From Macrostomum lignano (lineage: Eukaryota): 64,000 nucleotides of DNA. Under the pieces are notes generated by a model. That model saw only the letters and a list, made by a program, of their open reading frames with translations, searched no databases and was not told where the DNA came from. Positions 1 through 64,000 of this stretch are shown here, one piece after another (positions within the stretch are counted from its first letter, which is position 1; each line of letters begins with the position of its first letter). The translations under genes were made by a program, and so were the position numbers. The stretch spans positions 1 through 64,000 of the forward strand of contig NIVC01001540.1 in the NCBI GenBank assembly GCA_002269645.1, read 5' to 3'.

Positions 1-1045
1 AACTACAAAGGAATTTTATTTGCAAGTCAATAAACCGGTATCATATTAATTTATTCTCGCACACCTTTTTTGTCTTCGTATCTGTCATTTCGACCGGCTC
101 TCCAAGCACAGCGGAAGGCGAAGTTTGAACAAAATCTTGAGTGCTTATTGTAATGAAAGAAATTTTTAAAGTCACTTTCATCTGGCAGGCAGAAAACGAG
201 ACAGGTTACGCCCAAGGACCACTATCAGTATATCCTTGGATAGCAGGGTCCTTGGTCCTTGGTTACGCCCTTGATAACTGCACGAAGTTTGATTGAAGTT
301 TTGTTAATATTTGTCTTGTAGCAAACAGCTGAAAATGCAGTGTGTTTTTTTCAGCGGGAAAAATACTTAAATGTACAAACGCTCGTTTGACTATAGAGTA
401 GACCAACATGGTGTCTGTGCACTCTTCGATAATGTAGCATTGTCTGCGCTAGGAAGGACAAGTGTCAGGCCTTCTCAGTGCTGACAGCTGGAGCCTGTCA
501 GTGCAAGCTGTTCCTGTTCGATGCGTGCAGTCACCGTGTGCAGTCTGTGCCGAGCTGCACTCATCAGGTGACTGTGTATGTGAGGTCTCTGCCCGGCGTA
601 CCTCCGGCTCGCCTGTGTCCGTCCGGATGCGAGAACGCGAGATACGGCTCATTGTACGTGTATATTCAAGCTTGTCAAGGATGAGCTGATCGCATAGGAT
701 GTCTAATAGTATGGCTTACTTGTTGTGGCTTCAAAGTGTGCTTACAGCGTACTCATTAGTTGACTTGACTACTAAAAAGAATAAACTTAAAGCCAAGGAA
801 AATTGTTTCAGTTCGCTAGAATAAGCCAAAGCGTGACCAACTGAATCCAGTATTGCTATAGTATTTCCGCACTCTAATTTTGCATACATGGGCTGGCTTT
901 TCGACTCGATGTGGCCACTCAGAAGGCTGCACCAGAGTCCATATAATTGCTTCCTGAGCTCCGAGAGCAGATAAATTCTAACTGAGATAGGTCGTTTGAA
1001 ACTAAAGGGAAATTTTGCAGTCATTTTTGTTAAAATTGTCGCTGC

Positions 1046-1915
1046 ATGGCTGACACTCTGGTGAAAGTTGGTCTCGCCTGTTTACTATTTTCGTTGGTCC
1101 TCGTTGCCGTTCTTTTGCCAGCATGCTGCTTGATGCGTCGCAGGCGCCGGGCTCAGTCGCAGCAGCATTTGCAGCAGTCCGATGAGCAGCAGCGGTCGGT
1201 CTGGCCAGGCCGCGTGTCTGTGCTGGCAGCCGGGGCGCTGCTATCTGTTGGCCTGCTGGACATGTTCCCGGATGCGGCCGAAGAGCTCAAACCGATGGGC
1301 AACGCCAGCCGGACACTGGCGCACAGTCTAGCCCTGGCCGGACTGTCTCTCGTGCTGGTTGTTGATCGTCTTGCTTCGGCGCGCTTCAGCCGCTCTGCTC
1401 TGCTGGCCACGGCGCTGTCCGTTCATTCTCTGTTCGAAGGCGTAGCGATGGGGGTCGCACCGCAGCCAACCAAACTGGCCGCCTACTTTGTAGCCATCGC
1501 GCTGCACAAACTGGTGGTGGCCGCCAGCCTTGGCATCGAGCTGGCCACCTCCAGCGTACCCATCCGCAACCTGCTGGCCTGCGCGCTCGGCTTTGCGCTC
1601 GCCAGTCCCGTTGGCATAACTCTCGGACTGCTCCTGACGACCAGCCTCGAGTCCCGACCGCTCTCTGCCGGACTGGCTAGCGGAGTTCTTCAGTCCTTGG
1701 CTAGCGGCACTTTTCTCTATGTGGCTCTGTTTGAAATCCTGCCGCGAGAGTTTGGCTATTGCTTTGAGTCTGCCGAGTCGGATGGACCCGATGGCACTGA
1801 GCAGGGCAGCGCCGAGCCGGAAGGCCACCGACACGGCAAACTGCTGTTCCTGGCACTCGGGTTTGTTGCCGTTTCATCCTACGAGCTGATGGAGCGGGCG
1901 ATACTGACGCCGTAA
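1046..1915 (+). CDS. ZIP (SLC39, ZIP1/2/3-like) zinc/iron transporter, single exon, 289 aa
   Basis: Multi-TM ORF with ZIP motifs: TM2 LLDMFPD, TM4 ALSVHSLFEGVAMG, TM5 IALHKLVVAASLG, TM7 SGTFLYVALFEILPRE. Confidence 0.92.
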   Translation: MADTLVKVGLACLLFSLVLVAVLLPACCLMRRRRRAQSQQHLQQSDEQQRSVWPGRVSVLAAGALLSVGLLDMFPDAAEELKPMGNASRTLAHSLALAGLSLVLVVDRLASARFSRSALLATALSVHSLFEGVAMGVAPQPTKLAAYFVAIALHKLVVAASLGIELATSSVPIRNLLACALGFALASPVGITLGLLLTTSLESRPLSAGLASGVLQSLASGTFLYVALFEILPREFGYCFESAESDGPDGTEQGSAEPEGHRHGKLLFLALGFVAVSSYELMERAILTP

Positions 1916-2334
1916 CTTCTCTAGTAGTTTACGAGATTTTTTCGAGCGTACAAAAGATTTCGATTTCATCCCAGTTTGTATTGAAATAAACTCTCAATTG
2001 AGTTGATAATCTTTTATGCTGGTCAATACGATTAGTTACTAAGTTTTGTGGTAATTGTAACATTATTTTAACTGCCCTGCACTCTTGGGTTATGTTGTGA
2101 TGTATTTGCCTCTTTTCTTTGAGAGTTATAAAATTTTTGCAAGCACTGTACTAAGTCGAATAATTTAATTTTTAATTAAACAATTTTTGAAATCGGATCA
2201 ACTGAAGCATAAAATATAAGGAAACCAATTACAGTTTTATTCTAACATAGGACAGAGCACCAGATAAACTCTTCAAATACACAAGTCCGCAAGTACACTA
2301 TGCGAGAGTCCTAATGCCCGCGGCAGCTCAGCAC

Positions 2335-2847
2335 TCAGGGGAAAGCCTCGTGGTCGAACACGTACTCTCCGATTCCGGTGCCCACCCTATTGAGTTGCGT
2401 GATGAAGGCGGAGATCTTGGCAATCGCGTCAACCTGCTCGCCGAGGAACTCTCCCTCTAGGAAGTCGGTGAGATGCGCGTCATCGTGTTTCGAGGTGACC
2501 TTGTGCAGGTCCAACAGGCTCTGGTTGACGTCCCTCTCCAGCTGCAGCGCGTCCTCCATCGCCTCCAGCATGGAGCCCCAAGCGTGCTTCTTCGGCCTGT
2601 TCACGTTGTCCAACACGACGGAGCCGCCTCGCTCGTTGATCAGCTTCATCAGCTTCTCGGCGTGCTCTCGCTCATCCGAGGACTTCTTGGCGAAGTAGGC
2701 TGAGATGCCGGGCAGGGCGACATCGTCGCGACTAAAGTAAAAGCTCATGCTCTGGTAGGTATACGACGCGAACAGCTCCATGTTCACTTGCTTGTTCAGC
2801 GCCGCCTCGCTCTCCTGGTGAAAGTTCTGTCTGATTCGGCTGCTCAT
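2335..2847 (-). CDS. FTH1-like: Ferritin, H-type (ferroxidase), single exon, 170 aa
   Basis: IRQNFH..NKQVNMELFASYTYQSM, DEREHAEKL, LERDVNQSLLDLH, EFLGEQV. Residues equivalent to E27, Y34, E62, H65, E107, Q141 are present; E61 is D. No signal peptide. Confidence 0.96.
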   Translation of the reverse strand: MSSRIRQNFHQESEAALNKQVNMELFASYTYQSMSFYFSRDDVALPGISAYFAKKSSDEREHAEKLMKLINERGGSVVLDNVNRPKKHAWGSMLEAMEDALQLERDVNQSLLDLHKVTSKHDDAHLTDFLEGEFLGEQVDAIAKISAFITQLNRVGTGIGEYVFDHEAFP

Positions 2848-3169
2848 GACTGCCGGCTCTGCCGGGCGAGACTGGGTTTTGATTGACTTTCTTGCGCTGT
2901 CTGCAAACAGCTGTCGAATTTATGCGCTCGGCTACGCAATGATCAGTCGTATTCGAGCCGAGCTGAGGCGCTTAGAATTATCATCACCAAGGCCAATGAA
3001 AAAAGTTAATCTCAGAAAGATGCTCAAACTGATCACAACTTGAGATGGGATGTGCTGAACAATAGAAGCCCTGGGTTATTATCTGTCATTACATTCATTA
3101 TCGATTAGTTCAACTAGTTCACTCATGCCTCACCGAAATAGTACATTTCCACAGCTTTCTTCGAAGATC

Positions 3170-3579
3170 TGATGTAGACTTGCGGTCGACATGGCCCACT
3201 GGGGACTCAGTCTAACCGCCGAGCCGGCCTAGTCCGCCCATGAGACCTCAAGCTAGCCGGCCAACTAGCCAGCCAAATCATCCGCGCCGAGTCCTACTGT
3301 CCGCAGCCGGTGCAGAATGTGCTGCTGCTGACGATGCGCAGGCACCCTGGCGCAAACTCGGCGTTTCGTCGAGCTGCCTGCTGGCTGACGCGGGCGCCCG
3401 GATTCGGTCGGTGACACGGCCTGTGTTTGCGCCCTAGCCAAGAGGCGCGCTGTGACTCTGACTATGTTTTATAAGTCTAACTGACAGCTTATTTTGTTGT
3501 TATTATTGTTGTTGTTATTTGAGTGTTTTAGAGAAGCGAAAATTCAAAACAACCAGTTCGGGTGAATTTTAAGGTAAGG
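3170..3579 (+). promoter_or_regulatory. GC/CpG-rich island, putative promoter and non-coding first exon of BTBD7, ending at donor AAG|GTAAGG (3574)
   Basis: Local CpG-rich stretch with no convincing ORF. Donor-like site at 3574; unpaired acceptor TTTGCCTTTAG at 6572 just upstream of the BTBD7 ATG. Inference. Confidence 0.35.
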
Positions 3580-5432
3580 GTTGACCACTATATTAAAATG
3601 ATAAAATATGCCAAAAATGTACGGAACTCGAAGGTATTTGACAGGATTTTTCCTGGGTGGGTGCACGTGACGGACCATAATATCTTCGATGTATAGGTCT
3701 TCAATGCCTATAGATAGGTGTGTATAGTTTCATCCGGTGTTAGGGTGACCACGGGGAGACCGTGACGCAACATATTACTTGCGTTGTACTCCCACCAGAG
3801 AACGCAGCATAAATTAGAGCTTTAAAATCTCTGGTGCCTTGTGATCTCCTATTACTCCTAAGGACACTATGCAGAGTCAGATAAATTTTTTTTCAAAAAA
3901 AATTCAGATGAGTTTTTAGTCACTGACCCTTCCCCTCTTAACTTTCAAAGCACAGATAGATCTGTTAGGGAATTGATCACCTTTGAGAGATCTTTACAGT
4001 GTGCTATGTACACAGCTAGTGCTCACTTGTCAAATGAGTATATATCATACAACAAACAATTCAAAACTATATAATTCGCCACTTGCTTTGCATCGTCGTT
4101 CAAAAGGCCTAATAATTATGGCAAATTTCTGTATACCTGCTCAATGGTGAGCATATCAGTTTGGCAACTTGAAGCGTCGAAGCGTTGGAGTAAAAAGCAC
4201 TAATACAGCTGTCCATAATGGCTGACAGTAATGTAATATTAAAAATAAAGCAATAAATTGTAGTAAGAGAAAATCTGGCAAAAACCAGAACATATTCTTT
4301 GATTTTAAACACCTTTTGTTATACTCTTCTTTTCCAAGAATAATTATTTATAAGAACCTATTTGACTGCACTAAATATTTAATATATAATGTTTCAGATC
4401 GATCGAGAAAATTTTTTGAAATTTTGTGAAAATAAGCCTTCACATTATTATCCACTTTATCAATTATCAATAACACTTATCAATAACTCTGATATTTTAG
4501 GCGTTATAACAAAATTATCATTACTTTTTGACTGACCCTCGTAGACATGGCTACCTTGTCTCTAAATGTGGCATTTTGTATTATAAGTAATTCGTTTCAA
4601 ATCTATTATTGTATTAGTATTTATGAATATGATTGATTAAATATGATAATTTATATAACTATAGCTTTTATATTGCTAATTACTGGTAGAAATAGAGTAG
4701 ATATAATAAAGATTCAATGTTATGGCCATCTTGGTGAGTGGCCATCTTGGTCTTATACCATTATATCAATAGTAGTTTAAAGCTCTTAGGCTCTATCCTG
4801 CCTTTGATTAACAAATATTAAAGACCATTATCCTAAGTCCTAGGTTTTTTGTGCCAAATGGTTGCCATGATACCTCAAAATTTTGTTTGGCACCTTGAAT
4901 TAGACCTATATTGCCAAAATGGCACCATAAATTTTTAGGCCTGCTGCTGCCAAGAAATTAATGTACTTTTATAATAGAGTAAAGATGACATCATTGAAGT
5001 GTAGTGTATATATTACTGCATAGGTAATATATTATCTCAATACTTATATAGGAAAAAGTTGAATGAGTAATAATAAGTAATATTAATGTCTAACAATATT
5101 TTACATTTTTTCTAGGAATTTTCAGGATTAATGATAAGGATTAATATAAAAAATTAGCATTGAATAATTAAGTTAAACATTTTGATGAGTACTAATTGGC
5201 ACCCTGATTTCTGATTTAGCACCCTGATTTTGGATTAAAGTGCCAAATACCACTCAATTTTTACAAAAAAACTAGTCTAAGTCTAAGATGATTAAAGATT
5301 TAGTAGAGAAAAGTTAAGCCTTGTAAACTCTTTATGAAGTAATATAGTATATAGTATAAAGATAGTGATATATAATATATCACTTCTTTTTGAGCATTTT
5401 GATTTTATAAGAGTTTAGAATTTTAATATCAT

Positions 5433-5868
5433 TAATTAATGGCAGTTGTTATTGTTACGGTGACTGTATAAACAACAAAACGGTTATTTTTATGGTTAAC
5501 GCATAAGATACTATGTGGGCCTATGGTCTTTACTTAATGTAACCATATAAATAGCAAAACTTATTTTTATGGTCACCATAGATGGGAAGCAAAATGGCTA
5601 TTTTTATGGTCATGTGGAAGAAATTTCTGTTAAATTACAAGGTAATAGTAACAATTACCTAAAGTAAGCTACCATGACAAGAACCACTAGAAGTTACCAT
5701 GGTATTTATTAATAAAACGTTTCTTTATTTTTTAAATTCAACTATCATAGTATTTGCATAGCAAGTTCATCACTTCATTTAGATGGTACTTGTTTTAAGT
5801 GTTAACCGTAAAAATAACTGTCTCGCTATTTATACGGTCACCATAACAATGACAACTGCCTAATTAAT
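5433..5868. mobile_element. MITE of about 420 bp (5441-5860) with 62-bp TIRs starting GGCAG and an 8-bp flanking direct repeat TAATTAAT
   Basis: 5441-5502 matches the reverse complement of 5799-5860 at 52/62 positions. TAATTAAT lies at 5433-5440 and 5861-5868, but an AT-rich match could be partly chance. Confidence 0.75.
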
Positions 5869-6587
5869 ATAACTTTTACTAATGTCATTGAAACTAAAAT
5901 CTAGTAATAAATATATTTAAAAAATACTTTTATCACCTATTGATTAATGATAAAATTATATAACTTATCTACAAGACCAGAAACCATAGTAAAAAGTTGT
6001 TAGTCTTTAGTTACTTGGGTCAAAATTTAAGGTAAAAAAAGTAAAAATTCCAAAAATCTATTAAACAAAATGTTAATATTTTTACTTTCATCTTTTATAT
6101 TACTAAGCCTATCTGACTTATAGAAGTTGAAAAAGACTATAAACTCCATGTTTATATATTCAAATTTGATAATTGATAGAAGTCTTAAGAATCCCAAGAC
6201 CTATAATTATTGAATTATTAAAATCTTGAACTTAAGTAGTATCCAAAGTGCCAATTTGGTATCTTAGATCCAATGTTAGAATGTCAAAATTAAGGTTAAT
6301 ATATCATGATGCATGTTATGATACAACAAACTTAGTCTAAGACTATGCAAAATGTCCAATTTTTCATTTTAAAGAGAGCACTTGGGCTGATGGAGAAAGG
6401 GCAGAGAGAGTAATGTAAATAGTATAAATAGTATTTACAGTGTCTTAATTCAACCAAAGATGGCTATTCTAAATTTTCAGATGTACTCTAGTTAACATTT
6501 GCACTTTTATTTAAGAGCTAGAAGAGCAATAAGTTCTCCTAGGCCAACTGACATTGTGCAGTTTGCCTTTAGACAGCTGCCCACCAA

Positions 6588-9500
6588 ATGGGGGCCGCTC
6601 CATCTGCTCTGACTGACTCGAGCTCCGCTTCGTTAGGACAGTTTGGTTGCCATGGCAACAGCTCAGAAAAGAGCCAGCCGTTGTCGACTGGCTCGGCGAA
6701 TTCCTTTGCGCCGTCCGGTCACAGCCGCCAATCGTCGTCTTCCTCGTCGGCGACGGCCCGTCTGCAGCAGACGCTGAAACGGCGAGTCGCCTGGCTTCGG
6801 CGACGATCTTCGCCGGATCCGGCCAAGCAATTTCGCGCCTTCATCGCCGACTGGAGCTCCGCCGATCTGCGCGTCTTGCTGGACGAATTTGAGGCGCTGC
6901 ACGCGCTTAAAGATGCTCATCTGGGCGCTGCGGCAGCGAGGCCGCAGTGCAGCAGCCTGTGCCAGGACCTCGGCTGCCTGCTGCGCACCGGGCTCGGCTC
7001 CGACACTCGCCTGATCCTGGGCGGTGTCGCCTTCCCTGTCCATCGGGCGGTGCTGGCCGCTAGGAGCAACTTCTTTGCTAGGCTGTTTGCCAACGGCGAG
7101 GACTATGACTCGGCCGCAACTGGGGGCGCTGGTGAGCTTTTTTGTGTTCCGATGATAGGGTGACCTTTATTGACCCCGAATACAGTGACCCTAATTGACC
7201 TGATTACAGGGTGACCCTAATTGACCCCGATTACAGGGTGACCCTAATTGACCCCGATTACAGGGTGACCCTAATTGACCCCGATTACAGGGTGACCCTA
7301 ATTGACCCCGATTACAGGGTGACCCTAATTGACCCCGATTACAGTGGCCCTAGGTGACCCGATTATAGGTTGACCTTAATTGACATCTATGACAGTGACT
7401 CCGATTACAGGGTGACCCTAATTGACCCCGATTACAGTGGCCCTAGGTGACCTGATTACAGGGTGACCTTAATTGACCCCGGTTACAGGGTGACCCTAAT
7501 TGACCCCGCTTGCAGGATGATCCTAATTGACCCCGATTACAAGGTGACCCTGATTTTAGCTGATAACAAAGTGAATTTGATTGACCCCGCGGGACTCCAG
7601 CTGGGTGACTTCGAGCTGTAACGAGGATTCAACTTGTACAATCGTCAAAACGCTTGTACAAGAATCTGATATAAAGGACATTAACTGTGCACTCAACGCC
7701 ACCACCCCATTCCATAGATTACCCACTGGACCTGTGCGTCCCTGGCGGCCTCGACCCCGAGCTGCTCCGGGCCCTCCTGGCCTACCTGTACTGCGGCGAG
7801 GTCAGCCTGGCCCGCCTCAGCGCACCGGCCACTGTGGCCGCCCTTTGCCACGAGCTCGGCGCCCCCGGCCGTCTGTCCGACGATTTAGCCCAACTGTTGG
7901 ACACCGGCCACCTGGCCGACTGCGTGCTAATATTTGAGGAGGCCGAACCGCGGGCGAGGCGAATCGAGCTGCCCTGCCACCGGGCCCTGCTGGCCTGTCG
8001 ATCGCCGTTCTTTGCCGGCGTTGTCGAGAAACGCCTGGCCGCCGCCAGGAGGCACCGACGCCGGCGCCTTGTCCGCTGCGCGGTTCACGGCGGCGGTGAC
8101 GGCGTCGGCGATGCTCAACTGGCGGAGCCGCCTTTGGCGCTGGTGCTCGACGAGGCTGTGCTGCCGCGCCGCCTGGCGCCGGCTATGCTGACCTGCCTGT
8201 ACACCGACCGCCTGCCCGACTGCCTGGCACTGCGGGTGAGTCTTTGTTTTTGGCTTTTGAAGTTGTCTTTGTTTTGGCTTTTTGGGTAGTCTTTGTTTTG
8301 TCTTTTGAAGTAGTCTTGGTTTCGGCTTTTGAAGTAGCCTTGGTTTCAGTTTTTGGAGTAGTCTTTGTTTTGTCTTTTAGAGTAGTCTTTGTTTTGACTT
8401 GTGAAGTAGCCTTGGTTTCAGTTTTTGGAGTAGTCTTTGTTTTGTCTGTTGGAGTAGTCTTTGTTTTGCATTCGGGTAGATTGGGTTGCTCGTTCCGCAG
8501 TTACTTAGCCGGTAGTATCAGTGACCCTCTGTCTGCTCATGCCCAGGACCTGATGGATCTGCACGAGATTGGCCGTTTCCTTGAGCTGCCCTGTCTCACC
8601 CGGGCTAGTGAAGACCTACTGGTGGAGTCCCTGTGCCCGGACACCCTGGTGCCTGTCCTGGACTGGTCCGGCGCCGGCACCGGTTCTGCCTGGGTCCACC
8701 GACAGGCGCGCCTGTTCCTGTGCGAGGAATTCGCCGCGCTAGCCGTCCAAGCGCCGCGTGTGCTGACTCAGCTGAGCCGCCGGGAGCTGCTGGCCGCTCT
8801 GCGGTCCGACTTTCTACAAGCGGCCGAGTCTGACGTGCTGAGCGCCCTCATCGCCTGGGGCGAGGCGCAGGTGGCCGCCAGGGCTGCGGAAATTGTCGCG
8901 GGTATGTCTACGGGATGGACCCTGGATGCTGTGGTTTGGTGACCCTAAATGACCCTGGGATGATGTGGTTCGGTGACCCTAATTGACCCTGGGATGCTGG
9001 GTTCGGTGACCCTAACTGACCCTGGATCTGGGGTTCGGTGACCCTAACTGACCCTGGGATGCTGTGGTTCGGTGACCCTAACTGACCCTGGGATGCTGTG
9101 GTTCGGTGACCCTAACTGACCCTGGGATGCTGGGGTTCGATGACCCTAATTTACCCAGGGATGCTGTGGTTCGGTGACCCTAATTAACTCGAAGATTCTC
9201 GGGTTTTGAAACCCTAATGGACCCTAGGATGTCGGAGTTCGGTGACCCTAACTGACCCTTGAATGCTTAGTTTCGGTGGCTCTAATTGACCCTATGGCTC
9301 TGCGAGGTTTCTGTGACCTTAAATAACCCCAGGATTTTATGGTTCGGTCACCCTAATGACCCGAAGATTCCCGGGTTTGATGACCCTAACAGACCTTAGG
9401 ATAGAATTTCAATGGTTTGTATGACCTTAACCATAGGCAGACGGATGGCCGTTTTCGTCCATTCTGTCTACCTCCAAGCTAGACGGCATAAAATCAATCT

Positions 9501-12500
9501 CTATGGGCCAAATTTGTTGGAATTTTTACCACAGCCGTTCCCGACGACTAGAGGCCGAAAACGGCCATATAAATATTATGTATAAGGACTACTGACTGCT
9601 ATATATAACCTCGGCAACACCGGTTTCCGCAACCAGAATATCTAACGCCTTGCGCAAGAAGTGGAGGAAGGACATGCTGCCGCCGTGGTAATTGTACAAG
9701 ATCCAGGCGTTGCGGACAAGCAGCACAATCAGATGGAAAGCCAGCTTGTTGAACCAGCGCAGCGACTTGCGGTTTGCTATGTAGGGACTCGTGTTAGAGT
9801 CCATGCGGTCCACTCCACCCATACAACGACTGTACGTGGTGATGCTGACCGGCTTCGCCACCACTTGCTGCTGACCACCAGGGCGAACGCGGGCTACATC
9901 GTGGCACTGCGCGTTACCTGCCGTGTCCAGCAAGTACACAGTCTTCTTGCCACTGTTCTTGGAGTCTACAAACTTGCACGCCAGCACGTTGCCACACCTT
10001 GCGAATGCTGATGATGTGGGGTGCAGGTTAGTGTCTCGCAGCAGTGGCGGCGGTCCACGATCTTTGCGCACGGTGCCAGTCAGCATGGTGTCGCGGGCCA
10101 GTAGCCACGAAGCCAGTCGGTACGATGTAAACCAGCTGTCGGTGAAGATGCGATGGCCAAGATGTAGAATGTCGCGGCATAGCTCGGCTACGACTCGCTC
10201 ACTAAAGGACAGGGCCTCACAGTCCAGTCCGGCACCAAACCTGGCATTCTCCTGCTGCGTTGTGTGAACGGCAAAGTTCCACAGGTATCCGGACTTGGCC
10301 TCACACAGGCAGTATAACTTGATACCATACTTGCTCTTCTTAGAAGGAATGTACTGCCTAAACTGTACCCGTCCTTTGTACATGACCAGAGTCTCGTCAA
10401 TTGATAGATTCTGATCGGGCATGTAGTTGTTCCGACAGGCGTGCTGCACAAGAGCAAGGAATGGAGAGATTTTGTCCACAGGGCTTTGAGGAGCGGGACC
10501 AGCGCTACTGTAAAAGCGAAGGCAGGAGAGAATCTGCTTGAAACGATCGCGCGAAAGTGAATGTGGCTGAGCCAGAAACGTGCAGTGGTACACAGGATCC
10601 TTTGCCCAGTATGAGCTGATCTCCGGCTTGTCATCAATGCCCATAAGCAACACGATGCCGATCAGCTTCTTCACCTCGTCAACACTGCAATCCTTCCATG
10701 TAGACACAACCTTTGGTAACTCATCAGCTGACCTTTCCTGAGCGAAACTCCGGGCCCGTTCGTTCGTCCACCTTGCAATGTTCTCGAACAGCTCGTCGGT
10801 TAGGTATTGATGCAAAAACTCTGACTCACTGCCATTCGCTGATTGTGGTGGTACCCAGTCCGGCCGAAAACCTGGGGTGCCAATGAACTCTGGGACAGCC
10901 GTGGGCCTGTCGTCCGTCCCTTCGATAGCTTGGTGCCACTCGTGTTCTTCCTCCATTTCGACGTCCTCATCTGAGCTGCTGGCGCTTTCAACGTTGTCAC
11001 CATCCTCACCTGGCTCTTCATCAAAATAAAACGATCCGTCCTCGTCGTCAGTGAGAAAATTGTCCGAGTCCGACGTGTAAATGAGATCCATAACTAGTCA
11101 AAACTAAACTAAAAGTAAAATGCTCATATAAAGCAGTCCGTATAAATGAATTAAATAAGCGAACAGACACTAAATTTAAGCGAGACTATAGGCGGGAACG
11201 GTGGTAGCAGCAACATTTATGATCGTAAATTTGAAAACTGTCTATGGCTGTTTTCGGCCTATCCGTCGGGAACGGTTATAAGCGCCTAAAACTGCAGTCA
11301 AATAGAGGTTAAATGTCCTAGGCTTCTTTGCTTTCGTGACCCTAATTGACCCTAAAATTATTTTACTTCGATGGACACGACTGACTTGATATTTTTGCGG
11401 ATTCGGTGACCTTAGCTAACTTATTTGGTAAGGCTGGAGCATCATGAGTTGACTTTAGATAAGAAGGTTTTCCAGTACGAGTTGTTTTTACTATACTCGC
11501 CCTAATAACCGACAGCTCAGCCGCAGCTATTGCGTGGCGCATCTGAAGGCTGCGTACGGCTGTTCAGTCCAAGGACTGGGGGGTCGCCACACATCCCAGC
11601 TAATGTTGGCACCCATTTTACAGTTGGGTGAATTGACTCAATGCAGAGTTAGGTGTCTTGCTCAAGGACACAAATTGTTCCGAGTGGGCCGAGAATCGAA
11701 CCCCAGACCTTCCAGTCGCGAGTCCGACGCTCTGACCACTAGGCTTAACATCTTGCCAGTTAATGATCTTCTCTTCGGCAACTGGCCGCACTTTTATACC
11801 CCAGTTTGTTTCTCTTGTACTTGGCAAAGAAGGCACTTGATGAGGTGTTCCGGGATGCTGGACTGGCCCTAACCACCTCCCTCATCAATCATGGCGTCTG
11901 CGCGTGTTATGGAGGGGAGCCAGAGTGAGGCGAGATGTATAAAGTAAACAAGGCGATGTCAAGATTGACTACTGTTCTGGAAAATTTTCTGCTCCTACCT
12001 GCTGCTGCCTTGCTTGCCAATCGCGTATGTAGTCTGCGGATTTTATTGCTTCAACAGAAATAGCGAATCAAATGCCGAACTGCTGCTTTCGGCCATAATT
12101 TATGGCGGGACTGCCAATGGATTTGGGAGATTCACGGCCTACTAACGAGTTTTGCTATCTGCTACGCGCAGTTTAAGGTCACGTGGTCTGTTAGTAAAGC
12201 AATAAGCTTTGCTTTCTTTCTGTCGAATGTCTGGTAAAAGTTGCGCCAGTCGCAGTCCTAAGTCTCGTTAATTAACCACTTAGTTTTTAGTTTTCTAACC
12301 GTCGACTAGATTTTAGCGCCACAGTCTAGATTTTAGCGCCATCGACTAGATTTTAGCACTACAGATTAGATTTTAGCGCCACAGACTAGCTTTTGGTGCC
12401 ACAGACTAGATTTTAGCGCCACAGACTAGATTTTAGCGCCATCGGCTAGATTTTAGCGCCACAGACTAGATTTTTGTTCCTAAACTAGATTTTAGCGCAA

Positions 12501-14751
12501 TCGACTAGATTTTAGCGCTACAGGCTAGATTATAGCGCCATTTTAGCGCCATAGACTAGATTTTAGCACTACAGATTAGATTTTAGCGCCACAGACTAGC
12601 TTTTGGTGCCACAGACTAGATTTTAGCGCCACAGACTAGATTTTAGCGCCATCGGCTAGATTTTAGCGCCACAGACTAGATTTTGGTGCCACAGACTAGA
12701 TTTTAGCGCCACAGACTAGATTTTTGTTCCTAAACTAGATTTTAGCGCAATCGACTAGATTTTAGCGCTACAGGCTAGATTATAGCGCCATTTTAGCGCC
12801 ATATACTAGATTTTAGCGCCATCGGCTAGATTTTAGCGCCACAGACACTAGATTTTAGCGCCACAGACTAGATTTTAGCGCCATAGACTAGATTTTAGCG
12901 CCACAGACTAGATTTTAGCGCCATCGACTAGATTTTTCCCCAAGAAACATGACCAAGATGATAAGCGGACAGCTGACCCCTTGAAATCCCCATGGATACC
13001 TAGAAGCAACTCAATTTTAGTGTACGTGGATAGATGGAATTCAAATTAAAGTAAAATTTTCGCCGTGGCAAAAAACACTACCCTAATTATGCAAGGAACA
13101 GAACAGCTAGAAGCGCTAAACTACCGCTTGCACTTTCGCTAACGGAACAGTTGATGTTTAAAAGTCGTTTTTTTCTTCAAAAACAGCCAAGCCTAGAAAG
13201 GGGATCCCTCTCCTGTTATTCCTTTTGAACGGCTTCTAAGCAGCTATTGAGCTGCACTAATGCTACGCCTACCTGCACCTGGCTTAGGGTTGAAGCCTGG
13301 CGCTCTTTTAATTGCTTGAGAAGCCGGCGCGGTTTTGACACAGAGGCGCACCGCCGCTTGTTGGCGCTGCAAAATTTATAATGAATGAGATGGAGAAGCG
13401 GAATTGAGGGAGGAAGGATGGAGAGAGGGGGGGACGCTGGGGTAAGTTAGTTAACTGCCCCGCTGTGTTTACAAGTACCTGCTTGGCCGGTTAAACTGTG
13501 GGGGCGTAGACTGCCCCCCTCCCTGCAGCCCTGAGGAGACAAGAGATGAATGGCTAAGCTTGGGGCTAATTAGCGATAGAACTGGTATCTGATTTTTTGT
13601 TGAGATAACAAGCTAAGCTGAGGCACTTTGATTGAGAAAATCACTTCTGGGGAAGTTCGATTTAGAGCCATCAATTTCCACTAAAAATTTTCCTTCATTC
13701 CAAACAAAAATCGCCCCAACCCCCTACCTCCTGCTTCCTGGAGGATTGCTCTACATCTCCAGCTCCATCAAGAATCGCCCTTTCAGCCTCCAGCTCCATC
13801 AAGAATCGCCCTTCAGCCTCCAGTTATATTAGGAATCGCCCTTCAGCCTCCAGCTCCATCAAGAACCCCCCTTAGCCTTCAGCTCCATTAAGAATCGACC
13901 CTCAGCCTCCAGCTTAATCTTTAATCGCCCCTCAGCCTCCAGCTTCATCAAGGATCGCTTCTCTTTCCTAGCAACCCCCATCCCCATCTCCATATCCAGA
14001 GTCGCAACAGACGGGCGCACCTGCAGGCTTCTCGCGCAAAACTGGCGGTGGGGGCGGTTTGTCCAGCGGCAGGCAGAAGCGAGCCGCCGGTTCAGCAGCG
14101 GCAGCGGCGGCCTCAGAGGAGCTGTCCTCTGTGCTGGGCGACCTGGTGTCACAGGGACTCCGATTGGAGCACTTGCTGTGCCCTGACAGCCTGCAGGAGG
14201 CCGTCAGGCGGAAGCTGCTGCCGAAGGACGCCGGGCTGTCCCGGCCGGCCGCCTGGCTGCACGCCGGCGGCGGCGGCGGATCCGACGGTGGCTATCGGCA
14301 TCCCAGGCTGTTCGCACCGCATCTTGAGGAGATTCGCTCCGTGCTCAGCGATCGAACCCGCGACCTCACTTTGGCTCAGTGCCCGCCGGAGCCGCCGCGC
14401 CGTCTACCGGCCAGTCCGCAGCCGGCCGCCGTTGCACCGCCGGACGCGGCTTCCGCCGCCGCCGCGGCTGCGGGTCTGTGGGGCGGCCACGGCGGCGGCG
14501 GCCCGGACCTCGTGGCCACCCTGCCGCCCGGCTGTTCGCCAATCGACCCGGCCACTGCGGCCAGCCTGCTCCGCCGTGTCCAGGAGCTGCTCTCCGGCAG
14601 CCTGTTCGTCCGGGCTGGCCTCCTGCCGGCCGCCGACCGGGCCGCCCTGCACAGGCAGGCGCAGCTGTGGGCCGTGCGCGAGTTCGGCCTGCCGGATTCC
14701 GCCGCCGCCCTCCTGCCGGGCCGCCTGCCCGACGTTGCCTTCCACGCTTGA
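6588..14751 (+). CDS. BTBD7: BTB/POZ domain-containing protein 7; exons 6588-7131, 7718-8235, 8547-8901, 14000-14751
   Basis: N-terminal MGAAPS (myristoylation-like), two BTB domains (FPVHRAVLAARS; LPCHRALLACRSPFF), BACK region (SAWVHRQARLFLCEEF, RSDFLQAAESDVL), and RLEHLL / YRHPRLFAPHLEE, colinear with vertebrate BTBD7 as I recall it. Junction phases 1, 0, 1 are compatible. Confidence 0.9.
7160..7555. repeat. 27-bp minisatellite (GTGACCCTAATTGACCCCGATTACAGG) in BTBD7 intron
   Basis: Direct tandem copies, period 27. Confidence 0.9.
8238..8470. repeat. 24-bp minisatellite (GTAGTCTTTGTTTTGTCTTTTGAA) starting at the splice donor
   Basis: Period 24 (8286, 8310, 8334); the unit resembles the donor sequence GTGAGTCTTTGTTTT. 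Confidence 0.85.
8915..9430. repeat. About 34-bp minisatellite (GTGACCCTAACTGACCCTGGGATGCTGTGGTTCG), interrupted by piggyBac and resuming at about 11313-11420
   Basis: Tandem copies share the core of the 27-bp array; the unit continues across the TTAA insertion site. Confidence 0.85.
9427..11312 (-). mobile_element. piggyBac-family DNA transposon inserted at a duplicated TTAA (9427-9430 / 11309-11312)
   Basis: TTAA on both sides; removing 9431-11312 restores a host repeat unit. Internal inverted repeats at 9535-9569 and 11243-11275 (CCGTTCCCGACG..AGGCCGAAAAC.GCCATA). Confidence 0.85.
9589..11091 (-). CDS. piggyBac transposase (PGBD4-like, DDE_Tnp_1_7), 500 aa, uninterrupted
   Basis: Acidic N-terminus; catalytic DDD motifs SIDETLV, IFTDSWFTS, MGGVDRMD; also YIPSKKSKYGIK and WFNKLAFHLI. 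Confidence 0.93.
   Translation of the reverse strand: MDLIYTSDSDNFLTDDEDGSFYFDEEPGEDGDNVESASSSDEDVEMEEEHEWHQAIEGTDDRPTAVPEFIGTPGFRPDWVPPQSANGSESEFLHQYLTDELFENIARWTNERARSFAQERSADELPKVVSTWKDCSVDEVKKLIGIVLLMGIDDKPEISSYWAKDPVYHCTFLAQPHSLSRDRFKQILSCLRFYSSAGPAPQSPVDKISPFLALVQHACRNNYMPDQNLSIDETLVMYKGRVQFRQYIPSKKSKYGIKLYCLCEAKSGYLWNFAVHTTQQENARFGAGLDCEALSFSERVVAELCRDILHLGHRIFTDSWFTSYRLASWLLARDTMLTGTVRKDRGPPPLLRDTNLHPTSSAFARCGNVLACKFVDSKNSGKKTVYLLDTAGNAQCHDVARVRPGGQQQVVAKPVSITTYSRCMGGVDRMDSNTSPYIANRKSLRWFNKLAFHLIVLLVRNAWILYNYHGGSMSFLHFLRKALDILVAETGVAEVIYSSQ
11490..11750 (-). mobile_element. tRNA-headed SINE with CORE-like body (copy A, CpG-intact)
   Basis: Minus strand: A box AGCCTAGTGG, B box GGTTCGATTC, then TGTGTCCTTGAGCAAGACACCTAAC..CTGTAAAATGGG. 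Aligns end to end with the copy at 28812-29100. Confidence 0.85.
12298..12935. repeat. 20-bp minisatellite (ACTAGATTTTAGCGCCACAG)
   Basis: Tandem copies with block duplications. Confidence 0.9.
13745..13955. repeat. About 30-bp minisatellite (AAGAATCGCCCTTCAGCCTCCAGCTCCATC) just upstream of the BTBD7 last-exon acceptor
   Basis: About 7 tandem copies. Confidence 0.8.
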
Positions 14752-14899
14752 CTGGCTGGCTGGCTGGCTGGGTGGGCGGAGCCTTGGCTTTGCTGCGCCC
14801 GAATAGTTGCGCAATTTTCAAACTGTAACATTTCACTAGCACTGCAGAGATGCTCTCAGCGGAGGACAACACGTTGCTTCCTGTCATCGATTCATCTGT

Positions 14900-15465
14900 G
14901 TTCCTCTCTCCTTTCCCTCTCCCTCCCTCTCTCCTCCTTTCCCTCTCCCTCCCTGTCTCCTCCTTTCCCTCTCCCTCCCTCTCTCCTTTCCCTCTCCCTC
15001 CCTCTGTCATTTCCCTCTCCCTCCCTCTCTCCTCCTTTCCCTCTCCCTCCCTCTCTCCTCCTTTCCCTCTCCCTCCCTCTCTCCTCCTTTCCCTCTCCCT
15101 CCCTCTCTCCTCCTTTCCCTCTCCCTCCCTCTCTCCTCCTTTCCCTCTCCCTCCCTCTCTCCTCCTTTCCCTCCCCCTCCCTCTCTCCTCTCCATCTCCA
15201 CCCTCTCTCCCCCTCTCACTCCCCCTCCCTCTCTCCTCTCCCTCTCTCCTTTACCCTCTCCCTTCCCCTCTCTCCCCTCTCTCCCCCTTTCTTCCTCTCT
15301 CCCTGTCCCCCCGTCGCCCTCCCTTTCCCTGTCTCTCCTCTGCCACTCTCCCTTCCCCTCTGCCTCTCCCCTTCCCCTCTGCCTCTCCCCTTCCCCTCTG
15401 CCTCTCTCCCTTCCCCTCTGCCTCTCCCCTTCCCCTCTGCCTCTCTCCCTTCCCCGCCTCTCTTT
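14900..15465. repeat. Polypyrimidine (CT-rich) low-complexity tract
   Basis: Near-pure C/T on the plus strand. Confidence 0.9.
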
Positions 15466-16119
15466 CCTGAACTTTGTGTACTTGCGAATTCTCTTTCAGA
15501 CGCAGCAAAGCAGTTTTATGACTAAATGAGGAGGTGTGCCAGAAGCGCTTAAAGTAATCTGAATCTCCAGTCTTCACGGTTCACCTGTAATTTTAACACA
15601 ATCCGAGACAGAGGTTGTAGCGCAAAATTACAGATCCATAAAGCGCTGACAGATATTGCCGCCTACTCAGGCCCATACAGATATCATTCTCGTTACCTTT
15701 GACAACTGGCTATGGGTTTTCCTTATCTAAAGCACTTGTGTCTGCATGTAAATTGTTCTATTTAACAAACGCCTTTTTGTTGCCTTACTATTATATTTGT
15801 CGCTGCCGCAACTATTGAAAATTTCGGCACTAGCTGCAAATTGCTCATTCTCCTATATTACAGTCTCTGTGTAGGAAAAAGTTGCTTGGACAAGAAATGC
15901 TATTTATTTGTCGGCTGAAATATTTTTTTCATTTGCATCAGACTGCGCTAATCCAGTGCTTATGTGTGTGTTTTTTTTTAAATAGTTTTTGTTCTCCCAG
16001 TTCTTTTTTTACTTTTCCATGCTTTCCTATTCGTTGTGTCCGGACACTGATCCGTGTTTTTATTGGTTATTATAGGCATGGGAGTTTGGCATTGTGCTAA
16101 AATTGCCTTTGGAACAGCC

Positions 16120-17740
16120 CAACATCAATGTACACTGGACCATTGGCCAACCCCACCTCACTCCAATGTACACTTGACCATTGACCAACCCCACCTCACG
16201 CCAATGTACACTGGATCATTGGCCAACCCCACCTCACTCCAATGTACACTTGACCATTGACCAACCCCACCTCACGCCAATGTACACTTGACCATTGGCC
16301 AACCCCACCTCACTCCAATGTACACTTGACCATTGACCAACCCCACCTCACGCCAATGTACACTTGACCATTGGCCAACCCCACTCAATCCAATGTACAC
16401 TGGACCATTGACCAACCCTGCTTCGCTCCAATGTACACTGGACCATTGGCCAACCCCACCTCACTCCAATGTACACTGGACCATTAGCCAACCCCACCTC
16501 ACTCCAATGTACACTTGACCATTGACCAACCCCACCTCACGCCAATGTAAACTTGACCATTGGCCAACCCCACCTCAATCAAATGTACACTGGACCATTG
16601 GCCAACCCCACCTCACTCCAATGTACACTGGACCATTGGCCAACCCCACCTCACTCCAATGTACACTTGACCATTGACCAACCCCACCTCACGCCAATGT
16701 ACACTTGACCATTGGCCAACCCCACCTCAATCGAATGTACACTGGACCATTGACCAACCCTGCTTCGCTCCAATGTACACTGGACCATTGACCAACCCTG
16801 CTTTGCTCCAATGTACACTGGACCATTGGCCAACCCCACCTCACTCCAATGTTCACTTGACCATTGACCAACCCCACCTCACGCCAATGTACACTTGACC
16901 ATTGGCCAACCCCACCTCAATCGAATGTACACTGGACCATTGGCCAACCCCACCTCACTCCAATGTACACTTGACCATTGACCAACCCCACCTCACGCCA
17001 ATGTACACTTGACCATTGGCCAACCCCACCTCAATCGAATGTACACTGGACCATTGACCAACCCCATCCACGCCAATGTACACTGGACCATTGGCCAACC
17101 CTGCTTCGCTCCAATGTACACTGGACCATTGGCAAACCCTGCTTCGCTCCAATGTACACTGGACCATTGGCAAACCCTGCTTCGCTCCAATGTACACTGG
17201 ACCATTGGCCAACCCTGCTTCGCTCCAATATAAACTGGACCATTGGCCAACCCTGCTTCGCTCCAATGTACACTGGACCATTTGGCAACCCCACGTCACT
17301 CCAATGTACACTTGACCATTGACCAACCCCACCTCACGCCAATGTACACTGGACCATTGGCCAACCCTGCTTCGCTCCAATGTACACTTGACCATTGACC
17401 AACCCACCCTCACGCCATTGTACACTTGACCATTGGTCAACCCCACCTCAATCGAATGTACACTGGACCATTGACCAACCCTGCTTCGCTCCAATGTACA
17501 CTGGACCATTGACCAACCCTGCTTTGCTCCAATGTACACTGGACCATTGGCCAACCCTGCTTCGCTCCAATGTACACTGGACCATTTGGCAACCCCACGT
17601 CACTCCAATGTACACTGGACCATTTGGCAACCCCACGTCACTCCAATGTACACTGGACCATTTGGCAACCCCACGTCACTCCAATGTACACTGGACCATT
17701 TGGCCAATCCCACCTAACTCTAATGTACACTGGACCATAC
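16120..17740. repeat. 38-bp minisatellite (CCAATGTACACTGGACCATTGGCCAACCCCACCTCACT)
   Basis: About 40 tandem copies with sub-variants. Confidence 0.95.
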
Positions 17741-18574
17741 CCGCCTCAAGCTCTTCATTACTCATAAGCAAATATAATTGCCATTTTTTAATTTGTACTT
17801 TTAGCCCTTTTCAGCGGTCGCTATTTTTTAGAAGCTACGGCATACTCTTGCATGTATAGATTGTGTAAATTATAACAGTGCATTGCACAGTCTCTCGACC
17901 ATTGCGTAGCAGATTCACACTTGAACTGCACCGCCTATTCGCGCCCTTTACATCGTCCAATGAAAGATTGATGCTTATTCTGTTGCGTCATCAAATTCTC
18001 ATAATATTCATAATAATCATAATATTAGTCAAGCGCCAAAATGTACGTATAGCCAAGATCCACTGCAAATCTCTGGGAATCTGTTTGAAGGCTTTAAGAA
18101 TAGTCGGAAACTTAACTAACTATAAAAGCCTTCGACTGTGATGGCCATTAGATTTGAATCGGTTCCGTGCTTAGTCTAACAGTGGTCATTGTGCGTAGCC
18201 AGCTCTCTCCATCTTTCTCTTTCTCACCGTGTCTTCAAAATCGTTCTTCCCAGATGCTTTTACCCGACTATTTAGTCACAGTTTGCTAGAGAGCTTTGCT
18301 GATTTGTGACCCCTGCTTTTTAGCTTAAACAGTTGAGAGAGGCATGCGGAAGTATTTAGTGCTGTATGGGATCTGATCGTAATTCTCTTAAAAATTCGAA
18401 ATTGTCTGGGTCGTGCAATAAATCTGTCAACAAAATCGCCTAATTAGTTTTGGAGTTCTTATAAAAATATATATTAACATAATCCTGTGTTAAATATATT
18501 CTATGTTGAGATAAAAATGTTAAATAAATTCTCTTGCGTGATTTATTTAACTCTGTAAAACACCACACACGTAC

Positions 18575-19985
18575 ACACAATACTTGGAGCCAACCCCACC
18601 AATGTACACACGATCCTTGGGACCAACCCCACCAATGTACACACGATCCTTGGGACCAACCCCATCAATGTACACACGATACTTGGGACCAACCCCACCA
18701 ATGTACACACGATCCTTGGGACCAACCCCACCAATGTACACACGATCCTTGGGACCAACCCCATCAATGTACACACGATCCTTGGGACCAACCCCACAAA
18801 TGTACACACGATCCTTGGGACCAACCCCACAAATGTACACACGATCCTTGGGACCAACCCCACCAATGTACACACGATACTTGGAGCCAACCCCACCAAT
18901 GTACACACGATCCTCGGTACCAACCCCATCAATGTACACACGATCCTTGGAGCCAACCCCACCAATGTACACACGATCCTTGGGACCAACCCCATCAATG
19001 TACACACGATACTTGGAGCCAACCCCACCAATGTACACACGATCCTTGGGACCAACCCCACCAATGTACACACGATCCTAGGGACCAACCCCACCAATGT
19101 ACACACGATCCTTGGGACCAACCCCACCAATGTACACGATCCTTGGGATCAACCCCACCAATGTACACACGATCCTTGGGACCAACCCCACAAATGTACA
19201 CACGATCCTTGGGACCAACCCCACCAATGTACACACGATCCTTGGGACCAACCCCACCAATGTACACACGATCCTTGGTACCAACCCCATCAATGTACAC
19301 ACGATACTTGGGACCAACCCCACCAATGTACACACGATCCTTGGGACCAACCCCACCAATGTACACACGATCCTTGGGACCAACCCCACCAATGTACACA
19401 CGATCCTTGGGACCAACCCCACCAATGTACACACGATCCTTGGGACCAACCCCACCAATGTACACACGATCCTTGGGACCAACCCCATCAATGTACACAC
19501 GATCCTTGGGACCAACCCCACCAATGTACACACGATCCTTGGGACCAACCCCACCAATGTACACACGATCCTTGGGACCAACCCCACCAATGTACACACG
19601 ATCCTTGGGACCAACCCCACCAATGTACACACGATCCTTGGGACCAACCCCACCAATGTACACACAATCCTTGGGACCAACCCCACCAATGTACACACGA
19701 TCCTTGGGATCAACCCCACTAATGTACACACGATCCTTGGGACCAACCCCACCAATGTACACACGATCCTTGGGACCAACCCCACCAATGTACACACGAT
19801 CCTTGGGACCAACCCCAACAATGTACACACGATCCTTGGGACCAACCCCACCAATGTACACACGATCTTTGGGACCAACCCCACCAATGTACACACGATC
19901 CTTGGGACCAACCCCACCAATGTACACACGATCCTTGGGACCAACCCCAACAATGTACACACGATCTTTAGAGCCAGCCCCACCA
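18575..19985. repeat. 33-bp minisatellite (CAATGTACACACGATCCTTGGGACCAACCCCAC)
   Basis: About 42 tandem copies; these explain the long repetitive ORFs. Confidence 0.95.
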
Positions 19986-20471
19986 ATTTGCCATTAAATT
20001 TATTGAATTAGTGGATTTCCCCCTCTGATTGCAAATGTCTGTTTTGTCGAGAATGTCTCGTTTATCGAAAAATCGTAGCAAACGTCTGTAGCCAGAGAAG
20101 TCATTTTTATTCTGTGCATTTATTCAATTAAATCAATACGCTATAGTATACGCTATTTCAAAGATACAAAGGGAGACTATATTCATAGAATGTTGGTGAA
20201 TGGGAGTAATTTAATTTTAGTCAGTAAGTGTCGGCTTACATGCTGTAGGGTAGGAGGGCCAGGTCTCGTCCCAAGTGGGAGGGAAAAGTCCAACAGATAA
20301 TAAATAATGTACGAGCATGCCATCAATTCCCGGGCTGCAAGTCAACGGAGGGCAATTTCTGGTGGTTAATAAATTAGTACAAAAAACACAGCGGAGTTCG
20401 CGTCAGGAGCGAAGCAACAAAAAGTGCAGAGAAAAATTTGCGTCCAGCTTCCGTGGCCCTGCAGTGCTTCA

Positions 20472-23400
20472 TCAGTCGACTTGCGGGTTGTTCCTAAACA
20501 AGTACTCGGCCTGGAAAAGTGCAAACGGTTGGTTTGGATTTGGGATTACGGATTTTGGGCAAGGGAAAAAGTGGATAAATCAGGGCGCTTCCGCCTTGCA
20601 TGAGCTCGGGAGGGAAATGAGGGAATGAGTTTATATGACTGGGAACATTGGGAGTAACTGTGCGGCCGTGTGGCAATTCCCATTCGCTCAAAACACATGC
20701 TTTTAAGTGTCCTGAGAGCAGTAGCTGGGGAAGAGGACGGAAAGGGAAAAATCGATGGGAATAATCGACTCCCCATTTTCTCCTATTCGAGACAAATGGG
20801 ATTTTCTACCCCAGCCGACTCACCAGATAGTCTATGGCGTCGTCTGGGCGAACCTTGGCGCACTCCATGAGGCCCTTGGTGAGGTTGGGCATCACGTGCT
20901 TCATCAGGTAGTTGCGCAGAGGCTCGCTGCGGATCTCCAGCAGCTCGTGCTCCTCGCGCTTCACCTCCTCAAGTCTGGCAGCCTGTTGGTGGTTTGTTTG
21001 AGTTTGAGAATTGTCAGGGCTGCGTTGCTGCTTCTAGGGGCAACACGAGTGAGTAGTGCTGCAGGATTGTTCTATGCTAATTTGATTGCGGATGCAGGAG
21101 TGGCTGAAGACCAGTCTGTGGCCAACCCGAGCAACTCAGCCACTACATTGAGCACCGAGTCCCGCTACTCACCCACTCCATTGAGCACCGAGTCCCGCTA
21201 CTCACCCACTCCATTGAGCACCGAGTCCCGCTACTCAGCCACTCCATTGAGCACCGAGTCCCGCTACTCACCCACTCCATTGAGCACCGAGTCCCGCTAC
21301 TCAGCCACTCCATTGAGCACCGAGTCCCGCTACTCAGCCACTCCATTGAGCACCGAGTCCCGCTACTCACCCACTCCATTGAGCACCGAGTCCCGCTACT
21401 CACCCACTCCTCCTGGCGCCGCTTCCTCTCGTCCGCCTCCTGCCTCTCGCGCCTCTCCCGCTCGTCCCGCTCTCGCTTCTCGTTCTCCAGCCGCTCGGTC
21501 TCCTCCCGCCGCCGAATCTCCTCCTGCTCCTCCGGCGTCAGGCCGTAGTTTCTCGGCTTGCCGATGGCCTTCTTGATTCGCTCAACCAGGGCGGCGTGCA
21601 TCGTCGAATCGTCCTTGGAAACGTCGAATACGTCCGGATGAATTTCCTTCTCGTCGAAGTACATCACCACGGAGTCGTCCTCGGTGTTGATGGCTCGGTA
21701 CTCGCTCAGTCGGCGAAGCAGGCCCTCCTCGGTGTTGTGCGTCCCGGCCACCACAGCTTCGGGGAGCTGCATAACTCGCCGCTTCAGGAAATCGTCGCCG
21801 GCTTCCAGCACGAACAGCTGGTCGGGCATCAGCCGCTTGTTGAAGGGGCCGCCGCCGTCCTCGCCTTCCTCTTCATCGTCTTCATCGGCTGTTGAAATTG
21901 GTGGAGGTGGAGGTGACTCCTCAGTCTCTAGATCTGATATCTATAGCGACTCCTCAGTCTCTAGATCTGATATCTATAGCGACTCCTCAGTCTATAGATC
22001 TGATATCTATAGCGACTCCTCAGTCTATAGATCTAATATCTATAGCGACTCCTTAGTATATAGATCTGATATCTATAGCGACTCTTCAGTATATAGATCT
22101 GATATCTATAGCGACTCCTCAGCCTATAGATCTGATATCTATAGCGACTCCTGAGTTTATAGATCTGATATCTATAGCGACTCCTCAGTCTATAGATCTA
22201 ATATCTATAGCGACTCCTCAGTCTATAGATCTGATATCTATAGCGACTCCTCAGTCTATAGATCTAATATCTATAGCGACTCCTTAGTATATAGATCTGA
22301 TATCTATAGCGACTCTTCAGTATATAGATCTGATATCTATAGCGACTCCTCAGCCTATAGATCTGATATCTATAGCGACTCCTCAGTTTATAGATCTGAT
22401 ATCTATAGCGACTCCTTAGTATATAGATCTGATATCTATAGCGACTCCTCAGTCTATAGATCTAATATCTATAGCGACTCCTCAGTCTATAGATCTGATA
22501 TCTATAGCGACTCCTCAGTCTATAGATCTAATATCTATAGCGACTCCTTAGTATATAGATCTGATATCTATAGCGACTCTTCAGTATATAGATCTGATAT
22601 CTATAGCGACTCCTCAGCCTATAGATCTGATATCTATAGCGACTCCTGAGTTTATAGATCTGATATCTATAGCGACTCCTGAGTTTATAGATCTGATATC
22701 TATAGCGACTCCTCAGTATATAGATCTGATATCTATAGCGACTCCTCAGTTTATAGATCTGATATCTATAGCGACTCCTCAGTTTATAGATCTGATATCT
22801 ATAGCGACTCTTCAGTATATAGATCTGATATCTATAGCGACTCCTCAGTTTATAGATCTGATATCTATAGCGACTCCTTAGTATATAGATCTGATATCTA
22901 TAGCGACTCCTCAGTATATAGATCTGATATCTATAGCGACTCCTCGGTTTATAGATCTGATATCTATAGCGACTCCTGAGTTTATAGATCTGATATCTAT
23001 AGCGACTCCTCAGTATATAGATCTGATATCTATAGCGACTCCTCGGTTTATAGATCTGATATCTATAGCGACTCCTCAGTCTATAGATCTGATATCTATA
23101 GATCTGATATCTATAGCGACTCCTCAGTCTATAGATCTGATATCTATAGATCTGATATCTATAGCGACTCCTCAGTCTATAGATCTGATATCTATAGATC
23201 TAGATCTATAGCGGCTCCTCAGTCAAGATGCCTAACCACCGGTAGACAAGAATTCTTTAAGAAATCCTCAATTTTTTCTGCACTGTAAGTTCGAACTGCC
23301 TCTCAAACCAATAAATCAAAGAGACTAATCTGCTGATTAGAGGCCTGCAATATTGAGGCAACAGTGAATTAATTCTCAGAGCAGAGCAGTCCGGAAGCGC

Positions 23401-26400
23401 AAAAAAGCAAGTCGTTCTGCTTGATCTCTTTGTTAGGGCAATAAAAATTGTTGCTCTGTTTGAGTCGAAAAAAGAATGGCGCCACTGCCTCAAATCCTGG
23501 ACAGAAGGGGCGTTACGCGCTTACGACATGCGGTTTGTACTTTTGCTCCTTAGATTTAAGCCCTTTAAATATGGTATAACTGTTTTATCTGATCTATTCT
23601 AATCGAAAACATTTTTATTTTAGGCCAATTAGTAAATTAATGATTGGCAAAAATCTCTTCCGCCCAGGTGTCATCTTCAGTAGTCCATGGCAGAATCTAT
23701 CTCTGGTATTCTAAATTATCATCTGTTTCCTAGGTTACGCTCGTAGCAGGGATATGCCACTTATACTGCCAGTTAATATACTTTTTCATCATCTATCATC
23801 TGAAATATAGCTATTTCACATCATGCTCATCTCATGCTACTTAAATATCAAGTTAGTAGTATGAAACGGAATGTCGCTCCAGTTGAACTGTTGAACTCAC
23901 GCGCAAACAGATCCTCAGCCTGCTGCTTCGTCTTCGGGAAGCCGTCCAAGATGAAGCCCTGATTCTGGCACGCCTTGGAGGCCAGCTTCTCTCGGAAGAA
24001 CCTGCGCCATGCAAATAATTTGAGAGGAGAATTATTTGCAACTAACTAACTAACTAACCAACTAACCAGCTCGTAACTGACTGACTGACTCCCAGGACCG
24101 CATACCTGATCACGAAGCTGTCATCCAATCGGTCGTTATTCTCGGCCATGTTCTCGTTGACCTGCTCGAGCGTCTCGGCGTCTTCCGCAGCCTTGCCGTC
24201 GTCGTCCTCCTCTTCGGCGTCGGCGCGAGCGGCGCTGCGTTGCTGGAGTTGAGAATAAAAAAAATCGGTTATTAAAAGCCGCAAGAGTCAGCCAAGTTGA
24301 GCTCTTAAAAACACGTGTAAGGCCCTGACAAGCCTGACCAAAGCCGAAAATTCTTGCACTCACCAGATTGGCGATGGCCTCCGTGATGACGTCCTTAGCC
24401 CGGATGTGATGCAGCTTGTAGAAGTCGCAGAGCTGCTTCACAATTACCGACTTGCCAGAGGCGGGCGGGCCGAGGATGCACGCCTTGATCGGCTGGAGTC
24501 CGCGCTCCTTCTTGTACTCCTTGATGATCTGGTCGATGTTCTCCACGATGCCCGTTTCGCAGGCCCAGTTAATCTTGAAGTTCTCCTTCACGTAGATGGC
24601 GTCAAGACGCAGTGAGAGCATCAGCTGGTCCAGCGTGGCTTGCTGCGGGGCGGGCGCGGGCATTGTGCGGGATCAAAAAGGGGGACGTCAACATAAGCAG
24701 TGGAACGGAGCCCGAGCCAAGATGCTAACCAGACCGACTTTCGGTACCAGTCGACAAGAAACGCGGAGGGATTCCATCCAGAAAACAGTAAAACAGTTCG
24801 TGCAGTGATGCTAAATGGTTTCCGCCCCAGGCCCTAAGTGACAACCAGAAGGCGGTGGTCGAGACCATCCTGCGACCTGGACGCTGAGACCTGGACGCTG
24901 ACGGACTCGCTCAAAACAGCAATTTGACCCGGCGTGCGTGCTACGCACCGCCTTCAAGACCAGCAACGAGCGAGGCACCAACGCGGCACTGTATACGAGC
25001 TCACCGCGCCAGCCTGCAGGAGGTGCTGCTGCTTACGCTGCAAGCATCATACCGGCGGTGACAGACTGCGCACTTGGCGTTTTGTCGACTACGATGTTCG
25101 CGCCCAAGCGCAGAGACGCGCCCTGTGATGCTGTTTCTATAGGATCTGACAGCGCACTTTTATTGAAAGTGTTTCGAGGGAAAAGCTGTCCACTTGAGAC
25201 ACTTACGAGCAACAATGGTAAAAGTGCAAATCGTTGAATTTTAGACACAGAAAACCCGGTCCTTTCAGACTGTTTTGTGAGCACGACAGAAGCCAAACTG
25301 GAAAATTCCGAGCCATTCCTGCTGCGATTCTGTCCGATCGTGTGCGACCCTGAGGAACTACGAAACTTTTTGGTTCTATTCCACAGTTTCTAATTGTCAT
25401 TTTCCTCAGTTTATCCCATGATTTCCACGGAAACCCAAGGGAGGGACGTGGATAGGATGTCTCAGCGTTTTGAGTCGACTGGTCCAGCACTTCAAAATGA
25501 GATTAGTCGATGGCTTTAGTTGAGATTGGAGTCAATGAGGATTTAACATTCATTCCCGTCACTCACATCGATGTCCTTAGATAGGGCGGCCTCCTCCTTT
25601 GTCACCGTGCGAATCTTGCCAGTGCAGAGGCCGACAGACACTGCTTTGACAACTTCATCCAGCATGTTCTGCGAGTCGTCAACCGCCACCAGATATTTCA
25701 CCTTCGGCTTGCTGTCGGCGATGTTCTGCAACACCGCGGCCAGATCACGGATGTGAATCATGGGCAGAACATTCTGACCATTTCCGTAAACTGGCAGAGT
25801 GAAGGCGTTGTGCCAGGCGGCCTTGAAGAAGCTGTGGAAGATGTTCTCTCCGCAGCCGTAGGTCAGACCGCTGGCCACAATGTAAGTTGTGAGCCTGCTC
25901 TTCTTCTGCGAATGGGAGTGAGGTGGTTAGTTGGATTATTAATTTAACTGAGGACCGATTGGTACAGGGTATGTACTTGTGTTCAAATGTGTACTGATAA
26001 CGTGACCCTAATTAGCACAGCGCTCAGACAGACACAGGTGTACATGTACTAATACCATATCCTATCTTGGTACACGTGTATTTTGCGTACAGACACGTGG
26101 TAGAATACGGCTGGGCAGCTCACCGTTTTTCCATACTTGACTGCGGCCTTCTCCGCCGCCAGATGCTCCTTGTAGTTCTGGTGCGGCTTCCGTTTGCGAT
26201 AGTCCTCCTCGGTCAGCGGACTCTCGAGATCCTCCTGCAAATGCGGTTTCGGATTTCGACGGATGTACGAAAAGCATTATTAAGTACTAGTTGCACATAA
26301 GGCTCACCTCATCAGCCGGTTTGCTCTTAGCCCACGTCATCACGGTGGACAGGAGGATGAAAACCTTCTGAGACTCCAGCTTCTCAATGTCTTGATGCAG

Positions 26401-27288
26401 CTCGGTGAGAGCCCACATCGCCTCTTCAATTTGGTCCGGATCTTGGGTGATGTCGTATACAATAACGTCGCACTCGACCAGATGTTCGTACATCTGCTCC
26501 CTGGTGTCGTACTAGAAAAGCAACATTTATGGTATTCGGTCAAATCTTCATCAGTATTGCAGACTAATCAGAATAAAACCCCAAATGAATAAGAAGCTTA
26601 CGCTGAGGATCTCCTTCACGAACTCTGGCTGCTTGGCCCCTGTCTTTTTCAAAGTGCCATGGATTTCATAGCAGCCTTCCTTTGGCTTCACTGGGAAGTC
26701 TCCGCTGAGGACAGATCCGGCCTCTTCCTCTTCTTCTTCGTTGTCTTCAAGAGTAGCACCAACGGCGCATTGTGAAAGGTACTGAAAGTCAAATGATTGT
26801 AATATAAATTTACTTTTTCAGTTCTGCAATGGAATCATTAAAAAGAGCGAAATTTCGAGTTAAACTTCTAGGTTAGTTTCTGGACCGAAATTATAAAAGT
26901 GAGCAAATAATAATTTCTGCTCTTTATTAGGTGGAATCAAGTAGTCAACTTAAATTGTGATCATAAATCATAATGAACTTTTTATAAAACAAGCTTAAAA
27001 TTTATTTAATCTAATATAGATTATCTAGGATGTTTTTTAAAGACTGCTAGACTGAAGAGTTATTTTAGTATTTTATTATTATATAATAAAATCACATTTT
27101 TAATAAATCAATATATCTATGACCTCTACCATCAAAACAACTGTAATTAGCATACAAATAACTTGAATAATAGTTTTCTGTCTCTTATCAAAACAGAAAT
27201 ATAAACTCACCTTTGAAATATGGTATCCCTGATATTCGTCAACATGATTGACGAAAATCCGAACTGGCTTGGTAGCTTCAGCAGCCAT
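20472..27288 (-). CDS. AK7: Adenylate kinase 7; 11 exons: 27288-27211, 26781-26602, 26511-26308, 26234-26124, 25905-25567, 24642-24364, 24242-24106, 24001-23901, 21888-21404, 20982-20824, 20510-20472 (about 703 aa)
   Basis: N-terminal NAD-binding-like region ([24 protein letters not shown]), P-loop [18 protein letters not shown], coiled coil, and a C-terminal Dpy-30 motif ([42 protein letters not shown]). All junctions are GT-AG and phase-compatible. Confidence 0.93.
21135..21410 (-). repeat. 33-bp repeat (TGGGTGAGTAGCGGGACTCGGTGCTCAATGGAG) x8 overlapping the AK7 exon 9 donor
   Basis: Translates as ([12 protein letters not shown])x8 in frame with the exon. Confidence 0.92.
21915..23220. repeat. 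33-bp palindromic minisatellite (GACTCCTCAGTCTATAGATCTGATATCTATAGC), about 40 copies, AK7 intron 8
   Basis: Each unit contains the hairpin CTATAGAT-CTGAT-ATCTATAG. Confidence 0.95.
24849..25030 (+). mobile_element. Degenerate RTE-like LINE fragment (post-RT C-terminal region), antisense in AK7 intron 5
   Basis: [32 protein letters not shown], with frameshifts; similar to 62058-62290. Confidence 0.7.
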
Positions 27289-27660
27289 TATGTTGACAGT
27301 TTTGGTGCGTACTAATCACTCACTATTTGGATTCCTCTCGTAGTGTTTTATAATAAGTAATTTAAAATGAACATAGTTCTATGTGTTACTAGAGAGACGA
27401 AACGCTTTTTTGCTACTTTATTTAAAAAATAACAAAAATTATTTTATTTTAAAATAGAAAAAGTAAGTCTACTGTTACTTTTTACCTCAAATTGTTGCAG
27501 ATTTTTTTCACTTTGTTTTACTTTAAACAACAAGCGTTGTCTAGGATTTAAATGTTGATTCCTTGAAAGTGGAACCACCTTCACTTGAGCTTACTTATTG
27601 AAATTGTTGTGTAGTATTTTGTATTTGTTACTTAGTAACTAAATTTCCGTACTCATATAG

Positions 27661-30600
27661 ATGACTCCAGAATAGTAAGTAACGATTTGAATCATTCTTT
27701 GCTCATTTAGTAGCTTTCCTGTTATCTCACTGGGTTATACACTCATGCTTTTTTACTTTGTTTGTATCTATAGTAGTCTAGACCTAAAGTAGTATAGATA
27801 TGAAATATAAAATCAGATATATAATATAAGATATAGCTAAGATATAAATTGATAATGCTGCATATTAAATAAAATTAAACTTTGCTTACCTATCTTGCTT
27901 TGGTGTCATAAAGGATAATGAATGTATGTATTTTAACCATCTATGTTGACAGTATTGTATCTTTTGTGATATTCAAATTGCAATGGCTAGACCTAATGGT
28001 TAATGTGACAAAGGTTGTCACTGAGTTAACTTTTTTAGTTTTACAGGTTATTTTTTAATTTTATATTAAAATGTTCCTATTAGAAAAAAATATCTTTAAA
28101 CCATTTGAAATAATACATAGTTAAGTTAATAACTTGACAAATTATTATGTAGTAGGTAACTATTATAAAGTAAAGATTTCTTTTTAATTTAAAGATTAGC
28201 TAATTGTTTAAAATAATCAATATAAAAAAATTAGGCTATAAGCCTAATTAAATAAATAAAATAGACAAACAAAAAGATTTTAAGAATTTTAAACTTCTCT
28301 TTCTATTATAGGCTAAACTATTATATATATATATATATATATATGTGGTATAAACTAAAACTTATTTGTTAAATATTAATAGCATGTATTATATTAGAAA
28401 TATAATATGCTTAAGTATTTTTCTAAACTTGTATAAATTAAATTATTTTATTTATTATTTATTTCTATGTTTAAAACAGAGGTAGACATGGGCAAAGTGG
28501 GAGTATAAACAAAAAACATAGCAAGGTAGGTCCCAAAGCAATCAAATATATTTTTTTTGCCAATAAACTAAATTAGAATTAAAAGAAATTAAAATAAAAA
28601 AGATTTGGCATAGTAGCAGGCCAAAAAATATGATCAAAATTTCTTTGGCCGCAGCTAAGGGGGGCCATGGCTCCCTTGGCCCCTCCTTTGGATCTACCCC
28701 TGCAATGATACTCTCTATGATTAAGGGGAGCAACATATAAAAAACCCATGATGATATGCATGCACCTTGGGCATTAGAGGTAGTTAGTTAAGGCAAATAT
28801 ATATTACGGGGGTTATAGCCTAGTGGTTAGAGCATTGGACTTATGATTAAAAGGTTTTGGGTTTGATTCCCAATCTTATTTGAATCCTTAAACAAAACAT
28901 AATTCTGCATTGCTTTAGTTCACCCAGCTATAAAATGGATACTTGCATTAGTTAGGATAATTGAAAGTATACATGGCAACCCCTTAGTCATTGGACTAAA
29001 CAGCCATATGCAGCCTTCAGATGCACCATGCAGTAGACTATAGCTGAGCTGATCTTTGCACATTTGCCCATTGCACATTAGGGCAAATGGAATAAATAAA
29101 TACATAAATAATTAATTTTACATACATATTACTGTATAAAATTCATAGGGCAAAAAGATACATAATGATGCAACAAGAGAGTGGGTTAGAATGATGGCAA
29201 GTGAAACAGTGAGGTGGATTGTTCAAACATTTAAAGTGTTTAAAGCTGCCTAATTTACCTGCTTTATGTTATATAAGATTATTATTGCAATATGGCATAT
29301 TATGCAGATGTTATAGTATGATATATTATACCATTGTATCTAATTACTAATATGACATGCTAATCTAGACTTTTGAGAATTTTTGTTAGCATATCTTACA
29401 AAAAATCTAAATTCTTAAAGACAGTTTTGAAGCAATTATTAATAGTATATTACAGTATATTTGTACTTTTTGGATAAAAAATCAAACTGTAATGTAATAC
29501 TTACTTTCCTTCACTTCCTTGCCCAAACCTATCAGCGACTACCTGTTCAAGCTGTTGCTTATTGGCGACTCGGGTGTTGGTAAAAGCTGCCTTCTGCTGC
29601 GCTTTGCTGATGACACTTACACAGACAGCTACATCAGCACCATTGGCGTGGATTTCAAGATTCGAACTATTGAACTGGATGGCAAAACTATCAAGCTGCA
29701 GGTTATTTATGTTTTTTTTTCAATTTTTTAGGAACTTCAATTTTTTACTGCAAATCTTAGCTTTGTCACAATAGAATCTGGTCAGACTAGATTGCAGTCA
29801 CAATATAATCTTAATCAGGCTGGATTGCAGTCACAACAGAATCTGGTCAGACTGGATTGCAGTCACAATATAATCTTAATCAGGCTGGATTGCAGTCACA
29901 ACAGAATCTGGTCAGACTAGATTGCAGTCACAACAGAATCTGGTCAGACTGGATTGCAGTCACAACACAATATAATCTTAATCAGGCTGGATTGCAGTCA
30001 CAACAGAATCTGGTCAGACTGGATTGCAGTCACAATATAATCTTAATCAGGCTGGATTGCAGTCACAACAGAATCTGGTCAGACTAGATTGCAGTCACAA
30101 CAGAATCTGGTCAGACTAGATTGCAGTCACAACAGAATCTGGTCAGACTGGATTGCAGTCACAACAGAATCTGGTCAGACTGGATTGCAGTCACAACACA
30201 ATATAATCTTAATCAGGCTGGATTGCAGTCACAACAGAATCTGGTCAGACTGGATTGTAGTCACAATATAATCTTAATCAGGCTGGATTGCAGTCACAAC
30301 AGAATCTGGTCAGACTGGATTGCAGTCACAATATAATCTTAATCAGGCTGGATTGCAGTCACAACAGAATCTGGTCAGACTAGATTGCAGTCACAACAGA
30401 ATCTGGTCAGACTAGATTGCAGTCACAATATAATCTTAATCAGGCTGGATTGCAGTCACAACAGAATCTGGTCAGACTGGATTGCAGTCACAACAGAATC
30501 TGGTCATACAAATACAATCCTGCTTTCGCAACCATCATTCTAGATCTGGGACACGGCCGGCCAGGAGCGGTTCCGCACCATCACCTCATCCTACTATCGC

Positions 30601-31808
30601 GGCGCCCACGGCATCATCGTAGTCTATGACGTCACCGACCAGGACTCTTTCAACAACGTGAAGAACTGGCTGCAGGAGATCGAGCGCTACGCCTCCGACA
30701 GCGTCAACCGCCTGCTAGTGGGAAACAAGTGCGACCTCACGGCCAACAAGGTGGTGGACTTTGCCACCGCCAAGGTGAGGCTGCTTTCTGTTGATGTTAA
30801 CCTTGAATCCCAGTGTACTCTGGTTGTTCTCGAAACCCTTTATGTACACCCACAGACCGACCCGATTGTACAACCATAGTCATCCTCACAGTTCACACAC
30901 TGCCACACTCACACCCCCACAGACCCCACTGTACGCCCACTGCCACACTCCCACAGACCCCACTGTACACCCAGTTGTACACCCCCACAGACCCCACTGT
31001 ACACTCAGTTGCGCACCCCATAGACCCACTGTACACCCACTGCCACACTCCCACAGACCCCATTGTACACCCACTGCCACACCCCCACAGACCCCACTGT
31101 ACACCCACTGCCACACTCCCACAGACCCCACTGTACACCCACTGCCACACTCCCACAGACCCCACTGTACACCCACTGCCACACCCCCACAGACCCCACT
31201 GTACACTCAGTTGCGCACCCCATAGACCCACTGTACACCCACTGCCACACTCCCACAGACCCCATTGTACACCCACTGCCACACCCCCACAGACCCCACT
31301 GTACACCCACTGCCACACTCCCACAGACCCCACTGTACACCCAGTTGTACACCCCCACAGACCCCACTGTACACTCAGTTGCGCACCCCATAGACCCACT
31401 GTACACCCACTGCCACACTCCCACAGACCCCATTGTACACCCACTGCCACACCCCACAGACCCCACTGTACACCCACTGCCACACTCCCACAGACCCCAC
31501 TGTACACCCACTGCCACACTCCCACAGACCCCACTGTACACCCACTGCCACACCCCCACAGACCCCACTGTACATCCAGTTGCACACCTGACCCCTCAAC
31601 CCACCAGGAATACGCCGAGTCCCTGGGCATTCAATTCCTGGAGACCAGCGCCAAGAACGCCACCAATGTGGAGCAGGCGTTCTTGTCCATGGCCTCGGAG
31701 ATCAAGGCACGAATGGGGCCTGTGACAGCCGACCAAAAGACTCGGCCGGCCATCAAAGTCAACCCGGGCACTCAGCCGGTCAAGTCTGGCGGTGGCGGAT
31801 GCTGCTAA
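27661..31808 (+). CDS. RAB1: Rab1 small GTPase; exons 27661-27674, 29536-29701, 30544-30774, 31608-31808
   Basis: MTPEY|[47 protein letters not shown]-terminal GGCC. The 14-nt first coding exon ATGACTCCAGAATA|GTAAGT supplies the missing phase-2 Tyr. AATAAA at 31906. Confidence 0.95.
28640..28705. mobile_element. Decayed MITE-like end (GGGGGGCCATGGCTCCC..GGATCTACCCCTG)
   Basis: Resembles the common invertebrate non-autonomous element end GGATCCGCCCCTG with CG>TA. Recognition from memory only. Confidence 0.4.
28812..29100 (+). mobile_element. tRNA/CORE-like SINE copy B, heavily C>T/G>A mutated, in Rab1 intron 1
   Basis: Colinear with copy A: head AGCCTAGTGGTTAGAGCATTGG, TTCACCCAGCTATAAAATGG, CAGCCTTCAGATGC, TTAGGGC, and an AATAAATAAA tail. 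Confidence 0.85.
29765..30506. repeat. Composite 32/33-bp minisatellite in Rab1 intron 2
   Basis: Interspersed units GATTGCAGTCACAACAGAATCTGGTCAGACTG and GATTGCAGTCACAATATAATCTTAATCAGGCTG. Confidence 0.9.
30845..31590. repeat. 34-bp minisatellite (CCACTGTACACCCACTGCCACACTCCCACAGACC) in Rab1 intron 3
   Basis: Period 34 (31141, 31175); runs up to the acceptor. Confidence 0.92.
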
Positions 31809-32774
31809 TCTATAGATAATGATAATAATGATTATTGTTATTATTATTATCAACTATTAATCATATGTTTTTGCCGCGCATCATAAGAATTAATGATAAT
31901 AATACAATAAAGACTTTGCAGATGGTGTTTCCTTAGCATTAATGGAGCCGACGCCCCAACGCCTGCCCTCCCCTCTTCGCCCCTCGATGGAGAATGTACC
32001 TGCTATTTATCAGTGCTACAATACTGTTAACTATTATCATTGTTATGTTATATATTCTAGGTGCCGTCTTCTAGGGGTCAAATGGGCTTCGGGGTTGCTG
32101 GGTCTCGGTCCCCCCAGACTGCTCTCTGTCTGTCCTGTATGCAGGGTCTATGTAATCAGTGTGAGAATTTGTGTGTCTTCATAATATTTATTTATTCATT
32201 TATTTATGCATGCTGTACGTACTACTTATTTGAGCGGATTACTGATAAGAATAGCAGTAGTATATATGTGTGTGCATCTATTATTGTTAAACACAAATAC
32301 GTTTGATTAATAATTCCGTGCGCAAATAGCAGTGCCGTATCCAGCTGTGTTTCTGTAGCAAATTCAACCAGATTAATGCGCGAGTACTGTTTTAAAGCTT
32401 TTGCGCCCCCAACCCCTGGCCTCCCTCAGTCTAATTACCACAGGTTTTTGGATTTAACTACCGGTAACTGCCCCAGTGTCTCCCCTGTCTCAGCTACACT
32501 CAAATCTCCACTCTTAGACAGAAGTTATCTTAAAGTCCACTTCCCAATTGAGCGAAATATACAAGGCGCTTATGTAACTGGCAATGTGACAGCCTACAGG
32601 TGAAAGTCTGTCATACTCTTATGTATTAACTAAGTGATCCTTGTTTGTTTGCTTACTTTTATTTCACCTTGATTTATTAATCCATGGTACAAGTCAACAG
32701 CTTATATAAAGTTACAAATAACTTCTAGCTTTAGATTTACGCCCGCTTGCAATAGTGTTTAGGTTTTTGTAGTT

Positions 32775-33375
32775 GAGATGCTACTTATAGTAGGATAGAA
32801 TGAAAGTTTTCCAGTTGAGATGCTACTTATAGTAGGATAGAATTAGAGTTTTCCAGTCGAGATGCTACTTATAGTAGGATAGAATTAGAGTTTTCCAGTC
32901 GAGATGCTACTTATAGTAGGATAGAATTAGAGTTTTCCAGTCGAGATGCTACTTATAGTAGGATAGAATTAGAGTTTTCCAGTCGAGATCCTACTTATAG
33001 TAGGATAGAATTAGAGTTTTCCAGTTGAGATCCTACTTATAGTAGAATATAATTAGAGTTTTCCTGTTGAGATACTACTTATAGTAGAATTAGAGTTTTT
33101 CAGTTGAGATGCTACTTATAGTAGGATAGAATTAGAGTTTTCCTGTTGAGATACTACTTATAGAAGAATTAGAGTTTTTCAGTTGAGATGCTACTTATAG
33201 TAGGATGAAAGTCGAGTTTTCCTGTTGCTTTGCTACTCATAGTAGGATAGAATTAGAGTTTTCCAGTTGAGATGCTACTCATAGTAGGATGGAATTAGAG
33301 TTTTCCTGTTGCGATGCTACTCATAGTAGGATGGAATTAGAGTTTTCCAGTTGAGATGTTACTTATAGTATGATG
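32775..33375. repeat. 42-bp minisatellite (GTTGAGATGCTACTTATAGTAGGATAGAATTAGAGTTTTCCA) upstream of MVD
   Basis: About 14 tandem copies. Confidence 0.9.
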
Positions 33376-33466
33376 GAATTATATAGATTCCATTTTATAG
33401 TTACAAAGCTATTTATAGTAAAATTCAGTGCTACTCATAGTAGTGTTTGATTTTCCGTGCATTTTG

Positions 33467-35170
33467 ATGTCTGACGAAAGTTTTATTGCCTACGCGGCGG
33501 CGGCGCCAAACTTGGCGCTAATTAAATACTGGGGCAAGCGAGACAGCAGGCTGGTGCTGCCGCTAAATAACTCTATCAGCGTTACCCTTGACGACCAGCT
33601 GATGCGCACGGTTACTATTGCAACGGCTTCGCCAGAATTTGCCGAAGATTCTGTTGAGTTAAACGGCAAACCGGCCGAGGTTACTGACCGGATGCGCGCT
33701 GTACTGCAGTCGCTGCGTCAGCGTTGCCAGCGGGGCCAGGACTTGGCCAGCTGGAAGGTGCGGGTTGCCACCAGGAACAGCTTCCCCACGGCTGCCGGCC
33801 TCGCCAGCTCCTCTTCGGGTTTGTGCGCCTTTGCGGTTGCGGTCGCCAGGCTGTACGGAATTGTGGGCGACGGCGGTTCGGACAGCTGCGAGTGAGTGTA
33901 GCTGTCAGCTGGGGCTGTCATCTTGTCAGCTGGGGCTGTCATCTTGTCAGCTGGGGCTGTCATCTTGTCAGCTGGGGCTGTCATCTTGTCAGCTGGGGCT
34001 GTCATCTTGTCAGCTGGGGCTGTCATCTTGTCAGCTGGGGCTGTCATCTTGTCAGCTGGGGCTGTTATCTTGTCAGCTGTGGTTGTTATCTTGTCAACTG
34101 GGGCTGTTATCTTGTCAGCTGTGGTTTTTATCTTGTCAGCTGGGGCTGTTATCTTGTCAGCTAAAGCTGTTATCTTGTCAGCTAGGGCTGTTATCTTGTC
34201 AGCTGGGGCTGTTATCTTGTCAGCTGGGGCTGTTATCTTGTCAGCTAAAGCTATTATCTTGTCAGCTGGGGCTGTTATCTTGTCAGCTGGGGCTGTTATC
34301 TTGTCAGCTGGGGCTGTTATCTTGTCAGCTGGGGCTGTTATCTTGTCAGCTGTGGTTGTAATCTTGTCAGTCTAGCACCCCAACTGCACGCTCATTCCCT
34401 TCCTCCGCGCCGTCAGCGCCGACACCCTTCGCTGGCTCAGCACGGTGGCCCGGCTCGGCTCCGGCTCCGCCTGCCGCTCTCTGTTCGCCGGCTTCGCCGA
34501 ATGGTCGGCCGGCCAGCGTCCGGACGGTGTGGACTCGACCGCCAGCCAGCTGGCCTCGGCCGGCCACTGGGACCTGCGCGTCCTCGTCTGCGTAGTTGGC
34601 GCCGGCGCCAAATCGGCGCCGTCCACCCAGGCAATGGCGCGGACCGTGGCCACCAGCTCGCTGCTTCCGGCCAGACTGAGCTGCCTGCCCGACAGGCTGG
34701 CCGCGGTGCGCGAGGCGGTGGCCGGCCGCGACTTCGCTAGCCTGGCCGAGATGTCCATGCGGGACAGCAACTGCCTGCATGCGGTGTGCGCGGACACCTA
34801 CCCGCCCGTGCACTACCTGACCGACGCTTCGCGCGCCATCATCGACTTCGTGCACCGGCTGAACGAAGCCTCCGGCCGAGTCGTTCTCGGCTACACAGCG
34901 GATGCCGGCCCGAACGTCTGCCTGCTGGCCCAGCCGGCCGATGTACACCTGGCTGCTGGTTGTCTGCAGCGGGCCTTCGACATCGGCCCGGTGGTCGGCG
35001 ACTTAGGCGAGGCGGCCGACAATTCGAAGGTTCCCTCAGGCTGGGCTGGCGACGGCAGCGAGGGGGCGACTGCGCGCCACCGGATCGAATCGCTGCTGAT
35101 CTGCCGGCTCGGCCGGGGGGCGCTCGATATTCCACAGGCGGAGGCGGCCGCTTGGTTCGATTCTGACTGA
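33467..35170 (+). CDS. MVD: Mevalonate diphosphate decarboxylase; exons 33467-33891, 34417-35170
   Basis: NLALIKYWGKRD, NNSISVTL, NSFPTAAGLASSSSG, ARLGSGSACRSLFAGF, RDSNCLHAVC, YTADAGPN. Phase-2 junction GA|C. Confidence 0.95.
33900..34370. repeat. 21-bp minisatellite (CTTGTCAGCTGGGGCTGTTAT) filling the MVD intron
   Basis: About 22 copies starting right after the donor. Confidence 0.92.
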
Positions 35171-35694
35171 CTGACTGACTGACTGACTGACTGACTGACT
35201 GACTGACTGACTGACTGACTGACTGACTGACTGACTGACTGACTGACTGACTGACTGACTGACTGACTGACTGACTGACTGACTGACTGACTGACTGACT
35301 GACTGACTGACTGACTGACTGACTGACTGACTGACTGACTGACTGACTGACTGACTGACTGACTGACTGACTGACTGACTGACTGACTGACTGACTGACT
35401 GACTGACTGACTGACTGACTGACTGACTGACTGACTGACTGACTGACTGACTGACTGACTGACTGACTGACTGACTGACTGACTGACTGACTGACTGACT
35501 GACTGACTGACTGACTGACTGACTGACTGACTGACTGACTGACTGACTGACTGACTGACTGACTGACTGACTGACTGACTGACTGACTGACTGACTGCCT
35601 GCCTGCCTGACTGACTGACTGACTGACTGACTGACTGACTGACTGACTGACTGACTGACTGACTGACTGACTGACTGACTGACTGACTGACTGA
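35165..35694. repeat. (GACT)n microsatellite, about 130 units, beginning at the last MVD codon
   Basis: Near-perfect tetramer run with one short GCCT interruption near 35600. Confidence 0.97.
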
Positions 35695-36259
35695 TGTTTC
35701 TTATGCTACTTCCAGTGCAGCTTTCTAATCATAATCTGCTTCCAAGTCTAGTCGAAACCCTGCATCTAAACTCCCAAATCCCTATTTCTATATTCCCCAT
35801 TCCAAAAGCCACTAAGCACCCATCTTCAGCAATTTTTTTATGTTAGAATCAACATTTCAAATTATACAATAAATTTTTCTCTGCAGCAAGTGTTGCGCAT
35901 GATTCCTTGGTGCAGTTTTTACTTGAATTTGCTAATATTGGATTTGTTTGGACAATTTTAAACTCCTAGCAAGTTTATTCTTGAATTGAATCGATTGATT
36001 CAGTTTTTATGACTTATTTATTTATTTGGCGTATTAAGTGGAAGCGATATGGGGCGGGTAGGGTGCATCGATTTTTTTATGATGACGTGAGGGTTGAGAA
36101 ATTGCGTTAAACTTCAGTTTATAAGCCATTATTTACGCATTAATAACACACCTGTTACTAATTGCGTTGAAGGCGAAATGTTTTTACTTCTAACATTAAT
36201 CACTAACTAATAAAACCGTCTGTCTGCCATTGACATACTGCCACTCTATTTTTCACTCA

Positions 36260-36530
36260 GTCCATTTCCAGTCCATGTTCACTCATTTTCACACATTTCC
36301 AGTCCATGTTCACTCATTTTCACACATTTCCAGTCCATGTTCACTCATTTTCACACATTTCCAGTCCATGTTCACTCATTTTCACACATTTCCAGTCCAT
36401 GTTCACTCATTTTCACACATTTCCAGTCTATGTTCACTCATTTTCACACATTTCCCGTCCATGTTCACTCATTTTCACACATTTCCAGTCTATGTTCACT
36501 CATTTTCACACATTTCCAGTCTATGTTCAA
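36260..36530. repeat. 31-bp minisatellite (CCAGTCCATGTTCACTCATTTTCACACATTT)
   Basis: About 8 copies between the convergent MVD and PDI-like 3' ends. Confidence 0.88.
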
Positions 36531-36600
36531 ATGTCTATGAAATTCACTCGCTCAGCCATTTTCACTCCGATTCACGCAATCTTTTCACGTTAAAATAGTT

Positions 36601-37246
36601 TCACAGCTCCTCCTTCGTCGCTTTCACAGCCTCCGCCTGCTCAGTGAACTCTTCTTCATCACCAGCCGACTCGCCCTCCTCGTGAAGCCGCTTCTGCTGT
36701 TCCTCCATCAGGCGCCTCTTCTCGGCAACGGCAGCTGCCTCAGCTGACTGGCGCTCGCCTTGCAGATGATCGACTATGATGTCCACCACCCCGGAGATGA
36801 TATTGTGCAGCTTGTGCGCCTCGTCCCGCTCCGCCCTGCTCATCTTGCTGCCGCCGCCGATGCCGCCGCCGCTGCCGCCGTTTAGCAGCTGGTCGATGGC
36901 AGCGTTCTCGCGTTCGAGAACTCGATCGATTGGGGAGCCCTGCCGAGGGGAGTGTTGTGCGGTGTTGGAAGGATTGATTAGCTAGCAGTTAGCTGGGTTG
37001 GATTAGTTACTAATTTTAGTTAGTAAAGTTAATAGTTAAGCAGTTAGACGCCCCACATACTAGACATGCTCAACTTGCAACGCTAACTAGTGCACTCTCA
37101 CCTAGCCAGACTACAAGTTAGTTATATACGATACTCGTATTTTAGTTAGATAGATAGTTAGCTAGTTAATTAGCTAGCTAGTTGGTTGGCTAGTTAATTA
37201 GTTAGTCAGTTAGCTAATTAGTTAGTTAGCTTGTTTGTTTGTTAGC

Positions 37247-37281
<35 letters not shown>

Positions 37282-37316
37282 CTAGTTGGTTGGTTAGTTA
37301 GCTAGTTAGTTAGTTG

Positions 37317-37353
<37 letters not shown>

Positions 37354-37388
37354 CTAGTTGGTTGGTTAGTTAGCTAGTTAGTTAGTTG

Positions 37389-37429
<41 letters not shown>

Positions 37430-37572
37430 CTAGTTAGTTAGTTAGCTAGTAAGTTAGTTAGTTGGTTAGTTCGTTTGTTGGTTGGCTAGTTAATTAGTTA
37501 GCTAGTTAGTTAGTTAGTTAGTTAGCTAGTTAGTTAGTTGGTTGGTTGGTTAGTTAGCTAGTTAGTTAGTTG

Positions 37573-37629
<57 letters not shown>

Positions 37630-37664
37630 CTAGTTAGTTAGTTAGCTAGTAAGTTAGTTAGTTG

Positions 37665-37695
<31 letters not shown>

Positions 37696-37718
37696 GGTTG
37701 GCTAGTTAATTAGTTAGC

Positions 37719-37753
<35 letters not shown>

Positions 37754-40192
37754 CTAGTAAGTTAGTTAGTTGGTTGGCTAGTTAATTACTCGTAGTTAGC
37801 TAGTTAGTTAGTTGGTTAGTTAGCTAGTAAGTTAGTTAGTTGGTTGGCTAGTTAATTACTCGTAGTTAGCTAGTTAGTTAGTTAGTTAGCTTGTTTGTTT
37901 TTTGTTTGTTTGTTTGTTAGCTAGCTAGTTTAATTTGCTTGTTAGTTGGCTGTCTGCATGGGTGCTTCGAGTGCAGCCGCAAGCAGTCATACTCATTCCT
38001 CTGCACGCGCACGCATACTTACGCAGACACGCTTACACGGGGTGTAGAACAGGCGCGACTTTCTTATCGTCAGGCATGTAGAAAAGTGTGACCTCTGGAG
38101 GTTGGTCCTCCTGTGGTTGGAGGGGCTTGAGTCAAACGGACAAGACCGCTCAGCATGCATGGACCTTTCCTTGACGCCAGAGTCCGATGTGTCAGCGCCT
38201 CGCTACTCAACTCAGCTGGCAAAGCTTCAATGTAGTCAACACTGAATCGCGAATTGTTTGATCTATTCCGGAGTCATTTAAGAGATGCGAAAAGCGTGTT
38301 TGCACTGTTCAACCCTCGGTTTAGTAAAGACACTGTAATCGCTAAACACTTGAGAGCCGGCCTTCTTGAGGATCATGCGGCGTCGTTTTGAGTAGATATT
38401 CTTTTCTATTTGTCTTAAGCAATCTGTAGCCATTGCTTGTGTGTGTCTCCACGCATATACCTTCTATAGATTTCACATGACAAACACACTCTTTATGTTT
38501 AACATTCTGAAGATTTATTTAGTCTAAGGATGAGCTTCAACTCGCGGACTGTTATGTAAACTACGAGCACCCTCTAGAATAATAAAATAAAAATCTTGTA
38601 TACTCTACTCATTTACTTGAGCAAGTAGTATAATTCGGTCTGGCTAGATACCTTCATTAGCTGGCGTAACAGCCGCTGATAATAGAACACGTAGCGCTTG
38701 GAGTGCGGCAGATCACTGGCCGCCTGCGCCACCTCCTCGGACAGCTGCTGCAGGTTCCGGCCGAGCACCAGGTCGGCCGCTCGGTCTCTGAGTAGCCGTT
38801 CGATCTGGGCCACCCGGCCAGCGCCAGGCTCCAGCTTACCGTCCGGCTGGCGGTGCGACCCGGTCATGTCGTTGATGAAACCGACAATCTCGTGCAGGTC
38901 CACGTCGCCGCCGTATCTGGTTTAAGGGGATTTGGCGAGATCGTTCTGTTTGACCGGAGCGTTACGATTGTCGATTGGGGGGTTAACACCCAGCTGTTGG
39001 ATCAAGGTTGTCTGTTCGATTGAAAGACTGCATGTTCGATTGGAAGGTTGCATGTTTGATTGGAAGGTTGCCTGTTTGATTGGAAGGTTGCCTGTTTGAT
39101 TGGAAGGTTGCATGTTTGATTGGAAGGTTGCATGTTTGATTGGAAGGTTGCCTGTTCGGTTGGAAGGTTGCCTGTTTGATTGAAAAGTTGCATGTTCGAT
39201 TGGAAGGTTGCCTGTTTGATTGGAAGGTTGCATGTTTGATTGGAAGGTTGCATGTTTGATTGGAAGGTTGCATGTTTGATTGGAAGGTTGCATGTTTGAT
39301 TGGAAGGTTGCATGTTTGATTGGAAGGTTGCATGTTCGATTGGAAGGTTGCATGTTTGATTGGAAGGTTGCATGTTTGATTGGAAGGTTGCGTGTCTAAA
39401 ATTTTGCCTAACTGATTAGAGGACCATCTGTTCACCCAATGGGCTTAGTGATTTAGGTCAAAGGGTTGCAGTAGAGCATGCAAGTCTCAAACTCGGAACC
39501 TCACCTCACAATGTTATTCTTGTCGCCCCTGGGGAACCACAGCAGCGTCGGGTTCCTCTGCGCCTGAAAGAACCTCGCCAGCTGAGGTTCCCGGGTCACG
39601 TCCGCCCGGCCGAACACCACGTGGTGGCCCTCGTGCCGGAAGACGTCGGCAATTTTCTCGTAGACCGCGCACGGCTCGCCACACTCCGGCGTGTACAGAG
39701 CCAGCATGGCGTTGGTCTCGTTGTCCAGGATCACGGACGCGTAGCTGCTGGCGTTCACCACCACCGTGGCGCCAGTTGTCCACGGGTTCGCTGAGTCGCC
39801 TTCGTCTGCCGCTCCGCCATCGTCGGTCGCGGTCTCCAGCGAGGCGCCGCCGTAGAGACTCTCGCCGGAGCGCGTCAGGCCGGCCTTGACGGCACTCTGC
39901 AGGCGAAGGCCGCGCAGGAATTTCACCAGCGCCTCCTCGGTCACCTCGCCGTAGAAGGTGATCGGCGTCGACGAATGAGGGAAGGCCTTCAACACCGGCA
40001 CTTCATCGGCGTGGAACCGCATGGCCAGCACCGGCTCCTGGCGGATGTCGATGCGGCCGAATTTTACGTCCGGATGCGAAACGGAGTGGGACAGGGCCAG
40101 GCTGCGGGTGCGAGGCGGATCGGGGCTCGGTGTCTGCGAGTTCTGGGGCTTTATGAAATCAATGGCAGACAGACATACACTCGGACACACAG

Positions 40193-40226
<34 letters not shown>

Positions 40227-40236
40227 AGAAAGACAA

Positions 40237-40270
<34 letters not shown>

Positions 40271-40274
40271 AGAA

Positions 40275-40349
<75 letters not shown>

Positions 40350-40350
40350 A

Positions 40351-40381
<31 letters not shown>

Positions 40382-40382
40382 A

Positions 40383-40441
<59 letters not shown>

Positions 40442-40442
40442 A

Positions 40443-40493
<51 letters not shown>

Positions 40494-40494
40494 A

Positions 40495-40525
<31 letters not shown>

Positions 40526-40526
40526 A

Positions 40527-40589
<63 letters not shown>

Positions 40590-40654
40590 AAGACAGACAG
40601 ACAGACAGACAGACAGAAAGACAGACAGATAGACAGACAGACAGACAGACAGAA

Positions 40655-40725
<71 letters not shown>

Positions 40726-40758
40726 AAGACAGACAGACAGACAGACAGAAAGACAGAC

Positions 40759-40809
<51 letters not shown>

Positions 40810-40834
40810 TAGATAGACAGACAGATAGACAGAC

Positions 40835-40897
<63 letters not shown>

Positions 40898-41119
40898 TAG
40901 ACAGTCAGGCTGACAGGCGCACAGGCAGCCTCACCGCTGCATGACGGAGAGCACCTCCACGCAGGGCTGGCAGCCGGGCGAGTAGAACAGCACCAGCGCC
41001 AGAGTCTTGGTGCCCACAACGCTGGCCAAGTTCTTCTCCGTGATGTCCAGCACCCGTTTAGCCTCGGCCGGGCTTATCGGTGATAGCAGGCCGGCCAGAA
41101 GCGGCAGCAGCAGCAGCAT
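36601..41119 (-). CDS. PDI-D / ERp38-ERp29 family ER protein (signal peptide, two thioredoxin-like domains, helical D domain, KEEL); exons 41119-40935, 40101-39505, 38916-38652, 36939-36601
   Basis: Hydrophobic leader; FYSPGCQPC and LYTPECGEPC active-site-like motifs; NPTLLWFPRG..YGGDVDLHEIVGFINDMTG..GKLEPGAGRV; C-terminal ATKEEL*. Junction phases 2, 2, 0 are compatible. Confidence 0.82.
37140..37935. repeat. (TTAG)n-type degenerate microsatellite in PDI-like intron 3
   Basis: GTTAGTTAG runs with GCTA/GTTG variants. Confidence 0.92.
38985..39390. repeat. 20-bp minisatellite (GATTGGAAGGTTGCATGTTT)
   Basis: About 20 copies in PDI-like intron 2. Confidence 0.92.
40165..40905. repeat. (CAGA)n microsatellite filling PDI-like intron 1
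   Basis: About 180 tetramer units with AAGA/TAGA variants. Confidence 0.96.
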
Positions 41120-41479
41120 GGCCGGGACAAACTGGTTCGGTGCTGCACGCTAACAAAAGCAAAAGAAATGTTTTGACTCTGCGATGACCCACAGGGGGAT
41201 CTCGTGAATTTATTCCTAGAATTGAGGGAAAAGAAGCCGGAACGGCTCTAACTGTGCTGACGTGGCCCTCTCCCCCTTCTCCCTCTCTGCGCCACTAAGC
41301 CAGCCAGCAGCTGCCGCCAGCTCAATCTGCTGCTGCTGTTGTTGTTCCAGCTAGCAAAGAAACAATTAATCTGGGGCGAGGGGGGCCGCAGAGCTGGAAA
41401 TCTTGTGCGAGCGTCCGGCTTGTGCAGAGGTTTTCTATTCTGGAATTGACGAAGTCTACATGAGTCATGTAGATTGCCT

Positions 41480-41850
41480 TCCTTCTCCCCTTCAACCCTC
41501 TGTTTTACCCTCTCCTCTTCAACCCTCTGTTTTACCCTCTCCTCTTGAACCCTCTGTTTTACCCTCTCCTCTTCAACCCTCTGTTTTACCCTCTCCCCTT
41601 GAACCCTCTGTTTTACCCTCTCCCCTTGAACCCTCTGTTTTACCCTCTCCCCTTGAACCCTCTGTTTTACCCTCTCCTCTTGAACCCTCTGTTTTACCCT
41701 CTCCTCTTCAACCCTCTGTTTTACCCTCTCCCCTTGAACCCTCTGTTTTACCCTCTCCCCTTCAACCCTCTGTTTTACCCTCTCCCCTTGAACCCTCTGT
41801 TTTACCCTCTCTCCTTCAAACCTCTGTTTTACCCTCTCTCGTTCAACCTA
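41480..41850. repeat. 27-bp minisatellite (AACCCTCTGTTTTACCCTCTCCTCTTG)
   Basis: About 13 copies. Confidence 0.9.
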
Positions 41851-42209
41851 GCGAAAAAATAAATTCTTCCCAGACTAGTGGGATAATTTTCCCTTGAAAA
41901 AATCGACCACCCTCAAATCCCAAAGGAGCTTTGCAACCGACTTAAAATCTGTCAAAGACTCTTAGACTAGTCAAGCCCTGGCTCCAGTTTTGTACTCATT
42001 ACATTTATTAGAAATTTGCCGAGAAATATTTTACAGTTGAATGAACTTTAAAAATTTAAAATTTAGCGGTGCGTGAGGGGGGAGGTCTTTCTGTCTGGTC
42101 AAGTTTAAATGGCAAGAGTTTTCACCCGAGAGTTATTTATTATTGATGTCTGGTCCTCTTTGCACTTTCTGTTAACACTGAATTATTGCTTATGTTGTCA
42201 CTCTATTTA

Positions 42210-43750
42210 TTCTTCCGTAGTCACCCCATTCACGCTTCTGTAGTCACCCCATTCACACTTCTGCAGTCACCCCATTCACGCTTCTGTAGTCACTCCTTCG
42301 CACTTCTGTATTCACTACATTCACAGTTCTGTAGTCACTACATTCACACTTCTGTAGTCACTCCATTCACACTTCTGCAGTCACTCCATTCACACTTCTG
42401 TAGTCACCCTATTCACAATTCTGTAGTCACTCCATTCACACTTTTGTAGTCACTTCATTTACGCTTCTGTAGTCACCCCATTCACGCTTCTGTAGTCACT
42501 CCATTCACACTTCTGTATTCACCCCATTCACACTTCTGTATTCACTCCATTCACACTTCTGCAGTCACTCTATTCCCACTTCTGTAGTCACTCCATTCAC
42601 ACTTCTGTAGTCACTCCATTCACACTTCTGTATTCATCCCATTTACATTCTGTATTCACTCGATTCACACTTCTGTAGTGACTCCTTCACACTTCTGTAG
42701 TCATTCCTTCACACTTCTGCAGTCACTTCATTCACCCTTCTGTAGTCACTCCACTCACACTTCTGTAGTCATTCCTTCACACTTCTGCAGTCACTACATT
42801 CACACTTCTGTAGTCCCTCCATTCACACTTCTGTAGTCACTACATTCACACTTCTGCAGTCACTACATTCTCACTTCTGTAGTCACTACATTCACCCTTC
42901 TGTAGTCACTCCATTCACACTTCTGTATTCATCCCATTTACACTTCTGTATTCACTCCATTCACACTTCTGTAGTCACTCCTTCACACTTCTGTAGTCAC
43001 TTCTTCACACTTCTGTAGTCACTCCTTCACACTTCTGTAGTCACTCCATTCACACTTCTGTAGTCATTCCTTCACACTTCTGCAGTCACTACATTCACAC
43101 TTCTGTAGTCCCTCCATTCACACTTCTGCAGTCACTACATTCACACTTCTGCAGTCACTACATTCACACTTCTGTAGTCACTACATTCACCCTTCTGTAG
43201 TCACTACATTCACACTTCTGTATTCATCCCATTTACACTTCAGTATTCACTCGATTCACACTTCTGTAGTCACTCCTTCACACTTCTGTAGTCATTCCTT
43301 CACACTTCTGCAGTCACTTCATTCACACTTCTATAGTCATTCCTTCACACTTCTGCAGTCACTTCATTTACACTTCTGTAGTCACCCCATTCACACTTCT
43401 GTAGTCACTACATTCACCCTTCTGTAGTCACTCCATTCACACTTCTGTATTCATCCCATTTACACTTCTGTATTCACTCCATTCACACTTCTGCAGTCAC
43501 TCCATTCACACTTCTGTAGTCACCCCATTCACGCTTCTGTAGTCACTCCATTCACACTTCTGCAGTCACTCCATTCACACTTCTGTAGTCACCCCATTCA
43601 CACTTCTGTAGTCACTCCATTCACACTTCTGCAGTCACTCCATTCACACTTCTGTGGTCACTCCTTCACACTTCTGTAGTCATTCCTTCACACTTCTGCA
43701 GTCACTTCATTCACACTTCTGTAGTCACCCCATTCACACTTCTGTAGTTC
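42210..43750. repeat. 23-bp minisatellite (CTTCTGTAGTCACTCCATTCACA)
   Basis: About 65 copies. Confidence 0.94.
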
Positions 43751-44364
43751 CACATTCTTTTTCTCTTTGCCCCATTTCTAAATTTAGACTCATTTCTTTT
43801 CCCACCGACCTATTGCTTCTGGTTGCCAAGCGCAACAATAGTTTTTCCCGAACCAACTTCGTTGCTAGGCCGGTCTGGTTGCCCCCCCCCCCTAATCGCA
43901 GCGGCTTCCCGCCCGAGCAATCCAAAGATTTGAACAGACCAAGAAATGATTTCGGCTGGCTTAGCGAGCTCAAGTGTCGAGGCTGCTGCTCAGACTGTCG
44001 GCCTGAGAGGCCAGCGACTGATCAAATAGTTGGGTCCCAGAATCTGATTCTTACTGCTGCTGCATCAATTGATGGGGAACAGGGGGGAGACTGGGAGAGG
44101 AAATTGCTGCATGGCTGATTCTTTCCTTAAAGAGAAGAATTTTTTAAAGAAAAAAGACACGTTCTATTGATAATGAAAATTTTCTGAGGAGATCTCAGGC
44201 TAGCAATTTGCTGCCTGCAGTCTTCGATAAAATCTTCTGGCCCATTGTTACTGACTGCGAAAGCTGGAATGCGACCCGCTTGCTCAGCACAATGGGAGCT
44301 GGTCAGAAATGGGAATTGGCTGCACCAAGTACTCGGGACCTGCTGTCGCATACCTACTCTTTAC

Positions 44365-44710
44365 CCTACTCTCCCCTCCCCCTACTCCCCTCTCCCCTAC
44401 TCTCCCCTACTCTCCCTTCTCCCCTTACTCTCCCCTCTCCCATACTCTCTCCCCTACTCTCCCTTCTCCCTACTATACCCTACTCTCCCCTACTCTCCCT
44501 CCCCTACTCTCCCCTACTCTCCCTCCCCTACTCTCCTTTCTCAACCTACTCTCCCCTCCCCCTACTCTCCCCTTTCCCCTACTCTACCCTACTCTACCCT
44601 ACTCTCCCCTACTCTCTCCTCTCCCCTACTCTCCCTTCTCAACCTACTCTCCCCTCCCCCCTACTCTCCCCTTTCCCCTACTGTCCCCTTTCCCCTACTC
44701 TCCCCTGTCT
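44365..44710. repeat. (CTACTCTCCC)n pyrimidine-rich repeat
   Basis: Degenerate 10-mer tandem run. Confidence 0.88.
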
Positions 44711-45447
44711 CATACTCTGCCGGAGCAGCAATCCCACTTTTTGAGCCCTAGAGTTATCAATTCAGAGCAGCACCTGTGGCTTCACTGAGTGAAGCACCCC
44801 GGATTGAGTGACTGCATGATGGAAGGCCACCAGCCCGATCACTCCAGACACCTCTCGGCTCTGGAATGTCAGATCGGTAGCTCAGGGGGTAGCAGCCTAG
44901 CAACTTGAATTATGCATGACAAAAGTTGGCCCAGAATCCAGCGGCTTCATCGCTATAACCCCCATCCCCAGCTGACTATCTGCTACTCAATTCTAAAAAA
45001 AAAACGTTTCAAGCCTTCTCACTGAGACCTAGGCTGTGCTGTATTATCTATCCAATAGTTTTTTGGTGGCAACATTGAACTGGTTGGGAGCAGAGCTGCT
45101 ACGCTCGGGCAATTCATTTCTGTTGGCTGCTGGCCCTGCCCTATCCAAGCTGCTGTGGCAGATTCCCCTCCCAGCCTCCCCTCCTGCCTCATCATAGAGC
45201 TGCCAGCGCGGCAGCCTCCGCCGCTGCCGCCGCCGCTGCCGCAGTAGCAGAGTCACCCAGAAGAAGACAAAACGCTCGCCAAATCTTTTAGAAATCCACG
45301 ATATTCTGGAAGTCGGCGGAACCGATTTCTTCATCAGAAAAGCAACTGCAAAGAGCTGAGGCAGGCAATGAGTCGTGAGTCTCCTGTTAATATAATAGTA
45401 TTAGAAAATTTGTCACTGATTGCAACTTGAAACTTTGCCAAAAAACC

Positions 45448-48400
45448 ATGCCAACCACCCCCCCCCCTCAGCCAATTTTGTAACTGCTTTTGCTGTCGTT
45501 CTGTGCTTGCTGGGTTCGGCGACCGCCTACAGGCAGCTCATGCGGACTGGCAAGTGTGAGTATCCCGATTCTCCCTAAATCCCGATTCTCCCTAAATCCC
45601 GATTCTCCCTAAATCCTGATCCCTCCCTAAATCCCGATTGTTCCTAAATCCCGATTCTCCCTAAATCCCGATTCTCCCTAAATCCCGATTCTCCCTAAAT
45701 CCTGATCCCTCCCTAAATCCCGATTGTTCCTAAATCCCGATTCTCCCTAAATCCCGATTCTCCCTACATTCCGATTCTCCCTAAATCCTGATCCCTCCCT
45801 AAATCCCGATTGTTCCTAAATCCCGATTCTCTCTAAATCCCGATTCTCCCTACATCCCGATTCTCCCTAAATCCCGATTCTCTCTAAATCCCGATTCTCC
45901 CTAAATCCCGATTCTCCCTAAATCCTGATCCCTCCCTAAATCCCGATTCTCCCTAAATTCCGATTCTCTCTAAATCCCGATTCTCCCTACATCCCGATTC
46001 TCCCTAAATCCCGATTCTCTCTAAATCCCGATTCTCTCTAAATCCCGATTCTCTCTAAATCCCGATTCTCCCTAAATCCCGATTCTCCCTAAATCCCGAT
46101 TCTCCCTAAATCCCGATTCTCCCTACATCCCGATTCTCTCTAAATCCCGATTCTCTCTAAATCCCGATTCTCTCTAAATCCCGATTCTCCCTAAATCCCG
46201 ATTCTCCCTACATCCCGATTCTCCCTAAATCCCGATTCTCTCTAAATCCCGATTCTCTCTAAATCCCGATTCTCCCTAAATCCCGATTCTCTCTAAATCC
46301 CGATTCTCTCTAAATCCCGATTCTCTCTAAATCCCGATTCTCCCTAAATCCCGATTCTCCCTAAATCCCGATTCTCTCTAAATCCCGATTCTCCCTAAAT
46401 CCCGATTCTCTCTAAATCCCGATTCTCCCTACATCCCGATTCTCTCTAAATCCCGATTCTCCCTACATCCCGATTCTCCCTAAATCCCGATTCTCTCTAA
46501 ATCCCGATTCTCCCTAAATCCCGATTCTCCCTAAATCCCGATTCTCCCTAAATCCCGATTCTCCCTAAATCCCGATTCTCCCTAAATCCCGATTCTCCCT
46601 AAATCCCGATTCTCCCTAAATCCTGATCCCTCCCTAAATCCCGATTCTCCCTAAATCCCGATTCTCTCTAAATCCCGATTCTCCCTACATCCCGATTCTC
46701 CCTAAATCCCGATTCTCCCTAAATCCCGATTCTCTCTAAATCCCGATTCTCCCTAAATCCCGATTCTCCCTAAATCCCGATTCTCCCTAAATCCCGATTC
46801 TCCCTAAATCCTGATCCCTCCCTAAATCCCGATTGTTCCTAAATCCCGATTCTCCCTAAATCCCGATTCTCTCTAAATCCCGATTCTCCATAAATCCCGA
46901 TTCTCTCTAAATCCCGATTCTCCCTAAATCCCGATTCTCCATAAATCCCGATTCTCTCTAAATCCCGATTCTCCCTAAATCCCGATTCTCCCTAAATCCC
47001 GATTCTCCCTACATCCCGATTCTCTCTAAATCCCGATTCTCCCTAAATCCCGATTCTCTCTAAATCCCGATTCTCCCTAAATCCCGATTCTCTCTAAATC
47101 CCGATTCTCCCTAAATCCCGATTCTCCCTAAATCCCGATTCTCTCTAAATCCCGATTCTCCCTAAATCCCGATTCTCTCTAAATCCCGATTCTCCCTACA
47201 TCCCGATTCTCTCTAAATCCCGATTCTCCCTACATCCCGATTCTCCCTAAATCCCGATTCTCTCTAAATCCCGATTCTCCCTAAATCCCGATTCTCCCTA
47301 AATCCTGATCCCTCCCTAAATCCCGATTCTCCCTAAATCCCGATTCTCCCTACATCCCGATTCTCCCTAAATCCCGATTCTCTCTAAATCCCGATTCTCT
47401 CTAAATCCCGATTCTCTCTAAATCCCGATTCTCCCTAAATCCCGATTCTCCCTAAATCCCGATTCTCCCTAAATCCCGATTCTCCCTAAATCCTGATCCT
47501 CCCTAAATCCCGATTGTTCCTAAATCCCGATTCTCCCTAAATCCCGATTCTCTCTAAATCCCGATTCTCCATAAATCCCGATTCTCTCTAAATCCCGATT
47601 CTCCCTAAATCCCGATTCTCCATAAATCCCGATTCTCTCTAAATCCCGATTCTCCCTAAATCCCGATTCTCCCTAAATCCCGATTCTCCCTACATCCCGA
47701 TTCTCTCTAAATCCCGATTCTCCCTAAATCCCGATTCTCTCTAAATCCCGATTCTCCCTAAATCCCGATTCTCACAAAATCCTGATCCCTCCCTAAATCC
47801 CGATTCTCCCTAAATCCCGATCCTCCCTACATCCCGGATTCTCCCTAAATCCCAATTCTCCCTAAATCCCGATTCTCCCTAAATCCCGATTCTCTCTAAA
47901 TCCCGATTCTCCCTAAATCCCGATTCTCACAAAATCCTGATCCCTCCCTAAATCCCGATTCTCCCTAAATCCCGATTCTCCCTAAATCCCGATTCTCTCT
48001 AAATCCCGATTCTCCCTAAATCCCGATTCTCCCTAAATCCCGATTCTCCCTAAATCCCGATTCTCCCTAAATCCTGATCCCTCCCTAAATCCCGATTGTT
48101 CCTAAATCCCGTATGTCCCTAAATCCCGATTCTCTCTAAATCCCGATTCTCCCTAAATCCCAATTCTTCCTAAATCCAAATTCTTCCTAAATCCCGATTC
48201 TCCCTAAATCCCATTCTTCCTAAATCCAAATTCTTCCTAAATCCCGATTCTCCCTAAATCCCGATTCTCCCTAAATCCCGATTCTCCCTAAATCCTGATC
48301 CCTCCCTAAATCCCGATTGTTCCTAAATCCCGATTCTCCCTAAATCCCGATTCTCTCTAAATCCCGATTCTCTCTAAATCCCGATTGTTCCTAAATCCCG

Positions 48401-51400
48401 ATTCTCCCTAAATCCCGATTCTCTCTAAATCCCGATTCTCCATAAATCCCGATTCTCTCTAAATCCCGATTCTCCCTAAATCCCGATTCTCCATAAATCC
48501 CGATTCTCCCTAAATCCCGATTCTCCCTAAATCCCGATTCTCCCTACATCCCGATTCTCTCTAAATCCCGATTCTCCCTAAATCCCGATTCTCTCTAAAT
48601 CCCGATTCTCCCTAAATCCCGATTCTCTCTAAATCCCGATTCTCCCTAAATCCCGATTCTCCCTAAATCCCGATTCTCTCTAAATCCCGATTCTCCCTAA
48701 ATCCCGATTCTCCCTAAATCCCGATTCTCTCTAAATCCCGATTCTCTCTAAATCCCGATTCTCTCTAAATCCCGATTCTCCCTACATCCCGATTCTCCCT
48801 AAATCCCGATTCTCTCTAAATACCGATTCTCCCTAAATCCCGATTCTCCCTAAATCCTGATCCCTCCCTAAATCCCGATTCTCCCTAAATCCCGATTCTC
48901 CCTACATCCCGATTCTCCCTAAATCCCGATTCTCTCTAAATCCCGATTCTCTCTAAATCCCGATTCTCTCTAAATCCCGATTCTCCCTAAATCCCGATTC
49001 TCCCTAAATCCCGATTCTCCCTAAATCCCGATTCTCCCTAAATCCTGATCCCTCCCTAAATCCCGATTGTTCCTAAATCCCGATTCTCCCTAAATCCCGA
49101 TTCTCTCTAAATCCCGATTCTCCATAAATCCCGATTCTCTCTAAATCCCGATTCTCCCTAAATCCCGATTCTCCATAAATCCCGATTCTCTCTAAATCCC
49201 GATTCTCCCTAAATCCCGATTCTCCCTAAATCCCGATTCTCCCTACATCCCGATTCTCTCTAAATCCCGATTCTCCCTAAATCCCGATTCTCTCTAAATC
49301 CCGATTCTCCCTAAATCCCGATTCTCACAAAATCCTGATCCCTCCCTAAATCCCGATTCTCCCTAAATCCCGATCCTCCCTACATCCCGGATTCTCCCTA
49401 AATCCCAATTCTCCCTAAATCCCGATTCTCCCTAAATCCCGATTCTCCCTACATCCCGATTCTCTCTAAATCCCGATTCTCCCTAAATCCCGATTCTCTC
49501 TAAATCCCGATTCTCCCTAAATCCCGATTCTCACAAAATCCTGATCCCTCTAAATCCCGATTCTCCCTAAATCCCGATTCTCCCTAAATCCCGATTCTCT
49601 CTAAATCCCGATTCTCCCTAAATCCCGATTCTCCCTAAATCCCGATTCTCCCTAAATCCCGATTCTCCCTAAATCCCATTCTCCTAAATCCAAATTCTTC
49701 CTAAATCCCGATTCTCCTAAATCCCGATTCTTCCTAAATCCCAATTCTTCCTAAATCCCGATTCTTCCTAAATCCCGATTCTCCCTAAATCCCGATTCTC
49801 CTAAATCCTGATTCTCCTAAATCCCGATTCTTCCTAAATCCCGATTCTCCCTAAATCCCGATTCTCCCTAAATCCCGATTCTCTCTAAATCCCGATTGTT
49901 CCTAAATCCCGATTCTCCCTAAATCCCGATTCTCTCTAAATCCCGATTCTCCTAAATCCCGATTCTCTCTAAATCCCGATTCTCCCTAAATCCCGATTCT
50001 CTAAATCCCGATTCTCCCTAAATCCCGATTCTCCTAAATCCCGATTCTCCCTAAATCCCGATTCTCTCTAAATCCCGATTCTCCCTAAATCCCGATTCTC
50101 TCTAAATCCCGATTCTCCCTAAATCCCGATTCTCTCTAAATCCCGATTCTCCCTAAATCCCGATTCTCCCTAAATCCCGATTCTCCCTAAATCCCGATTC
50201 TCCCTAAATCCCGATTCTCCCTAAATCCCGATTCTCCCTAAATCCCGATTCTCTCTAAATCCCGATTCTCCTAAATCCCGATTCTCCCTAAATCCCGATT
50301 CTCTCTAAATCCCGATTCTCTCTAAATCCCGATTCTCCTAAATCCCGATTCTCCCTAAATCCCGATTCTCCCTAAATCCCGATTCTCCCTAAATCCCGAT
50401 TCTCCCTAAATCCCGATTCTCCCTAAATCCCGATTCTCTCTAAATCCCGATTCTCTCTAAATCCCGATTCTCTCTAAATCCCGATTCTCCCTAAATCCCG
50501 ATTCTCCTAAATCCCGATTCTCCCTAAATCCCGATTCTCCCTAAATCCCGATCTCCCTAAATCCCGATTCTTCCTAAATCCCGATTCTCCCTAAATCCCG
50601 ATTCTCTCTAAATCCCGATTCTCCCTAAATCCCGATTCTCTCTAAATCCCGATTCTCCCTAAATCCCGATTCTCCATAAATCCCGATTCTCTCTAAATCC
50701 CGATTCTCCCTAAATCCCGATTCTCCCTAAATCCCGATTCTCCCTAAATCCCGATTCTCTCTAAATCCCGATTCTCCCTAAATCCCGATTCTCCCTAAAT
50801 CCCGATTCTCCCTAAATCCCGATTCTCACAAAATCCTGATCCCTCCCTAAATCCCGATTCTCCCTAAATCCCGATTCTCCCTAAATCCCGATTCTCCCTA
50901 AATCCCATTCTCCCTAAATCCCGATTCTCCCTAAATCCCGATTCTCCCTAAATCCCGATTCTCCCTAAATCCCGATTCTCACAAATCCCGATTCTCCCTA
51001 AATCCCGATTCTCCCTAAATCCCGATTCTCCCTAAATCCCGATTCTCTCTAAATCCCGATTCTCCCTAAATCCCGATTCTCTCTAAATCCCGATTCTCCC
51101 TAAATCCCGATTCTCCATAAATCCCGATTCTCTCTAAATCCCGATTCTCCCTAAATCCCGATTCTCCCTAAATCCCGATTCTCCCTAAATCCCGATTCTC
51201 TCTAAATCCCGATTCTCCCTAAATCCCGATTCTCTCTAAATCCCGATTCTCCCTAAATCCCGATTCTCACAAAATCCTGATCCCTCCCTAAATCCCGATT
51301 CTCCCTAAATCCCGATCCTCCCTAATCCCGATTCTCCCTAAATCCCATTCTCCCTAAATCCCGATTCTCCCTAAATCCCGATTCTCTCTAAATCCCGATT

Positions 51401-54400
51401 CTCCCTAAATCCCGATTCTCACAAAATCCTGATCTCCTCTAAATCCCGATTCTCCCTAAATCCCGTATGTCCCTAAATCCCGATTCTCTCTAAATCCCGA
51501 TTCTCCCTAAATCCCAATTCTTCCTAAATCCAAATTCTTCCTAAATCCCAATTCTTCCTAAATCCCGATTCTCCCTAAATCCCATTCTTCCTAAATCCAA
51601 ATTCTTCCTAAATCCCGATTCTCCCTAAATCCCGATTCTCCCTAAATCCCGATTCTCCCTAAATCCCGATTCTCCCTAAATCCAGATTCTCCCTAAATCC
51701 CGATTCTCCCTAAATCCCAATTCTCCCTACATCCCGATTCTCCCTAAATCCCGATTCTCCCTAAATCCCGATTCTCCCTCAATCCCGATTCTCCCTACAT
51801 CCCGATTCTCCCTAAATCCCGATTCTCCCTAAATCCTGATCCCTCCCTAAATCCCGATTGTTCCTAAATCCCGATTCTCCCTAAATCCCGATTCTCTCTA
51901 AATCCCGATTCTCCCTAAATCCCGATTCTCCCTAAATCCCGATTCTCCCTAAATCCCGATTCTCCCTAAATCCCGATTCTCCCTAAATCCCGATTCTCCC
52001 TAAATCCCGATTCTCCCTAAATCCCGATTCTCCCTAAATCCCGATTCTCCCTAAATCCCGATTCTCCCTAAATCCCGATTCTGCCTACATCCCGATTCTC
52101 CATAAATCCCGATTCTCTCTCAATCCCGAATGTCCCTAAATCCCGATTCTTCCCGAATCCCAATTCTTCAAAAATCCCAGTTTTCCCATAAATCTCCCTA
52201 CCGGATCCCGCAGCCGGCCCCGGTGTTGTTGGCAACGACTGTCCCCGTTCGACTCCGTGGCCCTGCAAGAGCGGCCAGTGCCTCTCGTTCGCTTTCATCT
52301 GCGACGGCCGGGCCGACTGCGTCGACGGCTACGACGAGGACAAGGCGCTGTGCACCGCCAGTGAGCAGCCTTCGGCGTTGTTGATTACTCAGCATTTGTC
52401 TATGGCCAAAAGCCCATCTGAGAAGCTGATAAATCCTTATTGAATGCGTAGCCTTCCGAGTATAGAAAAATGGCGAAGGATCTGTTCCAATTGTGGACTT
52501 CTAAAAATAGCATCTGGACTTTGTATTAAAGCATTGGCTTGTTGCCAACAACAGCATCTGCAACTGCGACTTATTGGATGGGGTTGAGTTCCGATATGCT
52601 GGTTGGATAAGGGACGCCACCTGTCCAGGAGCTCTTTTTAGAAGTCCTGTGAACTCAGACTTGAAAACAATCGTAATGACAGTTTTGGGGATTTCAGAAG
52701 ACTTAGGAAGGATTCTGGAAGAACTGGGATTCGGCAAGAATTGGGATTCGGGAAGAATCGGGATTCGGGAAGAATCGGGATTCGGGAAGAATCGGGATTC
52801 GGGAAGAATCGAGATTCGGGAAGAATCGGGATTCGGGAAGAATCGGGATTCGGGAAGAATTGGGATTCGGGAAGAATTGGAATTCGGGAAGAATCGGGAT
52901 TCGGGAAGAATTGGGATTCAGGAAGAATTGGGATTCAGGAAGAATCGGGATTCGGGAAGAATCGGGATTCGGGAAGAATTGGGATTCGGGAAGAATCCTG
53001 ATTCGAGAAGAACTGGGATTCGGAAAGAATTGGGATTCGGGAAGAATCTGGATTCGGGAGACAAACTAATCGAAAGGAATGGAAATCGGGCATCAGACTT
53101 TCCAGTCCAGATGCTATTTTAAAAGTCTTTGCAAGAATGTTAATTTACAGCTGGATACTAGCCATTAGCTGGACTGGTGAACCCAGAGGTGGTCGGGCTT
53201 GGGTAGGGCCCATTTGTTTGCTGGAGTAGGTGGGAATTCTCCCGCTCAGTTTATAGTCAGTCAAACAACTAACTCGACTCCATTAGCCTGATTGAGTCCT
53301 GCAGGTCAGTTGCGCTGCAAATTTATCTGTTTTATTGGGGGCGGCACCGCCCCGGCCCTCTCTGCTTACTTTGTCTCAGGGTGAGATAAAGGGGCTTGTT
53401 CTTCCACTTTTCAATCTCTCAGGGTGAGATTGTGAGACTTCTAACTTCTCAATTTTCAGAATCTTAAGATTCAGAATCTTCTACAATTATATTTAATCTC
53501 ATGGTGAGAGTAGAGATTAACATACAGATTTGCATAGAGATTTATATATAGATTTAAAGAAAGATTGACGTAGAGATTTGCATAGAGATTTGAATAGACT
53601 GACATAGAGATTTGCATAGAGATTGACATAGAGATTTGCATAGAGATTGACATAGAGATTGACATAGAGATTTGAATAGACTGACATAGAGATTTGCATA
53701 GAGATTGACATGGATATTTTCATAGAGATTGACGTAGAGATTTGCATAGAGATTGACATAGAGATTTGCATAGAGATTGACATAGAGATTTGCATAGAGA
53801 TTGACATAGAGATTTTCATAGAGATTGACATAGAGATTTGCATAGACTGACATAGAGATTTGCATAGACTGACATAGAGATTTGCATAGACTGACATAGA
53901 GATTTGCATAGACTGACATAGAGATTTGCATAGACTGACATAGAGATTGACATAGAGATTTGCATAGAGATTGACATAGAGATTTGCATAGAGATTTGCA
54001 TAGAGATTGACATAGAGATTTGCATAGAGATTGACATAGAGATTTGCATAGAGATTGACATAGAGACTGACATAGAGATTTGAATAGACTGACATAGAGA
54101 TTTGCATAGAGATTGACATGGATATTTTCATAGAGATTGACATGGATATTTTCATAGAGATTGACATAAATTTTTTCATAGAGATTGACATAGAGATTTG
54201 CATAGAGATTGACATAGAGATTTGAATAGAGATTGACATAGAGATTTGCATAGAGATTGACATAGAGATTGACATAGAAATTGACATAGAGATTTGCATA
54301 GAGATTGACATAGAGATTTGCATAGAGATTTAAATAGCGATTCACATACAAATTCACATAGATTGACATTTCCTTCATTCTCAGTCTAAGCGGTCACCGC

Positions 54401-57400
54401 TTTTAATTATCAGTTTGAGGAGCTGTGACAGCTACAAATTTCGGGGTGTCAAAAACCTGTGACAGCTCCCGTCACCTGGAGGCGACCGGGTGACAGCCTC
54501 TATAAATTTACCTGTCAACTGGAGATTTGTATTTATCAAGTTGTTTTTTTGTAGTCAAGTCAGTCTAATACTCTGCAGCAGGAAATAATCACACTGGGAA
54601 TAAGTGACGCGCTCTGAGGTCCTCTGCAAAAATGTCAATATATTGAAGCTGACAGCAGCCTGCCTTAGTGTCGCAGGCACTCGAATGGCTTCTGAGCCTC
54701 TTCAACTCCATCAAGGGTTGAAGGATTCAAGAGCGAAGCGGAACTGCGCGAGAATTTTCTGAATTTTCTGAATTTTCTGAATTTAATAATTTCATTTTGA
54801 GATAAAATTGTGTTTGCTCACTGCGTATGAATGTCTTTTGGGATTTGATTTTTCTTTCAAAATCAGTGGATTTAATGCGCCTGCCTCCGAGCAAGCAGAA
54901 GCTCTCTCACGCTGCTTCATTCTCCATGTTCACGCTGCTTCATTCTCCATGTTCACGCTGCTTCATTCTCCATGTTCACGCTCCTTCATTCTTCATGTTC
55001 ACGCTCCTTCATTCTCCATGTTCACGCTGCTTCATTCTTCATGTTCACGCTGCTTCATTCTTCATGTTCACACTCCTTCATTCTTCATGTTCACGCTGCT
55101 TCATTCTTCATGTTCACGCTCCTTCATTCTTCATGTTCACGCTGCTTCATTCTTCATGCTCACATTCCTTCATTCTTCATGTTCACGCTCCTTCATTCTT
55201 CATGTTCACGCTCCTTCATTCTTCATGTTCACGCTGCTTCATTCTTCATGTTCACGCTGCTTCATTCTTCATGTTCACGCTGCTTCATTCTTCATGTTCA
55301 CGCTGCTTCATTCTTCATGTTCACGCTCCTTCATTCTCCATGTTCACGTTTCTTCATTCTTCATGTTGACGCTCCTTTATTCTTCATGTTCACGCTCCTT
55401 CATTCTCCATGTTCACGTTTCTTCATTCTTCATGTTGACGCTCCTTCATTCTTCATGTTCACGCTCCTTCATTCTCCATGTTCACGCTGCTTCATTCTCC
55501 ATGTTCACGCTGCTTCATTCTCCATGTTCACGCTCCTTCATTCTCCATGTTCACGTTCCTTCATTCTCATGTTCACGCTGCTTCATTCTTCATGTTCACG
55601 CTGCTTCATTCTTCATGTTCACACTCCTTCATTCTTCATGTTCACGTTCCTTCATTCTTCATATTCACGCTCCTTCATTCTTCATGTTCACACTCCTTCA
55701 TTCTCCATGTTCACGTTCCTTCATTCTTCATGTTCACGCTCCTTCATTCTTCATGTTCACGCTGCTTCATTCTTCATGTTCACACTCCTTCATTCTTCAT
55801 GTTCACGCTGCTTCATTCTTCATGTTCACGCTGCTTCATTCTTCATGTTCACGCTGCTTCATTCTTCATGTTCACGCTGCTTCATTCTTCATGTTCACGC
55901 TGCTTCATTCTTCACACACACGCACACACGCACACACATCCACACACACGCACACACATGAACTCGCAGTCAAACACATTGCTAGCAGCCCAAAAAAGCC
56001 CAGAAAAAAACACCCGGCACAACCGTAGAAAGCACTACCGAAGCCACCATATACGAACACCCGAAAGCATTAATCACAGCCCGGTCGGGCAAGCAATTCA
56101 TTGGGCAAATGAAAGGTAAAAATGCACGCGGGACACAATATGGACTCCATTGTGGTGGGCGCGCGGCCGAAGCCAAACTTTTGGGACAGAAAAAATGCCC
56201 CATCTAAAAAGGGAGAAGGCGGAAGCCAGCAGCAGCCCCCTGAGCAGTGCTGTGAGAGCATAAACCTATTTTTCGGTAGCGTGGGAAAAGTTCATCGGGC
56301 TGCTCGGCCTGCGCTGTGGGGGTGAAATTTGTCTTTGTAAGATGAATTCTTATCAGGCTGTTCGGACAAAATTTACTATAATAACATATCTGATCAAATA
56401 TTAAAATCAAACATACTCCCACTAGTTCACTCCCTCTATCAGACACTAGTTCACTCCCTCTATCAGACACTAGTTCACTCCCTCTGTCAGACACTAGTTC
56501 ACTCCCTCTATCAGACACTAGTTCACTCCCTCTATCAGACACTAGTTCACTCCCTCTATCAGACACTAGTTCACTCCCTCTGTCAGACACTAGTTCACTC
56601 CCTCTATCAGACACTAGTTCACTCCCTCTATCAGACACTAGTTCACTCCCTCTATCAGACACTAGTTCACTCCCTCTGTCAAACACTAGTTCACTCCCTC
56701 TATCAGACACTAGTTCACTCCCTCTATCAGACACTAGTTCACTCCCTCTATCAGACACTAGTTCACTCCCTCTGTCAGACACTAGTTCACTCCCTCTATC
56801 AGACACTAGTTCACTCCCTCTATCAGACACTAGTTCACTCCCTCTATCAGACACTAGTTCACTCCCTCTATCAGACACTAGTTCACTCCCTCTATCAGAC
56901 ACTAGTTCACTCCCTCTATCAGACACTAGTTCACTCCCTTTGTCAGACACTAGTTCACTCCCTCTATCAGACACTAGTTCACTCCCTCTATCAGACACTA
57001 GTTCACTCCCTCTATCAGACACTAGTTCACTCCCTCTATCAGACACTAGTTCACTCCCTCTATCAGACACTAGTTCACTCCCTCTATCAGACACTAGTTC
57101 ACTCCCTCTATCAGACACTAGTTCACACCCTCTATCAGACACTAGTTCACTCCCTCTATCAGACACTAGTTCACTCCCTCTATCAGACACTAGTTCACTC
57201 CGTCTATCAGACACTAGTTCACTCCCTCTGTCAGACACTAGTTCACTCCCTCTATCAGACACTAGTTCACTCCCTCTATCAGACACTAGTTCACTCCCTC
57301 TATCAGACACTAGTTCACTCCCTCTATCAGACACTAGTTCACCCCAGCACTATTACAGTACTAAACCCTAAATGAGTTTAGTCCACTCTCAAAAGTACAT

Positions 57401-59619
57401 CGCGCACTTTCCTATGCTTTCAGAGGACCGGCCAGCCAGCATCATCCTGAAGATGTTCATCCAACGATTCCACTACTGGCTCATCCCCGGTGTCCTGGGC
57501 GAGGGCAGCCCGGACACCCTGTCCAAGCTGCTGACCGGTGAGCCAATCTCATCGAGTAGTCACTGTTCGAAAGTTCTCAAACAATATATTAGCGTTAATT
57601 CTCATTTCACTTGCTGTCTGTCTGAGATGCTTTCAAGTTCTTCAAATACTGCAAGAGGAGCCCGGAAATACAGAGTGAGATTATTAACAATCCTGCTTCT
57701 TCTACACTCTAAAGTCTATTTTTAGAGCTGCAGCTCGGGCAGGGAATCCGGCACTGAAGGGAACGAAATGAGAGTCTGAGAAATGCAGAATTTTTTTCTG
57801 TTTTAGTTAAACAGATATTGCTGTTCGCGGTCGTGACTGGCAGAATTTAATAGGAAAATATTCATTGAGATGAAGGAACTCAGAATATGAAGAATTTTTG
57901 GCTGACATTGAAATGGATTGAGATGGAATGGAATGGGATAAGATGTGGTGAGATGGGATGAGATGGGATGAGATGGGATGAGACATGATGAGATGGGATG
58001 AGATGGAGTGAGATGGGATGAGATGGAGTGAGATGGGATGACATAGGATGAGATGGGATAAGATGAAGTGAGATGGGATGAAATGGGATGAGATGGGATG
58101 AGATAGGATGAGATGGGATCAGATGGGGTGAGATGTGATGAGATGGAGTGAGATGTGATGAGATGGAGTGAGATGGGATGACATAGGATGAGATGGGATA
58201 AGATGAAGTGAGATTGGATGAAATGGGATGAAATGGGATGAAATGGGATGAGATGGGATGAGATAGGATGAGATGGAGTTAGATAAGGATAGATGGAGTG
58301 AAATACGGTGAAAAATGATGAGGTGGAGTGAGATTGGATGAGATGAAATAAGATAGGATGAGATAGGATGAGACATTGTGAGAAGGGATGCGATAGGATG
58401 AGATAGAGTTAGATGGAGGTAGATGGAGTAAGATAGGGTGAGATAGGGTGAGAACAGCCGACTTACGAATGCACAGAAGACCTGAACTCAGACACAGAAA
58501 GTCAACCACGAACAATGAAACGAAAAAGGAGATATTAGAAAAGTCAATGCAAATGCAAAAGCAGGAAATTTACCAGAATATTTTTTAAATGTCTGCTCAA
58601 ACATTTGAACAGTAAAAACACAATAAATTGGCTAAATCTTTGTTCCATCTTGAATCGAATTGCTTCAACTATTATTGAATGTCAAAGCCTGTCGCAGAAC
58701 CTTTGCAGACAGCAGCAGAACTGGATGCTCCCCCCACAACGCAGAGAAGAAGAAATAGAAAAGATCTTTCAGGTTCTTTCAGTTGCCATCCAGAAATTCA
58801 TAGCATGACTCAAAAAAATAATATGTCAGGCAATCCACCAGACTGCCGCATGTGCTGAAGAAATTGATCAAAGTTGCTCAGCTACTATTCTCACGGCTAT
58901 AAGGGACTTAACTGACTCTACTCATCTCACAGCTGACTTGATCTAGTCCGTTCTGATCTAATATGACTTCGCCTAAGCTATTTTGAGTCCAACTGACCCA
59001 TTCTGACCCACCCTGACCCACCCTGACCCACCCTGACCCACCCTGACCCACCCTGACCCATCCTGACCCACCCTGACCTACCCTGACTCGGCCTGACCTA
59101 CTTTGACAAATCCTGCCCATCCTGACCCATCCTGACCTACCCTGACCCAGCCTGACCTATTCTGACCCATCCTCCATCCTGACCCATCCTGATCCATCCT
59201 GATCCACTCTTACCCACCCTGACCAATCCTGACCAATCCTGACGCATTCTGACCTGCCCTGACCCGGCCTGACCTATTCTGACCCATCTTGACCTATTCT
59301 AACCTATCCTGACCCATCCTGACCCATCCTGCCCATCCTGACCCATCCTAACCCATCCTGACCCATCCTGACCCATCCTGACCCATCCTGCCCATCCTGA
59401 ACCCTCCCCACAGAGGAGCGCAGCGTGGATGACTACGCCAAGAAGGTCAACCTGACCGCCGAGCAGCGCAACAAACTCGTCCGCACCATGGAATTCGCCC
59501 GCGACGGCCGCGTTCTCGACCTGATCCTGGACGGCATGCCCGAGGACGCCTACCGCGAGGCCTACGCCCTATTTGGTCGCATCGTGGATAGCGGCTTCCT
59601 CGGCTCCGAGGGCATCTAA
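45448..59619 (+). CDS. Prohormone-4-like secreted LDLa-domain protein; exons 45448-45555 (apparent 1-nt frameshift in a C10 run), 52214-52360, 57424-57537, 59414-59619
   Basis: Signal peptide FVTAFAVVLCLLGSATA; LDLa module [40 protein letters not shown] followed by KDRP; C-terminal GMPEDAYREAYALFGRIVDSGFL resembles prohormone-4 C-termini. All junctions are phase 1. Confidence 0.8.
45562..52175. repeat. 17-bp satellite (TAAATCCCGATTCTCCC), about 6.6 kb, roughly 390 units, forming almost the whole first intron of the prohormone-4-like gene
   Basis: Continuous tandem array from the donor to about 40 nt before the acceptor. Confidence 0.98.
52722..53058. repeat. Inverted copy of the 17-bp satellite (GGGATTCGGGAAGAATC), about 20 units
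   Basis: Its reverse complement GATTCTTCCCGAATCCC matches the upstream unit at 14/17 and matches the terminal upstream variant at about 52145 exactly. Confidence 0.92.
53500..54365. repeat. 12-bp minisatellite (CATAGAGATTGA / CATAGAGATTTG)
   Basis: About 70 units. Confidence 0.94.
54905..55915. repeat. 23-bp minisatellite (CTTCATTCTTCATGTTCACGCTG)
   Basis: About 44 units. Confidence 0.94.
56421..57341. repeat. 24-bp minisatellite (ACTAGTTCACTCCCTCTATCAGAC), highly homogeneous
   Basis: About 38 near-identical units. Confidence 0.96.
57930..58450. repeat. (GAGATGGGAT)n degenerate purine-rich repeat
   Basis: 5/10-bp periodic run. Confidence 0.9.
58995..59405. repeat. 10-bp repeat (CTGACCCATC) abutting the last-exon acceptor
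   Basis: About 40 degenerate units. Confidence 0.9.
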
Positions 59620-62057
59620 AGAGCAGATGATCAAACGGCGACAAACTTAGCGGAACAACCAGGAGAGCGCACCCAGTGACCCGGGATTCCATCTAGCGAC
59701 TCTCTTTCTCTCCCTGACTAAGGATTTAGAAACAGAAAGAAGCAATTGCTGTCTTTTAGCGCTCTTGCGAGCCCTTCAAAACACCGCCTCCCTCCACACG
59801 CCACAAAATGTAACCCTCCCGCGTTCATCTCTTTGCGTAATTGACAGACCCAAGCAGGTGCGCCGCTGTCCGACGCACAGTAAAAATACAAGCTGAACAT
59901 CAATGGAATCTCTCAGCGGCTGGCCAAGCAAATCTCAGTTCGTTCTCGCCCTCGTGTGCGACTTTCCTGCGGCCGTTCATTTCCGCCTCGATGGCGACGA
60001 TAGGGCGGATAATTTATGCTAATTAGCGCCCATTTATGCATGGATCTGTAGGGCCCGATGCGGACATTAATAGCAGGCGATAAGAGATCAGGTTTCAGGC
60101 CGAGGTTGCAATGCGGGAGTAAATTTCAGAGGAGAAATCCTCCAAAAAACCCACGGCCAGGGGGGGGGCTGTCAGCCAGAGAGTGGACGAACCCCATGGG
60201 ACAACTGGAGAAATGGGAAAACTACCTAGTAAGTATCGGGCCCACCTGCAGTTGCGAGCGACAGCTCGGAGGATTTCTCCGCAGTGCCTTTTTAAGCTGC
60301 AGAAGACACTCAGAGCTCATGTTCCGCTGTACTTGTATGTAGGAAGCAGCTCTATTTAGTTTTGAGATCGAGTCTAGTTTGCTTGCACTTGCTCTGCGCT
60401 TTAAAAAAAATTGACATCGAATCTCCATCTCGATGCGCGAGCGGTTTTTTTCATCTCCAAGCCCCGGCTGGACTCCCAGCTCTCTCCAATGTGTGAGTAA
60501 AGGTGATCATCCAGAGCAATGGCTCGGTGGCCCAACTTGCACTTGCTAAACTCACCAGGTGGCTTGTCTGTGCCAATCTCGGCTCGGTAGTATTTGGATC
60601 TGCTCCAGCCTCACTCACGCGGGCCTGCCCCCCCCCCTCACTTCACCGGGGTGGTGGAGTTCAGACTCGCATTTTAGAGACTCAGAGTTCCCAATATTCC
60701 CATTTTTCGTCCTGAGGGGGGGGGGCGGCTGTCTCCTGACGTCTGCCCGGCCTCGCTCTCGGCTCTTCCTGTGCCCGGTCAGCCAGTCTGCCGGGCACGC
60801 AACCGCCTGAGATCTCTCAACTCTCTCTCCCTCTCTCTCTCTCGTCGCCTTTCTAATTTTGATCCCAACAACAACATGTGGCAGTGGTTGGTTTTTTGGT
60901 TAATTAAAAATTGCATAGAACGAAGGAAGAATAGGAGAGGCTGAATTCAATGAGACCTTTCTGGGGACGCCTGTTGCAGCACTATTGGTCTCTGCGGCCA
61001 GCATATTTGCTCTGCAGGCTCGTCACTTCAGCCGCAAATTGTGGCACAGGTTTCATCGGCAATTCATGAGAGTTCCGCTTGCTCAAATAGCCAGAGAGCA
61101 ATCTCGACTCAAGCACACGCTGGACACTGCGCTGGGGAGTCGGAGGCAAAGTGGAGGCTGGCGCTCAGCTAGGCTGAAAGCAAAAGAAAGAACTGTTGGA
61201 GCTAAGCGGGGGTTTCAGTTCACTTGAAGCTCAGCAAAAGTTTAAGAAAGTGCTAACAGACTGCATATGAAGCAGGAATTATAGATGCTTCAAGGCGAAT
61301 AGCTTTGCATCGACTTAGACAAATGCACACCTAAGTAGGGGGGTAGAAATGTATTCCCGCGGCTATTATCATATTTAATCCTGAGCTGTTTCTTCAGGAT
61401 ACTAGTCCATTTGCTCGGAATTCATCAACTCTACATTTACGTACCAGATCTGAAACAAATATAAGCAAATTGATCAAAGCAGGAGTAAAGATTTCGTTGG
61501 GCATCAAATGTAGCAAACAGAATACTCGAATCTTTATGTGTGTCCGGGTCGTGTGGAGAGTCAGGCGCAGAGGCGTTTACCGCTGAACTGCTCTGCTTCC
61601 TGTCATCATGCATTTAGAAATTTGCATGCAATCGATCGTGTTCACATTAGTCTACTGTTTCTTCACAAGTAGACTAGTAAGTACCGTTTGCCAGTTATTT
61701 TCGTATAGAGCAGTCCAGTACTCGTACCAAAAAGAGCCAAGATCTGGAGGCGGACGTGACCTCGGCAACCAACAGGCCATCGGAAAACCCACGCGTTAAG
61801 GACGCAATTAACGGGTCCGCCCTTGGTGTTTAAGCCCTGCTTCGGGATCGGCGAAGATCAGGGCGAACGCGGTGCCCATCACGCGGGCCATGGTGATTTC
61901 AATTTTATATTGTCGACACCCAAGAAGAAATCTCATTATTCAGGTAACAACCTCTAATTGAAGATGTCATTATTAATCTAAAAATTCCTTGCCTGGGCTG
62001 CCTTTCGTTCCGTGAGGGCAGTCCTGCAGTCCGAGGCCCTTTCTGACCGCCAGAGGG

Positions 62058-62290
62058 CAGCGTTGTTCCAGGCGATGGTCGAGGCCATCTTGCTGTACAA
62101 CGCTGAGACCTAAACGCTGACGGACTCGCTGAAGCAACAAGTGGATGCTGCGCACCGCCTTCAAGATCTGCGACGAGCGAGTTTCCAACGAGGCACTGCA
62201 GTATCGCCGCGCCGGCCCGGTCCGTTCAAGCGACCTGTTGCGCCGTGAGCGAATCCAGCTTGCAGGCCACATCAGCAGCGGCGAGTTGTG
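62058..62290 (+). mobile_element. Degenerate RTE-like LINE fragment followed by (TCTG)n
   Basis: [52 protein letters not shown], with a stop and a frameshift. Confidence 0.75.
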
Positions 62291-62297
62291 CTGCCGG

Positions 62298-62578
<281 letters not shown>

Positions 62579-63254
62579 TAATGCCGTTACGAAGTTACTT
62601 ATTATTCATTTCAACGCTAACGCGTTTTTCCCACTAACGGAATTATACTTTTTTAATAACGCTGTCCAACACTGCTAACGAGTCTAAAACAAAAACAAGT
62701 CGCAAGTGCCAATCGTTTTGGCGGTCTCATTTCCGTTTGTTGGCGGTTGCACTTCCCGACAGTATAGACAACAAATATCTATCCAAACAGGCAACTGTTC
62801 CTAACTTAAAATTCAGCAGCCACCGCAACTTTTGATAACAGGGCTGTATTGCGTTCTTCAATTTGGACAATGAAGGGCAAACTGGTTTAGCCGAACTGAA
62901 TTGAAGACTGAAGTGCTGAAAAGTTACAATGAAACTGATTGAGTAGCTAATTTGATCCGGTAACCTCGATTGTCTCGGTCTACCGATCGGTGTTACTCCG
63001 GTAGCATAGCTCTCGGCGGAGTGTTTCACCTCTGTTTGCCAACCATTATTTGTCTAGCATGTGGCATAGCCGTTTGCAGCAGGTTCATGAGGGATGCTAA
63101 ATGCCACTTGCGGGTATTGGTTGGGGAAGAGATTTCAGCTGTTAGCAAATACAGAATCGTTTTACTTTTATCCCACTCTCGCCAGCTTCCAACTGCTTTT
63201 GGCTCACCAACTCAACGAAATTGAAAGCCAGAAATTCATTAGCCGTAACTAGAC

Positions 63255-63470
63255 ATGAACATTCTTCATATTATCACTTTTGCCGTTAGCTTCGTCACAC
63301 TCCCGTCGCAGTCGACATCACAGTCTGACAAAGCTTCATTTGACGATCTGGCGATGCACCTGCTGGGTCTGCGCAACGGTTCCTACAACAGGGATGCTCG
63401 GCCACCGCCTGACAACGGGCAGGCAAATACCGTGACAGTGTTTATTCAGCTAAACAGCCTGGTGAAGGTG
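63255..63470 (+). CDS. First coding exon of a Cys-loop ligand-gated ion channel subunit (gene continues beyond the window)
   Basis: Signal peptide followed by LAMHLLG..SYNRDARP..TVTVFIQLNSLVKV, then donor GTG|GTGAGC in phase 0. Confidence 0.72.
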
Positions 63471-63584
63471 GTGAGCAAAAACCGTCGCTTGCTATGACGC
63501 TTCATGAATTATATAGATGAATTTTTGCAGCAGGGACCGTCTCCACGCCTTCGCCTTCCGCGACATCGTCCTAAGTACCAGTGC

Positions 63585-64000
63585 TGACCCTGACTTTCTA
63601 GTCGTCAGGCATGAGCACATGCTGTCACACATGACCCTGACTTTCTAGTCGTCAGGCATGAGCACATGCTGTCACACATGACCCTGACTTTCTAGTCGTC
63701 AGGCATGAGCACATGCTGTCACACGTGACCCTGACTTTCTAGTCGTCAGGCATGAGCACATGCTGTCACACATGACCCTGACTTTCTAGTCGTCAGGCAT
63801 GAGCACATGCTGTCACTCATGACCCTGACTTTCTAATCATCAGGCATGAGCACATGCTGTCACACATGACCCTGACTTTCTAGTCATCAGGCATGAGCAC
63901 ATGCTGTCACACATGACCCTGACTTTCTTGTCGTCAGGCATGAGCACATGCTGTCACACATGACCCTGACTTTCTAGTCGTCAGGCATGAGCACATGCTG
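63585..64000. repeat. 47-bp minisatellite (TGACCCTGACTTTCTAGTCGTCAGGCATGAGCACATGCTGTCACACA), runs off the window end
   Basis: Period 47 (63914, 63961); about 9 copies. Confidence 0.95.

Follow-up and report, generated by a model that had tools for sequence, protein, structure and literature searches.

A CpG-free domain upstream of a BTBD7-like gene of Macrostomum lignano as a probable footprint of regional cytosine deamination

The first 64,000 nucleotides of contig NIVC01001540.1 of Macrostomum lignano (assembly GCA_002269645.1), referred to here as the window, contain a ferritin gene on the minus strand and a BTBD7-like gene on the plus strand, and the first coding exon of the latter is directly preceded by a long AT-rich non-coding tract. 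The gene had been called BTBD7 from its sequence, and a BTBD7-like identity holds up: the product, which starts MGAAPS at 6588, carries BTB and BACK domains and is near-identical to M. lignano A0A1I8HLT9. The features of the locus are these (o/e, observed over expected; a slash marks a candidate splice site):

3150 to 3573, no strand: GC-rich, CpG-normal block between ferritin (minus) and the BTBD7-like gene (plus); candidate shared promoter and non-coding exon 1
3574 to 4594, plus strand: first stretch of the putative 5' intron (or outron), with an ordinary CpG o/e of 0.71; candidate donor AAG/GTAAGG, its GT at 3574
4595 to 5440, no strand: left CpG-void flank, AT-rich and non-coding; GC 0.265, 0 CpG against 14.6 expected, GpC o/e 1.57
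4849 to 4935, no strand: decayed short repeat/foldback cluster, copy A (GTGCCAAAT ... TTTGGCACC ... TGCCAAAATGGCACC), with direct families D2 and D3 and inverted pairs I6 and I12
5186 to 5262, no strand: decayed short repeat/foldback cluster, copy B (TTGGCACCCTGATTT twice ... GTGCCAAAT), with families D1 to D5 and inverted pair I2
5433 to 5440, no strand: left copy of an 8-bp target-site duplication, TAATTAAT, read from the sequence
5441 to 5860, no strand: non-autonomous hAT-like MITE of 420 bp, arms 5441-5506 and 5795-5860, carrying the domain's only 7 CpGs
5861 to 5868, no strand: right copy of the target-site duplication TAATTAAT, likewise read from the sequence
5861 to 6572, no strand: right CpG-void flank, AT-rich and non-coding; GC 0.265, 0 CpG against 12.5 expected, GpC o/e 1.12
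6570 to 6572, plus strand: candidate 3' splice acceptor, cis or spliced-leader (SL) trans, TTTAG/ACAGCTG, predicted from sequence
6588 to 7133, plus strand: first coding exon of the BTBD7-like gene (open reading frame MGAAPS...); GC 0.645, CpG o/e 1.08

The DNA between the two genes reaches a GC content of 0.64 at 3151-3450 and a CpG o/e of 1.00 at 2848-3573, with a TATA-like TTTTATAAG near 3466. The sequence-only reading had placed the domain in a 5'-UTR intron with its donor at 3574 and its acceptor at 6572, or else in an outron, and the domain DNA is probably one or the other. Both splice sites are usable, since AAG/GTAAGG fits the donor motif GT[G/A]AG described for M. lignano (PMC8629364) and TTTAG/ stops at 6572, leaving 15 nt to the ATG. 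The intron placement is plausible from sequence, although the void itself opens some 1 kb downstream of the putative donor and not at it. An mRNA cis-spliced 3573/6573 would stay open further upstream (RSENSKQPVRVNFKTAAHQM; it reads to RSENSKQPVRVNFK...). The TAG of the candidate acceptor doubles as an in-frame stop upstream of the ATG. The terminal ATG of the M. lignano spliced leader would fall in frame if joined at 6573, giving MTAAHQMGAAPS, and the M. lignano model P0123 begins TAAHQM exactly at 6573; together with the open cis-spliced reading, these points weakly favor the outron option, so that there is a weak hint of SL trans-splicing at 6573, to an acceptor (CTTTAG) that ends in TAG rather than CAG. 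The domain resembles the long AT-rich first introns and outrons of Macrostomum SL trans-spliced genes in its position immediately ahead of the first coding exon and in its end at an AG shortly before the ATG, and a sister domain elsewhere in the window is a first intron by homology. It differs in the offset start of its void, and first-intron status alone does not predict total CpG loss.

How complete is this loss? CpG dinucleotides around the domain start at 4593, then at 5458, 5481, 5500, 5718, 5807, 5824 and 5835, and then at 6596. The stretches 4595-5457 and 5837-6595 are therefore CpG-free, as had been claimed, and the claim of exactly 7 CpGs, all within the MITE, is an exact match to the listed positions. 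The two flanks together span 1,557 bp at 26% GC and hold 0 CpG against 27.1 expected, with a GpC o/e of 1.36. CpG o/e thus lies far below 1 without GpC or composition explaining it, which indicates a CpG-specific loss and not an effect of base composition. None of 20,000 shuffles gave 0 CpG for either flank singly or for both combined, and the Poisson probability of 0 CpG in the flanks is 1.7e-12 at the rate set by composition, 3e-9 at the o/e of 0.72 of neighboring DNA; a vertebrate-like o/e of 0.2 would still give only 4e-3. Strand parity holds in the flanks, which are TA-rich, as described, with a TpA o/e of 1.02 versus 0.80 for the whole window. The abrupt 3' end ascribed to the domain is real for CpG, the first of which lies 8 nt into the coding sequence; GC content climbs less steeply, over about 300 bp.

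In non-tandem DNA elsewhere in the window CpG is close to its expectation. Bins of 100 bp that exclude tandem DNA, this domain and its sister have a CpG o/e of 0.79-1.02 across every GC class, with 0.90 at GC 0.2-0.3 and 0.84 at GC 0.3-0.4, so AT-richness alone is not the cause of the void. The abutting AT-rich segment 4199-4594 (GC 0.27) holds 5 CpGs against 7.2 expected, and under a uniform rate the probability that all 5 would fall there is 4e-4; a separate AT-rich stretch, 35849-36200, also retains CpGs. Most other long CpG-free gaps are trivial, being tandem arrays whose unit lacks CpG. Tandem arrays of all kinds account for 41% of the window and appear young. Their CpG sites do not vary more than their remaining G/C sites (0.026 vs 0.038), which argues that CpG hypermutability is not genome-wide; array variants lean in general toward G/C-to-A/T transitions (0.038 vs 0.013). 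The CpG void is genuine, is peculiar to the domain and lies well outside what chance would give.

The MITE offers a first view of how CpGs are lost here. It shares with hAT-superfamily MITEs the 8-bp target-site duplication, the terminal inverted repeats, the size and the lack of coding capacity (it has no open reading frame), and it differs from them in its unusually long, 66-nt arms, which are built of sub-repeats and are 83% complementary. Neither a second copy nor an autonomous partner was found in the 84 kb searched, and metagenome contigs gave no further copy. The arms contain six of its seven CpGs; the interior has 1 against 6.4 expected. The mismatches between the arms, over the first 62 columns, are 10 transitions and 0 transversions (P ~1e-3 if the two classes were equally likely). 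Six of them set CpG against TpG or CpA, which implies about 12 ancestral arm CpGs of which 6 are left, although the arms could already have differed before the insertion. The void is the same to the left and right of the MITE, and the proposal that it is a later insertion still bearing CpGs is supported.

The flanks themselves are less informative. Open reading frames do not exceed 45 aa in the left flank or 56 aa in the right one, and tandem structure amounts to just one 38-bp trace in the left flank, the right flank having none. The sequence-only reading saw transition-eroded element remnants here, and decayed repeats do lie at both clusters listed above: they belong to a short repeat/foldback family of the form TTTGGCACC...GTGCCAAA, and copy B has a TRF period of 20 at 5199-5236 and I2 arms of 17 nt that are 82% complementary. 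Support for erosion by transitions is indirect: mismatches within the family have no transition bias (about 4 transitions vs 5 transversions in a hand count of one 33-nt pair) and the flanks have no TpG/CpA surplus, their o/e of 1.04 equaling the whole-window value. This lack of a surplus is compatible with very old decay and gives no positive support for methylation-driven depletion. A search of 84 kb, including a transition-tolerant variant that recovered its positive control, found no relatives of either flank, so their own substitutions are not polarized; the claim of erosion draws its support from the MITE arms and from the sister domain.

That sister domain has been suggested to occupy a first-intron position in Rab1, and it is exactly intron 1, with exon 1 encoding MTPEY and joining DYLFK. 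It and the SINE copies that bear on its history are as follows:

27675 to 29535, plus strand: sister domain, Rab1 intron 1, located by tblastn of Rab1; GC 0.28, 3 CpG against 36 expected, edges coinciding exactly with exons
28812 to 29051, plus strand: eroded tRNA-derived SINE copy within Rab1 intron 1 (Rfam tRNA match, 34.6 bits, 28815-28874)
11507 to 11749, minus strand: a further SINE of this family, intact, serving as a reference in CpG-normal DNA (aligned stretch 11440-11790: GC 0.51, 18 CpG)

The dinucleotide signature of the Rab1 domain matches that of the BTBD7 flanks, and it lies directly downstream of a divergent promoter, as the BTBD7 domain lies downstream of a candidate one. Alignment of the eroded SINE with two other copies, the only two references, allows its changes to be polarized. 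All 12 scorable shared CpGs are lost by transitions, as are 25% of its other G/C sites, and its T-loop reads GGTTTGA where the Rfam tRNA model has GGTTCGA. G/C-to-A/T transitions affect 35 of 113 sites, compared with 4 of 79 and 1 of 78 in the other copies (P = 7e-6 and 2e-8), or about 9-35 times the load of intact copies, while transversions are equal between them (P = 0.85). Equal transversions with far more transitions indicate a difference in rate, not in age, and the balance between 16 C>T and 19 G>A changes indicates that neither strand was spared. Broken down by context, the per-site rate is 0.54 for CpG, 0.37 for CpA, 0.17 for CpT and 0.11 for CpC. Non-CpG C-to-T change is raised 6- to 20-fold, with CpA favored over CpT and CpC (P = 0.02). 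Judged by these substitutions, the SINE in Rab1 intron 1 was eroded in place by regional hypermutation. Its raised non-CpG decay is not something that simple CpG methylation predicts.

Together, these observations suggest a model whereby old, repeat-derived non-coding DNA directly 5' of the BTBD7-like first coding exon, in a 5' intron or outron, would have been the substrate of a regionally confined, double-strand-symmetric decay of cytosine to thymine. Such decay may have stripped out all CpGs together with a large share of the remaining G+C, down to 26% GC, and its likeliest chemistry would be deamination of 5-methylcytosine (5mC) set by the retained DNMT1 and DNMT3, with a preference for CpG over CpA over CpT and CpC. 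M. lignano does retain both enzymes, and its 5mC is low-level, with an unmapped distribution (PMC9246332, PMC11292947, PMC10658182). The hAT-like MITE would have inserted later, keeping its arm CpGs in part, with about half already lost. For the flanks this case is built on the MITE within the domain and on the parallel with the sister domain: the process that acted on the SINE presumably made both of them, and methylation is a likely cause of the decay. The void is probably a footprint of regional cytosine deamination and not a new kind of element. The account as a whole, in which regional 5mC-type decay made the void, the MITE came later and the void is a mutational footprint without being a functional element, is the one we lean toward, with some reserve.

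Could the flanks instead have been CpG-free from the start? Copies or fragments of mobile elements or satellites that were AT-rich and CpG-free by origin would need no erosion in place, and the absence of a TpG/CpA excess, the hint of element debris in the left-flank repeat family and the failure of even the transition-tolerant search to find an intact GC-richer relative all fit such an origin. We consider it rather unlikely, as no element anatomy (terminal repeats, duplication or ORFs) extends across the flanks, the void is the same on both sides of the MITE, 0 CpG in 1.56 kb would require strong intrinsic avoidance, and the sister domain, with the same signature, holds a SINE that was eroded in place. 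Age without any special process would have the domain be the window's oldest neutral DNA, at the genome's AT-rich equilibrium, among other non-coding DNA that is young (arrays, recent insertions). The youthful arrays with their G/C-to-A/T bias and a later-inserted MITE less decayed than its flanks agree with this, but an equilibrium without CpG-specific mutation predicts a CpG o/e of about 1, not 0 with GpC at 1.36; the eroded SINE matches intact copies in transversions while far exceeding them in transitions, and array CpG sites are not hypervariable. Age by itself is therefore improbable.

The decay might also have been regional but independent of methylation, made in AT-rich first-intron domains by a process like repeat-induced point mutation (RIP), by a cytidine deaminase or by single-strand exposure in promoter-proximal R-loops. 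The promoter-proximal position of both domains, the non-CpG decay of the SINE with its CpA preference and a TpA/ApT of 1.04 in the flanks versus 0.80 in the window speak for it. The second RIP index, (CpA+TpG)/(ApC+GpT), is not lowered (1.22 vs 1.24 for the window), the evidence comes from one SINE copy, and the balanced C>T and G>A changes together with strand parity in the flanks argue against single-strand, R-loop and cDNA-editing models; such an origin seems hardly more credible than age. To our knowledge, animals have no known RIP-like system. A foreign or organellar source (a NUMT, DNA from food algae or a misassembly, AT-rich and CpG-poor by chance) would share the organelle-like composition, and is very improbable indeed: ORFs read with translation table 14, the flatworm mitochondrial code, match no mitochondrial Pfam family, no Rfam match lies in 2500-7000, and the block abuts a coding exon at a usable acceptor AG and contains a MITE whose duplication is intact.

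Regional 5mC-type decay can be compared with two known systems. Like the depletion caused by germline 5mC deamination in bulk vertebrate genomes and in the methylated compartments of mosaic invertebrates, the loss here is CpG-specific with GpC intact, TpG or CpA replaces CpG where ancestry is readable (6 mismatches in the MITE arms, every scorable CpG of the SINE), the organism has the methyltransferases and CpG-normal DNA adjoins. Unlike it, the depletion is total and limited to kb-scale non-coding blocks of an otherwise CpG-normal genome, cytosines outside CpG also decayed rapidly in the only polarized element, and no TpG/CpA surplus remains. Classic gene-body methylation differs too, in that the BTBD7 and ferritin coding exons are undepleted (o/e 1.0-1.08) and the Rab1 exons at most mildly so (0.63-1.02). 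Fungal RIP and its AT-rich isochores share the discrete AT-rich blocks beside GC-rich genes, the both-strand C-to-T transitions in a repeated element with CpA preference, and a TpA/ApT raised to about 1.0. Both-strand C-to-T change far above the transversion-calibrated background is found in the sister-domain SINE only; moreover, the host is an animal without known RIP machinery, CpG and not CpA is hit hardest, and the flanks are not detectably repeated.

A more novel possibility is that Macrostomum has a regionally targeted, both-strand C-to-T hypermutation, graded CpG > CpA > CpT/CpC, acting either through DNMT3-type methylation that is dense and covers all contexts or through an animal counterpart of RIP, and turning specific promoter-proximal first introns and their repeats into AT-rich CpG-free blocks while sparing neighboring exons, promoters and most other non-coding DNA. 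This idea is speculative and on present evidence unlikely to be correct. As a probable mutational footprint, the void hints at where the poorly mapped DNA methylation of M. lignano has acted.

The DNA immediately 5' of the BTBD7-like gene contains a long block that is void of CpG. CpG dinucleotides around it start at 4593, then at 5458, 5481, 5500, 5718, 5807, 5824 and 5835, and next at 6596; the counts of the sequence-only reading, which had claimed none in 4595-5457 or 5837-6595 and only seven in between, are thus exact. All seven belong to a MITE at 5441-5860. With the MITE set aside, the two flanks (4595-5440 and 5861-6572, about 1,557-1,558 bp at GC 0.265) hold 0 CpG against 27 expected. 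They have 37 GpC, an observed/expected ratio (o/e) of 1.36, and a TpA o/e of 1.02 where the window as a whole has 0.80. Zero CpG was reached in 0 of 20,000 shuffles, and the Poisson probability of finding none, 1.7e-12 when composition sets the expectation, is 3e-9 with the o/e of the neighbourhood (0.72) and still only 4e-3 with a vertebrate-like one (0.2). The void is highly non-random.

Most of the window's many long CpG-free gaps are tandem arrays with a CpG-less unit. About 31 mini- and microsatellites occupy 41% of the 64 kb and account both for its strong strand bias (C 17,318 against G 12,643) and for a large number of long ORFs that are spurious; an excess of CpG-less units (20 against 15.3 expected) was dismissed as not meaningful. 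One 6.6-kb array, at 45562-52194, consists of some 390 copies of the 17-mer ATCCCGATTCTCCCTAA with a CpG o/e of about 2.3, and the CpG of this unit hardly varies (transition variants 1.3%), the reverse of what the void domains show. In non-tandem DNA only two places in the window are void, the BTBD7-upstream domain and 26.9-29.5 kb. Non-tandem 100-bp bins outside both have a CpG o/e of 0.79-1.02 across all GC classes, including 0.90 at GC 0.2-0.3 and 0.84 at GC 0.3-0.4. The sequence directly abutting the void (4199-4594, GC 0.27) has 5 CpG against 7.2 expected, and 35849-36200 (GC 0.33) has an o/e of 1.21. Because such AT-rich DNA keeps its CpG, AT-richness does not explain the void, which is a property specific to the BTBD7-upstream block.

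The second void place shares the dinucleotide signature of the BTBD7-upstream flanks, and it contains a SINE for which reference copies are available.

27661: ATG of Rab1 exon 1 (ATG ACT CCA GAA TA, MTPEY), which joins exon 2 (DYLFK)
27675-29535: Rab1 intron 1, 3 CpG against 36 expected, with limits exactly at the exon edges
28812-29051, plus strand: eroded tRNA-derived SINE (Rfam tRNA, 34.6 bits; T-loop GGTTTGA against GGTTCGA in the model)
11507-11749, minus strand: reference SINE copy in CpG-normal DNA
9170-9500 of L001, another M. lignano locus (ferritin paralogue): reference SINE copy, also in CpG-normal DNA

Substitutions were scored at sites where the two reference copies agree. All 12 scorable CpGs of the sister-domain SINE were lost through transitions. 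G/C-to-A/T transitions have hit 35 of its 113 G/C sites, compared with 4/79 and 1/78 in the reference copies (P = 7e-6 and 2e-8). The transversion load is the same (13/204 against 20/342, P = 0.85), which points to a difference in rate and not in age. The spectrum is balanced between C>T (16) and G>A (19), so both strands are affected, and transcription-coupled single-strand deamination was rejected because of this symmetry. Per-site rates are 0.54 at CpG, 0.37 at CpA, 0.17 at CpT and 0.11 at CpC (CpA against CpT+CpC, P = 0.02), and the GC content of the element has dropped from about 50% to 36%. In the window's tandem arrays, variability at CpG sites (0.026) is no higher than at other G/C sites (0.038).

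The void in Rab1 intron 1 begins at intron position +9 and extends to the opening base of exon 2; the CpGs of the intron are at 27683 and, in its interior, at 28650 and, at the SINE junction, 28807. The one at 28650 is carried by a short GC-rich stretch adjacent to the SINE (GGCCGCAGCTAAGGGGGGCCATGGCTCCCTTGGCCCC..., 28640-28810) that has the look of a distinct and younger insert. CpG is scarce too in the first intron of the divergent minus-strand gene (26784-27212; o/e 0.47). In Rab1 introns 2 and 3 (0.03 and 0.16) it is scarce because of the arrays that fill them, whose units have few CpGs or none. Among the SINE copies scanned, those of the window, only the eroded one reached the Rfam tRNA gathering score, and the GC-richer intact copy at 11507-11749 gave no match at E<=1. 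Five matches of the SINE core in metagenome contigs were chance 19-21-mers in GC-rich contigs.

The MITE within the BTBD7-upstream void offers a second record of substitution. Its claimed structure was borne out, with 66-nt arms (5441-5506 and 5795-5860) that are 83% complementary and an 8-bp duplication, TAATTAAT. Target-site duplications of 8 bp are a hallmark of hAT-type elements; a piggyBac-type TTAA duplication was rejected, since the arms stay in register under no reading but the 8-bp TAATTAAT. The first 62 columns of the arms contain 10 mismatches, every one a transition (P ~1e-3, 1:1 baseline). In six of them CpG faces TpG/CpA. Assuming arms that matched fully when the MITE inserted, their CpGs would have fallen from about 12 to 6. 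The interior retains 1 CpG against 6.4 expected. A search for the MITE terminus in metagenome contigs gave 0 matches.

In the flanks themselves the longest ORF is at most 56 aa (the maximum anywhere in 3575-6580, 67 aa at 4109-4312, lies upstream of the void), and the sole tandem trace is 38 bp. An organellar (NUMT) or foreign origin was rejected, since an Rfam scan of the domain gave 0 matches and translation in the flatworm mitochondrial code gave no mitochondrial signal. The left flank carries a decayed short repeat/foldback family, TTTGGCACC...GTGCCAAA, in two clusters:

4849-4935: first repeat/foldback cluster
5186-5262: second repeat/foldback cluster

The domain had been described as transition-eroded element remnants; these clusters make "element remnants" a fair label, although mismatches within the family have no transition bias. 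A likeness between the left-flank motif and the 20-bp array at 12304-12936 was unsupported by a Smith-Waterman scan. Neither blastn (word size 7) against the window and L001 nor Smith-Waterman alignment with C-to-T and G-to-A scored as matches found relatives of the flanks above shuffled controls; in the transition-tolerant scan the positive control, the SINE, reached 200 where the null was about 35. Lacking relatives in the window and L001, the flanks' own substitution history is not polarisable. Their TpG/CpA o/e is 1.04, with no surplus. For the mechanism in the flanks, the MITE arms and the sister-domain SINE are two indirect lines of evidence. L001 is not syntenic with the window, and its 762-bp CpG-free gap is a (CTAT)n microsatellite. 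Exact-protein look-ups with the ferritin, the ZIP ORF, the piggyBac-like ORF, the BTBD7 exon-1 ORF and two UniRef models of the BTBD7-like gene, P0001 and P0123, matched no other assembly or homeologue.

The window has these genes and ORFs near the void.

1046-1915: ZIP transporter (Pfam)
2335-2847, minus strand: ferritin (Pfam)
6588, plus strand: start of BTBD7-like exon 1 (MGAAPS...), the gene product being a BTB/BACK protein (Pfam)
9589-11091, minus strand: intact piggyBac-type transposase ORF of 500 aa (Pfam DDE_Tnp_1_7, E = 1.7e-68)

The ferritin gene is apparently intronless, and Rfam at E<=1 gave no iron-responsive element in the DNA upstream. Its product shares 83% identity with an M. 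lignano paralogue and at most ~66% with full-length ferritins from other taxa. Between the ferritin and the BTBD7-like gene lies a GC-rich, CpG-normal block (3150-3450) that may be a shared divergent promoter. The piggyBac-type ORF sits ~650 bp downstream of the last identified BTBD7-like exon, which ends near 8940. Over BTBD7-like exons 1 to 3 the identity to M. lignano UniRef A0A1I8HLT9 is 96%, with a single residue different in exon 1, and another M. lignano model, itself frameshifted, even aligns with the window in an alternative frame. These identities assign the window to M. lignano or a near-identical relative. Both P0001 and P0123 are defective: the former switches reading frame inside exon 1, and the latter uses an internal GT of that exon, losing ~38 residues of the first BTB domain.

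The sequence-only reading had placed the void in a 5'-UTR intron (3574-6572) or an outron. The splice sites fit, as the candidate donor AAG/GTAAGG (GT at 3574) matches the M. lignano motif GT[G/A]AG (PMC8629364) and the candidate acceptor TTTAG, ending at 6572, is usable; the onset of the void, ~1 kb inside the putative intron, fits poorly. P0123 begins TAAHQM, exactly at 6573, an mRNA cis-spliced from 3573 to 6573 would stay open further upstream, and the M. lignano spliced leader ends in an ATG (PMC8629364) that, if joined at 6573, would share the reading frame of the BTBD7-like ORF. These points give a weak hint that trans-splicing at 6573 may be favoured over cis-splicing. A leader joined there would add MTAAHQ before MGAAPS, and the glycine context that the annotated start has at the N-terminus would be lost.

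What could have emptied the block? Planarians and parasitic flatworms, unlike M. lignano, have not kept DNMT1/DNMT3. In M. lignano both are retained and 5mC is low (PMC9246332, PMC11292947, PMC10658182). The data are most economically read as a cytosine deamination confined to the region and symmetric between the strands, which would have acted on old non-coding DNA, most likely on 5mC from DNMT1/DNMT3, and stripped the block of all CpG and much of its G+C; the MITE, a later insertion, is partly decayed. On this reading the void is a footprint rather than a device, probably a local scar of cytosine decay within a 5' intron or outron, and one more example of a familiar type of feature. The interpretation that came with the sequence-only reading is thus supported in part.

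That the flanks are native CpG-free elements is unlikely, though not to be neglected. Age alone, with old DNA decaying in the absence of any regional process, is improbable, contradicted as it is by the GpC o/e of 1.36 and by the equal SINE transversions. A deaminase independent of methylation, or a RIP-like process, would fit the non-CpG C-to-T load; the (CpA+TpG)/(ApC+GpT) index, however, is unchanged at 1.22, and to our knowledge no such system exists in animals, so that it too seems a long shot. Regional deamination is the preferred reading, and there is a modest chance that the finding points to something broader, a hypermutation of whole regions that in an animal would strike cytosines in every context.

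In a genome that is elsewhere CpG-normal, discrete AT-rich blocks void of CpG amount to a prediction, from sequence only, of sites of germline cytosine modification, here in 5'-proximal introns (the BTBD7 one putative) and not in gene bodies generally. The high non-CpG C-to-T load in the single polarised element is unexpected and suggests that the process may be broader than classical CpG methylation. If the pattern does not extend genome-wide, the locus is merely an old decayed intron stretch; if it does, methylation targets could be mapped cheaply, and regional hypermutation would have a testable case among animals.

Follow-up and report, generated by a model that had tools for sequence, protein, structure and literature searches.

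The first intron of Rab1 in the flatworm Macrostomum lignano has lost almost all of its CpG dinucleotides, through C>T and G>A transitions that follow genomic position rather than the age or the identity of the sequence affected. On balance, this depletion is probably the footprint of germ-line methylation of the 5′ part of the gene, and not the product of a new mutator system. Here, we infer methylation as the agent and the germ line as the cells concerned.

The CpG-depleted domain of Rab1

We analysed a window of 64,000 nucleotides of M. lignano DNA (contig NIVC01001540.1), in which Rab1 lies on the + strand and is divided into four exons. The spliced model encodes a 203-amino-acid protein with 100% identity to M. 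lignano BOX15_Mlig021247g3. Exon 1, as defined by the spliced protein model, is a 14-nt mini-exon (ATG ACT CCA GAA TA; 27661–27674) and is followed by intron 1 (27675–29535), an AT-rich domain with a GC content of 0.28, 3 CpGs (observed/expected ratio (o/e) 0.08) and a GpC o/e of 1.81. The 3 CpGs lie at 27683, 28650 and 28807, and the next, at 29536, is base 1 of exon 2 (29536–29701; CpG o/e 0.64). A preliminary description of this DNA had reported that 27685–29535 contains only the CpGs at 28650 and 28807 and that CpGs resume where exon 2 starts, and both statements proved correct. From base composition, 36.0 CpGs would be expected in this interval (Poisson p = 1.5e-13), in which the control dinucleotide GpC occurs 66 times (o/e 1.83). 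The upstream border is the promoter side (26600–27660), common to Rab1 and a divergent adenylate-kinase/Dpy-30 gene, which is AT-rich and keeps its CpGs (21 in 26500–27660; o/e 0.71). The depleted domain was found in 3/3 copies of the locus (L001, L002 and L003).

Depletion had also been described as localised to intron 1, which is not the case. Intron 2 (29702–30543; 1 CpG, o/e 0.03) and intron 3 (30775–31607; 7 CpGs, o/e 0.16) are likewise CpG-poor, though both consist mostly of tandem arrays, with 32-bp units at 29765–30506 and 34-bp units at 30910–31588, respectively. CpGs are retained in the exons, including exon 3 (30544–30774; 21 CpGs, o/e 1.02) and exon 4 with the stop codon (31608–31808; o/e 0.77). 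Across the coding sequence, CpG o/e is 0.85 and GC3 is 0.76, while the synonymous codon boundaries of the exons carry 24 CpGs against 33 expected and 15 TpGs against 10. The high GC3 suggests counter-selection against CpG loss.

SINE copies inside and outside the domain

Intron 1 contains a decayed, tRNA-derived SINE (SINE B; 28812–29100, + strand) with 0 CpGs and a GC content of 0.37. Its tRNA-like head (28815–28874) scores as a tRNA in Rfam, at 34.6 bits (gathering score 29); no tRNA was found by an ARAGORN scan of the window or by an Rfam scan of its CpG-intact sister copy, SINE A. The latter (about 11507–11749, − strand) lies outside any depleted domain and has 13–14 CpGs and a GC content of 0.55. 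The family, represented by five independent insertions at unrelated sites in about 250 kb, has the characteristics of a tRNA-derived SINE.

Alignment of SINE B to SINE A (226 aligned bases, 78.8% identity) revealed 48 substitutions. Read from A to B, 36 of the changes are transitions away from G or C (19 G>A, 17 C>T), against 4 A>G and no T>C. CpG sites account for 13 of the 36, CpA/TpG sites for 13 and other contexts for the remaining 10. SINE B has kept none of the 11 CpGs of SINE A that can be aligned; every one was lost by transition, giving TG, CA or TA. These data agree with the preliminary description that all CpGs had been lost from the SINE B segments compared and reproduce exactly its count for a body segment (8 of 9 substitutions C>T or G>A). 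In the 60-nt head the reported bias stands, but the count does not (15/17 previously, 11/12 in our alignment). Among the lost CpGs there is one CG>TA double hit, a class of change that it had listed.

The contrast between these copies might reflect age only, if SINE B were far older than SINE A and had undergone genome-wide AT-biased mutation and ordinary CpG decay, with nothing tied to position. SINE B does predate the split of the three locus copies, and the background AT bias (2.6–2.7:1) predicts a GC content of 27–28%, as seen in intron 1. We nevertheless consider this explanation very unlikely. A>G/T>C changes and transversions together number 13 in SINE B, 13 in SINE A and 14 in a further copy, SINE C (transversions alone: 11, 7 and 10), while C>T changes number 45, 10 and 14. 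As the three copies are equal in deamination-independent changes, the excess in SINE B reflects an elevated C>T rate linked to position and not to age, and the possibility raised in the preliminary description that B is merely older is rejected. CpG is also not hypermutable outside the depleted stretches, with C>T rates in tandem arrays of 0.052 at CpG and 0.047 at other cytosines, and a CpG C>T rate in SINE A and C of 0.09. SINE C is older than a split with non-coding flanks that are now about 84–85% identical, yet it keeps 11–12 of 14 CpGs. Moreover, AT-rich DNA with normal CpG adjoins depleted stretches, and AT-rich non-tandem 500-bp windows form two classes, with 16/61 below a CpG o/e of 0.1 and about 23 reaching at least 0.6.

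A piggyBac transposase open reading frame of 500 amino acids (9589–11091, − strand) served as a CpG-keeping control element, with 62–77 CpGs in about 1.1–1.3 kb. Two more piggyBac loci were found by searching M. lignano, and neither contains a SINE copy. The earlier proposal that position, and not repeat identity, governs decay is supported.

Context and tempo of the C>T changes

Using the in-domain copies SINE B, D and E, we found that the rate of C>T change depends on the 3′ neighbour, being 0.54 at CpG, 0.29 at CpA, 0.14 at CpC and 0.15 at CpT. In-domain copies of a second family, a 300-bp MITE, gave 0.42 at CpG, 0.13 at CpA, and 0.09 and 0.06 at CpC/CpT. In all, the analysis had five SINE copies and about six MITE insertions to draw on, each an independent event. 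The 5′ neighbour had no influence on non-CpG C>T change in the SINE copies (A 0.19, C 0.22, G 0.16, T 0.23), and no consistent 5′ preference was seen in the MITE copies. Both strands are affected, with G>A at 0.247 and C>T at 0.197 per site (p = 0.07); a transcription-strand asymmetry was rejected, as the difference was non-significant and tracked element orientation rather than gene orientation.

The non-CpG component claimed in the preliminary description is supported for CpA>TpA. In SINE copies, 35–37 of 128–134 CpA sites had changed to TpA inside depleted domains, versus 1 of 82–86 outside, an excess that survives strict majority-rule reconstruction. The effect is uneven, being strong in SINE B, SINE E and two MITE copies, whereas SINE D and two further MITE copies show little or none of it. 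At steady state, 14 kb of CpG-free sequence has a (CA+TG)/(CT+AG) ratio only 14% lower. In the SINE copies the CpA component is genuine, though few elements underlie it.

Part of this signal could be inherited if SINE B, D and E descended from an AT-richer source gene than SINE A and C, so that many A–B differences arose before insertion. B, D and E do have CTGAAC>CTAAAC and CCGTACG>CCATATG in common, and B and E have 8 GC>AT changes in common. Only about 5 columns, however, split {A,C} from {B,D,E}, and three sites at which B and E share a change are still G in the L001 copy of B, so that those changes were independent. The private changes of SINE B comprise 12 GC>AT transitions versus 1 AT>GC. 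As the CpA excess also persists when ancestral states are reconstructed by strict majority rule, we regard such a subfamily artefact as highly improbable.

We next consider tempo. Background substitutions in the tandem arrays of the window are biased towards AT by 2.6–2.7:1 per site, and the neutral equilibrium that they define (27–28% GC) equals the GC content of intron 1 (28%). This bias accounts for that composition and for most of the non-CpG GC>AT drift. Divergence between locus copies is 3–5% in the intron versus 4.7–5% on the adjacent promoter side, and a raised overall substitution rate in intron 1 was not seen in this comparison. The three locus copies separated only after SINE B had lost all its CpGs. 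Young CpG-rich insertions are present in such introns: intron 1 of L001 holds a younger 621-bp inverted-repeat element with 22 CpGs (o/e 0.88), in which 4/6 between-arm differences are CpG transitions. CpG loss in intron 1 is a slow erosion, with no burst. In the interpretation offered by the preliminary description, a burst-like or RIP-like system that erases insertions is unsupported, since divergence is not raised and the young element keeps its 22 CpGs.

The slow loss of CpGs might instead be due to selection, with first introns or a stretch removed by trans-splicing being kept CpG-free and AT-rich for some function (for example splicing signals, the exclusion of nucleosomes or escape from silencing) and CpG-destroying changes in insertions being favoured. 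The fixed place of the stretches relative to genes and their sharp borders would fit, as would a CpG o/e of 0.01 over 14 kb, although these runs were chosen for lacking CpG. In contrast, every CpG loss in the alignment of SINE A with SINE B is a transition that yields TpG or CpA, the outcome expected of deamination, GC content is at the neutral mutational equilibrium, and young CpG-rich insertions are tolerated in the same introns. Selection is therefore an improbable cause.

Comparison of L001 with L002/L003 between 28700 and 29160 showed that 8/12 differences are G in L001 and A in L002 on the sense strand; eight such differences in 450 bp are a marginal result, picked after the fact. Five of the eight fall in SINE B, all at TpG, and three of these can be aligned to SINE A, which has G, so A is derived. 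Gene conversion was rejected as the source of the five, as every B-specific state persists in the L001 copy of SINE B and none of its lost CpGs has returned. Unpolarised differences between copies (42 versus 39) are uninformative on direction, and their contexts were non-discriminating.

This cluster bears on whether cytosines are deaminated directly, independently of methylation, either because the first 1.5–2 kb of AT-rich DNA is unwound by transcription (negative supercoiling, R-loops) or because an AID/APOBEC-type deaminase is recruited. In addition to the sense-strand differences, the depleted stretch begins at exon 1, is 1.5–2 kb long and occurs in housekeeping genes; somatic hypermutation has a window anchored to the transcription start site that resembles it, a C>T-rich zone of about 1.5–2 kb starting just past that site. 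AID and APOBEC enzymes, however, follow a 5′ rule (WRC, TpC), whereas here only the 3′ base matters and the signal is heritable and germ-line; strand-coordinated clusters amount to one weak hint. The lack of a WRC or TpC preference and of significant strand asymmetry, the strongest effect at CpG (a 5mC signature), the between-copy divergence, which is not raised, and the CpGs kept by the younger element in the same intron all argue against direct deamination, which we consider conceivable if unlikely.

Candidate agents and recurrence at other genes

A zone beginning just downstream of the promoter has undergone C>T conversion on both strands over evolutionary time, at a rate that, relative to other cytosines, is far higher for CpG and roughly doubled for CpA. 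According to the methylation explanation that we favour, DNMT1 and DNMT3 would methylate cytosines where the 5′ end of the gene is transcribed, in germ-line cells or in the neoblasts supplying them, and the 5-methylcytosine would then deaminate spontaneously. The superimposed genome-wide A/T mutation bias, about 2.6:1 per site, takes unconstrained old sequence to about 27–28% GC. Mobile elements landing in the zone slowly lose CpGs and drift to AT, with copies elsewhere retaining theirs, while exons stay GC- and CpG-rich through a strong preference for C-ending codons.

As in invertebrate gene-body methylation, CpG has been lost to TpG/CpA in a constitutively expressed gene with its promoter spared, repeats and intergenic DNA that appear unmethylated keep their CpGs, and the species has DNMT1 and DNMT3. 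Unlike in that system, the introns are near CpG-free (o/e 0.03–0.16) with little depletion of the exons (0.85), the stretches at some genes precede the annotated start codon, and CpA>TpA changes add a further component. In holometabolous insects, mosaic gene-body methylation is weighted to the 5′ part of genes. Exons, too, are depleted by gene-body methylation in most invertebrates, and the CpG o/e of 0.85 in the coding sequence counts against methylation unless codon selection is strong (GC3 0.76). Passages in PMC11292947, PMC9246332 and PMC10658182, all citing Wasik 2015, report that M. lignano has retained DNMT1 and DNMT3, with low 5mC; the general mosaic pattern of invertebrates is described in PMC11292947. 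With both enzymes reported as retained, gene-body methylation is the best fit. It was one of two drivers named in the preliminary description; the other, direct deamination by an AID/APOBEC-type enzyme, is not borne out, as no 5′-neighbour effect was found.

The order of C>T rates observed here matches that of mammalian DNMT3 non-CpG methylation (CG >> CA > CT, CC). DNMT3-dependent CpA methylation occurs in mammalian oocytes, neurons and stem cells, and we know of no mutational footprint of non-CpG methylation by DNMT3 in animal germ lines. A bolder reading, unlikely to be right, is that a promoter-anchored zone of about 1.5–2 kb, in the first intron or a trans-spliced leader, converts CpG and CpA cytosines to T on both strands of any sequence, through dense CG-plus-CA methylation there or through DNMT-assisted or other enzymatic deamination. 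If true, the zone would be an eroder of mobile elements beside promoters that is based on position, not homology.

The changes also resemble fungal RIP, in which C>T/G>A mutation with a CpA>TpA component degrades mobile elements and leaves AT-rich DNA. RIP is triggered by duplication and acts in bursts, whereas the process in M. lignano is slow, follows gene position and hits CpG harder than CpA. A fungal-type RIP was rejected, as no CpG/CpA excess is seen even in arrays with as many as 390 units, and two members of the SINE family, A and C, have stayed intact. The CpA dominance of RIP likewise failed, with CpG (0.54, 0.42) exceeding CpA (0.29, 0.13) in both element families.

M. lignano is the flatworm laboratory model in which DNMT1 and DNMT3 persist, and a 2022 review describes the genomic methylation pattern of free-living flatworms as unknown (PMC9246332). 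From the footprints, methylation is predicted where constitutively expressed genes have their first introns or 5′ leaders, and not at repeats; CpA may be included. The analysis also provides a neutral benchmark for this genome, a 2.6:1 AT bias and an equilibrium GC near 27–28%, which accounts for the mixture of old, AT-rich non-coding DNA with GC-rich exons, repeats and satellites.

At six further gene loci, CpG-free AT-rich runs of 1.5–2 kb occupy intron 1 or immediately precede the start codon; these loci include Rab1 paralogues, RPS4, GalK, a CP2/GRHL gene and a BTB gene. The last of these adjoins a second CpG-poor AT-rich stretch in the window (4594–6595; CpG-free runs at 4594–5457 and 5836–6595), which ends at the ATG of the BTB-domain gene (6588). 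The upstream border is exon 1 at Rab1 and at a paralogue, with a promoter-side CpG o/e of 0.71 and 1.02, respectively. At RPS4, GalK, CP2/GRHL and BTB, the CpG-free stretch precedes the start codon as annotated and may be either transcribed or promoter DNA. At Rab1 and its paralogue, depletion is restricted to the transcribed gene and leaves the promoter side intact.

Plausible AG splice or trans-splice acceptor sites are seen upstream of start codons.

CpG depletion in Rab1 and its locus copies

A spliced model of Macrostomum lignano Rab1 (exons 27661-27674, 29536-29701, 30544-30774 and 31608-31808 of the window, + strand) encodes a 203-aa protein 100% identical to BOX15_Mlig021247g3, and the CpG deficit occupies its intron 1 (27675-29535, +). 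With a GC content of 0.28, this intron contains 3 CpGs (27683, 28650 and 28807; observed/expected ratio (o/e) 0.08) against 66 GpCs, the control dinucleotide (o/e 1.81); over 27685-29535, the interval of the preliminary description, 2 CpGs were observed versus 36 expected (p = 1.5e-13). The reported depletion of intron 1 is borne out, but its restriction to that intron is not, as introns 2 and 3, both mainly tandem arrays with units lacking CpG, have o/e values of 0.03 and 0.16. Exons 2, 3 and 4 gave 0.64, 1.02 and 0.77, and the coding sequence 0.85 (GC3 0.76). At synonymous codon boundaries, CpG was found 24 times versus 33 expected and TpG 15 versus 10, which appears to be a milder form of the intron signal, presumably restrained by selection for C-ending codons.

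Three contigs of assembly GCA_002269645.1 carry the gene (locus copies L001-L003). Where compared (gene start and intron 1), L002 has the window sequence; L001 and L003, which are sister copies (either haplotypes or recent duplicates), show mosaic differences of 0-6%. All three copies are mosaics across window 17661-41808: L003 resembles L002 over 24.6-29.6 kb and L001 past 29.7 kb, a switch that points to recombination or gene conversion among them.

Upstream of Rab1, at a distance of ~370 bp, a divergent adenylate-kinase/Dpy-30 gene begins. The first Rab1 exon, a mini-exon of 14 nt, has its ATG immediately after ...catatag (27652-27674), which might be a spliced-leader or 5′UTR-intron acceptor. 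The MTPEY mini-exon also occurs in a Rab1 paralogue (9990-10014 of L006, another M. lignano stretch).

C>T excess in decayed SINE copies

SINE B, the decayed tRNA-derived copy in Rab1 intron 1 (28812-29100, +), aligns with its CpG-intact sister in the window, SINE A (11507-11749, -), over 226 bases at 78.8% identity. The directional bias described earlier was confirmed, as was the scarcity of CpGs: from A to B, 36 of the 48 substitutions are C>T or G>A, with 4 A>G and no T>C. These 36 fall at CpG (13), CpA/TpG (13) and other contexts (10), and every alignable CpG of A has been lost from B through transitions. The head of B matches tRNA in Rfam; its opposite strand (28815-28874, -) returned a Plastid-ycf2 5′UTR RNA at 30.8 bits versus a gathering score of 65.7, a match that is almost certainly spurious.

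Changes were polarised using every family copy within ~250 kb of M. lignano DNA collected: A, outside any depleted (CpG-free, AT-rich) stretch; B; C, intergenic and downstream of a Rab1 paralogue (in L004, L005 and L006); D, immediately 5′ of a galactokinase gene; and E, antisense within another Rab1 paralogue (intron 1). Deamination-independent changes (A>G/T>C plus transversions) numbered 13 in B, 13 in A, 14 in C, 16 in E and 30 in D, and C>T changes 45, 10, 14, 42 and 27, respectively. By the first measure B is no older than A, and on these counts the alternative that B is simply older, with divergence spread over all mutation classes, is rejected. The excess in B is instead a raised C>T rate at its position, and the outcome was unchanged under strict majority-rule reconstruction. 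Common ancestry of B, D and E accounts for little: the columns that distinguish A and C from B, D and E number only ~5, and G is retained in the L001 copy of B at three sites mutated in B and E alike.

SINE B is present and CpG-free in all three locus copies, so its decay is older than their split. Within window 28700-29160, the sense strand has G in L001 and A in L002/L003 at 8 of the 12 differences between locus copies; five of the eight lie within B (28930, 28941, 28954, 28971 and 29080), all TpG>TpA, and three of the five are mutated in E as well. Either strand-coordinated clustering or recurrent hot spots may explain this run, which is statistically marginal and was chosen post hoc.

Sequence context and pace of loss

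In SINE copies within depleted stretches, the C>T rate varied with the 3′ neighbour (CpG 0.54, CpA 0.29, CpC 0.14, CpT 0.15), and the 5′ neighbour was without influence (0.16-0.23). Decayed copies of a second family, a 300-bp MITE with ends CATACATGCGCAAC...GTTGCGCATGTATG, followed the same order (CpG 0.42, CpA 0.13, CpC 0.09, CpT 0.06); with both families pooled, the odds ratio for CpA relative to CpC/CpT was 2.1 (p = 4e-4). B, D and E carry CpA>TpA changes at 35-37 of their 128-134 sites, and A and C carry them at 1 of 82-86 (p about 1e-7); the two sets show no difference in CpC/CpT rates, and C>T changes occur on both strands. A and C are themselves unusually low at CpA (1/82, ~9 expected). 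The CpA effect is pronounced in B, E and two MITE copies, whereas D and two other MITE copies show it weakly or not at all. The ratio (CA+TG)/(CT+AG) was only 0.93 over 14 kb of CpG-free stretches versus 1.08 where AT-rich DNA has normal CpG. The proposed component beyond CpG decay holds at CpA, as a suggestive signal. DNA methyltransferases prefer targets in the same order as this 3′-neighbour hierarchy, unlike AID/APOBEC, for which the 5′ neighbour sets targeting, and Neurospora RIP, in which CpA is dominant and duplication is the trigger.

Background mutation was estimated from 19 tandem arrays of the window, each variant being polarised against the consensus of its unit. GC>AT occurred at 0.062 and AT>GC at 0.023 per site (ratio 2.6-2.7); the predicted equilibrium GC of 27-28% equals that of intron 1, so its AT-richness and most non-CpG drift require no special process. 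Array rates were alike at CpG (0.052), CpA (0.043) and other C (0.047), indicating that CpG hypermutability is not genome-wide. This is supported by SINE C, which keeps 11-12 of 14 CpGs and predates a split across which flanking non-coding DNA is now about 84-85% identical.

L001 and L002 differ by 3-5% in intron 1 versus 4.7-5% on the promoter side, and the loss looks like gradual, context-dependent erosion with no burst. A 621-bp inverted-repeat element in intron 1 of the sister Rab1 (L001:10301-10921), an insertion polymorphism present only in L001 and missing from the window at about 27960, keeps 22 CpGs (o/e 0.88). These values leave a dedicated system of hypermutation or erasure of inserted elements unsupported. 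The element has 132-bp terminal inverted repeats with arms 95.5% identical, 4 of the 6 arm-to-arm differences being CpG transitions; no second copy was found in the M. lignano DNA examined.

MITE copies lie at L004:25978-26277, L004:28289-28584, L006:10705-11012, L009:20381-20673 and L008:14610-14787. A very young copy in an RPS4 intron of L004 has 22 CpGs, its site being empty in L005/L006 and its target duplication about GGGTCAAT; decayed copies are located 5′ of RPS4, in Rab1-paralogue intron 1 (13 of 22 CpGs lost), nested in SINE D and in L009. The window also carries an intact 500-aa piggyBac-type transposase ORF (9589-11091, -; DDE_Tnp_1_7, E = 1.7e-68), whose closest M. lignano relatives are just 46-62% identical.

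Depleted stretches at gene 5′ ends

The upstream border of depletion lies at exon 1: CpG o/e is 0.71 (window) and 1.02 (L006 paralogue) on the promoter side versus 0.08 and ≤0.25 just downstream. Non-tandem runs (0.6-2.1 kb) that are AT-rich and free of CpG occupy intron 1, or the DNA immediately 5′ of the start codon, of Rab1 paralogues (L006 10010-10619 and 11889-13369; L007 812-1499), RPS4 (L006 22134-24250; L004 28321-29686), galactokinase (L006 2001-3500), a CP2/GRHL gene (L008 14804-16930) and the BTB gene of the window (4594-6595). Those upstream of start codons may be transcribed, with a 5′UTR intron or a trans-spliced leader as candidate readings. Among 61 AT-rich non-tandem 500-bp windows, o/e was <0.1 in 16 and ≥0.6 in about 23.

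This recurrence and the C>T excess of B over A uphold position-specific, C>T-specific decay; with the CpA contribution, these parts of the first interpretation stand, and a dedicated system is not supported. The depletion is best read, from sequence, as a mutational footprint of germ-line methylation in the 5′ part of genes. Published accounts report that M. lignano retains both DNMT1 and DNMT3 and that its 5mC levels are low, and describe the genomic methylation pattern of free-living flatworms as undescribed (PMC11292947, PMC9246332, PMC10658182). The process would be of a known kind in a lineage with an unmapped layout, unusual in its spared exons and possible CpA component.

Other genes of the window include an apparently intronless 170-aa ferritin (2335-2847, -), a ZIP zinc-transporter exon (1046-1915, +) and the first exon of the BTB-domain gene (6588-7163, +). 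GC ranges from 0.18 to 0.74 over 500-bp windows, and at least 30 different mini- or microsatellite arrays occur in the 64 kb. Two widely spaced arrays, (CAGA)n (40166-40916) and (TGTC)n (62298-62578), are an inverted pair. At 45562-52194, about 390 units of 17 bp (ATCCCGATTCTCCCTAA) make up a 6.6-kb array with a CpG o/e of about 2.3; the unit then recurs in reverse complement, head-to-head, as a short array (52688-53060).
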